Shown here: positions 1 to 64,000 of the stretch, piece by piece
How positions within the stretch are numbered: position 1 is the first letter of the stretch
How the letters are laid out: every line of letters begins with the position of its first letter
Source of the DNA: Gammaproteobacteria bacterium
GTDB taxonomy: Bacteria > Pseudomonadota > Gammaproteobacteria > Eutrophobiales > Eutrophobiaceae
Direction of reading: 5' to 3'
Length of the DNA: 64,000 nucleotides
Assembly (NCBI GenBank): GCA_965207165.1
Contig: OZ242265.1
Location: 278,415-342,414, forward strand
Notes under the pieces: generated by a model
Told to the model about the DNA's origin: nothing
Seen by the model: only the letters and a program-made list of their open reading frames with translations
Database searches by the model: none
Position numbers and translations under genes: made by a program

Positions 1-427
1 TTGACGCGCTTTCAATTTCAAATTCCGCATCCAGTAATAACGACATGGCAGGCAATTCGGATGCCGGGTCGGCGTTGACAATGCTGCCGCCTACCGTGCC
101 CTTGTTTCGCACCTGGAAATGGGAAATGTGCTCGATTGCGTGAACCAGTACCGGTATCCGTTGGCGCAGACCTGCATGCTTTTCCGCAAATCGCTGGGTG
201 GTGGTTGCTTTTACTCTTACGCCGCTCTGCTCATCAACAACAAGATTGGGCTGTTCGACGTTGCTGACATCGATCAGGACACTGGGTGTGGCCAACCTGA
301 AATTCATCGCTGCAATGAGACTTTGTCCACCAGCCAGAATCTTTGCATCGTCTCCATGTTCCTTTAACAGGGTGCACGCGTGTTGTAAATTTTCAGCCCT
401 GTGGTAGTCAAACTTCGCTGGTTTCAT
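1..427 (-). CDS. Xanthine/CO dehydrogenase-family FAD-binding (medium) subunit, CoxM/CutM-like; runs off the left edge of the window
   Basis: Not in the ORF track because it is open at the edge. Manual translation from ATG 427 gives MKPAKFDYHRAENLQHA...KILAGGQSLIAAMNFRLATP...HFQVRNKGTVGGSIVNADPASELP, with the AGGQSL and RNxGTxGG..ADP FAD motifs; it lies directly downstream of coxG. Confidence 0.92.
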   Translation of the reverse strand, partial: MKPAKFDYHRAENLQHACTLLKEHGDDAKILAGGQSLIAAMNFRLATPSVLIDVSNVEQPNLVVDEQSGVRVKATTTQRFAEKHAGLRQRIPVLVHAIEHISHFQVRNKGTVGGSIVNADPASELPAMSLLLDAEFEIESAS

Positions 428-446
428 ATCAGTTAACCTGTAACAG

Positions 447-905
447 TCAGTTTTGCATTGGTTCGAAATGATTCCCCATCTCGTCAATGAAGTTCTTGAA
501 AAACTCCCTGGTCATGTGCTTGGAAACTCCCGTCATGACCCTCCCCCCGATGCCGGCGATCAACCCGCCCACATTAGCATCACAGGACCAACTCATCAAG
601 GTGCCGGCAGCGGCCGGTTCAAGGCGGCAATCTACCTCCATGTTCACAAAACCCGGCTTGCCGGCGCCCTCGGCATTCAAAATGTAATGGTGTGGAAACT
701 CGACGTCGGTAACACGAATTTTTCCTTCATAGTCACCTTTAATTGCCGCCACCCCCAGTGAGAGGGTTACCTTGTACCTGCCGTCTTCAGCGGGCTCCAT
801 GGACTTGCAGCCGGGAATGACCCTGACGAGGATATCAATGTCGTGCAGCGCGCTCCATACCTGTGCAACGTCGTACGGGAGTTCGGTACGACCCTCAAGT
901 TTCAA
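447..905 (-). CDS. coxG: CoxG-like SRPBCC protein
   Basis: VWSALHDIDILVRVIPGC...LGVAAIKGDYEG...VGGLIAGIGGR pattern; adjacent to the CoxM-like gene. Confidence 0.85.
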   Translation of the reverse strand: MKLEGRTELPYDVAQVWSALHDIDILVRVIPGCKSMEPAEDGRYKVTLSLGVAAIKGDYEGKIRVTDVEFPHHYILNAEGAGKPGFVNMEVDCRLEPAAAGTLMSWSCDANVGGLIAGIGGRVMTGVSKHMTREFFKNFIDEMGNHFEPMQN

Positions 906-935
906 ATTGTTTTCCTCAGATAAATATCAACCTCT

Positions 936-2651
936 TTAAAATGTAAACTTTAACTCGGTGAACAGCGAATCATTTCTCTGGAATTCGCCAAAGAATGAAT
1001 CCGGATTGCCGGAAATAACGTTGATACCGACACGGGCAGTGAACTGGGCGTTAAAATTATAGCCGACAAGGCCGCGGAACCACGTTGCGCGCTGACGATG
1101 TCCGAACTCATGCAAGCCGAACAATTCCACGTGCAGCGTCTTGCCCGGGAGAAAGTCATTGAACATGAACAGGGTTGCGACATGGCGCGTCCGGTCACGC
1201 AGGCCGTTAAATGCATTTGATTCGCCCCCGATGATGTATCCTGACTCGCCACAGTATCGTTGCGCCGCACAGGCCACCGTACCCAGCGAGGTAAACTGGC
1301 CGGGTGTCGGGTCGCGCAGGATCTCGTCACGCCAGATCTGGGCCGATACAAACCATGGTGTCTTGAACAGGGTCCTGGGACCGATATACAGATATTGGTC
1401 CAGACCTATCAGGGCGGTAACACTGTCGGCCGTGACTGTCTCAATGTCCGGCTCGTAGAAGCGTTGTCCGAAATTGTAGACGAGTTCGCCGCGCATCACC
1501 GTGCCCGCAAACTGGCCGGGCAGGAACTCCAGGGCCTTGTCAAAGGATGCGCCAAGCAAATCATAACGGTGGCGGGTAAAATCGATGCCGCCACCAAACC
1601 CAGCCCTCGGTCCGGCAATTTGGACAGCAAAATTGGTAGCCGCTTGCGGAAGTCGATTTCCAAGAGTGTAAAATGGAATGTCCTCGAACAGGTGTCCGTA
1701 ATGGAACGAATAGGTCATATCCGAAAATGGACCTAAACCGCCACCCGTGCGTGCGCGCCAGCGCACGAAGACTTCGGATTTGTCGAAAGCATCGCCTTCA
1801 TCCCATGCATAGTTGTCGAAGAAATCCGGTTCCTGGAACAGTCCTTCGGATACATTGATGACCTGGTCCGCGAAATCGACGACAGCCAGGGTGTAGGGAT
1901 GTTGCGCTTCTTCTTCATGACGAAAACCGGGGAAACGGGCCGGCGTGTAGTCCCAGTTCCAGATTACCTGCAACTCCTTGGTGATGCCGCCCGGAAGCCA
2001 GTCTACCCTGGACAGGTCATACTTTATGTTCACCATGTCCTGCGGGATCATGAAGCGCTCCTGCTCGAAGGTCAGCGGGTTGCGGAAGTTGCGCGGCGTT
2101 ACGACATCAAGTACGGTCACGCCGTCGGAACGGCCCCAGGTCACTATCTGCCGCCCCGCCCGTATATGCAACGGATGGTAATTGATATCCAGGTAGGCTT
2201 CCCGGACCAGGGGATCCCACTTGTCGTGGAGGCCGTCCTTGAAGTTGGTCTCCCAGTTCTTGGCGATAGAGCTGTCTTTATCTTCGATGTCATACATCCC
2301 GTCATAGTAACCACGGAGTTTTAACACCGGTGTTATATGCTTGATGCCCTTGTATACCATCTCAACGCTCAGTTCGGTACGAAGCGCGTTGACCGTATCG
2401 TAGTCCGACCGGTTGCTCGGAGTACCGAGTGCACCCGGCCCGAGTAAGACGCCAGGGGCAACTGCGAGGGCAAACTCCCTGGCCTGGTCAGGCTTGCCGC
2501 CTATGCGAAAATCACCCAGTACGAAGACCTCTCCACTAATCTCAAGGTCGCCAAATTCATATCGGGCAGAACTTTCAGCCGACCACCCCAACAGCGCTAC
2601 GGCAACAATCGATAACAAGGTGGTGATATAACGTCGATTTGAATTGATCAT
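936..2651 (-). CDS. DUF1302-like outer-membrane beta-barrel protein
   Basis: Signal peptide, REAYLD..LHIRAGRQIVTWGRSDG..VLDVVTP motif, C-terminal aromatic strand ELKFTF. GGAGG RBS precedes ATG 2651 (track start 2744). Confidence 0.8.
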   Translation of the reverse strand: MINSNRRYITTLLSIVAVALLGWSAESSARYEFGDLEISGEVFVLGDFRIGGKPDQAREFALAVAPGVLLGPGALGTPSNRSDYDTVNALRTELSVEMVYKGIKHITPVLKLRGYYDGMYDIEDKDSSIAKNWETNFKDGLHDKWDPLVREAYLDINYHPLHIRAGRQIVTWGRSDGVTVLDVVTPRNFRNPLTFEQERFMIPQDMVNIKYDLSRVDWLPGGITKELQVIWNWDYTPARFPGFRHEEEAQHPYTLAVVDFADQVINVSEGLFQEPDFFDNYAWDEGDAFDKSEVFVRWRARTGGGLGPFSDMTYSFHYGHLFEDIPFYTLGNRLPQAATNFAVQIAGPRAGFGGGIDFTRHRYDLLGASFDKALEFLPGQFAGTVMRGELVYNFGQRFYEPDIETVTADSVTALIGLDQYLYIGPRTLFKTPWFVSAQIWRDEILRDPTPGQFTSLGTVACAAQRYCGESGYIIGGESNAFNGLRDRTRHVATLFMFNDFLPGKTLHVELFGLHEFGHRQRATWFRGLVGYNFNAQFTARVGINVISGNPDSFFGEFQRNDSLFTELKFTF

Positions 2652-2688
2652 GCCTGTTTCCTCCAATATAAGATTTACAATAACCCCA

Positions 2689-5244
2689 TCATGATGCGCA
2701 CTCCGCGCTAACCGAGTCGGATATGACCGTGCGAGCACGATCATCTTTCATCTGGGATCCTCCCCCCCTGTCTTCCAGATCCAGTCCACGTGTCAGAAAG
2801 CCGGGTCGAAGCAGACTCCATACTACCGGGGCTGCGAAGAAGCTGAACAGAAACGTGGTAAGCAGGATAAGCGCCATGCTGAAACCAACGTACCCAACGT
2901 AGAGCGGGACTATGGAGACCGCCAGACAACCGGTAAAAAGTGCAGTAAACGAAAAGATCAAAGGCTCCCGGACCAGCGTAAAGGCGTCAAACAGAGCCCG
3001 TTTAAAATTTCCATCTTTCGGGAATTCTTCACGAAAACGGTACAGAAGATAGACTTCTGCATCAATCCCGACACCGCTTGCGATAGCCAGTGCCGCGGTA
3101 ACATTTGAATTGAATTCGATCCCGATCAGGTGTATCAGGAACATCCAGATCAGGATACCTATAGCCAGTGGGAACATCAGGAGCACGGGGGCTATTACGG
3201 ATCGCAGCATCAAGGCGGCTGCGATAAACGATGCCAATGCGCTGAACAAAGTCGCAAGCACCATCCATTTCTTGATGGAACGGTTGAATGCATCCGCGAT
3301 ACCGACATTGCCGGCCGCCAGCTCCAACTCAACGTTCAGGGCTTCGGCGTCCCAGTTTGCCGCGACATAGTCGTTCGCCCGTTGGATCAACGCCGCCACG
3401 GTACCCGGGCTGGTATCCCGCACGAAGGCAATTATTGCCGTGTTGCGGTACTCCGGGCCAACAACAAAGTCAAACGCGCCAGGCGTACCTCCCGTCAGGA
3501 AGTAGATTGCTTCATTAACTGCCATCTGCGCCCGGCCTTCAGTCGGGATACTGAAATGCTCGTCCTGGTCCTCATTCAGAAAGCGGTTCATGATCTTTAT
3601 GTAAAAGGGCAGGCCCACGACTGCCGACACCTCTTCCGCCTCGGCCAGGTGCCGGGAAAGTTCATCCATGGCAACCAGTGCCTCCGGGGTTTTGGCGTCC
3701 CCGGGATTTTTCCCTTTCGCAAGAATGGCGAGCGTGTAGACGCCACCGAATAACCGGGTGATCTCCTGTTCCATCTCGTAGAGTTCATTGCCTTCCCAGG
3801 ATCTGGTCAGGTAGTTATGTACGGCATACGTATTGTTCTGGCCGGTGCTGATCTCAGTGGCGAGAAAACGTCCGATTGCAGTATCCTTGGCCACGGGTAT
3901 TGACTGCCAGATACTCAACGAGATGACCACGACAAAACCGGTCAGGCAGATCACGGTCCATTGTACGGTGGAGTTGTAAATGAGCGGCCGCACCATGACA
4001 GCGGTTGTTCTGTAGATTAACCCGCGCTGTGTCTTACGTCCTACCTGGGCGTATTCCATGGCCTTGCTTGTGCTCGCAGCAGGCATGTATGACAGCAGCG
4101 CGACGAGGAATGTCGGAACGATGACAATGATCGCAAGCAACCCGAAGGCAGTGACCTGACCCAGGACCCGGACATTGTCGAAAGGAACAAACGAGAGTAC
4201 GACAAATGCCATCAGGTCGGTACAGAGCACGACTATCAACGGGCGGGTCATGTGAATGAGTGTCTGTTCCAGTGCCTCCGGTACCGAACGAACTCCGTCC
4301 AGCTCATCGGTCAGCAGGCGTTTGATAAACAATACGCTGTGAGAAGCCGCTACTGCCAGAATGATGAAAGGCGCAATCAGTGCGGCTGATGAAGTAAGCA
4401 CTTCACCTTCAAAAACACGCTGAAATGCAAAGGCCCAGATCGAAGCCATTATTCCTACGCAAAGTGGTGGAAGAACGCCTACGACTGACCTGAATGCAAA
4501 AATCAATACGATCGCTATTACCGTTACCACCAGAATGAAGGCGCCCAGGATATAGGGCAGGCCATCACTGTTAACCCATCCAATCAGAATAGGGGAACCG
4601 GCTGCCGTAACGTCATGCGTCTCGTCGTTTTCCGCGCCTATGATTCTCTGCACTTCCTTGTAGATGGCAATCGGGTCCGTTACAGGCAGTTCAAGTCCCT
4701 CACGGACATCCTGCAACCCGGTCCTGAAGTCTGCCTGTATTATGACTGCTGACCAGTCTTTGGATACCAGAGCGCCCTTCAGCGCGGCGTTGTTTTCAAT
4801 CCCGAAACGCACCCGCGCAAGTTCTTCCGCCGTTTCGGGCGCGCGGTTCGGGTTATCAAACAGGATACTCGCATCAAGCACCTCTGCAGTGCCTTTCAGG
4901 TAGCGTGAATTAATGGTGGAAAGTGAGCGGATTGCATAAGGAATTACACCATGCACCTCCTCGAGCTGGTCGGTAATTCTCTTTATTTTTGCCAGTGTAT
5001 CCGCCTGTACGATGCTCTCCCCATCCTTGCGCGAAACCATGATGGTTACCAGGTTCGCGCCCCCGAACTTGCGTTGCAGTTCTTCATTGAGCACGACAGA
5101 GGGATCATCATCAGGCGGCCAGCGGTTCGGGTCGTCGTAAATCTTTAGCCCGGACGCGATATACGCAGAGCCCGCTGTGACGATCAATGTCACAACGAGC
5201 ATCACGGCGCGATAACGAACCAGAAATGAAGACAGACGTTCCAT
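2689..5244 (-). CDS. MMPL/RND-superfamily transporter (851 aa)
   Basis: Two repeats of one TM helix + large periplasmic loop + 5 TM helices; GVGIDAEVYLLYRFREE motif; sits between DUF1302-like and DUF1329-like genes. Confidence 0.9.
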   Translation of the reverse strand: MERLSSFLVRYRAVMLVVTLIVTAGSAYIASGLKIYDDPNRWPPDDDPSVVLNEELQRKFGGANLVTIMVSRKDGESIVQADTLAKIKRITDQLEEVHGVIPYAIRSLSTINSRYLKGTAEVLDASILFDNPNRAPETAEELARVRFGIENNAALKGALVSKDWSAVIIQADFRTGLQDVREGLELPVTDPIAIYKEVQRIIGAENDETHDVTAAGSPILIGWVNSDGLPYILGAFILVVTVIAIVLIFAFRSVVGVLPPLCVGIMASIWAFAFQRVFEGEVLTSSAALIAPFIILAVAASHSVLFIKRLLTDELDGVRSVPEALEQTLIHMTRPLIVVLCTDLMAFVVLSFVPFDNVRVLGQVTAFGLLAIIVIVPTFLVALLSYMPAASTSKAMEYAQVGRKTQRGLIYRTTAVMVRPLIYNSTVQWTVICLTGFVVVISLSIWQSIPVAKDTAIGRFLATEISTGQNNTYAVHNYLTRSWEGNELYEMEQEITRLFGGVYTLAILAKGKNPGDAKTPEALVAMDELSRHLAEAEEVSAVVGLPFYIKIMNRFLNEDQDEHFSIPTEGRAQMAVNEAIYFLTGGTPGAFDFVVGPEYRNTAIIAFVRDTSPGTVAALIQRANDYVAANWDAEALNVELELAAGNVGIADAFNRSIKKWMVLATLFSALASFIAAALMLRSVIAPVLLMFPLAIGILIWMFLIHLIGIEFNSNVTAALAIASGVGIDAEVYLLYRFREEFPKDGNFKRALFDAFTLVREPLIFSFTALFTGCLAVSIVPLYVGYVGFSMALILLTTFLFSFFAAPVVWSLLRPGFLTRGLDLEDRGGGSQMKDDRARTVISDSVSAECAS

Positions 5245-5282
5245 AAGATAGCGTCAGTTCCGGATTGGAAGTGCGTATTGAA

Positions 5283-6476
5283 TTATTCCCAGAACAGTAT
5301 TTTTCGAACCGGCTCTTTACTGAGGTTGTCAAGACTCACGATGTCACGGGGCATCTCGTCGTAATTGATCCAGAACGTGTTCATATACCAGTCCATCCTG
5401 AATCCGCTCTTGGGATCATAGAAGTACTCACCCGCCCAGATCATCTGCCAGTCTTCAATCGGATCATTGCCATTCTGCAGGCGCGGGTCGGTATTTGCTA
5501 CCGCTCTCCGGTTTACGCGCTGGCGGGTCAGCTCTCCGTTTGAATCGAAGGTCTCCTCATACCAGCTGCTGCCCGTCTTTATCCCGATGATGCGGCGCTG
5601 CTTGGCATACCAGTAAGATTTTGAGTGTGGCGTCAACTCAAGTATGTAGGCAGGTTCGCAGACACCGTCCAGGCCGACGTTGACTTTTTCACCCTTGGTC
5701 TCCGTCGTAAATCCCATAGTTCCATCAGGTTGCCCGCCGTACAGCGTGTACCCGACTACCTCGTAATCGATGTCGGGAAAGGGCTTGACCTGTGGAAAGT
5801 CTTCCCAGCGCACGATAGTGCCGGGAATGATGTCCTGGCGCGCCGCCTGCGGCAGACGGCGAACGCGTCGCGCTGCGGGTAAATAGAGGAACTCGTCGTT
5901 AAAATCTTCACCGTAGTAGATCGTCGTGGACATGCCGAGCCCGCGGAAGTCGTTGGGCGCCACGAATGTAAACATATACTGGGCCCGCACCTTGTCGACC
6001 AGACTTTTCGGGATCCCGTCCTGGTTCAACCGGTAAGCGACCATCCATTCGAACAGGCGCTTGTCACGTATGGTGCCGTTCGGGGAGATAAGGTCGATGG
6101 ACCATTCCGTGATGTAATTATCTCCGAATTCATTGAAGTAAAGCGCCGTGTAGGAGCGGTCATGAATTTCGCGCCCATCCTGCTTGACGCGTTCTTCTAC
6201 CGATATTTCCCACGGATAGGGCAGGCCCGCTTGTGTCCAGCGGTCATAAATGTTGGGCCCAATCTCTGCATAGGAAGAGTTATGCCAGGGCTGTGGTTTC
6301 CAATTCACCGTCTCATCACCCCATTTACAGACGTATGTGCCGGGCTCCGTGCCGGGGCTGACTGAGTATTCCTTGCCCAAAATCATTTCTGCGGCGAGCG
6401 ACCCCGGAAACAGGTAAAACGACAGGAGCAACAGAATGGTTGAGAATATGGGGAACACGCGGTTCATAGATTTCAT
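5283..6476 (-). CDS. Periplasmic LolA-like / DUF1329 'outer membrane lipoprotein-sorting' protein
   Basis: Signal peptide; FVAPNDFRGLG and FLYLPAARRVRRL...PGT..WEDF motifs. GGAGG RBS precedes ATG 6476. Confidence 0.8.
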   Translation of the reverse strand: MKSMNRVFPIFSTILLLLSFYLFPGSLAAEMILGKEYSVSPGTEPGTYVCKWGDETVNWKPQPWHNSSYAEIGPNIYDRWTQAGLPYPWEISVEERVKQDGREIHDRSYTALYFNEFGDNYITEWSIDLISPNGTIRDKRLFEWMVAYRLNQDGIPKSLVDKVRAQYMFTFVAPNDFRGLGMSTTIYYGEDFNDEFLYLPAARRVRRLPQAARQDIIPGTIVRWEDFPQVKPFPDIDYEVVGYTLYGGQPDGTMGFTTETKGEKVNVGLDGVCEPAYILELTPHSKSYWYAKQRRIIGIKTGSSWYEETFDSNGELTRQRVNRRAVANTDPRLQNGNDPIEDWQMIWAGEYFYDPKSGFRMDWYMNTFWINYDEMPRDIVSLDNLSKEPVRKILFWE

Positions 6477-6615
6477 GAGATACCCTCCAAATTTAAACAA
6501 CTGAATTAATAAAAATTCATCGTGAAAACCGGGCTCATACACAGACTGCCCCGGCATTCAAGCCAGGCTCATCGCATATTTTTTACTTGTTTCGGCGTGT
6601 CGGTGAGCTTATTCA

Positions 6616-6668
6616 TCGAATCGTTTATATTTTCGTACATAGTAACGTTTCTAATTTCTGCAACGCAA
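6616..6668 (-). promoter_or_regulatory. Sigma70-like promoter (TTGCGT-N18-TACTAT) with LacI-type operators at 6640-6653 and 6616-6629
   Basis: TAGTAACGTTTCTA (6640-6653) and TCGAATCGTTTATA (6616-6629). Bases 6639-6658 are the exact reverse complement of 9945-9964. Confidence 0.8.
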
Positions 6669-6757
6669 GCATTTTCGACCGGGATATCGCATGTAACAGT
6701 TAATTTTTCCCGATGCATGTCTGGAAGTTATCCCGGAAAAGCGATAAATAATCAGAT

Positions 6758-7810
6758 TTACGATAATCGTTTCTCCCCGGTACATGCTTCTCCCGGCCCG
6801 GTGCTGGATTCGCGTACCATCACTTCAACGGGATGGGGTTCCAGCAGTTCCGGCGTTTGTTTGCCCTGTGTCATGGCGATCAACAGCTTTGCTGCGCTCA
6901 TACCCATCTCATAGGCAGGTTGGCGCACTGTGGTAAGCCGCGGGGTCAGCAACTGCGCAGTAGGAATATCGTCAAAACCGACAATACTGACATCCCCCGG
7001 TACGTGTATCGTATTCGACCGGCAATACTCCAGGGCGCCTATAGCCATCAGATCATTGGCGCATATCAGTGCGGTAGGGCGTTCAGGCTCAGGCACGTTG
7101 AGAAGTATTTCGGCAAGTTTATAACCGGTGTCCATCTGGTAATCGCCTGTCTGTATGTTCATCTCGTCGGGATCTATGCCGCCCATCGCCAGGCCTTCAC
7201 GGTAACCGGATAAACGCTGTTCCGATGTCCAGTGGGTGACAGGGCCGGCAATACAGGCAAATCGCTTATGTCCGAGTTCAACAAGATGGGTAGCTATCTC
7301 CCTGGCGCCGCGTCGACCGTCGGCAACAACGGCTGGAAGTTCCAGGCCCGGAAAACGCTCGTCAACCAGGACGACCGGCCCGAGTGACTGCAGTTCCAGG
7401 AGAGACCGGGGGGATTCCTGGAAGCCGCTTTCATAAATGACGCCGTCCACCCGTTTACTGCGCAGCAACCTGGCATTGCCGAATTCCGCTTCTTCGGTGT
7501 TTTCCGCGCTGCACAGCACCACGAGCGTATCGTGCATCGCTGCCGCCTTTACCACACCGCGGGCGAGCTGGCTGAAGAACTGGTTCACCAGGTCGGGGAC
7601 AACAAGACCGATGGTTGACGCCGACTGCCGTTTCAGGTTGCGCGCCGATTCGTTGGGAGTGTAATCCAGGGCCCGGATCGCGTTCAGAACGCGCGTCTTG
7701 CGCGCTTCGCTTACCTGCCCCCTGTTGTTCAGGACGTAGCTGACTGTGCTGACCGAGACCTGGGCCTGCTCAGCCACGTCTTTCATCGTGGGGCGAACTT
7801 GCTGCTTCAT
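6758..7810 (-). CDS. LacI-family transcriptional regulator
   Basis: HTH TMKDVAEQAQVSVSTVSYVLN, hinge YTPNESARNL, and sugar-binding domain with IVGFDD...LTTVRQP. Confidence 0.97.
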   Translation of the reverse strand: MKQQVRPTMKDVAEQAQVSVSTVSYVLNNRGQVSEARKTRVLNAIRALDYTPNESARNLKRQSASTIGLVVPDLVNQFFSQLARGVVKAAAMHDTLVVLCSAENTEEAEFGNARLLRSKRVDGVIYESGFQESPRSLLELQSLGPVVLVDERFPGLELPAVVADGRRGAREIATHLVELGHKRFACIAGPVTHWTSEQRLSGYREGLAMGGIDPDEMNIQTGDYQMDTGYKLAEILLNVPEPERPTALICANDLMAIGALEYCRSNTIHVPGDVSIVGFDDIPTAQLLTPRLTTVRQPAYEMGMSAAKLLIAMTQGKQTPELLEPHPVEVMVRESSTGPGEACTGEKRLS

Positions 7811-7819
7811 GCGAAGACG

Positions 7820-8587
7820 CTATCCCCCTGCGGCCCAGGATACGATGGATGACCAGAGTTTGGCGTAATGGGGCCAGTTCACAAACTCGGGCGGGGCCCA
7901 GTGCGGGGCCACGTCGGAAGCAAAAGCCACGCTGCGGCCACTACCGAATTCTCCTGCCACAAGCAGCGGGTCGTCGCCGGATGCCGCAATCACCGTGGTT
8001 CCGGGTTTGGCTTTTAGTTGATTGTAGCCGAGCAGTATCGGCCAGTCGGCAGGCGTACCGCCGAGCGCCGTGTGATCAGGGTTGGGGAATGTTGCAACCA
8101 GGCCCTCAGGGACCTCAACCCTGTCATCACGGTCCAGCATCGTGACGGGAAGCACCCGGGCCAGCGGGCTGGCCTGGTAACGCGCCCGGCCGTCGATACC
8201 GGAGAATGACATATAGCCCCCGGCCATAAGCAGGCCGCCTCCGCCTTCGACATAGTCCGCCAGCAGGACCAGGCGGTTTGTCGTGCGTTCCGAGCGCTGG
8301 AAGGTTTCATCGCACAGCAGGAAGGAGTTGGACCCGATATCGCTGAGAATGACGACATCAAAGGTGTCGAGTTCTTCCCTGGTTACGGGGAAACGGCTGG
8401 ATACTTCGTGCGCCCGTATATACGTAACCTTGTACCCGGCAGCTTCCAGAGCAGCGAGGAAAACCCCGGCGCCTTCCTCGTATTCAGTCGTATGAAACTG
8501 GTCGAACCCCTTCAGGTGCACCGTGTGCTTAATCCAGGACTCACCTACTACCAATACACTGAGAGGAGAATTCGTATCTGAATTCAT
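7820..8587 (-). CDS. Class I glutamine amidotransferase-like protein (DUF1355/GATase1-like)
   Basis: LVVGESW..HLKGFDQF, DVVILSDIGSNSFLL, GGGLLMAGGYMSFSGIDG and SDVAPHW motifs. Confidence 0.85.
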   Translation of the reverse strand: MNSDTNSPLSVLVVGESWIKHTVHLKGFDQFHTTEYEEGAGVFLAALEAAGYKVTYIRAHEVSSRFPVTREELDTFDVVILSDIGSNSFLLCDETFQRSERTTNRLVLLADYVEGGGGLLMAGGYMSFSGIDGRARYQASPLARVLPVTMLDRDDRVEVPEGLVATFPNPDHTALGGTPADWPILLGYNQLKAKPGTTVIAASGDDPLLVAGEFGSGRSVAFASDVAPHWAPPEFVNWPHYAKLWSSIVSWAAGG

Positions 8588-8654
8588 ATCGACTATCCCT
8601 CCATTTGCTTGCCTGAAGCAGCCGTTTTACCGGTATCAAGCGGGGTTGATTGTG

Positions 8655-9176
8655 TCAAAGCAACCGGTCGGTCACGGATTCGGGCAGGACCAGGGCTTCC
8701 GGCACCTGTGGGAGTGCGATCTCCCGCATGTCCCAACCGACCATTTTTTCCGCGATCAATTCATAAACCTTTCTGCCCGAGGCGACGCGGTATTTAAAAT
8801 AGTTTTCGGCATAAGGATGGCCGGTGTAAAAATACTTTTCAAATACCAGTTCGTCGACCAGGTCCACCAGTTCCGGATCTGTCACCTGTGTCATGGTCCC
8901 GTGGATGCGCACGCCGTGAACCGTCGCGTACTCGTCACCGGAATCGACAAGGCCGGTCAAAGGCCTTCCTGCCTGAACATTGTCCGCGTGGCGCCCGGCG
9001 GCATCGACCGGCAGCAGAATCCGTTTATCGTGTACGACATAGAATAACGGGGACATATAGATTGACCCGTCTTCGTTTGTAGTTGCGAGCCGGATGGTTT
9101 TCTGGCGGGACAGGTAGGCCCAGCGTTTATTGCCGCGCAGGGGCAGGAAGGTGCTGGGAGTTATTTCTTGACTCAT
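8655..9176 (-). CDS. Pyridoxamine 5'-phosphate oxidase-like (split beta-barrel flavin-binding) protein
   Basis: IRLATTNEDGSIYMSPLFY...LVDSGDEYATVHGVRIHG pattern; GGAG RBS before ATG 9176. Confidence 0.8.
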   Translation of the reverse strand: MSQEITPSTFLPLRGNKRWAYLSRQKTIRLATTNEDGSIYMSPLFYVVHDKRILLPVDAAGRHADNVQAGRPLTGLVDSGDEYATVHGVRIHGTMTQVTDPELVDLVDELVFEKYFYTGHPYAENYFKYRVASGRKVYELIAEKMVGWDMREIALPQVPEALVLPESVTDRLL

Positions 9177-9177
9177 G

Positions 9178-9642
9178 TTATTTTCCTCCGTTACGCAGGG
9201 ATCTGAGTTCTTCGCTGAACTCGGGAGCTTCAACCAGGCCGTAACGCGGTGACGGGCCGCTGGTCCAGAAAAACACGGTTTTTACACCGGTCGCTTCGAG
9301 GGTGTATTTGTATCCACCCGGCAGGTAGATGTGCTCGCCGGCCCCGGCTTCCAGGTAGACGACACGACCCTCGGCGTCTTCGACCTTGAGACGGATTTTC
9401 CCCTCCAGGCAGTAGTGTGATTCATCGAAATTTGCCTGGTCCCAGTGATAATCATCGTGGTCAGGTTCCTGGTAACAATACCCATGGCGAAAGTGGCGCG
9501 CATCGTCGCGTTCCTGGGAGACGAAGATATTGGTTCCAATGCCTTTCGCAAACGGTAACCTGGGCATGGCATGGATTTCTTCCGGGTTGATGACGCGCGG
9601 GTATCTCATCGAGGCGTCGTCGTAGAGGCTGTAGCTGGTCAT
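9178..9642 (-). CDS. Cupin-fold protein (EutQ/DUF861-like)
   Basis: DESHYCLEGKIRL...AGEHIYLPGG cupin motifs; GGAGG RBS before ATG 9642. Confidence 0.7.
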   Translation of the reverse strand: MTSYSLYDDASMRYPRVINPEEIHAMPRLPFAKGIGTNIFVSQERDDARHFRHGYCYQEPDHDDYHWDQANFDESHYCLEGKIRLKVEDAEGRVVYLEAGAGEHIYLPGGYKYTLEATGVKTVFFWTSGPSPRYGLVEAPEFSEELRSLRNGGK

Positions 9643-9665
9643 TATTGTTCCTCCGATAGCGGGTA

Positions 9666-9847
9666 AATAATCGTTTCTTGTCGTCCCCTGCAAAGCGAGG
9701 CGGCGTGTTGAAAATCAAGCCGGATTATTGCTGCGAAGGGCAACTATATTCGTTTATACCCTAAACCAGGTTTATATACCCGTCAAGCAGATTTTTCCAG
9801 TTTATTCAAGGCGTAGCCTGCAGTATATAGGTTTATAATCGTTTATC
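9666..9847 (-). promoter_or_regulatory. Leftward promoter TTGACG-N17-TAGGGT with LacI-type operator copies at 9745-9758, 9666-9679 and 9834-9847
   Basis: -35 at 9786-9781 and -10 at 9763-9758. Plus-strand sites TATATTCGTTTATA, AATAATCGTTTCTT and TATAATCGTTTATC share the CG-centred motif. Confidence 0.65.
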
Positions 9848-9935
9848 CGCCGGCCGGCAAATTACCTTTGACACCGCAGTGCCGCAGAAAGTCAAGCTTG
9901 CATCGGAAGTTGTCTTTTTTGAGGTTCACAGCAAG

Positions 9936-9964
9936 TTGACCTTGGAAATTAGAAACGTTACTAT
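9936..9964 (+). promoter_or_regulatory. Sigma70 promoter TTGACC-N17-TACTAT with overlapping LacI-type operator TAGAAACGTTACTA (9950-9963)
   Basis: Near-consensus hexamers with a 17-bp spacer; 20-bp identity with the site at 6639-6658. Confidence 0.85.
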
Positions 9965-10057
9965 CCTCCGCTGTGAACATATGAGCAGCGGGCTGATTCA
10001 TATCAGCGCACGAGACATAGCAAAACGATTAGCGGCATACATTGCAAGAGGATAGAA

Positions 10058-19554: not shown

Positions 19555-19591
19555 TAGAAACGATTCTATACAAATATGCAAACCCTGTAAA
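19555..19591 (-). promoter_or_regulatory. Leftward promoter TTTACA-N17-TAGAAT with overlapping LacI-type operator TAGAAACGATTCTA (19555-19568)
   Basis: The operator matches the 9950 site at 12 of 14 positions and overlaps the -10 element of the exbB operon. Confidence 0.78.
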
Positions 19592-19599
19592 ATCCTCCT

Positions 19600-19761
19600 G
19601 AATTAAGAATTAAGAATTAAGAATTACGAATTACGAATTGGGGGGGTGCGTCACTGCGTGCCCCGAGCCGGCTTGCGGAAAACCTGCGCTTCAATGGTAA
19701 ACAGCCGCGACTTTCATTCCTAATTCCTAATTCCTAATCCGTAATTCGTAATTCCTAATTC
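19600..19761. repeat. Inverted heptamer arrays (GAATTA[A/C])x~6 ... (ATTC[C/G]TA)x~6 around a ~75-bp core
   Basis: Direct reading: left arm 19600-19641, right arm 19716-19761 in the opposite orientation. Confidence 0.9.
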
Positions 19762-19774
19762 TGCGTTGACGGAT

Positions 19775-20830
19775 TCAGTTACTGCCGCGGAGCGGACTTC
19801 CAATCCGTTCTATAAACAGGTTGATGAAGCGGGGCCAGTCGAGTTCGTACTGGACGTCAAGCTGTGCGGCTCCTTCAGCGCCGGGCCACAAGTTGCGCCC
19901 CCCAACCGATACGCCATAGTTGATCCCATGGTGAATATCAACGTCGACATATAACCGCTCCCTGGTGACAAGGGTGGGGTCGATGAGGCTTGCGACCGCA
20001 ATCTGGTCATACATGAAATAAATCCGGTCCGGCTCTTTTGCAAAATGCTGCCCCAGGGTATTTTTCAGAAGCCGGGTCAGCGGGGTATCCGTTGCCACTA
20101 TTTGTTCATACCAGGCATTGGATAACGAACTTTTTCGGGATACGTTGAGCGGAGATAAATCAATCGGTATGCCCGAGCGAAGCGTGGTATACGCGGCTTC
20201 CGGGTCTACCCAGAAATTGAACTCCGCGTTTGGCGTAATATTGCCGCCACCATCCGGAAGAATCGCTATCGCTCCCCCCATAATGACCAGCCGCTTCACA
20301 TTTTCGGCAACGCCGGCATCTGCCCGGATTGCCTGGGCAACATTGGTCAACGGGCCTATGGCAACAAGCGTGATCTCTCCCGGGTTTTCCAGAACCGACC
20401 TGACCATAAAGGATGCCGCACTTTCAGCTTCCGCTTTTTTTTCGGCGTAACCGCCGGGAGGGACCGGCGCTGGTTCGTCGGAATACCAGTTACCGTATTC
20501 ACGCACTGCAAAATCACTTTTTTCGTGGACCAGCGGCATATCTGCGCCCCTGTATACCGGTATGTCAGACTGCTTTGCTATTTCAAGCATTCGTAAAACA
20601 TCTGACGTGGCGCGCTCCACGCTGTCGTTACCGGCCACGGTGGTAATGCCCAGGATTTCGAATTCCGGAGACTGCAGCGCCAACATCAGCGCCATGCTGT
20701 CATCGTAAGGAGGCATGACAAAGTCGGTATCAAAAATGATTTTGATACGGTCCTCGCCTCGTGCAACACCGGCAACCACGCCGGTAAACATATAAACGGC
20801 TATGGATAAAATAAGTAACCTTCTCAACAT
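19775..20830 (-). CDS. Inosine/uridine-preferring nucleoside hydrolase family protein with signal peptide
   Basis: IIFDTD...DD, ITTVAGN, LVAIGPLTNVA, IMGG and AEFNFWVDPEAA motifs; AGGAGG RBS. Confidence 0.92.
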   Translation of the reverse strand: MLRRLLILSIAVYMFTGVVAGVARGEDRIKIIFDTDFVMPPYDDSMALMLALQSPEFEILGITTVAGNDSVERATSDVLRMLEIAKQSDIPVYRGADMPLVHEKSDFAVREYGNWYSDEPAPVPPGGYAEKKAEAESAASFMVRSVLENPGEITLVAIGPLTNVAQAIRADAGVAENVKRLVIMGGAIAILPDGGGNITPNAEFNFWVDPEAAYTTLRSGIPIDLSPLNVSRKSSLSNAWYEQIVATDTPLTRLLKNTLGQHFAKEPDRIYFMYDQIAVASLIDPTLVTRERLYVDVDIHHGINYGVSVGGRNLWPGAEGAAQLDVQYELDWPRFINLFIERIGSPLRGSN

Positions 20831-20927
20831 GACCCCTCCTGTTTGAACGGCAGTCGATGCGACGTTTGTTATAATATGTGCCCGGTAGACTATGTTGCAA
20901 ACTATTATGCGGACTACGGGTTATCTT

Positions 20928-21890
20928 ATGCGGCAAACATTGAAATTTCTGGCAGCCTTCCTGTATCTGTCTGTTGCAATATCCTGCGCTGATTCCGAAC
21001 AAACTGCCCAGGGTTCCGCCCCGGGCGCAGATCGTCCAACGATTGCCCTTATCATGAAATCCCTGGCAAACGAGTTTTTTGTCACCATGGCGGATGGGGC
21101 CAGAGCCCACCAGGAGTTAAATGATGAGCGTTACGACCTGATAATCAATGGGATCAAGAATGAAGTGGACCTCGCCCAGCAGGTTGCCCTGATTGACCAG
21201 ATGATAGCCTCGAACGTGGATGCCATCGTCATCTCTCCGGCGGACTCGAAAGCGGTTGTTCCGGCGCTGGCGCGTGCGGAAGCGGCCGGTATTATCATTA
21301 TCAACATAGATAACCGGCTGGAAAAAGACATACTCAGTGAATACGGCTTAACAATCCCGTTTGTCGGACCGGATAATTTCCAGGGGGCCGAAATGGTCGG
21401 CAGGCACCTGGCGTCAAAACTGGCGTCCGGGGACCAGGTCGCGATACTGGAGGGCGTGCCTACCGCGTTTAATTCGCAGCGGCGTACCGCAGGGTTCAGA
21501 AAGGCGATGAAAGACGCGGGGATGAATATCGTGGCGCAACAAAGCGCGCAATGGGACCAGACAATGGCAGTCACGGTAACGGCCGCGATCCTGGTGCAAC
21601 ACCCCGACCTGGCTGCGATTTTGTGCAGTAACGACAACATGGCGCTGGGCGCGGCGGCGGCCGTCTCGCAGGCCGGCAAGGAAGACCAGGTGCAGATAGT
21701 CGGGTTTGACAATATTAGCGCGCTGCACGACCTCATCAGGGGCGGCAACGTCCTGGCAACCGTAGACCAGCATGCGGACCTGCTGGCCGTGTACGGCATC
21801 GAATTCGCGCTGGAGGCCTTGCAGTCCGATTTGCCCCTGGAAGACAAGACAACTCCTGTTGACCTGATCACCGGAACCTCCATAGAGTAA
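20928..21890 (+). CDS. rbsB: Ribose-type sugar ABC transporter substrate-binding protein
   Basis: ALIMKSLANEFF, FVGPDN, CSNDNMALGA and VGFD motifs; ribose specificity is inferred. Confidence 0.85.
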   Translation: MRQTLKFLAAFLYLSVAISCADSEQTAQGSAPGADRPTIALIMKSLANEFFVTMADGARAHQELNDERYDLIINGIKNEVDLAQQVALIDQMIASNVDAIVISPADSKAVVPALARAEAAGIIIINIDNRLEKDILSEYGLTIPFVGPDNFQGAEMVGRHLASKLASGDQVAILEGVPTAFNSQRRTAGFRKAMKDAGMNIVAQQSAQWDQTMAVTVTAAILVQHPDLAAILCSNDNMALGAAAAVSQAGKEDQVQIVGFDNISALHDLIRGGNVLATVDQHADLLAVYGIEFALEALQSDLPLEDKTTPVDLITGTSIE

Positions 21891-21897
21891 CCAGGGG

Positions 21898-23424
21898 ATG
21901 GCGGCGGCTCGTTTAAGTATTCAAAACCTTCACAAGTCGTTTTCAGTACCTGTCCTGACTGGTATCAATCTGGCCGTCAAGCGCGGGGAAATACATGGAC
22001 TCGTTGGTGAGAATGGCGCCGGCAAGACCACGTTCGGCAGTATCCTGGCCGGCTTTGTCAGCAAGGACAACGGCATGATAACCCTGGACGGGGTTGCATA
22101 CGAACCGTCCGGTCCGAAAGACGCTTTTGAGGCCGGTATCTCCTGTGCCGCGCAGGAATTGAGTTTGATCAATCCCCTGAGCGTTACGGAAAATATCGCC
22201 TTGCGAAAATTGCCCCATAGTTGTTCCGTTATCTCCGGTCAGGAACTCGAACAGCGAACCCGTTCGATACTGCAGCGTGTCGGCCTGGGGTCTCTCGACC
22301 CGAACACGCGCACCGGGACACTGGGCCTGGCTGAGCGCCAGTTGGTGGAATTTGCCAAGTCGGTCTTCCTGGATTGCAGGGTACTGATCCTGGATGAGCC
22401 GACGGCCGCCCTCACGGCACAACAAGCCTCTGTTCTGCACGAAATCGTCACCGGGCTGGCTGCGTCCGGGACATCGGTTATTTACATCAGTCACCGCTTA
22501 CAGGACGTACTGGAGGTATCGGATAACGTTACCGTTCTCAGGGACGGGCGTATCGTAACTACCGCTCCCGCCGGTTCCATGGCCGTAGCCGAGCTTATGG
22601 AATACATGAGCGGCGATTTTCAAACCGGAAACAAAACCACGCTGTCCACCGCCGCGCAGACACCGGAACCTGTTCTTGAAGTGGAGCACATAACCACTGA
22701 AGAACTGCCCCATGAGATAAGTTTCACGGCCCAGGCAGGAGAGATAATCGGTATCGCCGGGTTGTCGGGTTCGGGTCGCAGCGAGTTGTTGAATGCCCTG
22801 TTCGGTCTGACCCCGTTGACGGGCGGCGCTGTCAGCCGGCACTCGGCAGGCGGAAAAGCACGTATCAGCAACCCGGGAACGGCAAAAAGATCAGGGATGG
22901 CATACCTGGGCGAAGACCGGCAATCCATGGGCTTGTACCCGGGCCATCCGGTGTTGACAAACATGATGATACCCGGAGACCTGCAAGGTGTTGCTTCGAT
23001 GTCCCTGCTTGATAACAGGCGTGAGGCCGCTGCCGGGGAAAAACTGGTCGAAGAGTTGAGCGTTAAATGTGACGGCCTGGACCAGGATATAGATCAGCTC
23101 AGCGGAGGGAACCAGCAAAAAATACTGATTGCCAGGTGGTTGTACTGTAATTCGGACATATTCCTGTTTGACGAACCCACGCGAGGGATCGACGTCGGCA
23201 CGAAAAACATGATATATAACCTGATGTTCGATTTGCGCCATGAGGGCAAGACCATACTGTTTACGTCCAGCGAAATTGAGGAACTCATGGCAGTAAGCGG
23301 TCGCATATTGGTTTTATCCAAGCGCAAGCTGGTAGCAACATTCATAGCGGATAACTGGTCCGAGACGGAGATACTGGCAGCCTGTTTCAGGGAATTCACA
23401 ACGCGCACCCCGCATGTGCATTAG
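21898..23424 (+). CDS. rbsA: Sugar ABC transporter ATP-binding protein (RbsA-like, tandem NBD)
   Basis: GENGAGKT, LDEPTAAL, LSGGNQQK and DEPTRGIDVG motifs. Confidence 0.92.
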   Translation: MAAARLSIQNLHKSFSVPVLTGINLAVKRGEIHGLVGENGAGKTTFGSILAGFVSKDNGMITLDGVAYEPSGPKDAFEAGISCAAQELSLINPLSVTENIALRKLPHSCSVISGQELEQRTRSILQRVGLGSLDPNTRTGTLGLAERQLVEFAKSVFLDCRVLILDEPTAALTAQQASVLHEIVTGLAASGTSVIYISHRLQDVLEVSDNVTVLRDGRIVTTAPAGSMAVAELMEYMSGDFQTGNKTTLSTAAQTPEPVLEVEHITTEELPHEISFTAQAGEIIGIAGLSGSGRSELLNALFGLTPLTGGAVSRHSAGGKARISNPGTAKRSGMAYLGEDRQSMGLYPGHPVLTNMMIPGDLQGVASMSLLDNRREAAAGEKLVEELSVKCDGLDQDIDQLSGGNQQKILIARWLYCNSDIFLFDEPTRGIDVGTKNMIYNLMFDLRHEGKTILFTSSEIEELMAVSGRILVLSKRKLVATFIADNWSETEILAACFREFTTRTPHVH

Positions 23425-23478
23425 AGCGGATACGGCCAGGCGTTATTCCCCGGGTTACAACATGAGAATTCCAGTCTT

Positions 23479-24423
23479 ATGAGATCACTCGTAAAGGAAA
23501 ATTTTATTTTTGCCTCCCTGCTCCTGCTGATTGTTTTTTTTGGCCTGGTCGCGGACAACTTTTTTTCACTTGTCACCCTCAGGACAATTCTTAACCAGTT
23601 GCCGGCGTTGACGGTGGTCACCGTCGGCATGACACTTGTGCTGATAGTCGGCGGTATCGACCTGTCCGTCGGTTCTGTCCTGGGATTCTGCGCCACGATA
23701 GTCGGCATGGCGATGATGAACTGGGATTTTTCCATCGTTACCGCATGTTTCCTGGCAATTGGCGCAGGCATAATCTGTGGCTCCGTGAACGGTCTCCTGG
23801 CGTCATACCTGGCCCTGCCTTCCTTTATCGTTACCCTGGGTATGCTGGAAATGGCCCGCGGCATGGCCTATATCACTACGGACTCGCAGACTATGTATAT
23901 CGGTGCGTCGATTCAGAAACTCGCGCTGCCGATTTCAGGGACGGGCGTCTCCCCGGCGCTCGTAATTGCGCTTTCGACCGTTGTTGCGGCCCAGTTCATT
24001 TTGACCAGGACAGTACCCGGACGTCATATCGTAGCCGTGGGCGCCAACACCCGGGCCGCAAGGATGTCCGGCATTGATACAAAGCTTTACCGTATGGTTG
24101 TGCTGGCCGTATCAGGGGCGCTGGCAGGTCTTGGCGGCATATTCAATGCCGCTTACCTGGGGGCAGCCGACCCGAACGCGGGCGCCGGCATGGAGTTGGC
24201 GGCAATTGCCGCGGCCGTCATAGGCGGTACCAGCCTGATGGGAGGGCGCGGCAGCGTTGCCGGGGCATTCGCAGGGGTGCTTATCATCGCGATATTACAG
24301 AACGGACTGGCGCAGCTCGGCGTATCGGAACCTGCCAAACGCCTGATCACAGGAAGCGTGATAATTATCGCGGTATTTATCGACAGCTGGCGCATCCGCA
24401 GGGACAGGATACGAACTGGGTAA
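23479..24423 (+). CDS. rbsC: Sugar ABC transporter permease (RbsC-like)
   Basis: GGIDLSVGS, PSFIVTLG and ELAAIAAAVIGGTSLMGGRG motifs. Confidence 0.92.
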   Translation: MRSLVKENFIFASLLLLIVFFGLVADNFFSLVTLRTILNQLPALTVVTVGMTLVLIVGGIDLSVGSVLGFCATIVGMAMMNWDFSIVTACFLAIGAGIICGSVNGLLASYLALPSFIVTLGMLEMARGMAYITTDSQTMYIGASIQKLALPISGTGVSPALVIALSTVVAAQFILTRTVPGRHIVAVGANTRAARMSGIDTKLYRMVVLAVSGALAGLGGIFNAAYLGAADPNAGAGMELAAIAAAVIGGTSLMGGRGSVAGAFAGVLIIAILQNGLAQLGVSEPAKRLITGSVIIIAVFIDSWRIRRDRIRTG

Positions 24424-24435
24424 AGCGTTACCTGG

Positions 24436-25683
24436 TCAGGATTTTAAATCCTGCTGTTTCTGCCGCGGGGGTTTCATTACGGCAACGGCGATGATAACGA
24501 TCAGCATCAGCGCCGCATTCAACTGGAACGCCATGGAAAAACCGCCCGCCTTGTCGCCGATATAGCCTGCAACGATGGGCCCCAGCATGGCAATTGTAGT
24601 CATGAAGTTCATGGTGCCGAGTATTTCCGGGTTGTCTTTCTCTCCGAAGTAATTCAGCAGCAGCAGGGCGGTAGCCAGGAAGCACATGCCGAAACCGAAA
24701 CCCTCACCGACCGCAAAGATAACGAGAGCTGCCGGATTGTCGGCGACAGAGAGGGCAACCATGCCGATCATCTCGCCGATTAACGCCGCAACCAGGAGCC
24801 ACTTGGGATCAATCCGGGTGGCGATTATGCCTCCCAGGGCGCGGGACATGGCATTCACCGCGCCGTCGGCGCTGAGGGCCAGAGTGGCCAGCGCCGTCGA
24901 TATGCCCAGCATGCCAAGATGGGTAAAGGCCCAGCTGTTCATCGTCAGGGTACAGAACAGTGTCATCGTCAGGGCGGCGACAATCACGTAATACTGGGGC
25001 GTGCGCAGTGCGTCCCGGTAGCGCCAGTCAGTTTTCGTCTTGAACACCTTGTCGGAGGTTTTCTCTTCACCCGGAGCGTTTGCGGCATCTGCCTCGTCAT
25101 TTTCCGAAGACCGGTTGTCGATGAAGGCGATGGCGAGCACCATGAGCGCCAGGACGGCCGCGGCCATGGACCACCAGTGGACCCGCCAGGAATCCGTATG
25201 GGTGACGATGATGGTTACGATCGGCGGGCCGGCGACCGCGCCCAGTCCGCCCAGGGTCATGTACAGGCCGATGGCGAATGAACGCCTGTCGGGCAGCCAG
25301 TCGTTGATCAGGTGGATACCCGGCACCGTCGCGCACAGGGCATAGCCCAGGCCCAGCAGACTCGCGCCGAGCCAGTACTGGTATAACCAGGAACCGGTGG
25401 AAATAAGGACGAAGCCGCAGCCCATGGTTACGGAACCGATGACGTAGGTCGCCTTGATGCCGAAGCGCCGGATGGTCCAGGCGGGGAGGGTGCCTGCCAG
25501 TCCCACCAGCAATGCCAGCAGGGAAAATCCGGTGCCGGCCTGGGACCAGGTCCAGGAAAACTCCTCGATCATGTAGGGCAGCACGACCCCCAGTGAACTG
25601 AAGGTGGACGCCGTGATGAAAAAGAAAAATGCGCTGGCGAGGGCGAACATCCACCAGCGTTTATATGCAGTCGATCCTGTCAT
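24436..25683 (-). CDS. MFS transporter
   Basis: About 12 hydrophobic segments; motif A-like WTIRRFGIK. Confidence 0.9.
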   Translation of the reverse strand: MTGSTAYKRWWMFALASAFFFFITASTFSSLGVVLPYMIEEFSWTWSQAGTGFSLLALLVGLAGTLPAWTIRRFGIKATYVIGSVTMGCGFVLISTGSWLYQYWLGASLLGLGYALCATVPGIHLINDWLPDRRSFAIGLYMTLGGLGAVAGPPIVTIIVTHTDSWRVHWWSMAAAVLALMVLAIAFIDNRSSENDEADAANAPGEEKTSDKVFKTKTDWRYRDALRTPQYYVIVAALTMTLFCTLTMNSWAFTHLGMLGISTALATLALSADGAVNAMSRALGGIIATRIDPKWLLVAALIGEMIGMVALSVADNPAALVIFAVGEGFGFGMCFLATALLLLNYFGEKDNPEILGTMNFMTTIAMLGPIVAGYIGDKAGGFSMAFQLNAALMLIVIIAVAVMKPPRQKQQDLKS

Positions 25684-25691
25684 TAGTCAGG

Positions 25692-26504
25692 TTAATTCCC
25701 TGTTTGGAATACCACGCTGGTCATGCTCAGTGATTTGTGCACGATAAAATCAGTTTCGAGTGTTACCTCATCGGTATCTGCGCGGGCGCCCATGGCATAC
25801 AGCAGTGGGCAAAAATGTTCTGCTGAAGGTACCGAGAGGGCCGCATCCTGGCCGTAGCGCCGGTATTCGCAGACGCCTTGCGGGTCATCTCCCAGTACAT
25901 GCTCCTTGATCCGGTCGTTGAACCGTACCGCCCAGTCAAAGGCGGGAGCAGCGGGGTTCAGCCAGTCCATCAAGGCCAGGTTATGCACGATATTGCCGCT
26001 GCCCATAATCAGGATTCCCTCTTCCCGCAAAGGACGCAGGCGCTGTCCCAGTTCGTAATGCCGGGGCAGCGGTTGACTCAGGTCAAGGCTGAGCTGGACA
26101 ACCGGGATATCCGCATCCGGAAAAGCCTTGATCAGGACACACCAGGTACCGTGGTCCAGCCCCCACGACCGGTCCATCTGAACGGGGTGCGGATCCAGTA
26201 GTTCACATACCCGTTGCGCCAGTTGGGGACTCCCCGGCGCAGGGTAGTAAAGGTCGAATAACGGCGCCGGCAGGGGCGGGCCGAAGTCGTGGATTGTTTG
26301 CGGCTTTTCCATGGCGGTTACCGCACAGCCGTGCGTGTACCAGTGGGCCGAGATGACCAGTATGGCTTTGGGACGTTCCATCGAGTTGACGATACGGCGC
26401 CAGGCCCGGGTGGACTCATTGTCCTCAAGGGCATTGGCAGGGCTGCCGTGGCCGATGAAGACAACAGGCATTATGGACTCAGTGGAATGTTGAGAGGCTT
26501 GCAT
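25692..26504 (-). CDS. ygiD: 4,5-DOPA extradiol dioxygenase (YgiD/LigB-like)
   Basis: FIGHGSP, ISAHW, IHDF, GLDHGTW, GSGNIVHNL and EHF.PL motifs. Confidence 0.92.
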   Translation of the reverse strand: MQASQHSTESIMPVVFIGHGSPANALEDNESTRAWRRIVNSMERPKAILVISAHWYTHGCAVTAMEKPQTIHDFGPPLPAPLFDLYYPAPGSPQLAQRVCELLDPHPVQMDRSWGLDHGTWCVLIKAFPDADIPVVQLSLDLSQPLPRHYELGQRLRPLREEGILIMGSGNIVHNLALMDWLNPAAPAFDWAVRFNDRIKEHVLGDDPQGVCEYRRYGQDAALSVPSAEHFCPLLYAMGARADTDEVTLETDFIVHKSLSMTSVVFQTGN

Positions 26505-26589
26505 CGAGCAAGAATATATTTATCCATCTCTTGTTTCAAAATTATATTATGCTACCATATGTATACACATTATATGCGGGATTACTCTC

Positions 26590-26910
26590 ATGTTGTCTTT
26601 TGGAATAAGAGATCTACGAGAAAAAATAGGAGCTTACGCTGCACAGGCTGAAGCAGGCGCAATCAGTGTCATTACCCGAAACGGTACGCCGCTGACTGTT
26701 AATATCCCTTTTGATGAGACGCTGATCAACCTGGGCGCACACAAGGCGCTTGCTGTAAAACTGTACCAGGAAGGTGTATTGACGCTCAATAAGGCATCGA
26801 AACTGGCCGATATACCGATGGATGAATTTATTGCGGTACTGGGTTCGGCAGGCGTTTCCGTGATCGGCTACGGTGTTGACGATGTCCAGAGGGAACTGGA
26901 TAAGTTTTGA
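26590..26910 (+). CDS. Putative antitoxin: Phd/YefM-like N-terminus + UPF0175 HTH
   Basis: GIRDLRE...VITRNGTP followed by ALAVKLYQEGVLTLNKASKLA; overlaps the PIN gene by 4 bp. Confidence 0.78.
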   Translation: MLSFGIRDLREKIGAYAAQAEAGAISVITRNGTPLTVNIPFDETLINLGAHKALAVKLYQEGVLTLNKASKLADIPMDEFIAVLGSAGVSVIGYGVDDVQRELDKF

Positions 26911-27401
26911 AGCCGGAAATCGTCGTTGTCGACACAAGCCCACTGATTGCGTTGGCAGTAATGGGCTTGTTGCCCGCTTTACGCAGTCTTTTTAATACTG
27001 TCCTGGTCCCCTCTGCCGTCGTCAGGGAATGTCTCGATGACATATCCAAGCCCATGGCTGAAAATATTGGAGATGCATTGGTACACAACTTGTTGGTAGA
27101 GCAGTCCGTCACGGATCAGGACTATTGCGAACTTCTGGCCCAGGTGCTGGATCATGGTGAAGCAGAGACAATCGCACTGGCAAAAGAGATGAATGTCATG
27201 GCCTTGATCGATGAAGTAACGGCCCGAAAAATAGCTGCACGCGAAGATATAGATTTCGCGGGCAGCTTGTATGTATTAATCAGGGCGAGACAGGAAAACC
27301 TTGTTCCGGCGGTCACTCCATTACTGGACAAGTTACTTCAGCATGGTTACCACCTGGATAAATCTCTTGTTCAGTTCGTAGTGGACACATGTGGGGAATG
27401 A
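26907..27401 (+). CDS. PIN-domain protein (DUF3368-type), putative toxin
   Basis: VVDTSPLIAL, VPSAVVRE, LDHGEAETIALA and LIDE acidic PIN motifs. Confidence 0.85.
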   Translation: MKPEIVVVDTSPLIALAVMGLLPALRSLFNTVLVPSAVVRECLDDISKPMAENIGDALVHNLLVEQSVTDQDYCELLAQVLDHGEAETIALAKEMNVMALIDEVTARKIAAREDIDFAGSLYVLIRARQENLVPAVTPLLDKLLQHGYHLDKSLVQFVVDTCGE

Positions 27402-27416
27402 ATACAAGGAGAATCG

Positions 27417-28772
27417 TTACTCACTGGTCATAGTAACGGGGTTCAATACCCCTATCTGTGTCAAAAAACCAAGGTTGTCCGGTGTCACCCAGTCTGCGGT
27501 AATCCTGTTGTTTTCGATCCGGTAGATGGATATCCCGGACAATTCGACTTCCGAACTGGTGGGTTCCTCTCCCATGAACGAGCTTACGTGCCGGCCGGAC
27601 GCGGACCAGCGCACCGTAACCTTGTCCCCGTCGCACAGGGTATCGTGCATGGTGAAGCGCCAGCCCGCGAAGCTGTCGTTGTTTTTTTGCACGATGGCCT
27701 TGATACCCTCAAGCCCCTGCGGGACACCGGGGTATTCAAAGTGGATATCTTCAGCAAACACTTCGTCCAGCACATCCATATTAGCGCCGCTGAACCCCTG
27801 GTAGAAAAGCTTTTCAACCAGCGTCTTGTTGGCGGCGCCGCACCCCGGCGCAGGGCTGATCAGATGGGGCGGCAATTGCGCAATCAGACTTTCCGGCACA
27901 CCCAGTGAACGCGGTCCGAAAATCCCGAAGCCCGGGCCGCGGGTCCACCATAACAGCATCTCGCCGCCATAATCGGGGAATTCCCCGGTCATGCCCTTGA
28001 TGATTTCAGGTAACGGCACTCCCGGCCGGGCGTAGGATTGATAGACCTGCATGTAGCGGATGGCTTCATCAATCAGACCGGCGTCGCCGTTGGGGCCGTG
28101 GCCGGGGTAGACCGTCTTTATGGGACCGGCGGTTTTCACCAGTTGCAACGCTTTAATCCAGCCGGACGGGTTGTTCAGGTCGGCAAAATAACTGTGCGTG
28201 CGGGAAAATATAAGGTCGCCGACAACAAGGGCTTGCCGTGAAGGCACGTAATAGGCGACGGAATGTACGACTTCGTTGGGAGGCAGGTCTATCAGGCGTA
28301 TTTCCTCCCCTTCCAGCAGGAGTCTGTCATCGCTGAATACATCGGGTATGACCGGTTCCAGCGGTATGTCGGCGCCCATCATGGGTTGCCAGTGGATCCA
28401 CTTGGCCGCGAACTGGTTGGCGATTTCATCCCGGGTGCCCTTGCGGGCGAGCACTCTTGCCCCCGGGAACCGTTCCAGGATGGTTCCCAGGCCCCAGTAA
28501 TGGTCGGGGTGGCCGTGGGTAATGAAGATATGGGTCAGTTCCCTGCCGGATTCCAGGATCATGTCCGCAACCTGTTGCGCGTCCGATGGTTTCCATTGCG
28601 CATCAATCAGTACGGCCTGTTTTTCTCCCAGGATGATGACCGACTTTTCGCCGATACCACTGTTTTTTGCATCATAGGACAGTATTTCAAGTGGCGCAGC
28701 GGAGGGCAGTACGGAGTACGCGCACAGGAGAAGGGAAAATAAAAATCCGGATCTGAGCTTGATATTGTTCAT
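27417..28772 (-). CDS. Exported MBL-fold hydrolase fused to a C-terminal SnoaL/ester-cyclase domain
   Basis: Signal peptide, THGHPDH, GDL and PGHG motifs; then LDEVFAED...GDKVTVRW..GRH...GISIYRIENNRI. Confidence 0.85.
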   Translation of the reverse strand: MNNIKLRSGFLFSLLLCAYSVLPSAAPLEILSYDAKNSGIGEKSVIILGEKQAVLIDAQWKPSDAQQVADMILESGRELTHIFITHGHPDHYWGLGTILERFPGARVLARKGTRDEIANQFAAKWIHWQPMMGADIPLEPVIPDVFSDDRLLLEGEEIRLIDLPPNEVVHSVAYYVPSRQALVVGDLIFSRTHSYFADLNNPSGWIKALQLVKTAGPIKTVYPGHGPNGDAGLIDEAIRYMQVYQSYARPGVPLPEIIKGMTGEFPDYGGEMLLWWTRGPGFGIFGPRSLGVPESLIAQLPPHLISPAPGCGAANKTLVEKLFYQGFSGANMDVLDEVFAEDIHFEYPGVPQGLEGIKAIVQKNNDSFAGWRFTMHDTLCDGDKVTVRWSASGRHVSSFMGEEPTSSEVELSGISIYRIENNRITADWVTPDNLGFLTQIGVLNPVTMTSE

Positions 28773-28894
28773 TCGTATGTTTCCCGATAATTGCCGGTTG
28801 TTAGTATAACCCTGTTTTAATAGTACAATTAGCAGATGGCAAACCTGATAATCGCATCATCCACCTTGTACCCGGCAGAGAGTGACGGCGCGGC

Positions 28895-30304
28895 ATGATT
28901 ACGCTACCGGCATGGCTGCTGCTGTCCGCATCCGTCCTGATCATCGTATTGCTGGCCGTTATTCTTGGCCGATTGTCGTCGAATCGCAAGGGGTCTGCGG
29001 AAAAAGTCCTGCGCGAGGAATTTCGTTCGAACAGGGAGGAGGCCACTGACAGCGCCCGCAGCCTGCGGCAGGAAGTCGCCAAGACCCAGAAGGACGCCAA
29101 TGACAGTGTCATCAAAGTAATCAGCGAGATGAACAAGTCCCAGCAGACGCGCCTCGACGCCGTCGAGCAACGTATCAAGGAACTGAGCGATAAAAATGAA
29201 ACCAGGATAGGCCAGCTCAGGGACACGCTGGATACAAAGATGAAGGCCCTGCAGGACAGCAATGACAAGAAGCTCGAACAGATGCGCCATACGGTGGATG
29301 AGAAATTACAAAGCACCCTGGAGAAGCGTCTTGGCGACTCTTTTAAACTTGTCAGCGAGCGGCTGGAGGCGGTACAGCGCGGGCTGGGCGAAATGCAGAA
29401 CCTGGCCACCGGCGTGGGTGATCTCAAACGGGTGCTGACCAATGTCAAGGCGCGCGGCACCTGGGGTGAGGTACAACTCGGCGCCATCCTGGAGCAGATG
29501 CTTGCTCCGGACCAGTACGAACGCAATGTCAAGGTGCGTCCCGAAACCGCGGAAGTCGTCGAGTATGCCATCCGCCTGCCCGGTGCCGGTGCGGATATAG
29601 CAGATAGCGTCTGGTTGCCGATCGATGCAAAGTTTCCACAGGAAGACTATCAGCGGCTGCTCAACGCCACGGAGACCGCGGATACGGATGCAATTGAACA
29701 ATCCATGAAATCCCTGACCCGCGCCATCGAGCTTTCCGCAAAAAATATAGGGGACAAATATATTGCGCCGCCGGCGACCACCGACTTTGCCGTCATGTTT
29801 CTGCCCACGGAGGGTCTGTATGCGGAAGTGCTCAGACAACCCGGGCTGCTGGAAAAACTCCAGCACGCCCACAGGGTGGTCGTCGCCGGCCCGACAACCC
29901 TGTCGGCAATACTGAACAGCCTGCGCATGGGTTTTCGCACCCTGGCCATAGAAAAACGTTCCAGCGAAGTCTGGCAGATCCTGGCAGCCGTCAAGACCGA
30001 GTTCGGCAAGTTCGGAGAGGTATTGACCCGGGTCAAAAGACAACTGGATACGGCGTCCAACACGATCGATCAGACCGGGGTGCGCACCCGGGCGATGGAA
30101 AGGAAACTCCGTGACGTGGAAGCACTGCCCGGCGACGAATCCGGAAATCTACTGGAACTTACCGACGAATTGATCACCACAGAGGCCACAGAGGCCACAG
30201 AGGATACAGAGGATACAGAAGATACAAAGGATACAGAAGATACAAAGGATACAGGGGATACAAAGGATACAGGGGATACAAAGAACAGAGTCGATACAGA
30301 CTGA
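28895..30304 (+). CDS. rmuC: DNA recombination protein RmuC
   Basis: N-terminal TM helix + coiled coil, KARGTWGEVQL, LPIDAKFP and FAVMFLPTEGLYAE motifs. Confidence 0.95.
   Translation: MITLPAWLLLSASVLIIVLLAVILGRLSSNRKGSAEKVLREEFRSNREEATDSARSLRQEVAKTQKDANDSVIKVISEMNKSQQTRLDAVEQRIKELSDKNETRIGQLRDTLDTKMKALQDSNDKKLEQMRHTVDEKLQSTLEKRLGDSFKLVSERLEAVQRGLGEMQNLATGVGDLKRVLTNVKARGTWGEVQLGAILEQMLAPDQYERNVKVRPETAEVVEYAIRLPGAGADIADSVWLPIDAKFPQEDYQRLLNATETADTDAIEQSMKSLTRAIELSAKNIGDKYIAPPATTDFAVMFLPTEGLYAEVLRQPGLLEKLQHAHRVVVAGPTTLSAILNSLRMGFRTLAIEKRSSEVWQILAAVKTEFGKFGEVLTRVKRQLDTASNTIDQTGVRTRAMERKLRDVEALPGDESGNLLELTDELITTEATEATEDTEDTEDTKDTEDTKDTGDTKDTGDTKNRVDTD
30179..30286 (+). repeat. Twelve tandem 9-bp units (ACAGAGGCC to ACA[A/G][A/G][A/G]GAT) inside the 3' end of rmuC
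   Basis: Encodes TEA-TEA-TED-TED-TED-TKD-TED-TKD-TGD-TKD-TGD-TKN. Confidence 0.95.
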
Positions 30305-30309
30305 TAGTA

Positions 30310-30436
30310 CTACATTGGGTGACGGCAGACAGGGATAGCCTTTTCAAGACACGCTGTAAATACGTCCATGTACGCTCATCGCCAGCCATCCATGGCTGTC
30401 GACGGTCTTGAAAAGGCCATCCCTGCCTGTGACCTC
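30310..30436. repeat. MITE/REP-like long inverted-repeat element between convergent rmuC and clpA
   Basis: Arms CAGACAGGGATAGCCTTTTCAAGAC / GTCTTGAAAAGGCCATCCCTGCCTG enclose CACGCTGTAAATACGTCCATGTA and the palindrome CAGCCATCCATGGCTG. Confidence 0.75.
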
Positions 30437-30465
30437 CGGAGGGAGGGTATCCATTAATATCTTCG

Positions 30466-32754
30466 CTAGTCTGCGGTATTCGCAGACAAAGCCATTCCGG
30501 CTGTTTCCTTCTCCTCGATCTCGATGGTGAGTTCATCGTCTTCGGCCGAGACGATGACATGGCCGCCGTGCAGCAGTTTGCCGAACAGCAGTTCTTCCGC
30601 CAGTTGCTTCTTTATCTTTTCCTGGATGAGACGCGCCATGGGCCGGGCGCCCATGATCTTGTCGTAACCGTGACTGCCCAGCCACAGGCGGGCAGCTTCA
30701 TCAACGTCGATGACGACCTTTTTGTCATCGAGTTGCGCCTGTAATTCGACCAGGAACTTGTCTACCACGTTGAGTATGGTCTTATGGTCCAGGGCGTTGA
30801 ATTCGATGATGGCGTCCAGGCGGTTGCGGAATTCCGGACTGAAGGTCTTGATGATGGCTTCCATGGCATCCGAGCTGTGGTCCTGCTGGGTGAAACCCAC
30901 TGATGCCCGGCTAATGCGCTCCGCCCCGGCGTTGGTGGTCATGATGATGATCACGTTGCGGAAATCCACATGCCGGCCGTTGGTATCGGTGAGGGTGCCG
31001 TGGTCCATGACCTGCAGCATCAGGTTAAAGACATCCGGATGGGCCTTTTCCATCTCGTCCATGAGCAGTACGCAATGGGGGTGTTTATTAACTTCGTCAG
31101 TCAGCAAACCGCCCTGGTCAAAACCAACGTACCCCGGGGGTGCGCCGATCAGGCGGGAAACCGTGTGACGCTCCATGTATTCGGACATGTCAAAACGGAT
31201 CAACTGGATACCCATGGCGATGGCCAGCTGTTTACTGATTTCCGTTTTTCCCACCCCGGTAGGCCCGGCCAGCAGGAACGCGCCAATCGGCTGTTCCGGG
31301 TTGCCCAGTCCCGAACGCGCCATCTTGATGGCCGTGGCCAGGCTCCCGACAGCCTTGTCCTGACCGAAGACGACCATTTTGAGGTTGCGCTCAAGGTTCT
31401 TCATGATGTCGCGGTGTGAGGTGGTTACCGTTTTCGGCGGGATGCGCGCGACCTTGGCGATAATGTTTTCAATATCCTGGACGCCGATGGTTTTTTTGCG
31501 TCTTGAAACCGGCAACAGACGTTGTGAAGCACCGGCCTCATCTATCATGTCGATGGCTTTATCCGGCAGGTGGCGGTCGGTGATATAGCGTTCCGACAGT
31601 TCCGCTGCAGAGCGTAACGACTGGTTGGTATACCGCACCTCGTGGTGTTCTTCGAAACGGGATTTCAATCCCTGTAATATCTTGATAGTCTCTTCGATTG
31701 ACGGTTCGACTACATCAATCTTCTGGAAACGTCGCGCCAGTGCCCGGTCCTTCTCGAAAATACCGCGAAATTCCTGGTAGGTGGTGGAACCGATACACTT
31801 GATGTCACCGGACGCCAGGACCGGTTTGATGATATTGGACGCATCCATAACGCCGCCTGAGGCGGCGCCTGCGCCGATGATAGTATGAATTTCATCGATA
31901 AACAGTATGGCGCCTTCATACTTCATGAGTTCGGCGATCACACCCTTGAAACGCTTCTCAAAATCACCGCGATACTTGGTCCCGGCCAGCACTGCACCCA
32001 TGTCCAGCGAAAAAATTGTGCAATCCTGCAGCACTTCCGGTACTTGTTTGTCGACTATCTGCTTGGCGATACCTTCGGTAATGGCGGTTTTACCCACGCC
32101 TGCCTCACCTACGAAGAGAGGATTATTCTTGCGCCGCCGGCAAAGGATCTGGATAGTCCGTTGCACTTCGTGTTCGCGTCCGATCAGCGGATCGATCTTG
32201 CCGAGTTCCGCCTGTTTATTCAGGTTAATCGTGTAGGCTTCCAGGGGATTTTTACCGCTTTCATCCTGGCGTGATTCATCGTAGTTGTCGGCTTCCGACG
32301 AAGCGCCGGATTCATCTTCCTGGCTTTTGCTGATTCCGTGGGCGATGTAATTCACCACATCCAGTCGCGCGATATTTTGCTGGTGCAGGAAAAACGCAGC
32401 ATGGGATTCGCGTTCGCCGAAGATGGCGACCAGGATATTTGCGCCGCTGACTTCCTTTCTCCCGGAAGACTGCACGTGTTGCACGGCGCGCTGGAACACC
32501 CGTTGAAAGCCCAGGGTGGGCTGGGACTCATGCTCGTCGTTATCACCCAGGCGCGGGGAATTATCCTCGATAAAGCGCGTAATTTCGGTGTGCAGTTCTT
32601 CCAGGTCGGCGCCGCAGGCCTTCAATACCCTGAGCGCGGCAGGGTTGTCCAGTAAAGCCAGTAACAAATGCTCAACCGTCACGAATTCATAGCGTTTATC
32701 GCGGGCATCGCGAAACGCATCATTCAATGTCTGTTCCAGGTCTTTATCGAGCAT
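30466..32754 (-). CDS. clpA: ATP-dependent Clp protease ATP-binding subunit ClpA
   Basis: Clp N-domain and two AAA+ modules (GEAGVGKT, GPTGVGKT, GAPPGYVG); downstream of clpS. Confidence 0.98.
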   Translation of the reverse strand: MLDKDLEQTLNDAFRDARDKRYEFVTVEHLLLALLDNPAALRVLKACGADLEELHTEITRFIEDNSPRLGDNDEHESQPTLGFQRVFQRAVQHVQSSGRKEVSGANILVAIFGERESHAAFFLHQQNIARLDVVNYIAHGISKSQEDESGASSEADNYDESRQDESGKNPLEAYTINLNKQAELGKIDPLIGREHEVQRTIQILCRRRKNNPLFVGEAGVGKTAITEGIAKQIVDKQVPEVLQDCTIFSLDMGAVLAGTKYRGDFEKRFKGVIAELMKYEGAILFIDEIHTIIGAGAASGGVMDASNIIKPVLASGDIKCIGSTTYQEFRGIFEKDRALARRFQKIDVVEPSIEETIKILQGLKSRFEEHHEVRYTNQSLRSAAELSERYITDRHLPDKAIDMIDEAGASQRLLPVSRRKKTIGVQDIENIIAKVARIPPKTVTTSHRDIMKNLERNLKMVVFGQDKAVGSLATAIKMARSGLGNPEQPIGAFLLAGPTGVGKTEISKQLAIAMGIQLIRFDMSEYMERHTVSRLIGAPPGYVGFDQGGLLTDEVNKHPHCVLLMDEMEKAHPDVFNLMLQVMDHGTLTDTNGRHVDFRNVIIIMTTNAGAERISRASVGFTQQDHSSDAMEAIIKTFSPEFRNRLDAIIEFNALDHKTILNVVDKFLVELQAQLDDKKVVIDVDEAARLWLGSHGYDKIMGARPMARLIQEKIKKQLAEELLFGKLLHGGHVIVSAEDDELTIEIEEKETAGMALSANTAD

Positions 32755-32769
32755 GGCGGCTTTTTGATA

Positions 32770-33093
32770 TCAGTAGGCTTTCTCCATTGTACATTTTAAC
32801 GGATGTTCATGTTCCTTCGAGTAATGATTTACCTGGACGACTTTGGTCTGGGCAATGTCATGTGTGAAAATACCACACACTCCCATGCCGCGTGTATGTA
32901 TTTCCAGCATGATCCGCGTTGCGGTCTCCCGGTCCTTGGAAAAGAATATTTCCAGGATATGCACCACAAATTCCATGGGCGTGTAATCGTCGTTCAGCAG
33001 AATGACCTTGTAGAGGGGAGGGCGTTTCAGCTTCGGCTTGGCCTCAAGCAGCGCCAGGTCTTCGTTGTAACGCTCGTGTGTTTTTTCAGACAT
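32770..33093 (-). CDS. clpS: ClpS adaptor
   Basis: [17 protein letters not shown]...HPLKCTME; probable ATG at 33093. Confidence 0.97.
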
Positions 33094-33251
33094 TCCGGTT
33101 TTGTTCGGGTGTTTTGCTAATGATAGCGTAACAGGATATGACTTCCAATATCGTTGTTTCACATGTCTTGCATGGTAATCCCCGGGTGGTTTGCAGGCAA
33201 CACACAGAAAGTGTATATTAGCCGTTTTCGTTTTGCTAAGGGGACTACCAG

Positions 33252-34541
33252 ATGACTGATGAAATAAGGCAGATTGAACAGGATTGGGTGGAGAATCCGC
33301 GTTGGAAAAACGTCAAGCGCGATTACAGTGCTGCGGACGTGTTGAAGTTGAGGGGTTCAGTACTGATTGAACACACACTCGCCAGACGCGGCGCCGAGAA
33401 ATTATGGGAACTGGTCAATAACGAAGATTATATCAACAGTCTGGGCGCGGTGACGGGCGGCCAGGCCGTACAACAGGTAAAAGCCGGGGTAAAGGCCATC
33501 TACCTGTCGGGCTGGCAGGTTGCGGCCGACGGCAATACCTCGGAGACCATGTATCCCGATCAATCGCTTTATGCTGTCGATTCCGTTCCCACGGTAGTGC
33601 GCCGTATAAACAATGCCTTCAAACGGGCCGATGAAATCCAGTGCGCCAGGGGTGAAGGGAATGTGGATTATTTTGCGCCGGTTGTCGCCGACGCCGAAGC
33701 CGGGTTCGGCGGTGTCCTTAACGCGTTCGAATTGATGAAAGCCATGATCGAAGCCGGCGCTGCCGGCGTGCATTTTGAGGACCAGCTGGCCTCCGTCAAG
33801 AAATGCGGACACATGGGAGGCAAGGTACTGGTGCCCACCCAGGAAGCAATCCAGAAGCTGGTGGCGGCAAGACTGGCGGCGGATATCATGGGGGTACCGA
33901 CCATCGTACTGGCCAGGACCGACGCCAACGCCGCTGCGTTGCTCACCTCCGACATAGATGAGAGGGACCATCCTTTCGTCACCGGCAAGCGTACCTCGGA
34001 AGGGTTTTATGTGACCAATGCAGGACTTGACCAGGCTATTGCACGGGGCCTCGCCTACGCTCCCTATGCGGATTTGCTCTGGTGCGAGACTGCGGTTCCG
34101 GACCTGGATGAAGCCAGACGTTTTGCCGAGGCGATCCACAGCGAACATCCGGAGCAGTTGCTGGCCTATAACTGCTCGCCTTCCTTCAACTGGAAGAAGA
34201 ACCTGGACGATATCACCATAGCCAAGTTTCAACGTGAACTGGGGGCGATGGGATACAAATACCAGTTCATCACCCTGGCAGGAATTCATAACATGTGGTA
34301 CCACATGTTTGATCTTGCCCATAACTACGTACACAGGGGCATGACTGCCTACGTCGAGATGATACAGGAACCGGAATTTGCCGCGGCGAAAAAAGGCTAT
34401 ACGTTCGCCTCGCACCAGCAGGAAGTGGGCGCCGGTTATTTTGACGATGTGACCACCATCATACAGGGCGGCAGTTCTTCGGTGACCGCGTTGGCGGGTT
34501 CCACGGAAGAGGATCAGTTTGACAAGGCTGCCAGTAGCTGA
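33252..34541 (+). CDS. aceA: Isocitrate lyase
   Basis: [11 protein letters not shown] signature, [10 protein letters not shown] and [11 protein letters not shown]. Confidence 0.98.
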
Positions 34542-34544
34542 AAG

Positions 34545-34579
34545 CAGGGATCAGGGACCAGGGATCAGGGATCAGGAGA
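34545..34579. repeat. Tandem heptamer CAGGGA[T/C] x4-5
   Basis: CAGGGAT-CAGGGAC-CAGGGAT-CAGGGAT-CAGGAGA immediately after the aceA stop. Confidence 0.85.
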
Positions 34580-34586
34580 TTTATAG

Positions 34587-34622
34587 AGCAGGGGCAGAGC
34601 GCTGAATCTGCCCCTGCTGTTT
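34587..34622 (+). terminator. Hairpin, probable terminator after aceA
   Basis: 12-bp stem AGCAGGGGCAGA/TCTGCCCCTGCT with only a short T tail. Confidence 0.6.
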
Positions 34623-34635
34623 CTCAAAATTATCA

Positions 34636-35283
34636 ATGAGCTTCACATCCCAGTTCCGTAAGCGGTTATCTGCCCTTGAGGAACGGGAACCGCAAACCTT
34701 CCCTGAACACCTGTTCCCCCGGGAATATTCCCGGGCGGCTGTTCTATTGCTGTTCTGGCCGGGCCCGGATGATGCCGTTGAGCTTGTTTTAACCAAGCGC
34801 ACCGAGACCGTTTCAAGCCACCGCGGGCAGGTTTCCTTCCCCGGCGGCGTGTTTCATGCCGGTGACAGCGATCTGGCTGCTACGGCCCTCCGGGAGACAC
34901 AGGAGGAACTTGGGATTGACCCGGATGTCGTCACCATAATGGGGCGGCTGGATGACGCCTGGAGCATAGCCGGCCACCATGTAATCCCGTACGTTGGCTG
35001 GACCCACAAGGCGCCCGGGATGCAGGCAAACAGCAATGAAGTGGCAGAGGTGATCGTTGCCGATGTCCGGGTGCTGTTACGCCCGGAAGTCAATACCACC
35101 CATACGGTTGATTTCCTCGATAAACCGCGCACAACCCATGCTTTTGACTGGGATGGCGGTTACGTGTGGGGATTGACTGCCGATATGCTGCGGGAATTTC
35201 TCAACTGGCTGAATGACGAACCCTGTGATCGGTTCCGCAGGCGCATCCGTAAAATGGATGACCTGGTGAGAAATGCGGGCTAG
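34636..35283 (+). CDS. Nudix CoA pyrophosphatase (NudL-like)
   Basis: LTKR....SHRGQVSFPGG NuCoA motif, ALRETQEELG Nudix box and VWGLTA. Confidence 0.9.
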   Translation: MSFTSQFRKRLSALEEREPQTFPEHLFPREYSRAAVLLLFWPGPDDAVELVLTKRTETVSSHRGQVSFPGGVFHAGDSDLAATALRETQEELGIDPDVVTIMGRLDDAWSIAGHHVIPYVGWTHKAPGMQANSNEVAEVIVADVRVLLRPEVNTTHTVDFLDKPRTTHAFDWDGGYVWGLTADMLREFLNWLNDEPCDRFRRRIRKMDDLVRNAG

Positions 35284-35303
35284 CTGTTGGATGTATGTTC
35301 GGG

Positions 35304-36473
<1,170 letters not shown>

Positions 36474-36536
36474 TCAAAATCCCCGCAGTTGAACAGGCAG
36501 TGGCGCAGAGACGGCCGGACTGCCGGGGCCAGGGAT

Positions 36537-37103
36537 TCACCCTTGTGAGGAAGAGATGTCGGTATTCCGTATGATGCCTTCGTACAGTTTTTCGAATTGG
36601 GTCTGGACCACGTCGCCGAATAACGGGTCCTCGACCTGGGAGATATTATCGTCGATCATCCGCCACTCCGTGTCCTCCAGAGTGGACTTTGCCTTTGGGA
36701 AGATTGTTCCTTCCTCCAGGTTCATGTGCTTCCATAATAATGCGGTGTATGCCCTGGCGTTATCCAGGACCATGTCCAGGGGTATTATGGCGCCGTTGAG
36801 CACGCCGTTTAACGCGTCTTTCAAGGCCAGCCCGGTGGCGGCCAGTTGTTTGTGCTCGTCATACAATTCTTCGACCTCCGCCGCACAGCCCTGGTCGAGC
36901 GCCCCCAGGACATCAAAGATGAGTTCCTCATGGGGGTGATGGAAGGTATCGGGATAACTGACCATGTAGTTAGCAATGTCAAACATGCGCACGAAATCCG
37001 GTTCGTCCCCGTGCTCCAGCTTGTCTGCTTCAGCAGTCAGCAGGTTCAGTAGAACTGCGTAGTTTTTGTGGTCTTCGTGGAGGGTTTGAAGTAAGGTAGC
37101 CAT
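36537..37103 (-). CDS. Hemerythrin-like HHE domain protein
   Basis: LHEDH, HHPHEE, EH and HMNLEEGTIFP motifs. Confidence 0.85.
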   Translation of the reverse strand: MATLLQTLHEDHKNYAVLLNLLTAEADKLEHGDEPDFVRMFDIANYMVSYPDTFHHPHEELIFDVLGALDQGCAAEVEELYDEHKQLAATGLALKDALNGVLNGAIIPLDMVLDNARAYTALLWKHMNLEEGTIFPKAKSTLEDTEWRMIDDNISQVEDPLFGDVVQTQFEKLYEGIIRNTDISSSQG

Positions 37104-37249
37104 GGCAAATAGTTTCATGGATTAGTAAAATTATAGCAGTTCGCCGGACAAGCGTATATGAAAGTACCTGCTGCGCGGTCCGGCAAACTCAATGCCGGGC
37201 TTTTGCAGGCGTCCTGGCGAAAACAATGACAACCTGATATATCCTGACC

Positions 37250-38533
37250 ATGCATGATCTGCAACAACTGGCCTTGATCTGGGCCAGCGTTTTCATCGCT
37301 TCGTGGCTGGCGGCAAAGACCAAGCTTACACCGGTGCTGTATTTCCTTGCCGCCGGATGCGTGATGGTCAACCTGGGCTGGCTCCCCGAGCACAGTACCC
37401 CATTCATCGCAGGAATTTCCGAAGTGGGCATTATCCTGATCATGTTCGCGCTCGGATTTGAGGCAAACCCGAGACATTTTATCCGCAGTATCAAGCGCAG
37501 TTGGGGGATCGCCCTGTTCGGAGCCCTGGGCCCGTTTATCGCAGCCTGGTCCTGTGCCCAGTATTTCTGGGGTGATGACCGGATTGCCATGTTGTGCGGT
37601 TTGACCATGACTGCGACCGCAGTGTCGTTGACCATGGTTTCCCTGAAAAGTGAAGGCCTGCACCTGTCCGGCGCAGCAAGCGGCATCATGACCTCGGCAA
37701 TAATAGATGATATCGCTTCCCTGGCTCTGGTTGCCATCCTGATACCGGTAGCCACGGGAGCAGGGGATTTATCCGTAACCGGGATTGCTACGATAGTGCT
37801 CAGAGCGCTGCTCTTCTTTGTCCTTATTGTTGCAATTGCAATCTGGATCATGCCGCACAGCGCCGAGCAGGGGTTGCTAAAGCGTTATCCGTTCCTGCAA
37901 CGTTTCGGAATGAGCAATATGCTCTCCATAGACGACGGCAGCAAGGCCACCCTCGGTATTTTACTCGTCGCCATTTCGATCAGCCTGCTTGCCCACTACC
38001 TGGGTCTGCATCCGGCCATCGGCGCCTACATGGCGGGCCTGATCATCAAGGAGGAGTACTTTCACTTTGGCAAGAGGGAAAACAGCAGGGCCCTGTACCG
38101 TGACACGCGCAGGATCATTGATGATGCGGCCTTCTCGTGGATAGGCCCCATCTTTTTTGTCAACCTGGGCACTCATATCGTTTTCGACCCGGTTATTTTC
38201 GCGTCCATTCTTGATGAAACCCTGTTGCTGCTTGCGGGCGTGTTCTTTGCCCAGGTGATCTCGGCCACAGCGGCGGCGCGTTATACCGGAAGCTTCAACT
38301 GGCAGGATTCCGTGATGATCGGGTTCGGCATGCTGGGCCGCGCGGAACTGGCGTTTGTGGTGATGAATATAGCCTACACGCAACACGGCATCTTCACCGA
38401 GGAAGTATTTTACACCCTCATGATTACCATATTCTGGCTTAACGTCTCGGTGCCGGTCACCATCAGGTTCTGGCGACCCTATTATTCTGGGGAAAAACCG
38501 CTGCCAGCAATTTTTAAAATTAGGAATTCGTAA
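37250..38533 (+). CDS. Cation:proton antiporter (CPA2)
   Basis: EVGIILIMFALGFE, ATAVSLT, AIIDDIASL, IGAYMAG, PIFFV and GRAELA motifs. Confidence 0.9.
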   Translation: MHDLQQLALIWASVFIASWLAAKTKLTPVLYFLAAGCVMVNLGWLPEHSTPFIAGISEVGIILIMFALGFEANPRHFIRSIKRSWGIALFGALGPFIAAWSCAQYFWGDDRIAMLCGLTMTATAVSLTMVSLKSEGLHLSGAASGIMTSAIIDDIASLALVAILIPVATGAGDLSVTGIATIVLRALLFFVLIVAIAIWIMPHSAEQGLLKRYPFLQRFGMSNMLSIDDGSKATLGILLVAISISLLAHYLGLHPAIGAYMAGLIIKEEYFHFGKRENSRALYRDTRRIIDDAAFSWIGPIFFVNLGTHIVFDPVIFASILDETLLLLAGVFFAQVISATAAARYTGSFNWQDSVMIGFGMLGRAELAFVVMNIAYTQHGIFTEEVFYTLMITIFWLNVSVPVTIRFWRPYYSGEKPLPAIFKIRNS

Positions 38534-38543
38534 TTCTTCATTC
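38518..38543. repeat. Short copy of the AATTAGG/AATTCGT heptamer family overlapping the antiporter stop codon
   Basis: AATTAGG-AATTCGT-AATTCTT; supplies the TAA at 38531-38533. Confidence 0.6.
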
Positions 38544-38804
38544 ACAAGTTGTCCGGGCAAATGACGTCCTGCCAGATGCCCGGACAGGCCACTCACGTGA
38601 TGGTTTCGGTTCCGGCATGTCCCTCCACCATCACCGCAGTACTTCCTGTACTGCTTCGGTCCAATAGAATGAAATGTTCACGTAACAGACTTCATCTTTT
38701 TGGACAGGCATGGGAAGTATACCGGGGCAGGAGGGTGAAGAATGTGAGAAATATCACATTTTGATAAAAATAATTCAGATAAATGAATGCAGCCTGCAGG
38801 ACGG

Positions 38805-39524
38805 CTATTTTTTATAAGTACCAGCCGTATCCTGGACCATGTTTTCAAGCTTTACCACGTCGTTAATCCGCAATGAGTTTTTCCCTTTATGGACCAGGCC
38901 GGATGATGAGAGCTGAGTCAACTCACGCGTTATTGCTTCCCGGTGAGTACTGATACGGCTGGCAAGGTCAACGTGCCTTGGCGCGGGCGAAATCGTCGCG
39001 GTATTGGCATCATCCATATTCTGCCAGGCCATTCTCAGCAGTTCAGCATGGATTCTGTTCCTGACATCCAATGAACTGAATTCAACCACACGCTCTGATA
39101 ACAGCCTGACCAGGTGGGCAATGCGCGCCAGTGTCCTGGTCATGATCGAAGGGTAAAGCTCTACGAGCCATAAAAAACACTCTGCCGAGATGGCTGCGAG
39201 GACAGTCTCACTCAAGGCTGAAACGTACGCGGACCTGGATTGGTTATCGACAGCCGCAATCTCACCGAACATTTCCCCCGCTGCCTGGTCACGGAAACTA
39301 ATCTCCTTTCCCGAAGCGGAACAAGTTGCAATCTTGACCCTGCCGCTGATGATGAAGTAAACATCGTTATCAACATCATCGTGGGAGGTAATGGTATCTC
39401 CGGCAGCGAACTTCATTCCCCGGCATTTATCCGCAACTACCTTACGTTCATTGAAGGAGAGGTCATAAAATAATTCAACCGCAGACAATGAACCCGCACT
39501 TATCTCAATGGATGTTTTTGCCAT
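38805..39524 (-). CDS. Crp/Fnr-family regulator with cNMP-binding cassette
   Basis: FGEIAAVDNQSRSA phosphate-binding cassette and HTH LASRISTHREAITREL. Confidence 0.92.
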   Translation of the reverse strand: MAKTSIEISAGSLSAVELFYDLSFNERKVVADKCRGMKFAAGDTITSHDDVDNDVYFIISGRVKIATCSASGKEISFRDQAAGEMFGEIAAVDNQSRSAYVSALSETVLAAISAECFLWLVELYPSIMTRTLARIAHLVRLLSERVVEFSSLDVRNRIHAELLRMAWQNMDDANTATISPAPRHVDLASRISTHREAITRELTQLSSSGLVHKGKNSLRINDVVKLENMVQDTAGTYKK

Positions 39525-39604
39525 TTGTTACACCCCTGTCAAATATTCCTTAAATGTACCCGGCTGAGATATGTTCTCGTGTGCCATTCCGTGTACGCTG
39601 TCGA

Positions 39605-41521
39605 TCAATGGTTTTCCCGGCCCCCGGCAAGTGAAGAATGATGGTTCAGTATTTCAGGATGGAGCCTGGCATAGTCAGGAAAGTGTTCCAGCATTATCCT
39701 GCTGATGCGCCGGTGCAATTTCTGCCTTACACGTTTTAACATGCTCTGGTACGCTACCGCGCGCATCAATGTCCATTTGAATGCGTACCTGGCGTCATTT
39801 CCATTTCCTGTCTTTAGCAGTAACCCTGACCTGCACAGGGAACTCAATGCGGGATCGAGCTTCTTCGGATGATGAGCCCAGACCTTTGCCAGCATGTCAT
39901 AGCTGAATTCACGACCCAGTGCGGCGCATATCTGTGCCACTTCGCGAGAGGATGAATCCTGGTCCAGCCGCGTCATTAACACGGTGCGTACTTTTCCAGG
40001 TATTTCGGTATCTTCAAGGAGTTGCGGAAGACTCCCGCTTCCCGGGCGCCATGCCAGCAGCGCTGTTCTGGTTAATTCTTCCAGGAAGAAGGGGATGCCG
40101 TCAGCTTTATCAACAATTCGGGATACGAGAGGGGCAGGAATGCGGATTTCCCCCGTTATCTGGCCTATTAACAATTCTGCAGCAGATCGGTTAATGGGTG
40201 ACAGGGAAATTCGTTCCACGTGGTCGCGTTCGAGCCATGGGGCGGGTGGTCTGAATTGAAGCCGGTGGGAGATTGCCAGGAGCACCGGCTTGCCGGGTAT
40301 CTGCATGACCAGTTCAGTAAGCAGTTCCAGAGCCCCCGGGGTTAACCATTGTGCATCTTCCAGGATGATAAGACAGGGTCTCGTTTCATCAGGGTTCCCG
40401 GTCAGGCTTTGCCTTGCACCGGTATCACCGGAAAGTGATCTGACAGTTGCCTGCATGCGCGCCAGGCAGGCGCGCATATCATCGTTCCCGTGCAATGGGG
40501 AACACTGGTAAATGAACCGGTTGCAGCTTTCCGGGGGAACATGTGCGCATACCGTCTCCAGCAGTTTTGATTTTCCAATACCTGTCTCGCCGCAAATCAG
40601 CACAACCCTGCCGTCCCGGCGCCGGGCCCGGTTCCACTGCCGGATAACGTGTTTGAATTCTCCGTCCCTGCCAACCAGTTCCGACCCATTGATTTTCCGG
40701 CCGTTGTGGAAGCGCGCACTCGAATCGGTTTCATCGACTACCTGCCACAGCAGCTGTGGTTTTTCAAATCCCGCTAATGAGCGCAGACCGATATTTTTCA
40801 ACCTGAAACGGTTTTGTACGAGGTTACGGGTCTCGGTACTGATGATGACCGTTCCGGGTTGTGCCATCGACTGTAATCTTGCAGCCAGGTTAGGAGCCTG
40901 GCCGATTACGGTTTCCTCCGGCACAGAGCCGGTTCCTGTAGAGTTCCCGACCACGACCAGTCCGGAGGCAATCCCTATTCGAACGGAAATACTGTTGCCT
41001 GCCCCATCCGCCAGTCCTGTTTTGCGTGTCTTAAATGCATTCAGCAGATCCAGGGCAGCATACACCGCCCGTTCCGCGTCATCTTCATGGGCCTGGGGAT
41101 AACCGAAACAGCTCAGGGTTCCGTCACCTGCATAGCCTGCCGTGAAGCCGCCATAGAATTTGATGGTTTCAACGCAAAGATTCCGGTATGTCTGAATCAG
41201 TTGCAACAGGTCTTCCGGGTCCAGTCTTGTAGCCAGGCTGGTCGAATTAACCAGGTCACAGAACACGATGGAGAGGTAGCGGCGTTCAACCCGGTTGATG
41301 GGGTCGGCGGTATCCGGTAGTTCAAAGCCGTTACCCCGGCGGTAACAGGCATCGTCTTTTCCGGCCATCCCGGGCAGCGGGATCCTGCAACTCCCGCACA
41401 ACCGGGAACTCGGTTCCCGGGCTGAGGCGTAGCCGCGGTAGTGCAGCACCAGTGAAGTTCCGCACCGTGAGCAGAAAGATCGCTGGTTATGGCTTGTGAG
41501 ACGTGGAAGAGTGTCGTCCAT
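39605..41521 (-). CDS. Class III adenylate/guanylate cyclase with N-terminal Zn ribbon and shortened AAA/STAND ATPase domain
   Basis: CxxC..CxxC, FCDLVNST, GDG, VRIGIASG, NLAARLQ, GETGIGKS, LEDAQW and GIPFFLEE motifs. Confidence 0.85.
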   Translation of the reverse strand: MDDTLPRLTSHNQRSFCSRCGTSLVLHYRGYASAREPSSRLCGSCRIPLPGMAGKDDACYRRGNGFELPDTADPINRVERRYLSIVFCDLVNSTSLATRLDPEDLLQLIQTYRNLCVETIKFYGGFTAGYAGDGTLSCFGYPQAHEDDAERAVYAALDLLNAFKTRKTGLADGAGNSISVRIGIASGLVVVGNSTGTGSVPEETVIGQAPNLAARLQSMAQPGTVIISTETRNLVQNRFRLKNIGLRSLAGFEKPQLLWQVVDETDSSARFHNGRKINGSELVGRDGEFKHVIRQWNRARRRDGRVVLICGETGIGKSKLLETVCAHVPPESCNRFIYQCSPLHGNDDMRACLARMQATVRSLSGDTGARQSLTGNPDETRPCLIILEDAQWLTPGALELLTELVMQIPGKPVLLAISHRLQFRPPAPWLERDHVERISLSPINRSAAELLIGQITGEIRIPAPLVSRIVDKADGIPFFLEELTRTALLAWRPGSGSLPQLLEDTEIPGKVRTVLMTRLDQDSSSREVAQICAALGREFSYDMLAKVWAHHPKKLDPALSSLCRSGLLLKTGNGNDARYAFKWTLMRAVAYQSMLKRVRQKLHRRISRIMLEHFPDYARLHPEILNHHSSLAGGRENH

Positions 41522-41791
41522 TACAGCAACGACGGAGACGGGCCCGATGGCGGATAAGACTGGTCCGTGGTCAGAAACGATATAACACGATCCATCGCCG
41601 TTCCAATCCCGAGAGATCCGAATTAGACTTTTCCATTTACAAACTTACTACCAAAACCACTCATTAAATTCATATTGTGGCTTATAACGGGTACAGCCTA
41701 AACCAGACAGCTGTTGCTGTCAATTCCCGGTACTCTTTCCAATCAATATTAACTGAAAAGAGTACTGGTCATCCGTTTTTTACCGGCCCGG

Positions 41792-42859
41792 TCAGCCACA
41801 GAATGCCTTAGCGACCGCATCATCGAATTCACTGAATTGGTTCTGTAAGGATATTGCTGCACTGAGTTGTCCCCTGGCCCTGATCTCACTGTGTTCACTG
41901 TGGCTGCCGAACCTGCCCGCATCCCACGAAAAATAATCCTCGTTCAGGGCATCGGCACAGAAACGGGCGGCCAGCTCGAGGTATATCGTCAGCGTTGCCT
42001 GCGGGATGGCCTGCCGTTCCTCACGGGTGAGCAGATCTCCTGCATGAACGGCATAACCGTCAAGCGCGGCGCGGCAATGGGCCATGGAGAAGCAGCCGTC
42101 AATCGTATCTTCCCCTGGCGGATTGCACCAGGAGCGCAGGGCATCGCCGATTTCCAGGTAGACCGGCATCCTGGCGAGGGTGTCGAAATCGACCATGCAC
42201 TTCACGTCCCGGTCGTCGCTGGTAAAGATGAAATTGGATATTTTCGGATCACCGTGAACCAGGCGTTCTGCAACTGCAGGCAATGGCGGCAGTTGCTCCA
42301 GGCGCGCCAGGATAGTATTGCCCAGTGGTTTGACGGCATCATACCTGTCATGGCCCTTGCTGTTCTCCAGGGTATCTTCCAGGTGACGTGTATGGCGGGG
42401 TGTATCATGAGTACCCGGACGGGAGGTCTGTAACTCGTAATCCAGCAGCGCCAGTGCCCCGTGCATACGGCCCAGCATGGCGCCGGCCGCCCTGGCCAGG
42501 TTCGGATGCTGTACCTGTTGATGGATATTGCCGCTGATGTAATTGAACAGTCGCCAGATCCGGCTGTGTTCCCGGTGAAACACCATCCCGTCCCGGTCGT
42601 GCAGTAACCTCGGGGTCAACAGTCCTGCTTCCTCCAGATGGCGGGTTACCACGTCGATATCCAGGTTGATACCGGGAGGAAACATCCCGTTTACCGCCTG
42701 CAGGATATAATCCAGGCCGTTAACATCCGCAACGTGGTAAGTCCTGTTAATCAGGCCGGATTTGACCGGATGCACCCGGGCAGCGATGATGTCATAAGCC
42801 GCGAGGACATCCCGGATCTGTTCAGGGATCGGCGCATTCATGGACTGAGAGAATCTCAT
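41792..42859 (-). CDS. APH/choline-kinase-like phosphotransferase (N-acetylhexosamine 1-kinase-like)
   Basis: GLINRTY, HGDPKISNF, VDFDT and GDALRSW motifs. Confidence 0.85.
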   Translation of the reverse strand: MRFSQSMNAPIPEQIRDVLAAYDIIAARVHPVKSGLINRTYHVADVNGLDYILQAVNGMFPPGINLDIDVVTRHLEEAGLLTPRLLHDRDGMVFHREHSRIWRLFNYISGNIHQQVQHPNLARAAGAMLGRMHGALALLDYELQTSRPGTHDTPRHTRHLEDTLENSKGHDRYDAVKPLGNTILARLEQLPPLPAVAERLVHGDPKISNFIFTSDDRDVKCMVDFDTLARMPVYLEIGDALRSWCNPPGEDTIDGCFSMAHCRAALDGYAVHAGDLLTREERQAIPQATLTIYLELAARFCADALNEDYFSWDAGRFGSHSEHSEIRARGQLSAAISLQNQFSEFDDAVAKAFCG

Positions 42860-43232
42860 ACCGGCACAATTCGCGCAATTCCGGCTTTACGGCCACAGCA
42901 GGACGGCAGGTTTAAGAGGCAGCCCGCTAATCGTCAGGACCTGGTTGAACTGCGGTCAGGGAAATAAAACCGAAATTGCGCGTGTCCGGTTCTTGTAATA
43001 GAATAATACGCCGACCGGAACATAACTGATTTTAAGAATTTCATAATGATTTAATGTTTCCTGTTGTATAATTTGCCGTTGTCTGCTTGACTCTTGCCAG
43101 AACAGGCAGAATACTAAAACAAAAACAGGTGGATATCGAAAAACCGATCTGATTGAATTGGACCATGCAGCCTGGCTGCAGGGATTTTTGAAGTTTGCCT
43201 TACATCATCACCGCTGGGGAGGTTATTTCCTT

Positions 43233-44012
43233 ATGGATACTATGAAAATATTAGTAACTTTCAGCAAGTTATTAATGTTGAGTCTTGTATTTGGATTCAG
43301 TTCGGCCATATACAGCCAGGATGCGATTGACCAGGTTGTGGACGAAGGCGTTGCCCGTAGCCAGGAGGCGGCAGAGTCACAGAAACGCATTGATGCAACA
43401 TCGAGTGACACGGAGAAGATTGCATCGAGATACCGGCGTGAACTGAAAGTCATAGACGGACTGAAGGTCTATAACGCGCTATTACAGAAACAGGTTGACG
43501 ATCAAAACCGGGAAAAACGCACGATAGCAGAATCCATTGATGAAATAGCAGTCGTGGAACGCCAGATTTTCCCCCTCATGCTCAGAATGGCAAATACCCT
43601 GGAACAGTTTGTCGAGCTTGACCGCCCCTTTCACATGGAGGAACGCCGCAAAAGGGTAGCGGATGTGAAAGCGTATATCGGTGATGCCGGTATTACTGCG
43701 GCGGAAAAATTACGCCTGGTGCTTGAAGCCTATCGAATCGAGACGAGTTTCGGCGGTGACCTGGATGAATACAGCGACGTAATCGAGATCAATGGTCAGG
43801 AACGACCGGTGAACGTATTGCGCTTCGGTCGTCTTGTGCTGGCCTACCAGACCGACGACGGCAAGGAAAACGGCGTCTGGGATCAGGAAATGCGCCAGTG
43901 GGTGCCCCTGGATTCGGCGGAGTATCGAAATTACATCCGCCAGGGGCTGAAGATCGCCAGGAAGCAGCTACCGCCCGACATATTCATCCTGCCGGTGAGC
44001 GCGGCGCAGTAA
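43233..44012 (+). CDS. DUF3450 (TtpB-like) periplasmic coiled-coil protein of a TonB2 cluster
   Basis: PLMLRMANTLEQFVELDRPF..ER, EKLRLVLEAYRIE and LRFGRLVL motifs; GGAGG RBS before ATG 43233. Confidence 0.85.
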   Translation: MDTMKILVTFSKLLMLSLVFGFSSAIYSQDAIDQVVDEGVARSQEAAESQKRIDATSSDTEKIASRYRRELKVIDGLKVYNALLQKQVDDQNREKRTIAESIDEIAVVERQIFPLMLRMANTLEQFVELDRPFHMEERRKRVADVKAYIGDAGITAAEKLRLVLEAYRIETSFGGDLDEYSDVIEINGQERPVNVLRFGRLVLAYQTDDGKENGVWDQEMRQWVPLDSAEYRNYIRQGLKIARKQLPPDIFILPVSAAQ

Positions 44013-44028
44013 CAGAGGAGAGCCAGAC

Positions 44029-45405
44029 GTGAAATATTACAAACACCTAATCGTTGTTACATTACTTTCAGGTTACCTGTCTGCTGCCGTTGCCGCCGAT
44101 GACGCCATGTCGCTCGACACGCTGCTGGACCAGGTACAGCAGGGCAGGATCGATGAATCCAAGGATAACGTGGCCAGGGAGGAGGCGTTTCAGCGTGACA
44201 AGGCAAACCAGGCTGCGTTAATGCAGCAAGCCAACCAGGAGCGGGCTAACCTGGAAGCTGTCAGTGAGCGGCTGGAGAAGGAGTTCGAGGCCAACCAGGA
44301 CGATATAGACATCCTCAAGCAAGACCTGCAGGAAGCCCTGGGTTCATTAAAGGAGTTGTTTGGGGTGCTGCAGACTGCTGCCGGCGATTCGCGGGCTACA
44401 TTTGACTCTTCGCTGACCAATATTGAATACCCCCATCGCGGCGATTTCATGACCGAACTGGCGGAGAAGATGGGCTCCGGTAGTGAGCTGGCATCCCTGG
44501 AAGAGATCGAAGAGCTCTGGTTTGAGATCCAGCGGGAAATGACCGAAACCGGCAAGGTGAAGCGCTTCAGGGGAAGTGTCGTCCTGCCTGATGGGCAGGA
44601 AGTGGAACAGGACATCATCAGGATAGGCGTATTCAACCTGGTCAGCGACGGCAAATACCTGAAATATGACCCGGAAACACAGAAGATTTCCGAACTGCTG
44701 CGCCAGCCGGAAGATCGCTTCGTCAACGGCGCCGCAGATCTGGATGAAGCTGAAGGCGGCTTTGTCCCGTTCGGTCTGGACCCGACCAAGGGCCAGTTGC
44801 TGGGCCAACTGGTCGACGTGCCCAGCTGGTATGAACGATCCACGACCCAGGGCGGGACGGTAGGCTGGATTATCATCGGCTTGGGTATCTTCGGCATCAC
44901 GGTCGCCCTGCTCAGGATACTTTACATGATGGGTGTCGGCATGTCGGTTGCCAAACAGGTACGCAACCTGAATAATCCGTCCGCTAATAATCCACTCGGC
45001 CGGGTATTGCTTGCCTACCACGAGAACAAGGAAATCGATGTGGAATCCCTGGAATTGAAGATGGGCGAGGCGGTATTACGCGAGGTCCCGAAGCTGAGCC
45101 GGTTAAACACCTTGATCAAGGTCATCTCCGTGGTTGCCCCGCTGCTCGGGTTGCTGGGAACGGTTATCGGCATGATCGTGACGTTCCAGTCCATCACCCT
45201 GTTCGGTACCGGCGACCCGAAACTCATGGCCGGCGGTATCTCCCAGGCCTTGATTACCACGATGCTGGGCTTGTGCGTTGCCATTCCGACGGTGTTCCTG
45301 CACAGTATGATGGCCGGCCAGAGCCGGAAGATCATCGAGACGCTGGAAGGGCAGGCAACCGGTTTTGTCGCCGAGGCGTCCGAACAACAGCACCAGAGTG
45401 CGTAG
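44029..45405 (+). CDS. ttpC: TtpC-like long MotA/TolQ/ExbB protein
   Basis: Signal peptide, coiled coil, RIGVFNL, LDPTKG and a C-terminal APLLGLLGTV..GGISQAL channel domain. Confidence 0.85.
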   Translation: MKYYKHLIVVTLLSGYLSAAVAADDAMSLDTLLDQVQQGRIDESKDNVAREEAFQRDKANQAALMQQANQERANLEAVSERLEKEFEANQDDIDILKQDLQEALGSLKELFGVLQTAAGDSRATFDSSLTNIEYPHRGDFMTELAEKMGSGSELASLEEIEELWFEIQREMTETGKVKRFRGSVVLPDGQEVEQDIIRIGVFNLVSDGKYLKYDPETQKISELLRQPEDRFVNGAADLDEAEGGFVPFGLDPTKGQLLGQLVDVPSWYERSTTQGGTVGWIIIGLGIFGITVALLRILYMMGVGMSVAKQVRNLNNPSANNPLGRVLLAYHENKEIDVESLELKMGEAVLREVPKLSRLNTLIKVISVVAPLLGLLGTVIGMIVTFQSITLFGTGDPKLMAGGISQALITTMLGLCVAIPTVFLHSMMAGQSRKIIETLEGQATGFVAEASEQQHQSA

Positions 45406-45418
45406 TCGATAAAGAAAA

Positions 45419-46000
45419 ATGGTTGATATCATCTATTCAATCCTGCGCGGCATTACTTCCCTGTTCGGTCTCGAACAGGGTTTCATCGATATGTGGGAAT
45501 CCATTCGTGATTTCCTGGAACTGGGAGGACCTGTTTTATACCTGGTAGCCCTGGTGCTGGCCATTATGTGGCTGTGTATCGTGGAACGGTTGATTTATTT
45601 CTCGGTGCGCCAGCCGCGTCTGTCCGAGGATGCCGTCAAGCGCTGGGACACGCGCCCGGAAAGAAAATCCTGGAATGCCCACCGGGTGCGGGAAGCCATG
45701 ATATCGGATGTCAAGATCCAGGCAAATCAATTCCTGGGAACCATCAAGGTATGTGTCGCCCTATGTCCTCTGGTAGGTTTGCTGGGAACGGTGACAGGGA
45801 TGGTCACGGTTTTTGAGGTGATGGCATTTCTTGGCACCGGCAACGCCAGGGCCATGGCGGCCGGGGTGTCGCAGGCTACGGTGCCGACCATGTCCGGCAT
45901 GGTCGCGGCGCTGTCCGGCTATTTCATCAGTGTCTGGTTGCAGAGCAAGGCTGATTCAGAGGTCGAGAAACTGAGTGAGCACTTGACTATGGACCATTAA
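45419..46000 (+). CDS. exbB: ExbB
   Basis: CPLVGLLGTVTGM...AGVSQATVPTMSG motifs. Confidence 0.9.
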   Translation: MVDIIYSILRGITSLFGLEQGFIDMWESIRDFLELGGPVLYLVALVLAIMWLCIVERLIYFSVRQPRLSEDAVKRWDTRPERKSWNAHRVREAMISDVKIQANQFLGTIKVCVALCPLVGLLGTVTGMVTVFEVMAFLGTGNARAMAAGVSQATVPTMSGMVAALSGYFISVWLQSKADSEVEKLSEHLTMDH

Positions 46001-46026
46001 CGTATCTGTTGTGAGGAAGGTTAACC

Positions 46027-46428
46027 ATGCGTAGAATCACCAGTGTAACTACTGACGATGAATCAGAGGTCAACATCACTCCCCTGATTGATATCGTATT
46101 CATCATGCTGATTTTCTTCATCGTAACGGCGACCTTCGTCAAGGAGGCCGGTATCGACGTGAACAAACCTGACGCGCCGACTGCCGAAGTGAAGAAAAAA
46201 GCGAATATCCTGATAGCCATCGATGCCAACAACAATATCTGGCTGGATCGCAGGAAGATCGATGTCCGTTCCGTTATTCCGAATATCAAGCGTCTGCGCT
46301 CCGAGAACCCGGAGGGTTCCGTTGTCATTCAGGCGGATGAAGAATCCAAGAATAAAATGCTGGTCGAGGTCATGGACGCGGCGCGCCAGGCAGGCGTGAC
46401 CAATATCGCGCTTGCAGCCGAAAAATAA
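46027..46428 (+). CDS. exbD: ExbD
   Basis: ITPLIDIVFIMLIFFIV and VVIQAD..VMDAARQAG motifs. Confidence 0.95.
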   Translation: MRRITSVTTDDESEVNITPLIDIVFIMLIFFIVTATFVKEAGIDVNKPDAPTAEVKKKANILIAIDANNNIWLDRRKIDVRSVIPNIKRLRSENPEGSVVIQADEESKNKMLVEVMDAARQAGVTNIALAAEK

Positions 46429-46440
46429 CGGCGTGTCCTA

Positions 46441-47070
46441 ATGGTTGCCCGTACTCTTCTTGTTGGCCGTTATGTCATTGCAGGGGTGTCTGCGCTTATT
46501 GTTGTTTTCGGCCTGTTCTGGCTTATGCAGTACCTGATTAATATAGCCGACCGTGAACTGGATCAGGATGAGGCGGGCAGGATGCTGGAGTTTGTCCGGG
46601 TCAATCCGGAAGAGGTGGTCAACCGGCGCAAACCGCCGCCGAGAAAACCGCCGCCACCGGACCAGCCACCACCGGAACCGCCGCCTCCCTCCATGGATAA
46701 CATAACGCCTGAGGCGCAGTCCGTACAGGTATCGGCAGCCCCGGTGAACACGAATATCAACCTGGATGCCAGCGGTTTCGGCCTGGCGCCCAGTGACGGG
46801 GAATACCTGCCCATCGTCAAGGTGCAGCCTATCTATCCCAGGCGGGCGCAGTCCCGGGGTATCGAGGGTTATGTCATTGTTGAGTTCACGGTGACCAAAT
46901 CCGGTACCACCAAGGATATCCGCATAGTCGAGGCAGTACCCCCGGGTGTTTTTGACAAGGCATCCATGGCGGCAGCGGCCAAGTTCAAGTATAAACCCCG
47001 CGTCGTCGATGGCCAGCCGATCGAGGTTCCCGGCGTACAAAACAAGATCACTTTCGAACTGGAAGATTAG
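46441..47070 (+). CDS. tonB: Energy transducer TonB (short TonB2 type)
   Basis: TM helix, Pro-rich segment, and YPRRAQSRGIEGYVIVEFTV...KFKYKP C-terminal domain. Confidence 0.95.
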   Translation: MVARTLLVGRYVIAGVSALIVVFGLFWLMQYLINIADRELDQDEAGRMLEFVRVNPEEVVNRRKPPPRKPPPPDQPPPEPPPPSMDNITPEAQSVQVSAAPVNTNINLDASGFGLAPSDGEYLPIVKVQPIYPRRAQSRGIEGYVIVEFTVTKSGTTKDIRIVEAVPPGVFDKASMAAAAKFKYKPRVVDGQPIEVPGVQNKITFELED

Positions 47071-47088
47071 TTCCGGAGCCAGATACTC

Positions 47089-48426
47089 ATGAGTATTCGC
47101 AGCGCAATGACCAATTCTACTTTTCTCTGCAACGTATTACTGGTTTTAACGTTTGTCATTACCCCTGTATTCGTTGTATCCACAATACCGGCCGTATCCG
47201 CACAGGATTCATCGGATTCGGGAGAAAAGCGCAAAACCCGGAAAACGCCCTCCATGAGCGAGAAGGTGTATAACAAGCTTACGGAAGCACAGGAACTGAT
47301 AGAGGCAAAAGATTACGTTGCGGGGCTGGCGGCGCTGTCAGACCTGGCCAGTGAACCCAAGCTGTCGAACTACGAAAAGGCGCAGCTATACAATTATTTT
47401 GCCTATACCTATTTCACCCTGGAGAGATACGAGGACGCTATCGCCTCTTATGAACAGGTGCTGGCGCAACCCGATCTGCCCGAGGCGCTGGAGACCAACT
47501 CCTTGTATACCCTTGCCCAGCTTTATTTCATTATCGAGAATTATCAAAAGGCGGTCGAGATCATCAACAGGTGGCTCACCTTGACCGAGAAGCCGACTGA
47601 AAACGCCTACATGCTGCTGGGACAGGGCTACTATCAACTGGAACAGTACGAAAATTCCCTGGTCCCGCTGAAGAAGGCTTACGCCATGGTCAGGGGCCGC
47701 GGCGATATACCGAAACAGAACCTGTTGCTGCTGCTGCGGGTGGACTATTACAATCTCGGCGATTACGAGAATATGCTCGAGATATTAAAGGAACTGGTCG
47801 AGTTATACCCGAAAGTGGAATACTGGCTGACCATGGCCGGTACTTATTCCGAATTGAAACGGCTGGACAAGCAGATGTCCATCCTGGAGATGATGTACGA
47901 GGCAGGATCGCTGCAGAGAGGCAACCAGCAACTGAACCTGGCCAACCTGTATATGCTGCATGAGGCCCCCTACAAGGCAGCGGTGTTGCTGGAAAAGGGA
48001 ATGGGCGAGGGTAAGATCGAGGAAAACATCAGGAACCTGAGATTGCTGTCACAGGCGTGGCTGCAGGCCCAGGAGAATGAGAAATCACTTCCGCCTTTAA
48101 TACAGGCGGCAAAGCTGACCAAGGACGGCGAACTTGACATGCGCCTGGCCCAGGCTTATATCAATCTTTACAGGTATGATGAGGCCGTTAAATCACTGCG
48201 GACAGCATTCAAGAAAGGCGGCCTGAAACGGCCCGACCAGGCTAATATCATGCTGGGCCTGGCCTTGTTTGAGACACAGAATTTTGATGACTCCCTGGAA
48301 GCCTTCCGCGCAGCCAGCAAAGACAAGCGGAGTCGCAAGGCTGCGGAGACCTGGCTGGGCTACGTAACCAGCGAGAAACAAAGGAAGAAACAACTCGAAG
48401 AAAGTCTGCAACAACGCCGCAGTTGA
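47089..48426 (+). CDS. TPR protein (TtpD-like)
   Basis: Signal peptide and multiple TPR motifs; last gene of the TonB2 cluster. Confidence 0.85.
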   Translation: MSIRSAMTNSTFLCNVLLVLTFVITPVFVVSTIPAVSAQDSSDSGEKRKTRKTPSMSEKVYNKLTEAQELIEAKDYVAGLAALSDLASEPKLSNYEKAQLYNYFAYTYFTLERYEDAIASYEQVLAQPDLPEALETNSLYTLAQLYFIIENYQKAVEIINRWLTLTEKPTENAYMLLGQGYYQLEQYENSLVPLKKAYAMVRGRGDIPKQNLLLLLRVDYYNLGDYENMLEILKELVELYPKVEYWLTMAGTYSELKRLDKQMSILEMMYEAGSLQRGNQQLNLANLYMLHEAPYKAAVLLEKGMGEGKIEENIRNLRLLSQAWLQAQENEKSLPPLIQAAKLTKDGELDMRLAQAYINLYRYDEAVKSLRTAFKKGGLKRPDQANIMLGLALFETQNFDDSLEAFRAASKDKRSRKAAETWLGYVTSEKQRKKQLEESLQQRRS

Positions 48427-48433
48427 TATTATC

Positions 48434-48461
48434 CGCAGATTACGCAGATTTTCGCAGATTA
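48434..48461. repeat. Three tandem CGCAGATT units (about 9-bp period)
   Basis: CGCAGATTA-CGCAGATTTT-CGCAGATTA just after the TPR stop codon. Confidence 0.75.
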
Positions 48462-48557
48462 TTTTTTGCTGCGGGAGTTTTATCCGAATAGTCCCGACAT
48501 CTGCTCAAACGAACTGATGCCTGTCGTTCGTATGTGAGCGGGTCTAATCCCACAATC

Positions 48558-50219
48558 ATGACTGAGTCAGTACAACGCGAATCCATGGAATATGACGTGG
48601 TCATTGTCGGCGGCGGCCCGGCAGGACTGGCCACAGCCATCCATCTCAAGACACTGGCGCAACAGATGGAACGGGACATCAGTGTGTGCCTGCTGGAAAA
48701 AGGTTCCGAGATCGGGGCCCACATTCTTTCCGGCGCCGTGGTCGAGACGCGCGCCCTGGACGAACTGATTCCTGACTGGAAACAGCGGGGGGCGCCATTA
48801 AATACACCAGTCAGTAAGGACCTTATGTATTTCCTGACCGGCGAAAAGTCCGCCATCAGGGTTCCCGGCCCCTTCGTACCGGCAAGCATGCATAACCGGG
48901 GTAATTATATCGTCAGCCTGGGGAATGTTTGCCGCTGGCTGGCAGAGCAGGCGGAGGCGCTGGAGGTTGAGATATATCCCGGATTCGCGGCCACTGAAAT
49001 CCTCTTCGATGAAGCAGGAAGCGTGGCAGGCGTTGCAACGGGAGATATGGGCATATCCGCAGCGGGACAGCATAAGGATACCTTTGAACCGGGCATGGAA
49101 CTGCGCGCCGGGTATACCGTTTTTGCGGAGGGCAGCCGGGGGCACCTGGGCAGGCAGCTCATCGACCGCTACAAGCTGGACGCGGACTGCGACCCGCAAC
49201 ATTACGGCCTGGGCATCAAGGAACTGTGGGAGGTCGCTCCGGAGAACTTCCAGGCAGGCCTGGTGGTGCACGGTTCGGGCTGGCCTTTGACCAGTGAGGC
49301 GTCCGGCGGTTTTTTCCTTTATCACCTGGACCAGAACCAGGTTGTAGTGGGATTGATCATAGACCTGAATTACTCCAACCCGTACATCAGTCCTTTTGAT
49401 GAGTTTCAACATTTCAAACACCACCCCGTGGTGGCGAAAACCCTGTCCGGAGGCAGCCGCCTGGCATACGGCGCCCGGTCAATCACCAAGGGCGGATTGA
49501 ATTCACTGCCGAAAATGTCCATGCCCGGCGCATTGCTCGTCGGGTGTGATGCGGGGACGCTGAATTTTGCCAAGATCAAGGGTACCCACACAGCCATGAA
49601 ATCGGGCATGGTGGCTGCAGAAACCCTGATGGCGGAACTCAATGCGGAAGGAGCGGGCGGCAAGGACCTGGTTGCCTATCGCGAGAATTTCCTTGCTTCC
49701 TGGGCTCACAGCGATATCTACCGGTCACGGAATTTCGGCTCAGCCCTGCACAAACTCGGAATGTACCTGGGTGCCGCATTCAACCTGTTCGACCAGTCAG
49801 TCTTGTCCGGCAGGTTCCCGCTGACCCTGCATGACAGGAAGGCGGACAACGAATGCCTGAAACCGGCCGCGGACTGCAAGGAAATCAACTATCCGAAACC
49901 GGATGGCGTACTGAGTTTTGACAAACTCTCCTCAGTATTCATTTCCAACACCAACCACGAAGAGGACCAGCCCTGCCATCTGACGCTGAAGGACGACAAG
50001 GCCCCTGTTGAGACGAATTTAAAGCTGTACGCTGCGCCCGAGCAGCGCTACTGCCCGGCAGGCGTTTACGAGATTGTCACCCAGGACAATCATCCGCGGC
50101 TGCAGATCAATGCCCAGAACTGCGTGCATTGCAAAACCTGTGATATCAAGGACCCCACCCAGAACATCACCTGGGTTGCCCCCGAAGGCGGGGGAGGACC
50201 GAACTATCCGGGGATGTGA
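48558..50219 (+). CDS. Electron transfer flavoprotein-ubiquinone oxidoreductase
   Basis: GGGPAG FAD motif, GAHILSGA, KIKGTHTAMKSG and CPAGVYE..CVHCKTC Fe-S motif. Confidence 0.97.
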   Translation: MTESVQRESMEYDVVIVGGGPAGLATAIHLKTLAQQMERDISVCLLEKGSEIGAHILSGAVVETRALDELIPDWKQRGAPLNTPVSKDLMYFLTGEKSAIRVPGPFVPASMHNRGNYIVSLGNVCRWLAEQAEALEVEIYPGFAATEILFDEAGSVAGVATGDMGISAAGQHKDTFEPGMELRAGYTVFAEGSRGHLGRQLIDRYKLDADCDPQHYGLGIKELWEVAPENFQAGLVVHGSGWPLTSEASGGFFLYHLDQNQVVVGLIIDLNYSNPYISPFDEFQHFKHHPVVAKTLSGGSRLAYGARSITKGGLNSLPKMSMPGALLVGCDAGTLNFAKIKGTHTAMKSGMVAAETLMAELNAEGAGGKDLVAYRENFLASWAHSDIYRSRNFGSALHKLGMYLGAAFNLFDQSVLSGRFPLTLHDRKADNECLKPAADCKEINYPKPDGVLSFDKLSSVFISNTNHEEDQPCHLTLKDDKAPVETNLKLYAAPEQRYCPAGVYEIVTQDNHPRLQINAQNCVHCKTCDIKDPTQNITWVAPEGGGGPNYPGM

Positions 50220-50221
50220 TT

Positions 50222-50302
50222 CAATTAGGAATTACGAATTAGGAATTACGAATTATAAGGAGGACTCCTAATTCCTAATTCCTAATTCGTAATTCGTAAT
50301 TG
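50222..50302. repeat. Inverted heptamer array hairpin (AATTA[G/C]G)x~5 / (AATTC[C/G]T)x4; probable bidirectional terminator
   Basis: Lies between convergent genes; same heptamer family as 19600-19761. Confidence 0.9.
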
Positions 50303-50307
50303 TCATG

Positions 50308-51267
50308 TCACTCCCACTCCAGTTCGGCAAAGGCTTTGGTGACGTTACGCCTGTGGTTCTGCTCATGCAGCAGCCACCTGGTTTTTTCCTCCTTGCCGAC
50401 GTTTTCCACCACGTCTTCCATGAACGTCCCCTTGTTGATTTCACTCCTGGTATCGTTTAACAGCATAGCAAGGTAATCGTCCTGTGCGCTTGCCGCTTCC
50501 GGCCAGGGCATGGTTATCGGACCGTGCCCGGGTATGACGTGATTCGCCTCCAGTGATTTCAGTTTTTCCATGGTCTTCAGCCAGCCCTTCAGGCTGGCGT
50601 CCAGGACCGGTATTCTGTCGATAAAAAGCAGGTCGGAGAGCCACAGGGTCCCGGTTTTTTTGTCGTAAACCGACAAGTCGGTATAGGAGTGGGACGGGGG
50701 GTGCGCCGTGAGCGTAATTACCCGGTTGCCAAGGTCCAGGTCCAGTTCACCGGAAACCGCGATATCAGGGCCGATAATAGAACCGTCCCCGGGGTTTTCT
50801 CCCAGATCGGCAGTAAATTCAGACAGAAAGAATGGACGGTTATACTCCATTTCCTGGACCAGGTTTTCGTGGCCGACAAAGCTGGCCTGATCGTCTTTGA
50901 AGGCAGCGTTGCCCAGTACGTGGTCGTAGTGGATGTGGGTATTGATTACGTAACAGACGGGGAGGGAAGATATTGTTCTTACGGCTTCCCTGAGCTTGCC
51001 GCCAATATCGATGGAGCCACCCGTATCTATAACCGCGATACATTCATCCCCGATGATAAAGCCGATGTTGGCGATATCGTCGTGGTCAGCATGCTCCAGT
51101 TCAACGTGTTTGCCCTGGTGGACGTAAATCCCCTCGCTGATCTCGGTCAGGTTGAACGCCGCATTGTTGCCGGGAGAAGCACAGGTAATGCTGCCCAGCA
51201 ATACCAGCGGCAACCATGCCCAGGAGAACGTACAGGCTGATTTCAAGGTGTATGGGTTAACGTTCAT
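50308..51267 (-). CDS. Periplasmic MBL-fold metallohydrolase (SoxH-like / quinoprotein relay-type)
   Basis: ANIGFIIG..VIDTGG, NTHIHYDHVLGN, SHSYTDL and IPGHG motifs, ending in AELEWE; start uncertain. Confidence 0.85.
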   Translation of the reverse strand: MNVNPYTLKSACTFSWAWLPLVLLGSITCASPGNNAAFNLTEISEGIYVHQGKHVELEHADHDDIANIGFIIGDECIAVIDTGGSIDIGGKLREAVRTISSLPVCYVINTHIHYDHVLGNAAFKDDQASFVGHENLVQEMEYNRPFFLSEFTADLGENPGDGSIIGPDIAVSGELDLDLGNRVITLTAHPPSHSYTDLSVYDKKTGTLWLSDLLFIDRIPVLDASLKGWLKTMEKLKSLEANHVIPGHGPITMPWPEAASAQDDYLAMLLNDTRSEINKGTFMEDVVENVGKEEKTRWLLHEQNHRRNVTKAFAELEWE

Positions 51268-51420
51268 TGATCTTTTCACGCCGGTTAATATAGTCATCAG
51301 GCACCAATACGGCACGCTGTTAATCATAAGCAACATTTTGCTTGTAGTCTTTAGAAATTTAGACTAACTTTAAGTTGTGTTCTATTCAATTCGATTTTAC
51401 CTAACCTTCCGGAGGATTTT

Positions 51421-51648
51421 ATGTTCGAATATGAGCAGGAGATCGTCAATGTATTACTGAGTGAAAATGAAAATTTTAAGCGACTGCATTCAAGACATGG
51501 CGAATTGAAGGAGAAAGTAAAGGATGCCAATTCAGGAATTGCGCCATTGGATGGGTACGTGTTGGATAACCTGAAAAAAGAAAAATTGCACGTTAAGGAT
51601 CAAATGGCGGCTATCATAAATCATTATCGTCAAAACCGCCTCAACTGA
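51421..51648 (+). CDS. YdcH/DUF465-family small coiled-coil protein
   Basis: MFEYE...FKRL...LKKEKLHVKDQ; GGAGG RBS. Confidence 0.85.
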   Translation: MFEYEQEIVNVLLSENENFKRLHSRHGELKEKVKDANSGIAPLDGYVLDNLKKEKLHVKDQMAAIINHYRQNRLN

Positions 51649-51694
51649 GCTTCCCGCGACAATAGTCAAATAATAAAAACCCGCTTGTATGAAC

Positions 51695-51719
51695 AACCCC
51701 GCAACTGCGGGGTTTTTTT
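51695..51719 (+). terminator. Rho-independent terminator
   Basis: CCCCGCA-AC-TGCGGGG hairpin followed by T7. Confidence 0.88.
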
Positions 51720-52503
51720 ATACCAGCGCCAGCCGCCCGCCAATGAGCAGCAGCATCAAGGCAAGCAGCATACGCATGAGTTTTTCCGGCAACTGCACGC
51801 CGGTATGGCTGCCCAGGTAGATGCCCGGAAGCGAACCGATTATCAGGCTGAGCAGTAACTGGAAATCCACTGATCCCAGGTGCCAGTGGCCCAGACCCGC
51901 TATGGCGGTAATGGGGATCGCGTGGGCGAGGTCCGTACCGACGATCCTGACGGTGCTGAACCTCGGGTAGAGAAAAAACAGAAATGCCGCGCCGAGAGCG
52001 CCGGCCCCGACCGAAGAGAGGGTCACCAGTACGCCGATGATTACACCGGCAAGGATCGTCATCGGAGTACGCAATTTCCTGTGAATTGTACGTATAAACT
52101 GGAATGGCTCAGTTCGGCCCAGGGACTGTAACCGGCCTTTAAACAGGATGACCAGGGACGTCAGGATCAGGGCGATACTCAGCATGGAGGTAATGATGGG
52201 TTCATAGTTGATACCCATGTTCGCCAGTTGTTTAAGTATGAATACGGCGGCCAGCGTAGCCGGGATACTGCCGGTGGATAATAACCTGACCACCCTCCAG
52301 TCAATAGTCCCCTGTTTCTGGTGGGGGAAAATACCACCTGCCTTGGTAATTGCAGCATATAACAGGTCGGTACCGACCGCTATCGATGGTTTAATGCTGA
52401 ATACCAGCACAAGGATGGGCGTCATCAGGGAGCCGCCGCCCACTCCGGTAAGACCAATAATGAAACCGACGACAAACCCGGCGAAGGTAAAACCAATATC
52501 CAT
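51718..52503 (-). CDS. Sulfite exporter TauE/SafE family protein
   Basis: GLTGVGGGSLMTP, AVGTDL, SVGAGALG and VGTDLAHA motifs. Confidence 0.92.
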   Translation of the reverse strand: MDIGFTFAGFVVGFIIGLTGVGGGSLMTPILVLVFSIKPSIAVGTDLLYAAITKAGGIFPHQKQGTIDWRVVRLLSTGSIPATLAAVFILKQLANMGINYEPIITSMLSIALILTSLVILFKGRLQSLGRTEPFQFIRTIHRKLRTPMTILAGVIIGVLVTLSSVGAGALGAAFLFFLYPRFSTVRIVGTDLAHAIPITAIAGLGHWHLGSVDFQLLLSLIIGSLPGIYLGSHTGVQLPEKLMRMLLALMLLLIGGRLALV

Positions 52504-52618
52504 CAGAACAACGAAAATACCCGCATTCAAGAAAAGGATGCCAGTCTAAGCGCATTCATCTATACTTAAAAGTAATTATTTCCCATATTTTTAGAACTGA
52601 ACGTCATAAGAAACCTGA

Positions 52619-53611
<993 letters not shown>

Positions 53612-53681
53612 ATAAATGCGCAGTCGCCGGACCGCAGCGCGCTGTCGGCAGTGAGTTTCTTTAAGAAAGTGACATACAGCG

Positions 53682-54410
53682 TTATCCGCTGTTGCCGGAA
53701 TTACCTGCGTGCAGGCCGCATTCCTTCTTGGTTGCCTCTTCCCACCACCAGCGGCCGGCGCGCTCATGCTGGTTAGGCAATACCGGACGGGTGCAGGGTT
53801 CGCAACCGATACTGATATAACCCCTGTTATGCAACTCGTTGTACGGTACTCCATTTTCCCGGATATAGGTCCAGACCTGCTCCGAAGTCCAGTTCGCCAG
53901 GGGGTTGAATTTATACAGCGTATGACCGTCAGACGAGAATGCAGCGTCGGCCTCAATCACGGGCACGTTCGCCCTGGTCGGACTCTGGTCTTTACGCTGG
54001 CCTGTAATCCAGGCGTCAACAGTATGCAGTTTCCGGCGTAGTGGTACGATTTTACGAACCCCGCAGCACTCCTTGTGTCCGTCCTTGTAGAAACTGTAGA
54101 GGCCTTTTTCCCTGACGAATTTGTCCAGTTGTGCGGTATCAGGCGACAATACTTCCAGTTTGATGTTATAGCGTTCCCTGACCTGTTCCAGAAAACGGTA
54201 GGTCTCGATGTGCAGGCGGCCCGTATCCAGGGAGAACACCTGGAGGTCCGGGTTTATCCGGCTCGCCATATCGACGAGCACCACATCTTCCGCGCCGCTG
54301 AAAGAGATGGCTATGTTGTGAAAATTCCGGTAGGCAAAATCCAGTACTTCATCCGGGCCTTTATCCCTGAGTGTCCTGGCATGAGCTTCAATGTCAAATG
54401 TATTGGTCAT
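53682..54410 (-). CDS. cysH: APS/PAPS reductase (Fe-S APS-reductase type)
   Basis: [28 protein letters not shown] and ECGLH motifs; the CC and CxxC pairs indicate a [4Fe-4S] APS reductase. Confidence 0.95.
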
Positions 54411-54505
54411 AATGTAGTCCGAAGGATTGCTTCCCGGAGCGGGAAATACCCTTAAAAGGCGGCTACACTAGCAACAATACTTATTCCAATCAATAATAAC
54501 TAATT

Positions 54506-55264
54506 CTATTTATATAGCTTTTTGATATAAGACGCGTTAAGTGTCGTGTTTTTATCCCGGCTCACCCATTGCATCTCTATCTGATCTATCAGTCTTTCCC
54601 ATAAGGATGCAGGGTCGTCGGTGAATACCAGGCTGTTATCGGAGCTGAATAAATGCCAGCCTTCGCGCAGGAGTTCCTGTTCCAGTTGACCCGGATACCA
54701 GCCGGCATAACCCGCGTACAAACGAACGCGAAACTGTCCTGTTTCCTGTTCCAGTAAGTCCCGCACGCCCCGCAGGTCCGAGATTTGAAAAATGTTGTCG
54801 ACAACATGGTAATGACCGTCAAGGCCGGCATCGCTTTGTACCAGCAGACGCAGGCTGCTCAGCCTGACCGGCCCGCCGAGGTAAAGATTGTATGAAGCAA
54901 GGCCCAGATCCTTTAACTGGGGCAGTATTTCTGCAGCAGGATTATCCAGCGGACGGTTCAGGACGAGACCGACGGTTCCCGTTTCCTCGTATTCCGTGAT
55001 CAACAGCACCGTGTTGGAAAAGTTGGGGTCCGTCATTGACTTCCGGGCAACCAGGAGAACTCCCCGGGCAAGCCTGACCTGTTGATTTATTCCGGGCGTT
55101 TCCTGTTTCAGCGAGTAGTAATCGGCCTGGCGCATCAAGTGCCCGGCCTGTTCTGCCTGGATCACCATACTCACGCCCGGCAGCAGGAGGAATACCAAAA
55201 AAGCCGCCACTACGCGACGGAGTTTCCTGCCTGGCAGTATGGTACCTGTAAATTTATGATACAT
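54506..55264 (-). CDS. YqgE/AlgH (DUF179) protein with N-terminal hydrophobic extension
   Basis: DPNFSNTVLL, GLVLNRP, LYLGGPV and GYAGWYPGQLEQE motifs; start uncertain (55264 or 55312). Confidence 0.85.
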   Translation of the reverse strand: MYHKFTGTILPGRKLRRVVAAFLVFLLLPGVSMVIQAEQAGHLMRQADYYSLKQETPGINQQVRLARGVLLVARKSMTDPNFSNTVLLITEYEETGTVGLVLNRPLDNPAAEILPQLKDLGLASYNLYLGGPVRLSSLRLLVQSDAGLDGHYHVVDNIFQISDLRGVRDLLEQETGQFRVRLYAGYAGWYPGQLEQELLREGWHLFSSDNSLVFTDDPASLWERLIDQIEMQWVSRDKNTTLNASYIKKLYK

Positions 55265-55318
55265 TTCGATTCCCAGCCACCCGGTGGCCATAAAATTTAT
55301 TATAGGTAACATTCAGCT

Positions 55319-56191
55319 ATGTACAAGACGTTAATTGATGCGCAAACCCTGTTCAGGCATCTTTCCGGGCCCGACTGGTCAATTGTGGATTGCCGGTATG
55401 ACCTGGTGGATAAAGACGCGGGCTATCAATCCTACCTGTCGGGACATATACCCGGCGCCGTATATGCCGACCTGCACAGGGACCTCAGCGGCAAGCCTGC
55501 TACCGATTGCGGCAGGCATCCCGTACCGGCACCCGGGGAGTTGGCGCTAAAAGTAACCGCGCTGGGGATAGCCGCTCATAAACAGGTGGTAGCGTATGAT
55601 AATTCCGGCGGTACATTTGCCGCACGCCTGTGGTGGCTGTTGAACTATGCCGGTCATGACCGGGTGGCGGTTCTGGACGGAGGCCTGGATGCGTGGAACC
55701 AGGAAGGTTACCAATTGGAAACCGGAGAGAACCGGGCCGAAGCAGGGAGTTTCAACGCCGTCCCTGATGCAGGGGCCCTGGTCAGGTTGAACGAAGTGGA
55801 AACTGTTCCGCGCCTGGTGGATTCACGCGAGCCTGACAGGTATGCCGGCAAAGCGGAGCCTGTTGATTCGGTTGCCGGGCACATACCCGGCGCGCTAAAC
55901 CATCACTGGAAAAACAATCTCGACGAGCATGGAAGATTCTTGCCGCCGGAGCGCCTGCGGCAGGGATTTCAGGAGGTGTATGCCGGTGTGCGCGCGCATG
56001 AGATCGCGTTTTACTGCGGCTCAGGTGTTTCCGCCTGTCATAACCTGCTGGCGGCGGTCCATGCCGGCCACCCGCTTCCCAGGTTGTATGCCGGATCGTG
56101 GAGTGAATGGTCCTCGGACCCGTCGCGGCCCGTTGCAGTCGGTACCGAGGGTTTGCCTGTGCCGGACAGCCACGTTGGATCCGGTGAATAA
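55319..56191 (+). CDS. sseA: Tandem-rhodanese sulfurtransferase (SseA/3-MST-like)
   Basis: GHIPGA twice, AARLWW, YCGSGVSAC and LYAGSWSEW motifs. Confidence 0.9.
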   Translation: MYKTLIDAQTLFRHLSGPDWSIVDCRYDLVDKDAGYQSYLSGHIPGAVYADLHRDLSGKPATDCGRHPVPAPGELALKVTALGIAAHKQVVAYDNSGGTFAARLWWLLNYAGHDRVAVLDGGLDAWNQEGYQLETGENRAEAGSFNAVPDAGALVRLNEVETVPRLVDSREPDRYAGKAEPVDSVAGHIPGALNHHWKNNLDEHGRFLPPERLRQGFQEVYAGVRAHEIAFYCGSGVSACHNLLAAVHAGHPLPRLYAGSWSEWSSDPSRPVAVGTEGLPVPDSHVGSGE

Positions 56192-57152
56192 CATCACACT
56201 GTTAAGCTGTCTTCTGGATAACGAGTACCATTCGGGCAGCAGGCTGTCGGCACGCCTGGGGGTCAGCCGTACGGTTGTCTGGAAAGGGGTCAAGCAACTG
56301 CGGGGGTTTGGCCTGGCGATAGACGCCAGACACGGCAAGGGTTACCGCCTCCGGGATGAGATTGACCTGCTCGATGAGACGGAAATATTCAGGGAACCGG
56401 GCCTGTCTGCAAGCGGGTGCCGGCTTGACATCCTGTTTGACACCGCTTCAACCAACAAGTGTCTGACCGATCGCTTCGGTCAACCTGATCTGCATAAGCA
56501 TATCGTCCTTGCCGAAGGCCAGCACGGCGGCAAGGGGCGGCGCGGCAGAACCTGGGAATCTCCGTTCGCCAGGGGGCTGTACCTGTCCCTGGGCTGGCAT
56601 TTCGCACTGTCCCCGGCGTCGCTGAATGCCTTGTCGCTGGCATCGGGAGTGGCATTGGTACGGGCACTGAACGGACTGGGCTTGACCGGTATGTTACTCA
56701 AGTGGCCCAATGACCTGGTTTGCGCCGGCAAGAAAATGGGCGGCATACTGCTCGAGGCACGCAGTGAAACGGCGGCCTCCTGTGACGTGGTAATCGGTAT
56801 CGGTATCAATACCTGCCTGACGGAAGAGTTAAAATCCAGCCTGGACCAGCCGGTAACAGACCTGGCGAGTCATTATCAAAAACTGCCTGCAAGGAATACG
56901 CTCGCGGGGAAGGTCATCAAGGAGCAGTTGCTGATGTTAAACCAGGTAGCTGGCGGGAGAATGGAGGAATACGTGTCGGAATGGCGGGGTCTGGACTACC
57001 TGGCGGGCAGACAGGTGGAGTTGTTCATGCCGGGGCAGGTAATACCGGGCCGCGTCACAGGTGTGGATGATAACGGTCTGTTGCTGCTGGAGACCGCCAC
57101 CGGGATCGAAAAGTTCAGCAGCGGCGAAATTCGTGTGAGGGCAATAGATTGA
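56184..57152 (+). CDS. birA: Bifunctional biotin ligase/repressor BirA
   Basis: HTH SGSRLSARLGVSRTVVWK, STN, GKGRRGRTW, KWPND and KMGGILLE motifs; GTG at 56184 overlaps the upstream stop. Confidence 0.95.
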   Translation: MNNITLLSCLLDNEYHSGSRLSARLGVSRTVVWKGVKQLRGFGLAIDARHGKGYRLRDEIDLLDETEIFREPGLSASGCRLDILFDTASTNKCLTDRFGQPDLHKHIVLAEGQHGGKGRRGRTWESPFARGLYLSLGWHFALSPASLNALSLASGVALVRALNGLGLTGMLLKWPNDLVCAGKKMGGILLEARSETAASCDVVIGIGINTCLTEELKSSLDQPVTDLASHYQKLPARNTLAGKVIKEQLLMLNQVAGGRMEEYVSEWRGLDYLAGRQVELFMPGQVIPGRVTGVDDNGLLLLETATGIEKFSSGEIRVRAID

Positions 57153-57883
57153 AGTTGCTGGTCGATATCGGCAATACCCGGGTCAAATGGGCGTGCGCTG
57201 AGGGTGACATCCTGTCCGGCCATGACGGGTTTATGTACACGCGGGATACGCTTGCCGGATTGCTTGCAAGCCACTGGCATTCATTGGCGCAACCTGGGCA
57301 GGTGCGCATCGCCAGTGTGGCCGATACCGGAACAACCGCTGAAGTCCTGGTATATACCAGGAAGACGTGGTCTCTGGAACCGCGCCTGGCCGTGACCGAA
57401 AAGGAACGGGCAGGCCTTACCAACGGGTATGCGGAAGTGTCAGCCATGGGGGTGGACCGCTGGCTGGCGATGCTGGCAGCCTGGAGCAGGTATAAAAGAC
57501 CCGTTTGCGTCATTGACTGCGGCACCGCGATCACCGTTGATGTCATCCTGGGAGACGGCCGGCATGCAGGCGGTTTCATTCTCCCCGGCCTGGCGCTTGT
57601 GGCCTCGACCCTGGAACGGAAAACCCATGGTATTCAGGAACATCACGAAATGACCCCGGAACTGGAGTTCGGCCGTTCTACTTCGGACTGCATCAGTAAT
57701 GGTTTCGCTTTTGCGCTTGCAGGCCTGGTAGAACGGTGTGCAGCAAAAATCAGGGAAGAGGAAGGCGTTGAATTGCCGTTTGTTATTACGGGAGGGTGGG
57801 CCGAACAGGCGCTGCCATTCTTGCCCGGTCATTATTCCCATGAACCTCATATTGTCCTGGAGGGTCTCAGTCTCATTTCGTAG
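57149..57883 (+). CDS. coaX: Type III pantothenate kinase
   Basis: DIGNTRVKW, MGVDRW, IDCGTAITVD, GGFILPG and ITGG motifs; follows birA. Confidence 0.96.
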   Translation: MKLLVDIGNTRVKWACAEGDILSGHDGFMYTRDTLAGLLASHWHSLAQPGQVRIASVADTGTTAEVLVYTRKTWSLEPRLAVTEKERAGLTNGYAEVSAMGVDRWLAMLAAWSRYKRPVCVIDCGTAITVDVILGDGRHAGGFILPGLALVASTLERKTHGIQEHHEMTPELEFGRSTSDCISNGFAFALAGLVERCAAKIREEEGVELPFVITGGWAEQALPFLPGHYSHEPHIVLEGLSLIS

Positions 57884-58028
57884 CGATAGCGGATGCAGTC
57901 AATTGCCGCTGCATCCATGATGTCTGCCTGCAGCACGCACTGCTGCAACACCCAAGGAACAAAGCGGGAGGAAAAGTGGTCTAAGCAGGTGTAAACCGGT
58001 TTAAACCACTCTGCCGGAGAACGCCAAT

Positions 58029-58325
58029 ATGTTCGAGAAACGCAAAGACTTGTTGAAGTTCCTTGTCGTCGCAGAGACAGGCACAATCCTCACCGCCGCG
58101 GACAAGCTTTCCATGACACAACCGGCCTTGTCGCGCACCATTACCCGGCTCGAAGAGCAGTTCAAGGGTCAATTATTCGAACGGATACCTACCGGCGTCC
58201 GGCTTACGCAGTTCGGCAGCCAGGTTGCTGAACAGTCACGCCGTATCCTGCGGGAAATTGAACTTGCTGAGGAAAAGCAAATCCACCGTTTTATGCGTTC
58301 CAATCCTTTCCCTTGCATTCCCTAA
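58029..58325 (+). pseudogene. LysR-family regulator 5' fragment, truncated after the HTH and linker helix
   Basis: FLVVAETGTILTAADKLSMTQPALSRTITRLEE...LFER...LTQFG..ILREIELAEE; LysR likeness ends near 58273, where AT-richer att-arm sequence begins. Confidence 0.8.
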
Positions 58326-58414
58326 CTATTTGATATTATTATAAATGTGTTGTTGACGGTTATTTTTCCTTCCTGTACAGTTCCGTGTGTATCGTTGGAT
58401 CAATCGTAGGATCA
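58323..58414. other. Integrase attachment arm: IHF site (58323-58335) and 12-bp tandem arm-type repeats (58391-58414)
   Basis: Minus-strand TATCAAATAGTTA fits WATCAANNNNTTR; ATCGTTGGATCA/ATCGTAGGATCA is a direct repeat. Confidence 0.7.
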
Positions 58415-58426
58415 GGAGAAAATGAC

Positions 58427-59614
58427 ATGCAACAATTTACCGACGCAAAAGCCCGAAGATTAAGCGCCCCCGGCCTCCACACGGTGGACACGACGCTGTA
58501 TCTGAGAGTTACGGAGAGGGGTAAGTACTGGGTACAGCGAATCACCATTAAAGGCAAGCGCCACGATCTTGGCCTGGGTGCGTTTCCGGTCGTGAGTGTG
58601 GACGAGGCCCGGGAGACGGCATTCCAAAACCGGCGCCTCGTCCGCGCCGGCGGGGATCCGCTGGCGGAAAAGCGCAAGGCGCTGAAACCGGACTTTGAAG
58701 CGGCAGCCACGGCGTCTCTGGACACCCTGCGGCCGACATGGCGTAGCGGCAAGACTGAAAAGGACTGGCTGCGGTGCATGGACACTTATGTTCTCCCGCA
58801 TATCGGGCACAAGCGGATCGATCTGATCGACCGGGCGGATATTCTTAACATTCTGGTTCCCTTGTGGGCCAAAAAAAACGCAACGGCGCGCCGGTTGAGA
58901 GGCTGGATCAAGGCCGTTTTCTCATGGGCGCAGGCGTTCGGCCATATCGAGACTAACCTGGCTGCTGACGCCATCAGCGCGGTGCTTCCAAAGGGTGCTG
59001 GCAATACAAAGCATCGTAGGGCATTGAACCATACTGAGGTCAGGGACGCATTAGTCCAGACCGACAACGCGACGGCTTGCGACGCTGCGAAGCTGTGTCT
59101 GCGGTTTATCGCGTTAACAGCTGTCCGCAGCAACGAAGCACGGGCCGCACGCTGGAGTGAGATTGACCTTGATAACAAAACCTGGTCAATCCCGGCGGTA
59201 CGCATGAAATCGAACCGGGAGCATAGAGTGCCCTTGTCAGACCAGTCGATAGACATATTGGAAAAGGCCAGAGTGCTTCGGGACAAGTCAGATCTGGTTT
59301 TCCCGTCACCCATGAAACAGGGCAAGCCGTTAACCAATGCGACGATGATGCTGTTATTACAGAGGGCGGGGTTGGCTGACAGGGCGACCGTTCACGGGTT
59401 GAGGTCGTCATTCCGTGACTGGTGTGCTGAAAGCGGCAAGGACCGCCAATTGGCGGAGATGGCCCTGGCGCACGTGGTGCCGGGTGTTGAAGGCAGTTAT
59501 TTCAGATCTGACCTGTTTGCACGGCGCGAGCGTCTTATGCAGCAATGGGCGGATTATATCACCGGAGCGGGTCCGGCGAAGGTGGTGAGGTTGAATTCAG
59601 GCAGAAACCCTTAA
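58427..59614 (+). CDS. P4-like tyrosine integrase with arm-binding domain
   Basis: LYLRV..GKYW...LGLGAFPVVSVDEAR arm domain; catalytic R (AVRSNE), K, HGLR, LAH and Y all present; AGGAG RBS before ATG 58427. Confidence 0.95.
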   Translation: MQQFTDAKARRLSAPGLHTVDTTLYLRVTERGKYWVQRITIKGKRHDLGLGAFPVVSVDEARETAFQNRRLVRAGGDPLAEKRKALKPDFEAAATASLDTLRPTWRSGKTEKDWLRCMDTYVLPHIGHKRIDLIDRADILNILVPLWAKKNATARRLRGWIKAVFSWAQAFGHIETNLAADAISAVLPKGAGNTKHRRALNHTEVRDALVQTDNATACDAAKLCLRFIALTAVRSNEARAARWSEIDLDNKTWSIPAVRMKSNREHRVPLSDQSIDILEKARVLRDKSDLVFPSPMKQGKPLTNATMMLLLQRAGLADRATVHGLRSSFRDWCAESGKDRQLAEMALAHVVPGVEGSYFRSDLFARRERLMQQWADYITGAGPAKVVRLNSGRNP

Positions 59615-59984
59615 CCAAAACGACACTATCGGGATCGCCGTTACCGGAATTCAGGGTTGGTGCCGAGAGTACATCTATAGCATCGCCCTGCGCTTTGAGC
59701 ACATGGATTGGATTGAGGTAATGTAAGTTGAGCAGGCGATTGAATGAATCGGCGGCTTTGTAGCCGTCTTCATGGCCACTGTGCCGGGAAGGCATTGGCA
59801 AGTGTAGTGCTTGCAGACGCAAGGACTGGCCGGTTCAATGAAGTGACCAAGCATCCAGACCCAATTGTCGTTGCTAGTGTTAATACAGGACTGGGTTCAG
59901 GTTGGTTTGCCATGAATCAGAGCCGCGACATTGTTGCAAGTAGTAGCAGGTTCCCAACAATTCAAACACACAATATGGGTTTCG

Positions 59985-60824
59985 CTAATCCGGTTTGTTA
60001 TGATGCGCTTTGCGTCCCAAGCGGCGGGCTAGGGACTTAATCTTGACGGTGCGTTCAATACCCATCGGGTGAGTAATGCTGTAGCCCTGGCGGCGTTTTT
60101 GCAGGCTGTAGAGTGCTTCTTCCAGCCTTATCGCGCCAGCGAGGTCATAACCGGCTTCATGAGCCCAAACGGCACCGAGGTAATCGGCCTCCCTTTCATT
60201 GTCGCGACTGAATCGGTTCGCCTCAAAGGTAACGTTGCTGCGTTTCTCACTACGTTCTCTTCCGTGGTTTAGTTTAAGGTGGGCGAGTTCGTGGCCTAAG
60301 AGGGCAGCGGTCATGTGGACATCGTTGCCGAGCATATCAAGCATAGCCAGGTTCAGTCTGACAATGGGTAGTCTGACGGTGTTGTTCTTATCGTTCGGCG
60401 CATCGAAAAGGTTGGTGCGCGCAGGCACGACCGTTTCTCCCCGTTTGAGTTTTAGCGCGTCGGCATCTTTGGGTGTGGGCAGGTCAGGCAGTTGTTTAGG
60501 AAAGCGGCGGTACCCGGCGAAGGCGTTGGGGGAGTCGGATTTATCTTTTGTTCTCTGGTGGATAAGTAGCTGAGCAGGTGTCTCGGAGGCCTCGATTATG
60601 CTTTGCATTACCGCGTAGAGATAAAGGACCTGTTTGCGCTCTACGGTCGTTACTGTTGTGTTGTGGACGGTAAGGTGTATGACGGGGGCGTCCACCTTGG
60701 CGAGTTCTTCGATGAGCCAGGTCTGCTCGGGTAACAAGGCGGTGGGAGCAGTCGCAGCAATGAATGAGTGCAGACAAAGATAGAGAGCGGCCAGCTGTAT
60801 AACATGTTGGGGAACCTGAGTCAT
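59985..60824 (-). CDS. M48-family Zn metallopeptidase
   Basis: PNAFA, LGHELAH, SRDNEREADYLG and THP..ER motifs; hydrophobic N-terminus; start uncertain (60824 or 60887). Confidence 0.85.
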   Translation of the reverse strand: MTQVPQHVIQLAALYLCLHSFIAATAPTALLPEQTWLIEELAKVDAPVIHLTVHNTTVTTVERKQVLYLYAVMQSIIEASETPAQLLIHQRTKDKSDSPNAFAGYRRFPKQLPDLPTPKDADALKLKRGETVVPARTNLFDAPNDKNNTVRLPIVRLNLAMLDMLGNDVHMTAALLGHELAHLKLNHGRERSEKRSNVTFEANRFSRDNEREADYLGAVWAHEAGYDLAGAIRLEEALYSLQKRRQGYSITHPMGIERTVKIKSLARRLGRKAHHNKPD

Positions 60825-60952
60825 TTTATTTGTCACGCTAAGTAATAGTATTATATCTGCATACTTAATGTGGTGAGCTAGAAACATCTTTTAATGATCA
60901 ACAAAGCAACTGATAACAGTTGCCGTTGAAATGAACCGTTGGAAAAGACAGC

Positions 60953-63880
60953 ATGGGGGTTGGATCATATTTCTCGTGTCATACAAACACGATTGGAAAG
61001 TTTGGAGATTCTGTGCACGTTAGACGAACAAGGATAGCCTCGTTCATCTTCGCGTTTCTCCATCCGGGAGACGCGAAAGCCGCCATGGTCAATGGGGATA
61101 TACTGGAACTGGAAGACACATTTGGGTCGACGGAAATTCACGTTCGGAATATCCATTCGGCAGATATAGCGAATGGCTGGTTCTGGAGCGGTACTCAAAT
61201 CCGCTCATTATCCCAGGTAGTGACTGTATCCGGGTTGTCCCGAGCCACCGCAGAGACCTTCGTAACCGCATTGGAGAGAGCAAGAGTCCGCTGGTGGTCA
61301 AAAACTCTTACAGCAAACAACGAGGCACTCCGTTCCGTGTATGACCGCTTGGAACAGTTTACAGACCCATCCCGATACATAACTCACAGCATGGTTACAA
61401 ATCTGGAGGACGAAGCCAGGGACGTGGTTGACCAGTTCCCTTCACAATGGCCCGACAGTCTGTCCGGAAATATAGAAATCCGCATGTTGGAAGCTGCACA
61501 GGACTTCTTAATTAACCCAAGGGACCGACGGGCGAATGCTAATGCTATTTTTGTGGTTGATGAGTTGAATCGATCAAAGGTACTCTTCGACAAAATCGAA
61601 TCCAGGCCTCTCACTGACGAGCAGCGCAGAGCGGTCGTCGTTGACGAGGACAGAAACTTGGTAGTTGCGGCTGCAGGCAGCGGTAAGACCTCTGTGATCG
61701 TGGCAAAAGCGGGCTGGGTTATCTTAAAACAATATCGGCAGCCATCAGAATTGCTACTGCTGGCATTCGCAAGAGATGCCCAGAAAGAAATGGAAGACAG
61801 GGTTCGTAATCGCCTCGGTATCAGAGTGGGAGCCCAGATTACCGTTCGAACCTTCCATAGCCTGGGCATGGCTATCATTGGCGAGGTAGAACGCAAGCGC
61901 CCGGCGCTGTCGAGGGTGGCCGAGGATGAAAAGGCCCTATTGGCTCTGTTGAAAGGTATCATTACCGATTTGGTCACCAATCTGGAATTCTCGAAGATCA
62001 TGCTCAGGTGGTTCCAGGAATTTTTCGCGCCCTATCGCAGTGAACACGACTTTCGAACACAGGGTGAATACTGGAATTACATCCGTACAAACGAGATCCG
62101 GTCGCTGCAAGGCGAAAAGGTCAAAAGTTTTGAGGAGTGCATAATCGCCAACTTCCTATATCTCAACGGCGTAACCTATAAATACGAACGTCCCTACGAG
62201 CACGAAACTGCTACGCCAGAAAAAACGCAATATCTCCCGGACTTCACCCTTCCGGATTCCGGGATTTACATCGAACATTTTGCACTCTCCAAGTCGGGTA
62301 ATCCTCCTCCATTCATAAACAGAACGGACTATCTTGAGTCGATGGCATGGAAGCAGGAGCTCCACGCTGAACACGGCACGGTACTCATTGAAACCTTCAG
62401 CCATGAAAACGCCGATGGCAAGCTGACTCAGCGACTGGCTGCCAAACTGGCCGACCATGGGGTAACACTCTCTCCGATACCCACCGACAAGACCTTTGCC
62501 ATCCTGGAGGAGCAAGGTCGAATAGACCCATTCACGCGCCTGGTTGCCACTTTCCTAGAGCACTACAAGGGAGCGCAGTTATCTACCGAAGAAATTGCCA
62601 GGCGGGCCGCGAAAGCGCCCAACCGACTGCGGGCTGAGGCCTTTGTTTCCGTCTTTAAACCGATTTTCGAGCGTTATGAGGCTTTTCTGGATTGCCAACA
62701 GCAGGTCGACTTCAACAGCATGATCAGTAAAGCGACGGAACACGTGGAGAAAGGGCGCTACCGTTCCCCATTCGGCTACATACTCGTTGATGAGTTCCAG
62801 GACATTTCACCGGGAAGGGCGCGGCTATTGAAGGCGTTGCTGGATGCATCCGATTCAGCACAGTTGTTTGCCGTCGGTGATGACTGGCAGGCCATCTACC
62901 GGTTTACCGGCTCGGACATTGCCATTATGCGAGAGTTTCGGGAGAGGTTCGGTGAGAGTGAACGCATCAACCTGGAGACAACATTCCGGTGTTCGAATCG
63001 CATTGCTGACATTGCAACGGAATTTGTTCTAAAAAATCCTTCACAAATTCGCAAGAATGTTACCACCGTACACCAGGCCAATAAGCCTGGTGTGCATATC
63101 GGCCTATCCTCAGATGGTTGTCCCGATTTGCTCAGGGAGTCACTGAATAAGATTGCCGCAGACGTAGCGGAGAGCGGCGAGCAGTCTACGGTTTTGTTGT
63201 TGGGCCGGTACTGGCGCTCCCAGCCTAAGAACATTAGTGAGTTGAAGAGGGAATATCGCATTCTTAAGCTTACTTACATGACTGTGCACCGATCAAAAGG
63301 TCTTGAGGCCGACTACGTTGTGGTGCTGGACCTGTGCTCCGGGAATTATGGCTTTCCCTCAGAGTTTAATGATGATCCTATACTTGATCTCGTTCTTGCA
63401 GCGCCAGAGGAACATCCCAATGCCGAGGAGCGGCGTCTGTTTTATGTCGCCATGACGCGGGCCAGGCGTGGTGTCTATCTTCTTGCTGATAGCGGACCGC
63501 CTTCTTCATTCGTCAGGGAATTGATACAGGACGGTTATGATGTAACCGTATTCGGTCGACCGCTGGACAAGGATGTTGCCTGTCCGAAATGTGAAGATGG
63601 TCGCCTTGAGCAGAGAGAAAACTCTCAGGATGGGGGCAAGTTTTACGGCTGCTCAAACTGGCCATACTGCGACTACACACAGTCTGCATGCCCCATTTGC
63701 AGAAATGGACTCCTGGTAAAAACCGGCGAGAAGTACCGTTGTCGTGACTGCGGTCATTCCGTCCAGATATGCCCGAATTGCGACGGATGGTTGCTGACGA
63801 AGAGTGGGAAATATGGCATGTTTTTCGGTTGCTCAAATTATCCCATCTGTGACTACTCCCGAAACACCAATAGAACTTAA
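60953..63880 (+). CDS. helD: UvrD-family DNA helicase IV-like protein with PD-(D/E)xK-like insert and C-terminal topoisomerase-type Zn ribbons
   Basis: AAAGSGKT, VDEFQD, GDDWQAIYRF, TVHRSKGLE and EERRLFYVAMTRAR motifs; C-terminal CPKC..FYGCSNWPYC repeats; true start may be slightly downstream. Confidence 0.88.
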   Translation: MGVGSYFSCHTNTIGKFGDSVHVRRTRIASFIFAFLHPGDAKAAMVNGDILELEDTFGSTEIHVRNIHSADIANGWFWSGTQIRSLSQVVTVSGLSRATAETFVTALERARVRWWSKTLTANNEALRSVYDRLEQFTDPSRYITHSMVTNLEDEARDVVDQFPSQWPDSLSGNIEIRMLEAAQDFLINPRDRRANANAIFVVDELNRSKVLFDKIESRPLTDEQRRAVVVDEDRNLVVAAAGSGKTSVIVAKAGWVILKQYRQPSELLLLAFARDAQKEMEDRVRNRLGIRVGAQITVRTFHSLGMAIIGEVERKRPALSRVAEDEKALLALLKGIITDLVTNLEFSKIMLRWFQEFFAPYRSEHDFRTQGEYWNYIRTNEIRSLQGEKVKSFEECIIANFLYLNGVTYKYERPYEHETATPEKTQYLPDFTLPDSGIYIEHFALSKSGNPPPFINRTDYLESMAWKQELHAEHGTVLIETFSHENADGKLTQRLAAKLADHGVTLSPIPTDKTFAILEEQGRIDPFTRLVATFLEHYKGAQLSTEEIARRAAKAPNRLRAEAFVSVFKPIFERYEAFLDCQQQVDFNSMISKATEHVEKGRYRSPFGYILVDEFQDISPGRARLLKALLDASDSAQLFAVGDDWQAIYRFTGSDIAIMREFRERFGESERINLETTFRCSNRIADIATEFVLKNPSQIRKNVTTVHQANKPGVHIGLSSDGCPDLLRESLNKIAADVAESGEQSTVLLLGRYWRSQPKNISELKREYRILKLTYMTVHRSKGLEADYVVVLDLCSGNYGFPSEFNDDPILDLVLAAPEEHPNAEERRLFYVAMTRARRGVYLLADSGPPSSFVRELIQDGYDVTVFGRPLDKDVACPKCEDGRLEQRENSQDGGKFYGCSNWPYCDYTQSACPICRNGLLVKTGEKYRCRDCGHSVQICPNCDGWLLTKSGKYGMFFGCSNYPICDYSRNTNRT

Positions 63881-64000
63881 TTACCATCAACTAAAAGATT
63901 GGCCTGGGTTTGACGGTGGACAGTTCTACCAGGCCGAACAGCCTGTTGAACATGTTCATCCGCCCCATCTCATCCGAGAAGGCTGAAGGTGGCCCGCCCT

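Follow-up and report, generated by a model that had tools for sequence, protein, structure and literature searches.

Results

A three-gene transport module at the head of a catabolic operon

The window analysed here is a stretch of 64,000 nucleotides from a gammaproteobacterium of the order Eutrophobiales (contig OZ242265.1, positions 278,415 to 342,414), and its left end carries three transport genes on the minus strand. The first of them (5283..6476) encodes a short variant of the DUF1329/LolA-like periplasmic proteins, with 39.7 bits to LolA_like PF17131 (cut-off 30; 5.4e-10) and 36.9 bits to DUF1329 PF07044 (cut-off 23.1; 3.3e-9). The reading frame has an alternative start as far up as 6557; the start at 6476 (MKSMN) is the one that carries a signal peptide, which has no lipobox Cys. 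We place the protein in this family on the strength of both scores and its predicted secretion. The second gene (2689..5244) encodes an RND transporter of 851 aa matched by Pfam MMPL in two stretches (9e-14; 51.6 bits, cut-off 20.5). Its best NCBIfam match is TIGR00921 HAE3, which over residues 9-806 gives 94.5 bits, below the cut-off of 351.9; since the MMPL cut-off is reached and that of TIGR00921 is not, the protein is filed as MMPL-family and HAE3-like.

The third gene (936..2651) encodes a DUF1302 outer-membrane barrel of a short clade, with 571 aa including the signal peptide. It scores 53.9 bits against PF06980 (gathering score 23.2; 2.1e-14), the match covering only positions 4-369 of the 541 in the model. 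The protein starts with MINSN at 2651, where the signal peptide is found (an alternative start lies at 2744), and ends in ...LKFTF. A structure model from an alignment of just 18 sequences is barrel-like, with a mean pLDDT of 57.8 and a pTM of 0.63; at this low confidence it served solely to assign the broad class and to check that no N-terminal domain is present. Foldseek with the same low-confidence model returned OmpM1, OmpF and AlgE as best matches at E about 1e-9. In the sequence and in the low-confidence model the first strand begins directly after the signal peptide; no plug-sized domain and no N-terminal or TonB-box-like extension was found, so that the plug for which an earlier note on this DNA had proposed a structure prediction did not appear.

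With the starts that carry signal peptides, the module genes are separated by 38 nt (5245-5282) and 37 nt (2652-2688). A further 30 nt (906-935) lead to coxG (447..905, minus strand; SRPBCC, Pfam COXG 4.3e-25), the first catabolic gene after the module. Next comes a gene for a coxM-type FAD-binding subunit (2..487, minus strand; Pfam FAD_binding_5), which runs off the window, and to the left of the window lie coxS, coxL, a Rieske oxygenase gene and then further catabolic genes. The earlier note had described a DUF1302/DUF1329/RND module of three genes that runs straight into coxG/coxM, and the family scores and spacing bear this out.

The module lacks a YCF48-like propeller gene

Four-gene clusters of DUF1302, DUF1329, YCF48-like (BNR, COG4447) and HAE3 RND genes have been described as AmeABCD in Castellaniella defragrans, as Sama_1588-1591 and as PP_0765/0766 with PP_2018/2019. 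In the module there is no propeller gene between the three genes, because the gaps measure only 37-38 nt. PSII_BNR (PF14870) has zero matches in the window and its left flank. Genome-wide it gives four matches, which fall in two genes (0.867 and 1.756 Mb), each next to other MMPL genes and neither near the window. These belong to two further MMPL and YCF48 clusters (0.867 and 1.75 Mb), neither with a motor of its own, and the copy at 1.75 Mb is canonical. Five YCF48-like proteins served as tblastn queries. They had no match in the window or in the 20 kb to its left, where the earlier note had allowed that such a gene might lie, and none in 19 of 19 related loci with 10 kb on either side, while locus L008, the positive control, was matched. 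Fusion of a propeller to one of the module proteins was rejected, since PSII_BNR matches none of the three. The module thus has no COG4447/PF14870 gene of the kind that defines the tetrapartite AmeABCD type.

A genome-unique operator and a LacI-family repressor

The 14-bp palindrome TAGAAWCGWTTCTA, allowing at most one mismatch, occurs at three sites in the 4,527,523 bases of the 4.53-Mb genome. These sites, at window positions 6640, 9950 and 19555, all fall within promoter regions and span 13 kb. Upstream of the DUF1329-like gene the operator-like site at 6640-6653 is accompanied by a copy with two mismatches at 6616 (6616-6629), and the pair is conserved in relatives. The site at 9950..9963 lies in the divergent promoter region 9694-10057, and the perfect palindrome at 19555..19568 stands 62 nt upstream of exbB and overlaps a -10-like TAGAAT. 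When the genome was scanned with a matrix made from the relatives' sites only, the same four places came out on top (27.2, 27.1, 25.3 and 20.3; next 19.2), the exbB operator scoring 27.1 and that of the module 27.2. Sites before the DUF1329-like gene are retained in relatives down to 60% protein identity, across two orders. Nine genomes of the genus have the cassette, and in seven of them exbB is preceded by a perfect palindrome. The operator before exbB was not found in G356 and G364, which belong to the genus, or in G423, and none was found in any of six motor loci in the neighbouring order (that of G007).

A gene for a LacI-family repressor (6758..7810, minus strand; Pfam LacI and Peripla_BP_3) lies next to the module. 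The protein is closest to CytR (2e-75) and RbsR (1.4e-65), both NCBIfam matches being under cut-off. It combines a LacI helix-turn-helix with a sugar-binding fold, palindromes stand in the putative target promoters as in LacI regulons, and it is the presumed binder of the palindrome. On these grounds the module and exbB are predicted to be co-regulated through an operator unique to this place in the genome, which agrees with the shared operator claimed in the earlier note. A simple promoter scan gave no sigma-70-like site before the DUF1329-like gene; before exbB it gave TTTACA-17-TAGAAT, overlapping the operator, at a frequency within the chance expectation of 0.9 per region.

The vWA motor cassette

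The motor operon (14540-19493) is not adjacent to the module: 8 kb, with the LacI operon and a divergent operon, separate the two. It encodes ExbB, two unlike ExbD proteins, a vWA protein and a helical protein in a single strand-run. The gene for the ExbB/TolQ-like proton channel (18852..19493, minus strand; Pfam MotA_ExbB 1.5e-25) is followed by two ExbD/TolR-like genes (17977..18852, minus strand; Pfam ExbD), of which the one at 18430-18852 keeps the transmembrane Asp and the one at 17977-18411 has Asn there. The next gene (16858..17970, minus strand) encodes a TonB-like arm made of a transmembrane helix, a Pro/Glu-rich linker (residues 35-100) and a C-terminal vWA domain (residues 156-320; Pfam VWA_4, VWA and VWA_2). 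The helix carries S18-x3-H22, and the His is present in every row covering the helix in an alignment of 28, as in the Ser/His part of the SHLS motif; the later Leu and Ser of that motif are not evident in the sequence or in this alignment. In the MIDAS motif DxTxS...T...D, residues D162, T164, T215 and D266 are invariant among the 28 and S166 is kept in 90%. Pfam finds no TonB_C domain in the arm. The last protein (14540..16831, minus strand; 763 aa) has a signal peptide and is modelled as an all-helical, TPR-like repeat protein of about 40 helices (pLDDT 84.7); it has zero Pfam matches, so no Pfam TPR model matched it.

Judged by these sequence features, the motor belongs to the class of vWA force transducers that was described computationally in 2025 (PMC12204202), and the earlier note's word "undescribed" does not hold for it. 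Co-folding of the barrel in its mature form (residues 30-571; 18 aligned sequences) with the periplasmic part of the arm (residues 30-370; alignment of 28) gave no answer, with a score of 0.00 in two runs made without controls, and carries no weight either way. Contigs from RNA libraries contain pieces of module genes in four of four runs of one study, and each run also has, among the pieces listed, at least one of the cassette genes; as contigs give no levels, strands or ends, may include DNA carry-over and mean nothing where parts are uncovered, they are a weak hint. The window also holds a conventional TonB2-type cluster, at 43158-48426.

The rest of the island

Upstream of the LacI gene and on the same strand are GATase1-like, PNPOx-like and cupin-like genes (7820..9693, minus strand). 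The divergent operon (10058..12648, plus strand; Pfam) encodes a nicotinate/nicotinamide phosphoribosyltransferase-like protein, which scores 509.5 bits against NF006629 (cut-off 405), a HAD phosphatase and a SnoaL-like protein. The last gene behind the motor cassette (12676..14397, minus strand; Pfam AFOR_N and AFOR_C) is of the aldehyde:ferredoxin oxidoreductase family and is missing in some relatives (L034, L035). NCBIfam names reached above cut-off on the island are nicotinate phosphoribosyltransferase, butyrate kinase and HpxZ; GbcA-like Rieske proteins, a PcaD-like hydrolase, an EutA/arylmalonate-decarboxylase-like protein and a RihC-like hydrolase stay below it. The names are thus mixed, and pyridine-ring, purine and nucleoside readings of the substrate were considered with no preference for any of them. 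Of 18 related loci, 15, among them two from Binatia, have molybdenum hydroxylase genes next to the module, which ties it to that pathway.

Distribution and synteny

Motor and short barrel occur together in 10 of the 126 genomes of the organism's own order; one genome (88% complete, 760 contigs) has the barrel alone and 115 have neither. The DUF1302 family as a whole is present in 77 of these 126 genomes, against 10 for the vWA arm. Among 22 other genomes of the genus, 21 have the DUF1302 family or its canonical cluster and eight have the motor, all eight with the short barrel. Since the short barrel tracks the arm while DUF1302 at large is so much more widespread, the motor here follows the short barrel and not the canonical cluster. 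To a large extent this co-occurrence reflects a single island that is gained or lost in one piece, and the related genomes are not independent of each other.

The neighbouring order presents a different picture, with the arm in 65 of 81 genomes and the short-barrel clade in eight. There, 57 genomes hold the motor without the short-barrel clade, and in four short-barrel genomes arm and barrel are megabases or contigs apart. Two Binatia genomes, which may be incomplete, have barrel relatives (47-53% identity) and no vWA match at E <= 1e-10. The phylogenetic profiling proposed in the earlier note thus found joint presence and absence in the own order, but not in these two groups, so that the independent distribution which the note had named as a refutation is partly observed. 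Of the 26 cassette loci in the neighbouring order, three are cut by contig ends. In 20 of the remaining 23 informative loci a long DUF1302 gene lies directly upstream of the cassette, which gives independent support for a link between the motor and DUF1302 systems, and 13 have the full order RND-YCF48-DUF1302-ExbB-ExbD-ExbD-vWA. CobW and DUF1329 genes follow the helical protein in five of six loci looked at.

An alignment-based wider scan for relatives recovered the same family again, in 19 loci of which one was new. A class-level sample of 300 genomes contained no short-barrel ortholog and one strong vWA ortholog (G139, in the same place as in G441), the other 11 vWA matches being weak and domain-only. 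In G010, from another order, an extra pair of vWA and helical-protein genes directly adjoins the same island. The arms of the window, G366, G359, G356 and G423 form a clade with this island copy (support 100/99), a group that was named after the tree had been seen. The G010 island arm has a long branch, and an AU test leaves its placement with G010's own cluster copy unrejected (p = 0.11), so that co-transfer and independent recruitment are both compatible with the tree.

Discussion

Like the known four-gene clusters, the module encodes a barrel, a LolA-like carrier and an HAE3-like RND pump together, among catabolic genes. Unlike them, it has no YCF48-like gene in cis, its genes run in the order DUF1329-RND-DUF1302, the matches of the three proteins to their family models are all weak, and the barrel is short, without the long insertion. 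The regulator is of the LacI and not the LuxR type, and its operator is common to the motor cassette. The CG-centred palindromes overlapping promoters and the fusion of a helix-turn-helix to a periplasmic-binding-protein fold recall the nucleoside and ribose repressors CytR, RbsR and PurR, and beside the regulon lie genes for a nucleoside hydrolase and for a ribose-type ABC transporter. The difference is that all NCBIfam equivalog matches fall below cut-off and that the predicted regulon consists of envelope machines and a molybdenum hydroxylase pathway.

The cassette has the parts listed for vWA force transducers (PMC12204202, Mol Biol Evol 2025). One gene is tolQ/exbB-like and two, unlike each other, are tolR/exbD-like; they come with a protein that has a transmembrane His, a linker and a vWA domain, and with a gene for a helical-repeat or TPR protein, although the helical protein here has no Pfam TPR match. 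That account gives these proteins a TolA/TonB-like topology, suggests gliding motility and leaves their function unknown; the words DUF1302 and RND are absent from its main text, whereas here synteny in one order, and the common operator in another, connect the cassette with DUF1302/RND systems. As in TonB-ExbB-ExbD, a proton channel and an ExbD pair come with an arm whose N-terminal transmembrane helix and Pro-rich spacer could reach the outer membrane. In contrast to TonB-dependent systems, the arm has no TonB_C domain, the barrel has neither plug nor TonB box, and the cargo probably also passes a periplasmic carrier and an RND pump. A motor, an arm and an accessory periplasmic helical-repeat protein are combined in Tol-Pal as well (TolQRA with the TPR protein CpoB), but the cassette lacks TolB and Pal genes, and would be inducible and island-borne instead of a housekeeping division system.

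We propose that the window contains part of a gene island, which genomes of the genus either have or lack as one block, and on which a CytR/RbsR-like LacI protein and three palindrome-bearing promoter regions would form one repressor regulon. One promoter would serve the YCF48-less module, whose genes encode the secreted LolA-like protein (DUF1329), the HAE3-like RND pump and the DUF1302 barrel without a plug, and which is fused to an operon for a CoxGMSL-type molybdenum hydroxylase and a Rieske oxygenase. Another would serve the vWA cassette, with its ExbB pentamer-type channel, two unlike ExbD proteins, arm of transmembrane helix, Pro-rich linker and vWA domain, and secreted helical-repeat protein. 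A substrate of the hydroxylase pathway, poorly soluble or amphiphilic in nature, may cross the envelope by way of the module, inward being likelier than outward, and the proton-driven vWA arm may energise the outer-membrane step, at the barrel or its carrier, much as TonB does with its receptors. We give this explanation as a whole (regulon, module as substrate route, arm energising the outer-membrane step) a probability of about 0.5; within it, the gene content, the lack of YCF48 in cis, the shared operator unique in the genome and the conserved place of the cassette in RND-YCF48-DUF1302-DUF1329 clusters elsewhere are observed, whereas we infer that the repressor binds the operator and that the arm touches the barrel, as well as the transport direction and what the substrate is.

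The shared repressor site, together with the position of the motor inside the classic cluster in the neighbouring order, suggests that the barrel module and the vWA motor probably work together, and the barrel is the sole predicted outer-membrane protein within the three operator-controlled operons. The earlier note's idea that the machine may energise or gate the barrel is in this sense partly supported. Against coupling stand the barrel's lack of a plug or TonB-box-like extension, the exbB loci without an operator in G356, G364 and G423, and the own-order DUF1302 systems, most of which have no such motor. The neighbouring-order motors without a short barrel and the two Binatia barrels without a vWA match speak against an obligate pairing.

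These observations also bear on a reading that we consider rather unlikely, namely co-regulation without coupling. The cassette would then be a passenger of the island with another envelope job, or would serve the genome's two RND/YCF48 clusters, and would share the repressor through capture beside island promoters. It is near-universal in the neighbouring order regardless of the short barrel and no operator accompanies it there, and the two clusters of the own genome do lack a motor of their own. Yet in the genus the motor is confined to genomes with the short barrel while the canonical cluster is almost everywhere, the exbB operator scores like that of the module itself, and the conserved home of the cassette elsewhere is inside a DUF1302 cluster. 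That the palindrome is not a working operator, being a chance or relic similarity between independently regulated operons, seems very improbable. The blank sigma-70-like scan before the DUF1329-like gene and the chance-level site before exbB would fit such a view, but sites of the LacI family typically have this form, a 14-bp palindrome centred on CG, and the present one is limited to promoter regions close to a LacI-family gene, tops a scan with a matrix trained on relatives, and is kept before the DUF1329-like gene in two orders and, in perfect form, before exbB in most cassette-bearing genomes of the genus.

We regard it as unlikely that the module is an efflux or tolerance pump like AmeABCD, expelling a toxic pathway substrate or intermediate while the motor, if involved, aids export or outer-membrane repair and not import. 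An inner-membrane RND pump is already proton-driven, classic tripartite exporters are not known to need a TonB-like arm, and the module stands at the head of a repressor-controlled catabolic operon, all of which count against export. Growth on Tween 20 and on butyl stearate is moreover reported to require PP_0765/PP_0766, and a later study by co-folding put forward a role in substrate transport in which DUF1329 would shuttle from the barrel to the pair of RND and BNR proteins and back (bioRxiv 2020.07.04.188060, PMC10866462). RND pumps of the HAE3-like family are, on the other side, known for outward transport, and AmeABCD has been interpreted as an efflux system, deletion of ameABCD being reported to lower monoterpene tolerance and raise Nile Red accumulation (PMC6394551); Price et al. 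proposed the export of a cell-wall component (bioRxiv 072470).

Returning to the coupled regulon, a broader generalisation is possible, though we hold it as doubtful. The vWA-headed, TonB-like arms might be the missing energiser of DUF1302-type envelope transport, which would be a second kind of proton-powered outer-membrane route, plug-less and meant for oily or amphiphilic cargo. Either the barrel or the LolA-like carrier would be pulled by the MIDAS head, and the RND pump would receive the cargo at the inner membrane. Under this view the cassette would be modular, and a substrate-sensing repressor would have wired it to a propeller-less three-gene variant on a mobile catabolic island, away from its canonical RND-YCF48-DUF1302-DUF1329 home.

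Strong fitness phenotypes have been on record since 2016 for DUF1302/DUF1329/BNR/RND clusters, which lack a mechanism, while the vWA force transducers of 2025 have not yet been assigned an outer-membrane target or function. A keyword search of the literature found no paper that links the two. Taken together, the synteny in one order and the shared operator with joint presence and absence in another offer a testable pairing of the arm with the barrel or the carrier. The version in the window is the simplest to test, having three transport genes, no propeller, one cassette and one repressor, and the linked catabolic pathway could reveal the cargo.

Results

Module and catabolic operon

Three genes on the minus strand make up the envelope module. 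They encode a DUF1329/LolA-like protein (5283-6476, ORF up to 6557; Pfam DUF1329 36.9 bits, LolA_like 39.7), an 851-aa MMPL-family RND transporter (2689-5244; Pfam MMPL 51.6 bits) and a DUF1302 protein, hereafter the short barrel (936-2651, ORF up to 2744; Pfam 53.9 bits, over model positions 4-369 of 541 only). All three exceed the Pfam gathering scores, though weakly, and the top NCBIfam match of the pump, the HAE3 model, reaches 94.5 bits, far under its cut-off of 351.9. The DUF1329-like protein carries a signal peptide and lacks a lipobox cysteine; the barrel has a signal peptide followed immediately by its first predicted strand, and ends in ...LKFTF. Gaps of 38 and 37 nt within the module and 30 nt between the DUF1302 gene and coxG leave no room for a further gene, as the earlier note had read the locus, and coxG and coxM follow directly behind, again as claimed. 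The left flank of the window continues with coxS, coxL, a Rieske oxygenase, SDR, DUF3891 and an HpxZ/AtzH-like gene, and then with a second Rieske oxygenase, an alpha/beta hydrolase, an Asp/Glu-racemase-family protein, butyrate kinase and a phosphate butyryltransferase-like gene.

The YCF48-like propeller gene usual in such clusters is indeed missing. A tblastn search with five YCF48-like queries gave no match in the 64-kb window, in the adjoining 20 kb on the left, or in 19/19 loci encoding barrel relatives (flanks up to 10 kb), and the control locus gave a match. The lack of a propeller thus characterises the barrel clade as such, rather than resulting from a loss at this one locus. The 4.53-Mb genome has two PF14870 (YCF48/PSII_BNR) genes, at 0.867 and 1.756 Mb, each beside other MMPL genes; the latter belongs to a canonical YCF48-MMPL-DUF1302(718 aa)-DUF1329 cluster surrounded by aromatic-catabolism genes. 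A YCF48-like protein could still act in trans, and more generally the propeller's role may be taken by the pump, which is 50 aa longer, by the divergent carrier or by a paralogue in trans. Locus L009 of the same genome (G000:C1:862000-874000) holds a third YCF48-like and MMPL pair, then a gene for a 669-aa protein that matches no Pfam family, in the position expected for a DUF1302 barrel; a XylR-type sigma-54 activator adjoins.

Scans of one genome per species found short-barrel relatives at 18-19 loci, in MAGs of uncultured Gammaproteobacteria (60-89% identity) and in two Binatia MAGs (47-53%). The DUF1329-RND-DUF1302 trio is conserved among these loci, with its gene order rearranged in one (L021). 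Mo-hydroxylase genes adjoin it in 15/18 loci, and LacI, GATase1-like, PNPOx and cupin genes in most gammaproteobacterial ones. The model of the barrel is poor (pLDDT 57.8); its Foldseek neighbours, porins and AlgE, agree with the 18-strand model for the DUF1302 family put forward in PMC13499233. The added length of long DUF1302 barrels is a Gly/Asn/Ser-rich insertion behind the first strand, not a plug. Residues 164-203 (window about 2040-2160), with the motif RAGRQ..TWGRSDG..LD..P.NFRNPLTFEQERF.IP, show the highest conservation within the barrel family and are the sole part still alignable to the long barrels (about 29% identity); this segment, modelled at very low confidence, could lie in the pore or bind a partner.

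The motor cassette

The cassette operon (14540-19493) lies 8 kb from the module; between the two are the LacI operon and a divergent operon with nicotinate-phosphoribosyltransferase-like, HAD and SnoaL genes. It encodes ExbB, two ExbD proteins, a 370-aa vWA protein (the arm) and a secreted 763-aa protein, and its last gene (12676-14397) encodes an AFOR-family protein (aldehyde:ferredoxin oxidoreductase; tungsten/molybdenum pterin). The transmembrane Asp of classical ExbD/TolR is proton-binding. It is retained in the ExbD at 18430-18852 and is Asn in the second (17977-18411); the dimer of the motor may carry just one protonatable site. In the arm, a transmembrane helix (S18-x3-H22) is joined through a Pro/Glu-rich linker to a vWA domain that carries MIDAS residues. 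None of the Pfam TPR models matches the 763-aa protein, which is confidently modelled as about 40 paired helices (mean pLDDT 84.7). The architecture is that of the vWA force transducers of PMC12204202, namely one TolQ-like gene and two unlike TolR-like genes, together with genes for a TMH-linker-vWA protein and a TPR protein. The main text of that paper gives their function as unknown and nowhere mentions DUF1302 or RND.

In contigs from four RNA libraries of one study, which carry no expression levels and may include DNA carry-over, pieces of module genes occur in 4/4 runs, as does at least one listed piece of the exbB, exbD, vWA or helical-protein gene; one piece extends to 29 nt upstream of the exbB start.

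The plus strand of the window also encodes a complete TonB2-type cluster (43158-48426: DUF3450 protein, 458-aa DUF3450+MotA_ExbB protein, ExbB, ExbD, TonB (TonB_C) and TPR protein), so the vWA cassette is accompanied by a conventional Ton system in this genome. A tyrosine integrase gene (58385-59614; Arm-DNA-bind_3, Phage_int_M, Phage_integrase) may mark the edge of another mobile element; behind it lie genes for an M48 peptidase-like protein and for a 975-aa UvrD-type helicase bearing topoisomerase zinc ribbons.

A shared predicted operator

The earlier note proposed that the module and exbB share an operator, and the sequences ahead of both support this. Upstream of the DUF1329-like gene and of exbB stands a common CG-centred palindrome, TAGAAWCGWTTCTA, which with up to one mismatch occurs at only three sites in the entire genome, at window positions 6640, 9950 and 19555; two-mismatch copies lie at 6616 and at ten places elsewhere in the genome. 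A 20-bp matrix trained on 29 sites from relatives only ranked 6640, 19555, 9950 and 6616 as the top four places genome-wide (27.2, 27.1, 25.3 and 20.3; next 19.2). All four fall within promoter regions next to a LacI-family gene (6758-7810), whose product, with CytR and RbsR as best matches (NCBIfam, both sub-threshold), is the predicted binder of these sites. The exbB site overlaps a -10-like TAGAAT, a promoter match within chance by itself.

Sites ahead of the DUF1329-like gene are conserved in both orders, that of the window and that of G007. Ahead of exbB, a perfect site is present in 7/9 cassette-bearing genomes of the genus (the window's own, G350, G360, G362, G351, G366 and G359). No site precedes exbB in G356 and G364, where a nucleoside hydrolase gene lies 16 and 74 nt before it, and in G423 the site stands ahead of the AFOR gene, not exbB. 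The AFOR gene carries an operator-like site of its own in G423 and G359, while the gene itself is absent from G366, G356 and G364.

At 19775-24423 a RihC/RihA-like nucleoside hydrolase gene diverges from a ribose-type ABC transporter (binding protein, ATPase, permease); the 61 nt between them hold no operator-like site, despite the CytR/RbsR-like repressor. Between the hydrolase gene and the exbB promoter, at 19600-19770, two arrays of 7-bp units (GAATTAG/GAATTAC type) in inverted orientation flank about 80 bp; RNA-library contigs show numerous variant joints and a very high summed depth over this stretch. Arrays of this kind number at least 68 in the genome and often form inverted pairs some 100 bp apart, which points to a family of REP-like elements.

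Distribution of motor and barrel

Among the 126 genomes of the window's order, which form one family, the arm occurs in 10, the short barrel in 11 and neither in 115. The barrel genomes are the 10 with the arm plus G347, an assembly 88% complete in 760 contigs. Where both are present they lie at most about 13 kb apart, so their co-occurrence mostly reflects the gain or loss of a single island as a unit. The DUF1302 family overall occurs in 77/126 genomes of the order and in 21/22 other genomes of the genus. The canonical cluster therefore functions in the absence of the motor, which in this genus tracks the short barrel.

Beyond the order, motor and short barrel come apart. A class-wide sample of 300 genomes yielded one additional strong arm ortholog and no short barrel. 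In the order of G007 the arm is found in 65/81 genomes and the short barrel in 8/81, all 8 with the arm; in four of its genomes (G006-G009) the two are far apart or on separate contigs, and the operator is absent from all 6 motor loci searched. Neither of the two Binatia genomes that encode barrel relatives matched the arm. For the motor and this barrel clade the distribution is thus independent, an outcome that the earlier note had named as counting against its reading.

In that neighbouring order the cassette sits within classic clusters. By Pfam, G006, G007 and G010 have a gene for a YCF48-like protein and one for a long DUF1302 protein (755-890 aa) immediately upstream of it, and tblastn against the Pfam-checked proteins of these genomes was used to label 26 cassette loci in 24 genomes, three of them cut by contig ends (L042, L047, L051). 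The long DUF1302 gene directly precedes the cassette in 20/23 uncut loci, and 13 loci have the complete order RND-YCF48-DUF1302-ExbB-ExbD-ExbD-vWA. It is missing upstream in L030, L033 and L052, the last retaining RND and YCF48 with no barrel. A CobW/COG0523-type GTPase gene, of which the window's island has none, and then a DUF1329 gene follow the helical-protein gene in 5/6 embedded cassettes (L064-L068). From the genes on both sides, the classic four-gene cluster is where the cassette normally resides.

G010 has its full cassette on one contig (L032) and, on another (L033 + L021, G010:C2), a second vWA and helical-protein pair with no ExbBD, adjoining its copy of the island. In a tree, this island arm clusters with the window's arms (support 100/99), but on a long branch, and an alternative placement was not rejected (AU p = 0.11). 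Upstream of the pair lie genes for a concentrative nucleoside transporter, an isochorismatase-family protein and hydantoinase B.

Discussion

What had been observed of the module is confirmed; its interpretation, that the vWA-TPR-ExbBD machine may energise or gate the barrel in an undescribed import system, is partly supported. The shared predicted operator and the embedding of the cassette in DUF1302 clusters elsewhere speak for the coupling. Against it stand the independent distribution of the motor and the short barrel and, as regards novelty, the prior publication of the transducer class in PMC12204202.

We infer a scheme in which the repressor would keep the module and motor operons off until an effector arrives. 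Barrel, carrier and pump would then move across the envelope a poorly soluble compound that the Mo-hydroxylase/Rieske pathway uses as substrate, and the proton-driven arm would power the outer-membrane end of the route. The barrel is the sole predicted outer-membrane protein in the regulon and therefore the obvious target for the arm.

Uptake seems the better reading of the direction, at a probability of about 60%, since the module heads a catabolic operon under repressor control and since an RND exporter is not known to need an extra TonB-like arm. It is also favoured by the homologues of Pseudomonas putida, which are required for growth on fatty esters, and by a co-folding study proposing that the carrier shuttles between barrel and pump (bioRxiv 2020.07.04.188060; PMC10866462). 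Efflux is only somewhat less probable, and the AmeABCD system is interpreted as an exporter in PMC6394551.

The four-gene DUF1302 cluster and the vWA transducer were already known, each on its own, and no link between them was found in the main texts of the literature searched. New in the window are a propeller-less, reordered three-gene variant of the cluster fused to a Mo-hydroxylase operon, a cassette separated from its usual cluster, and a predicted repressor site that wires module and cassette together.
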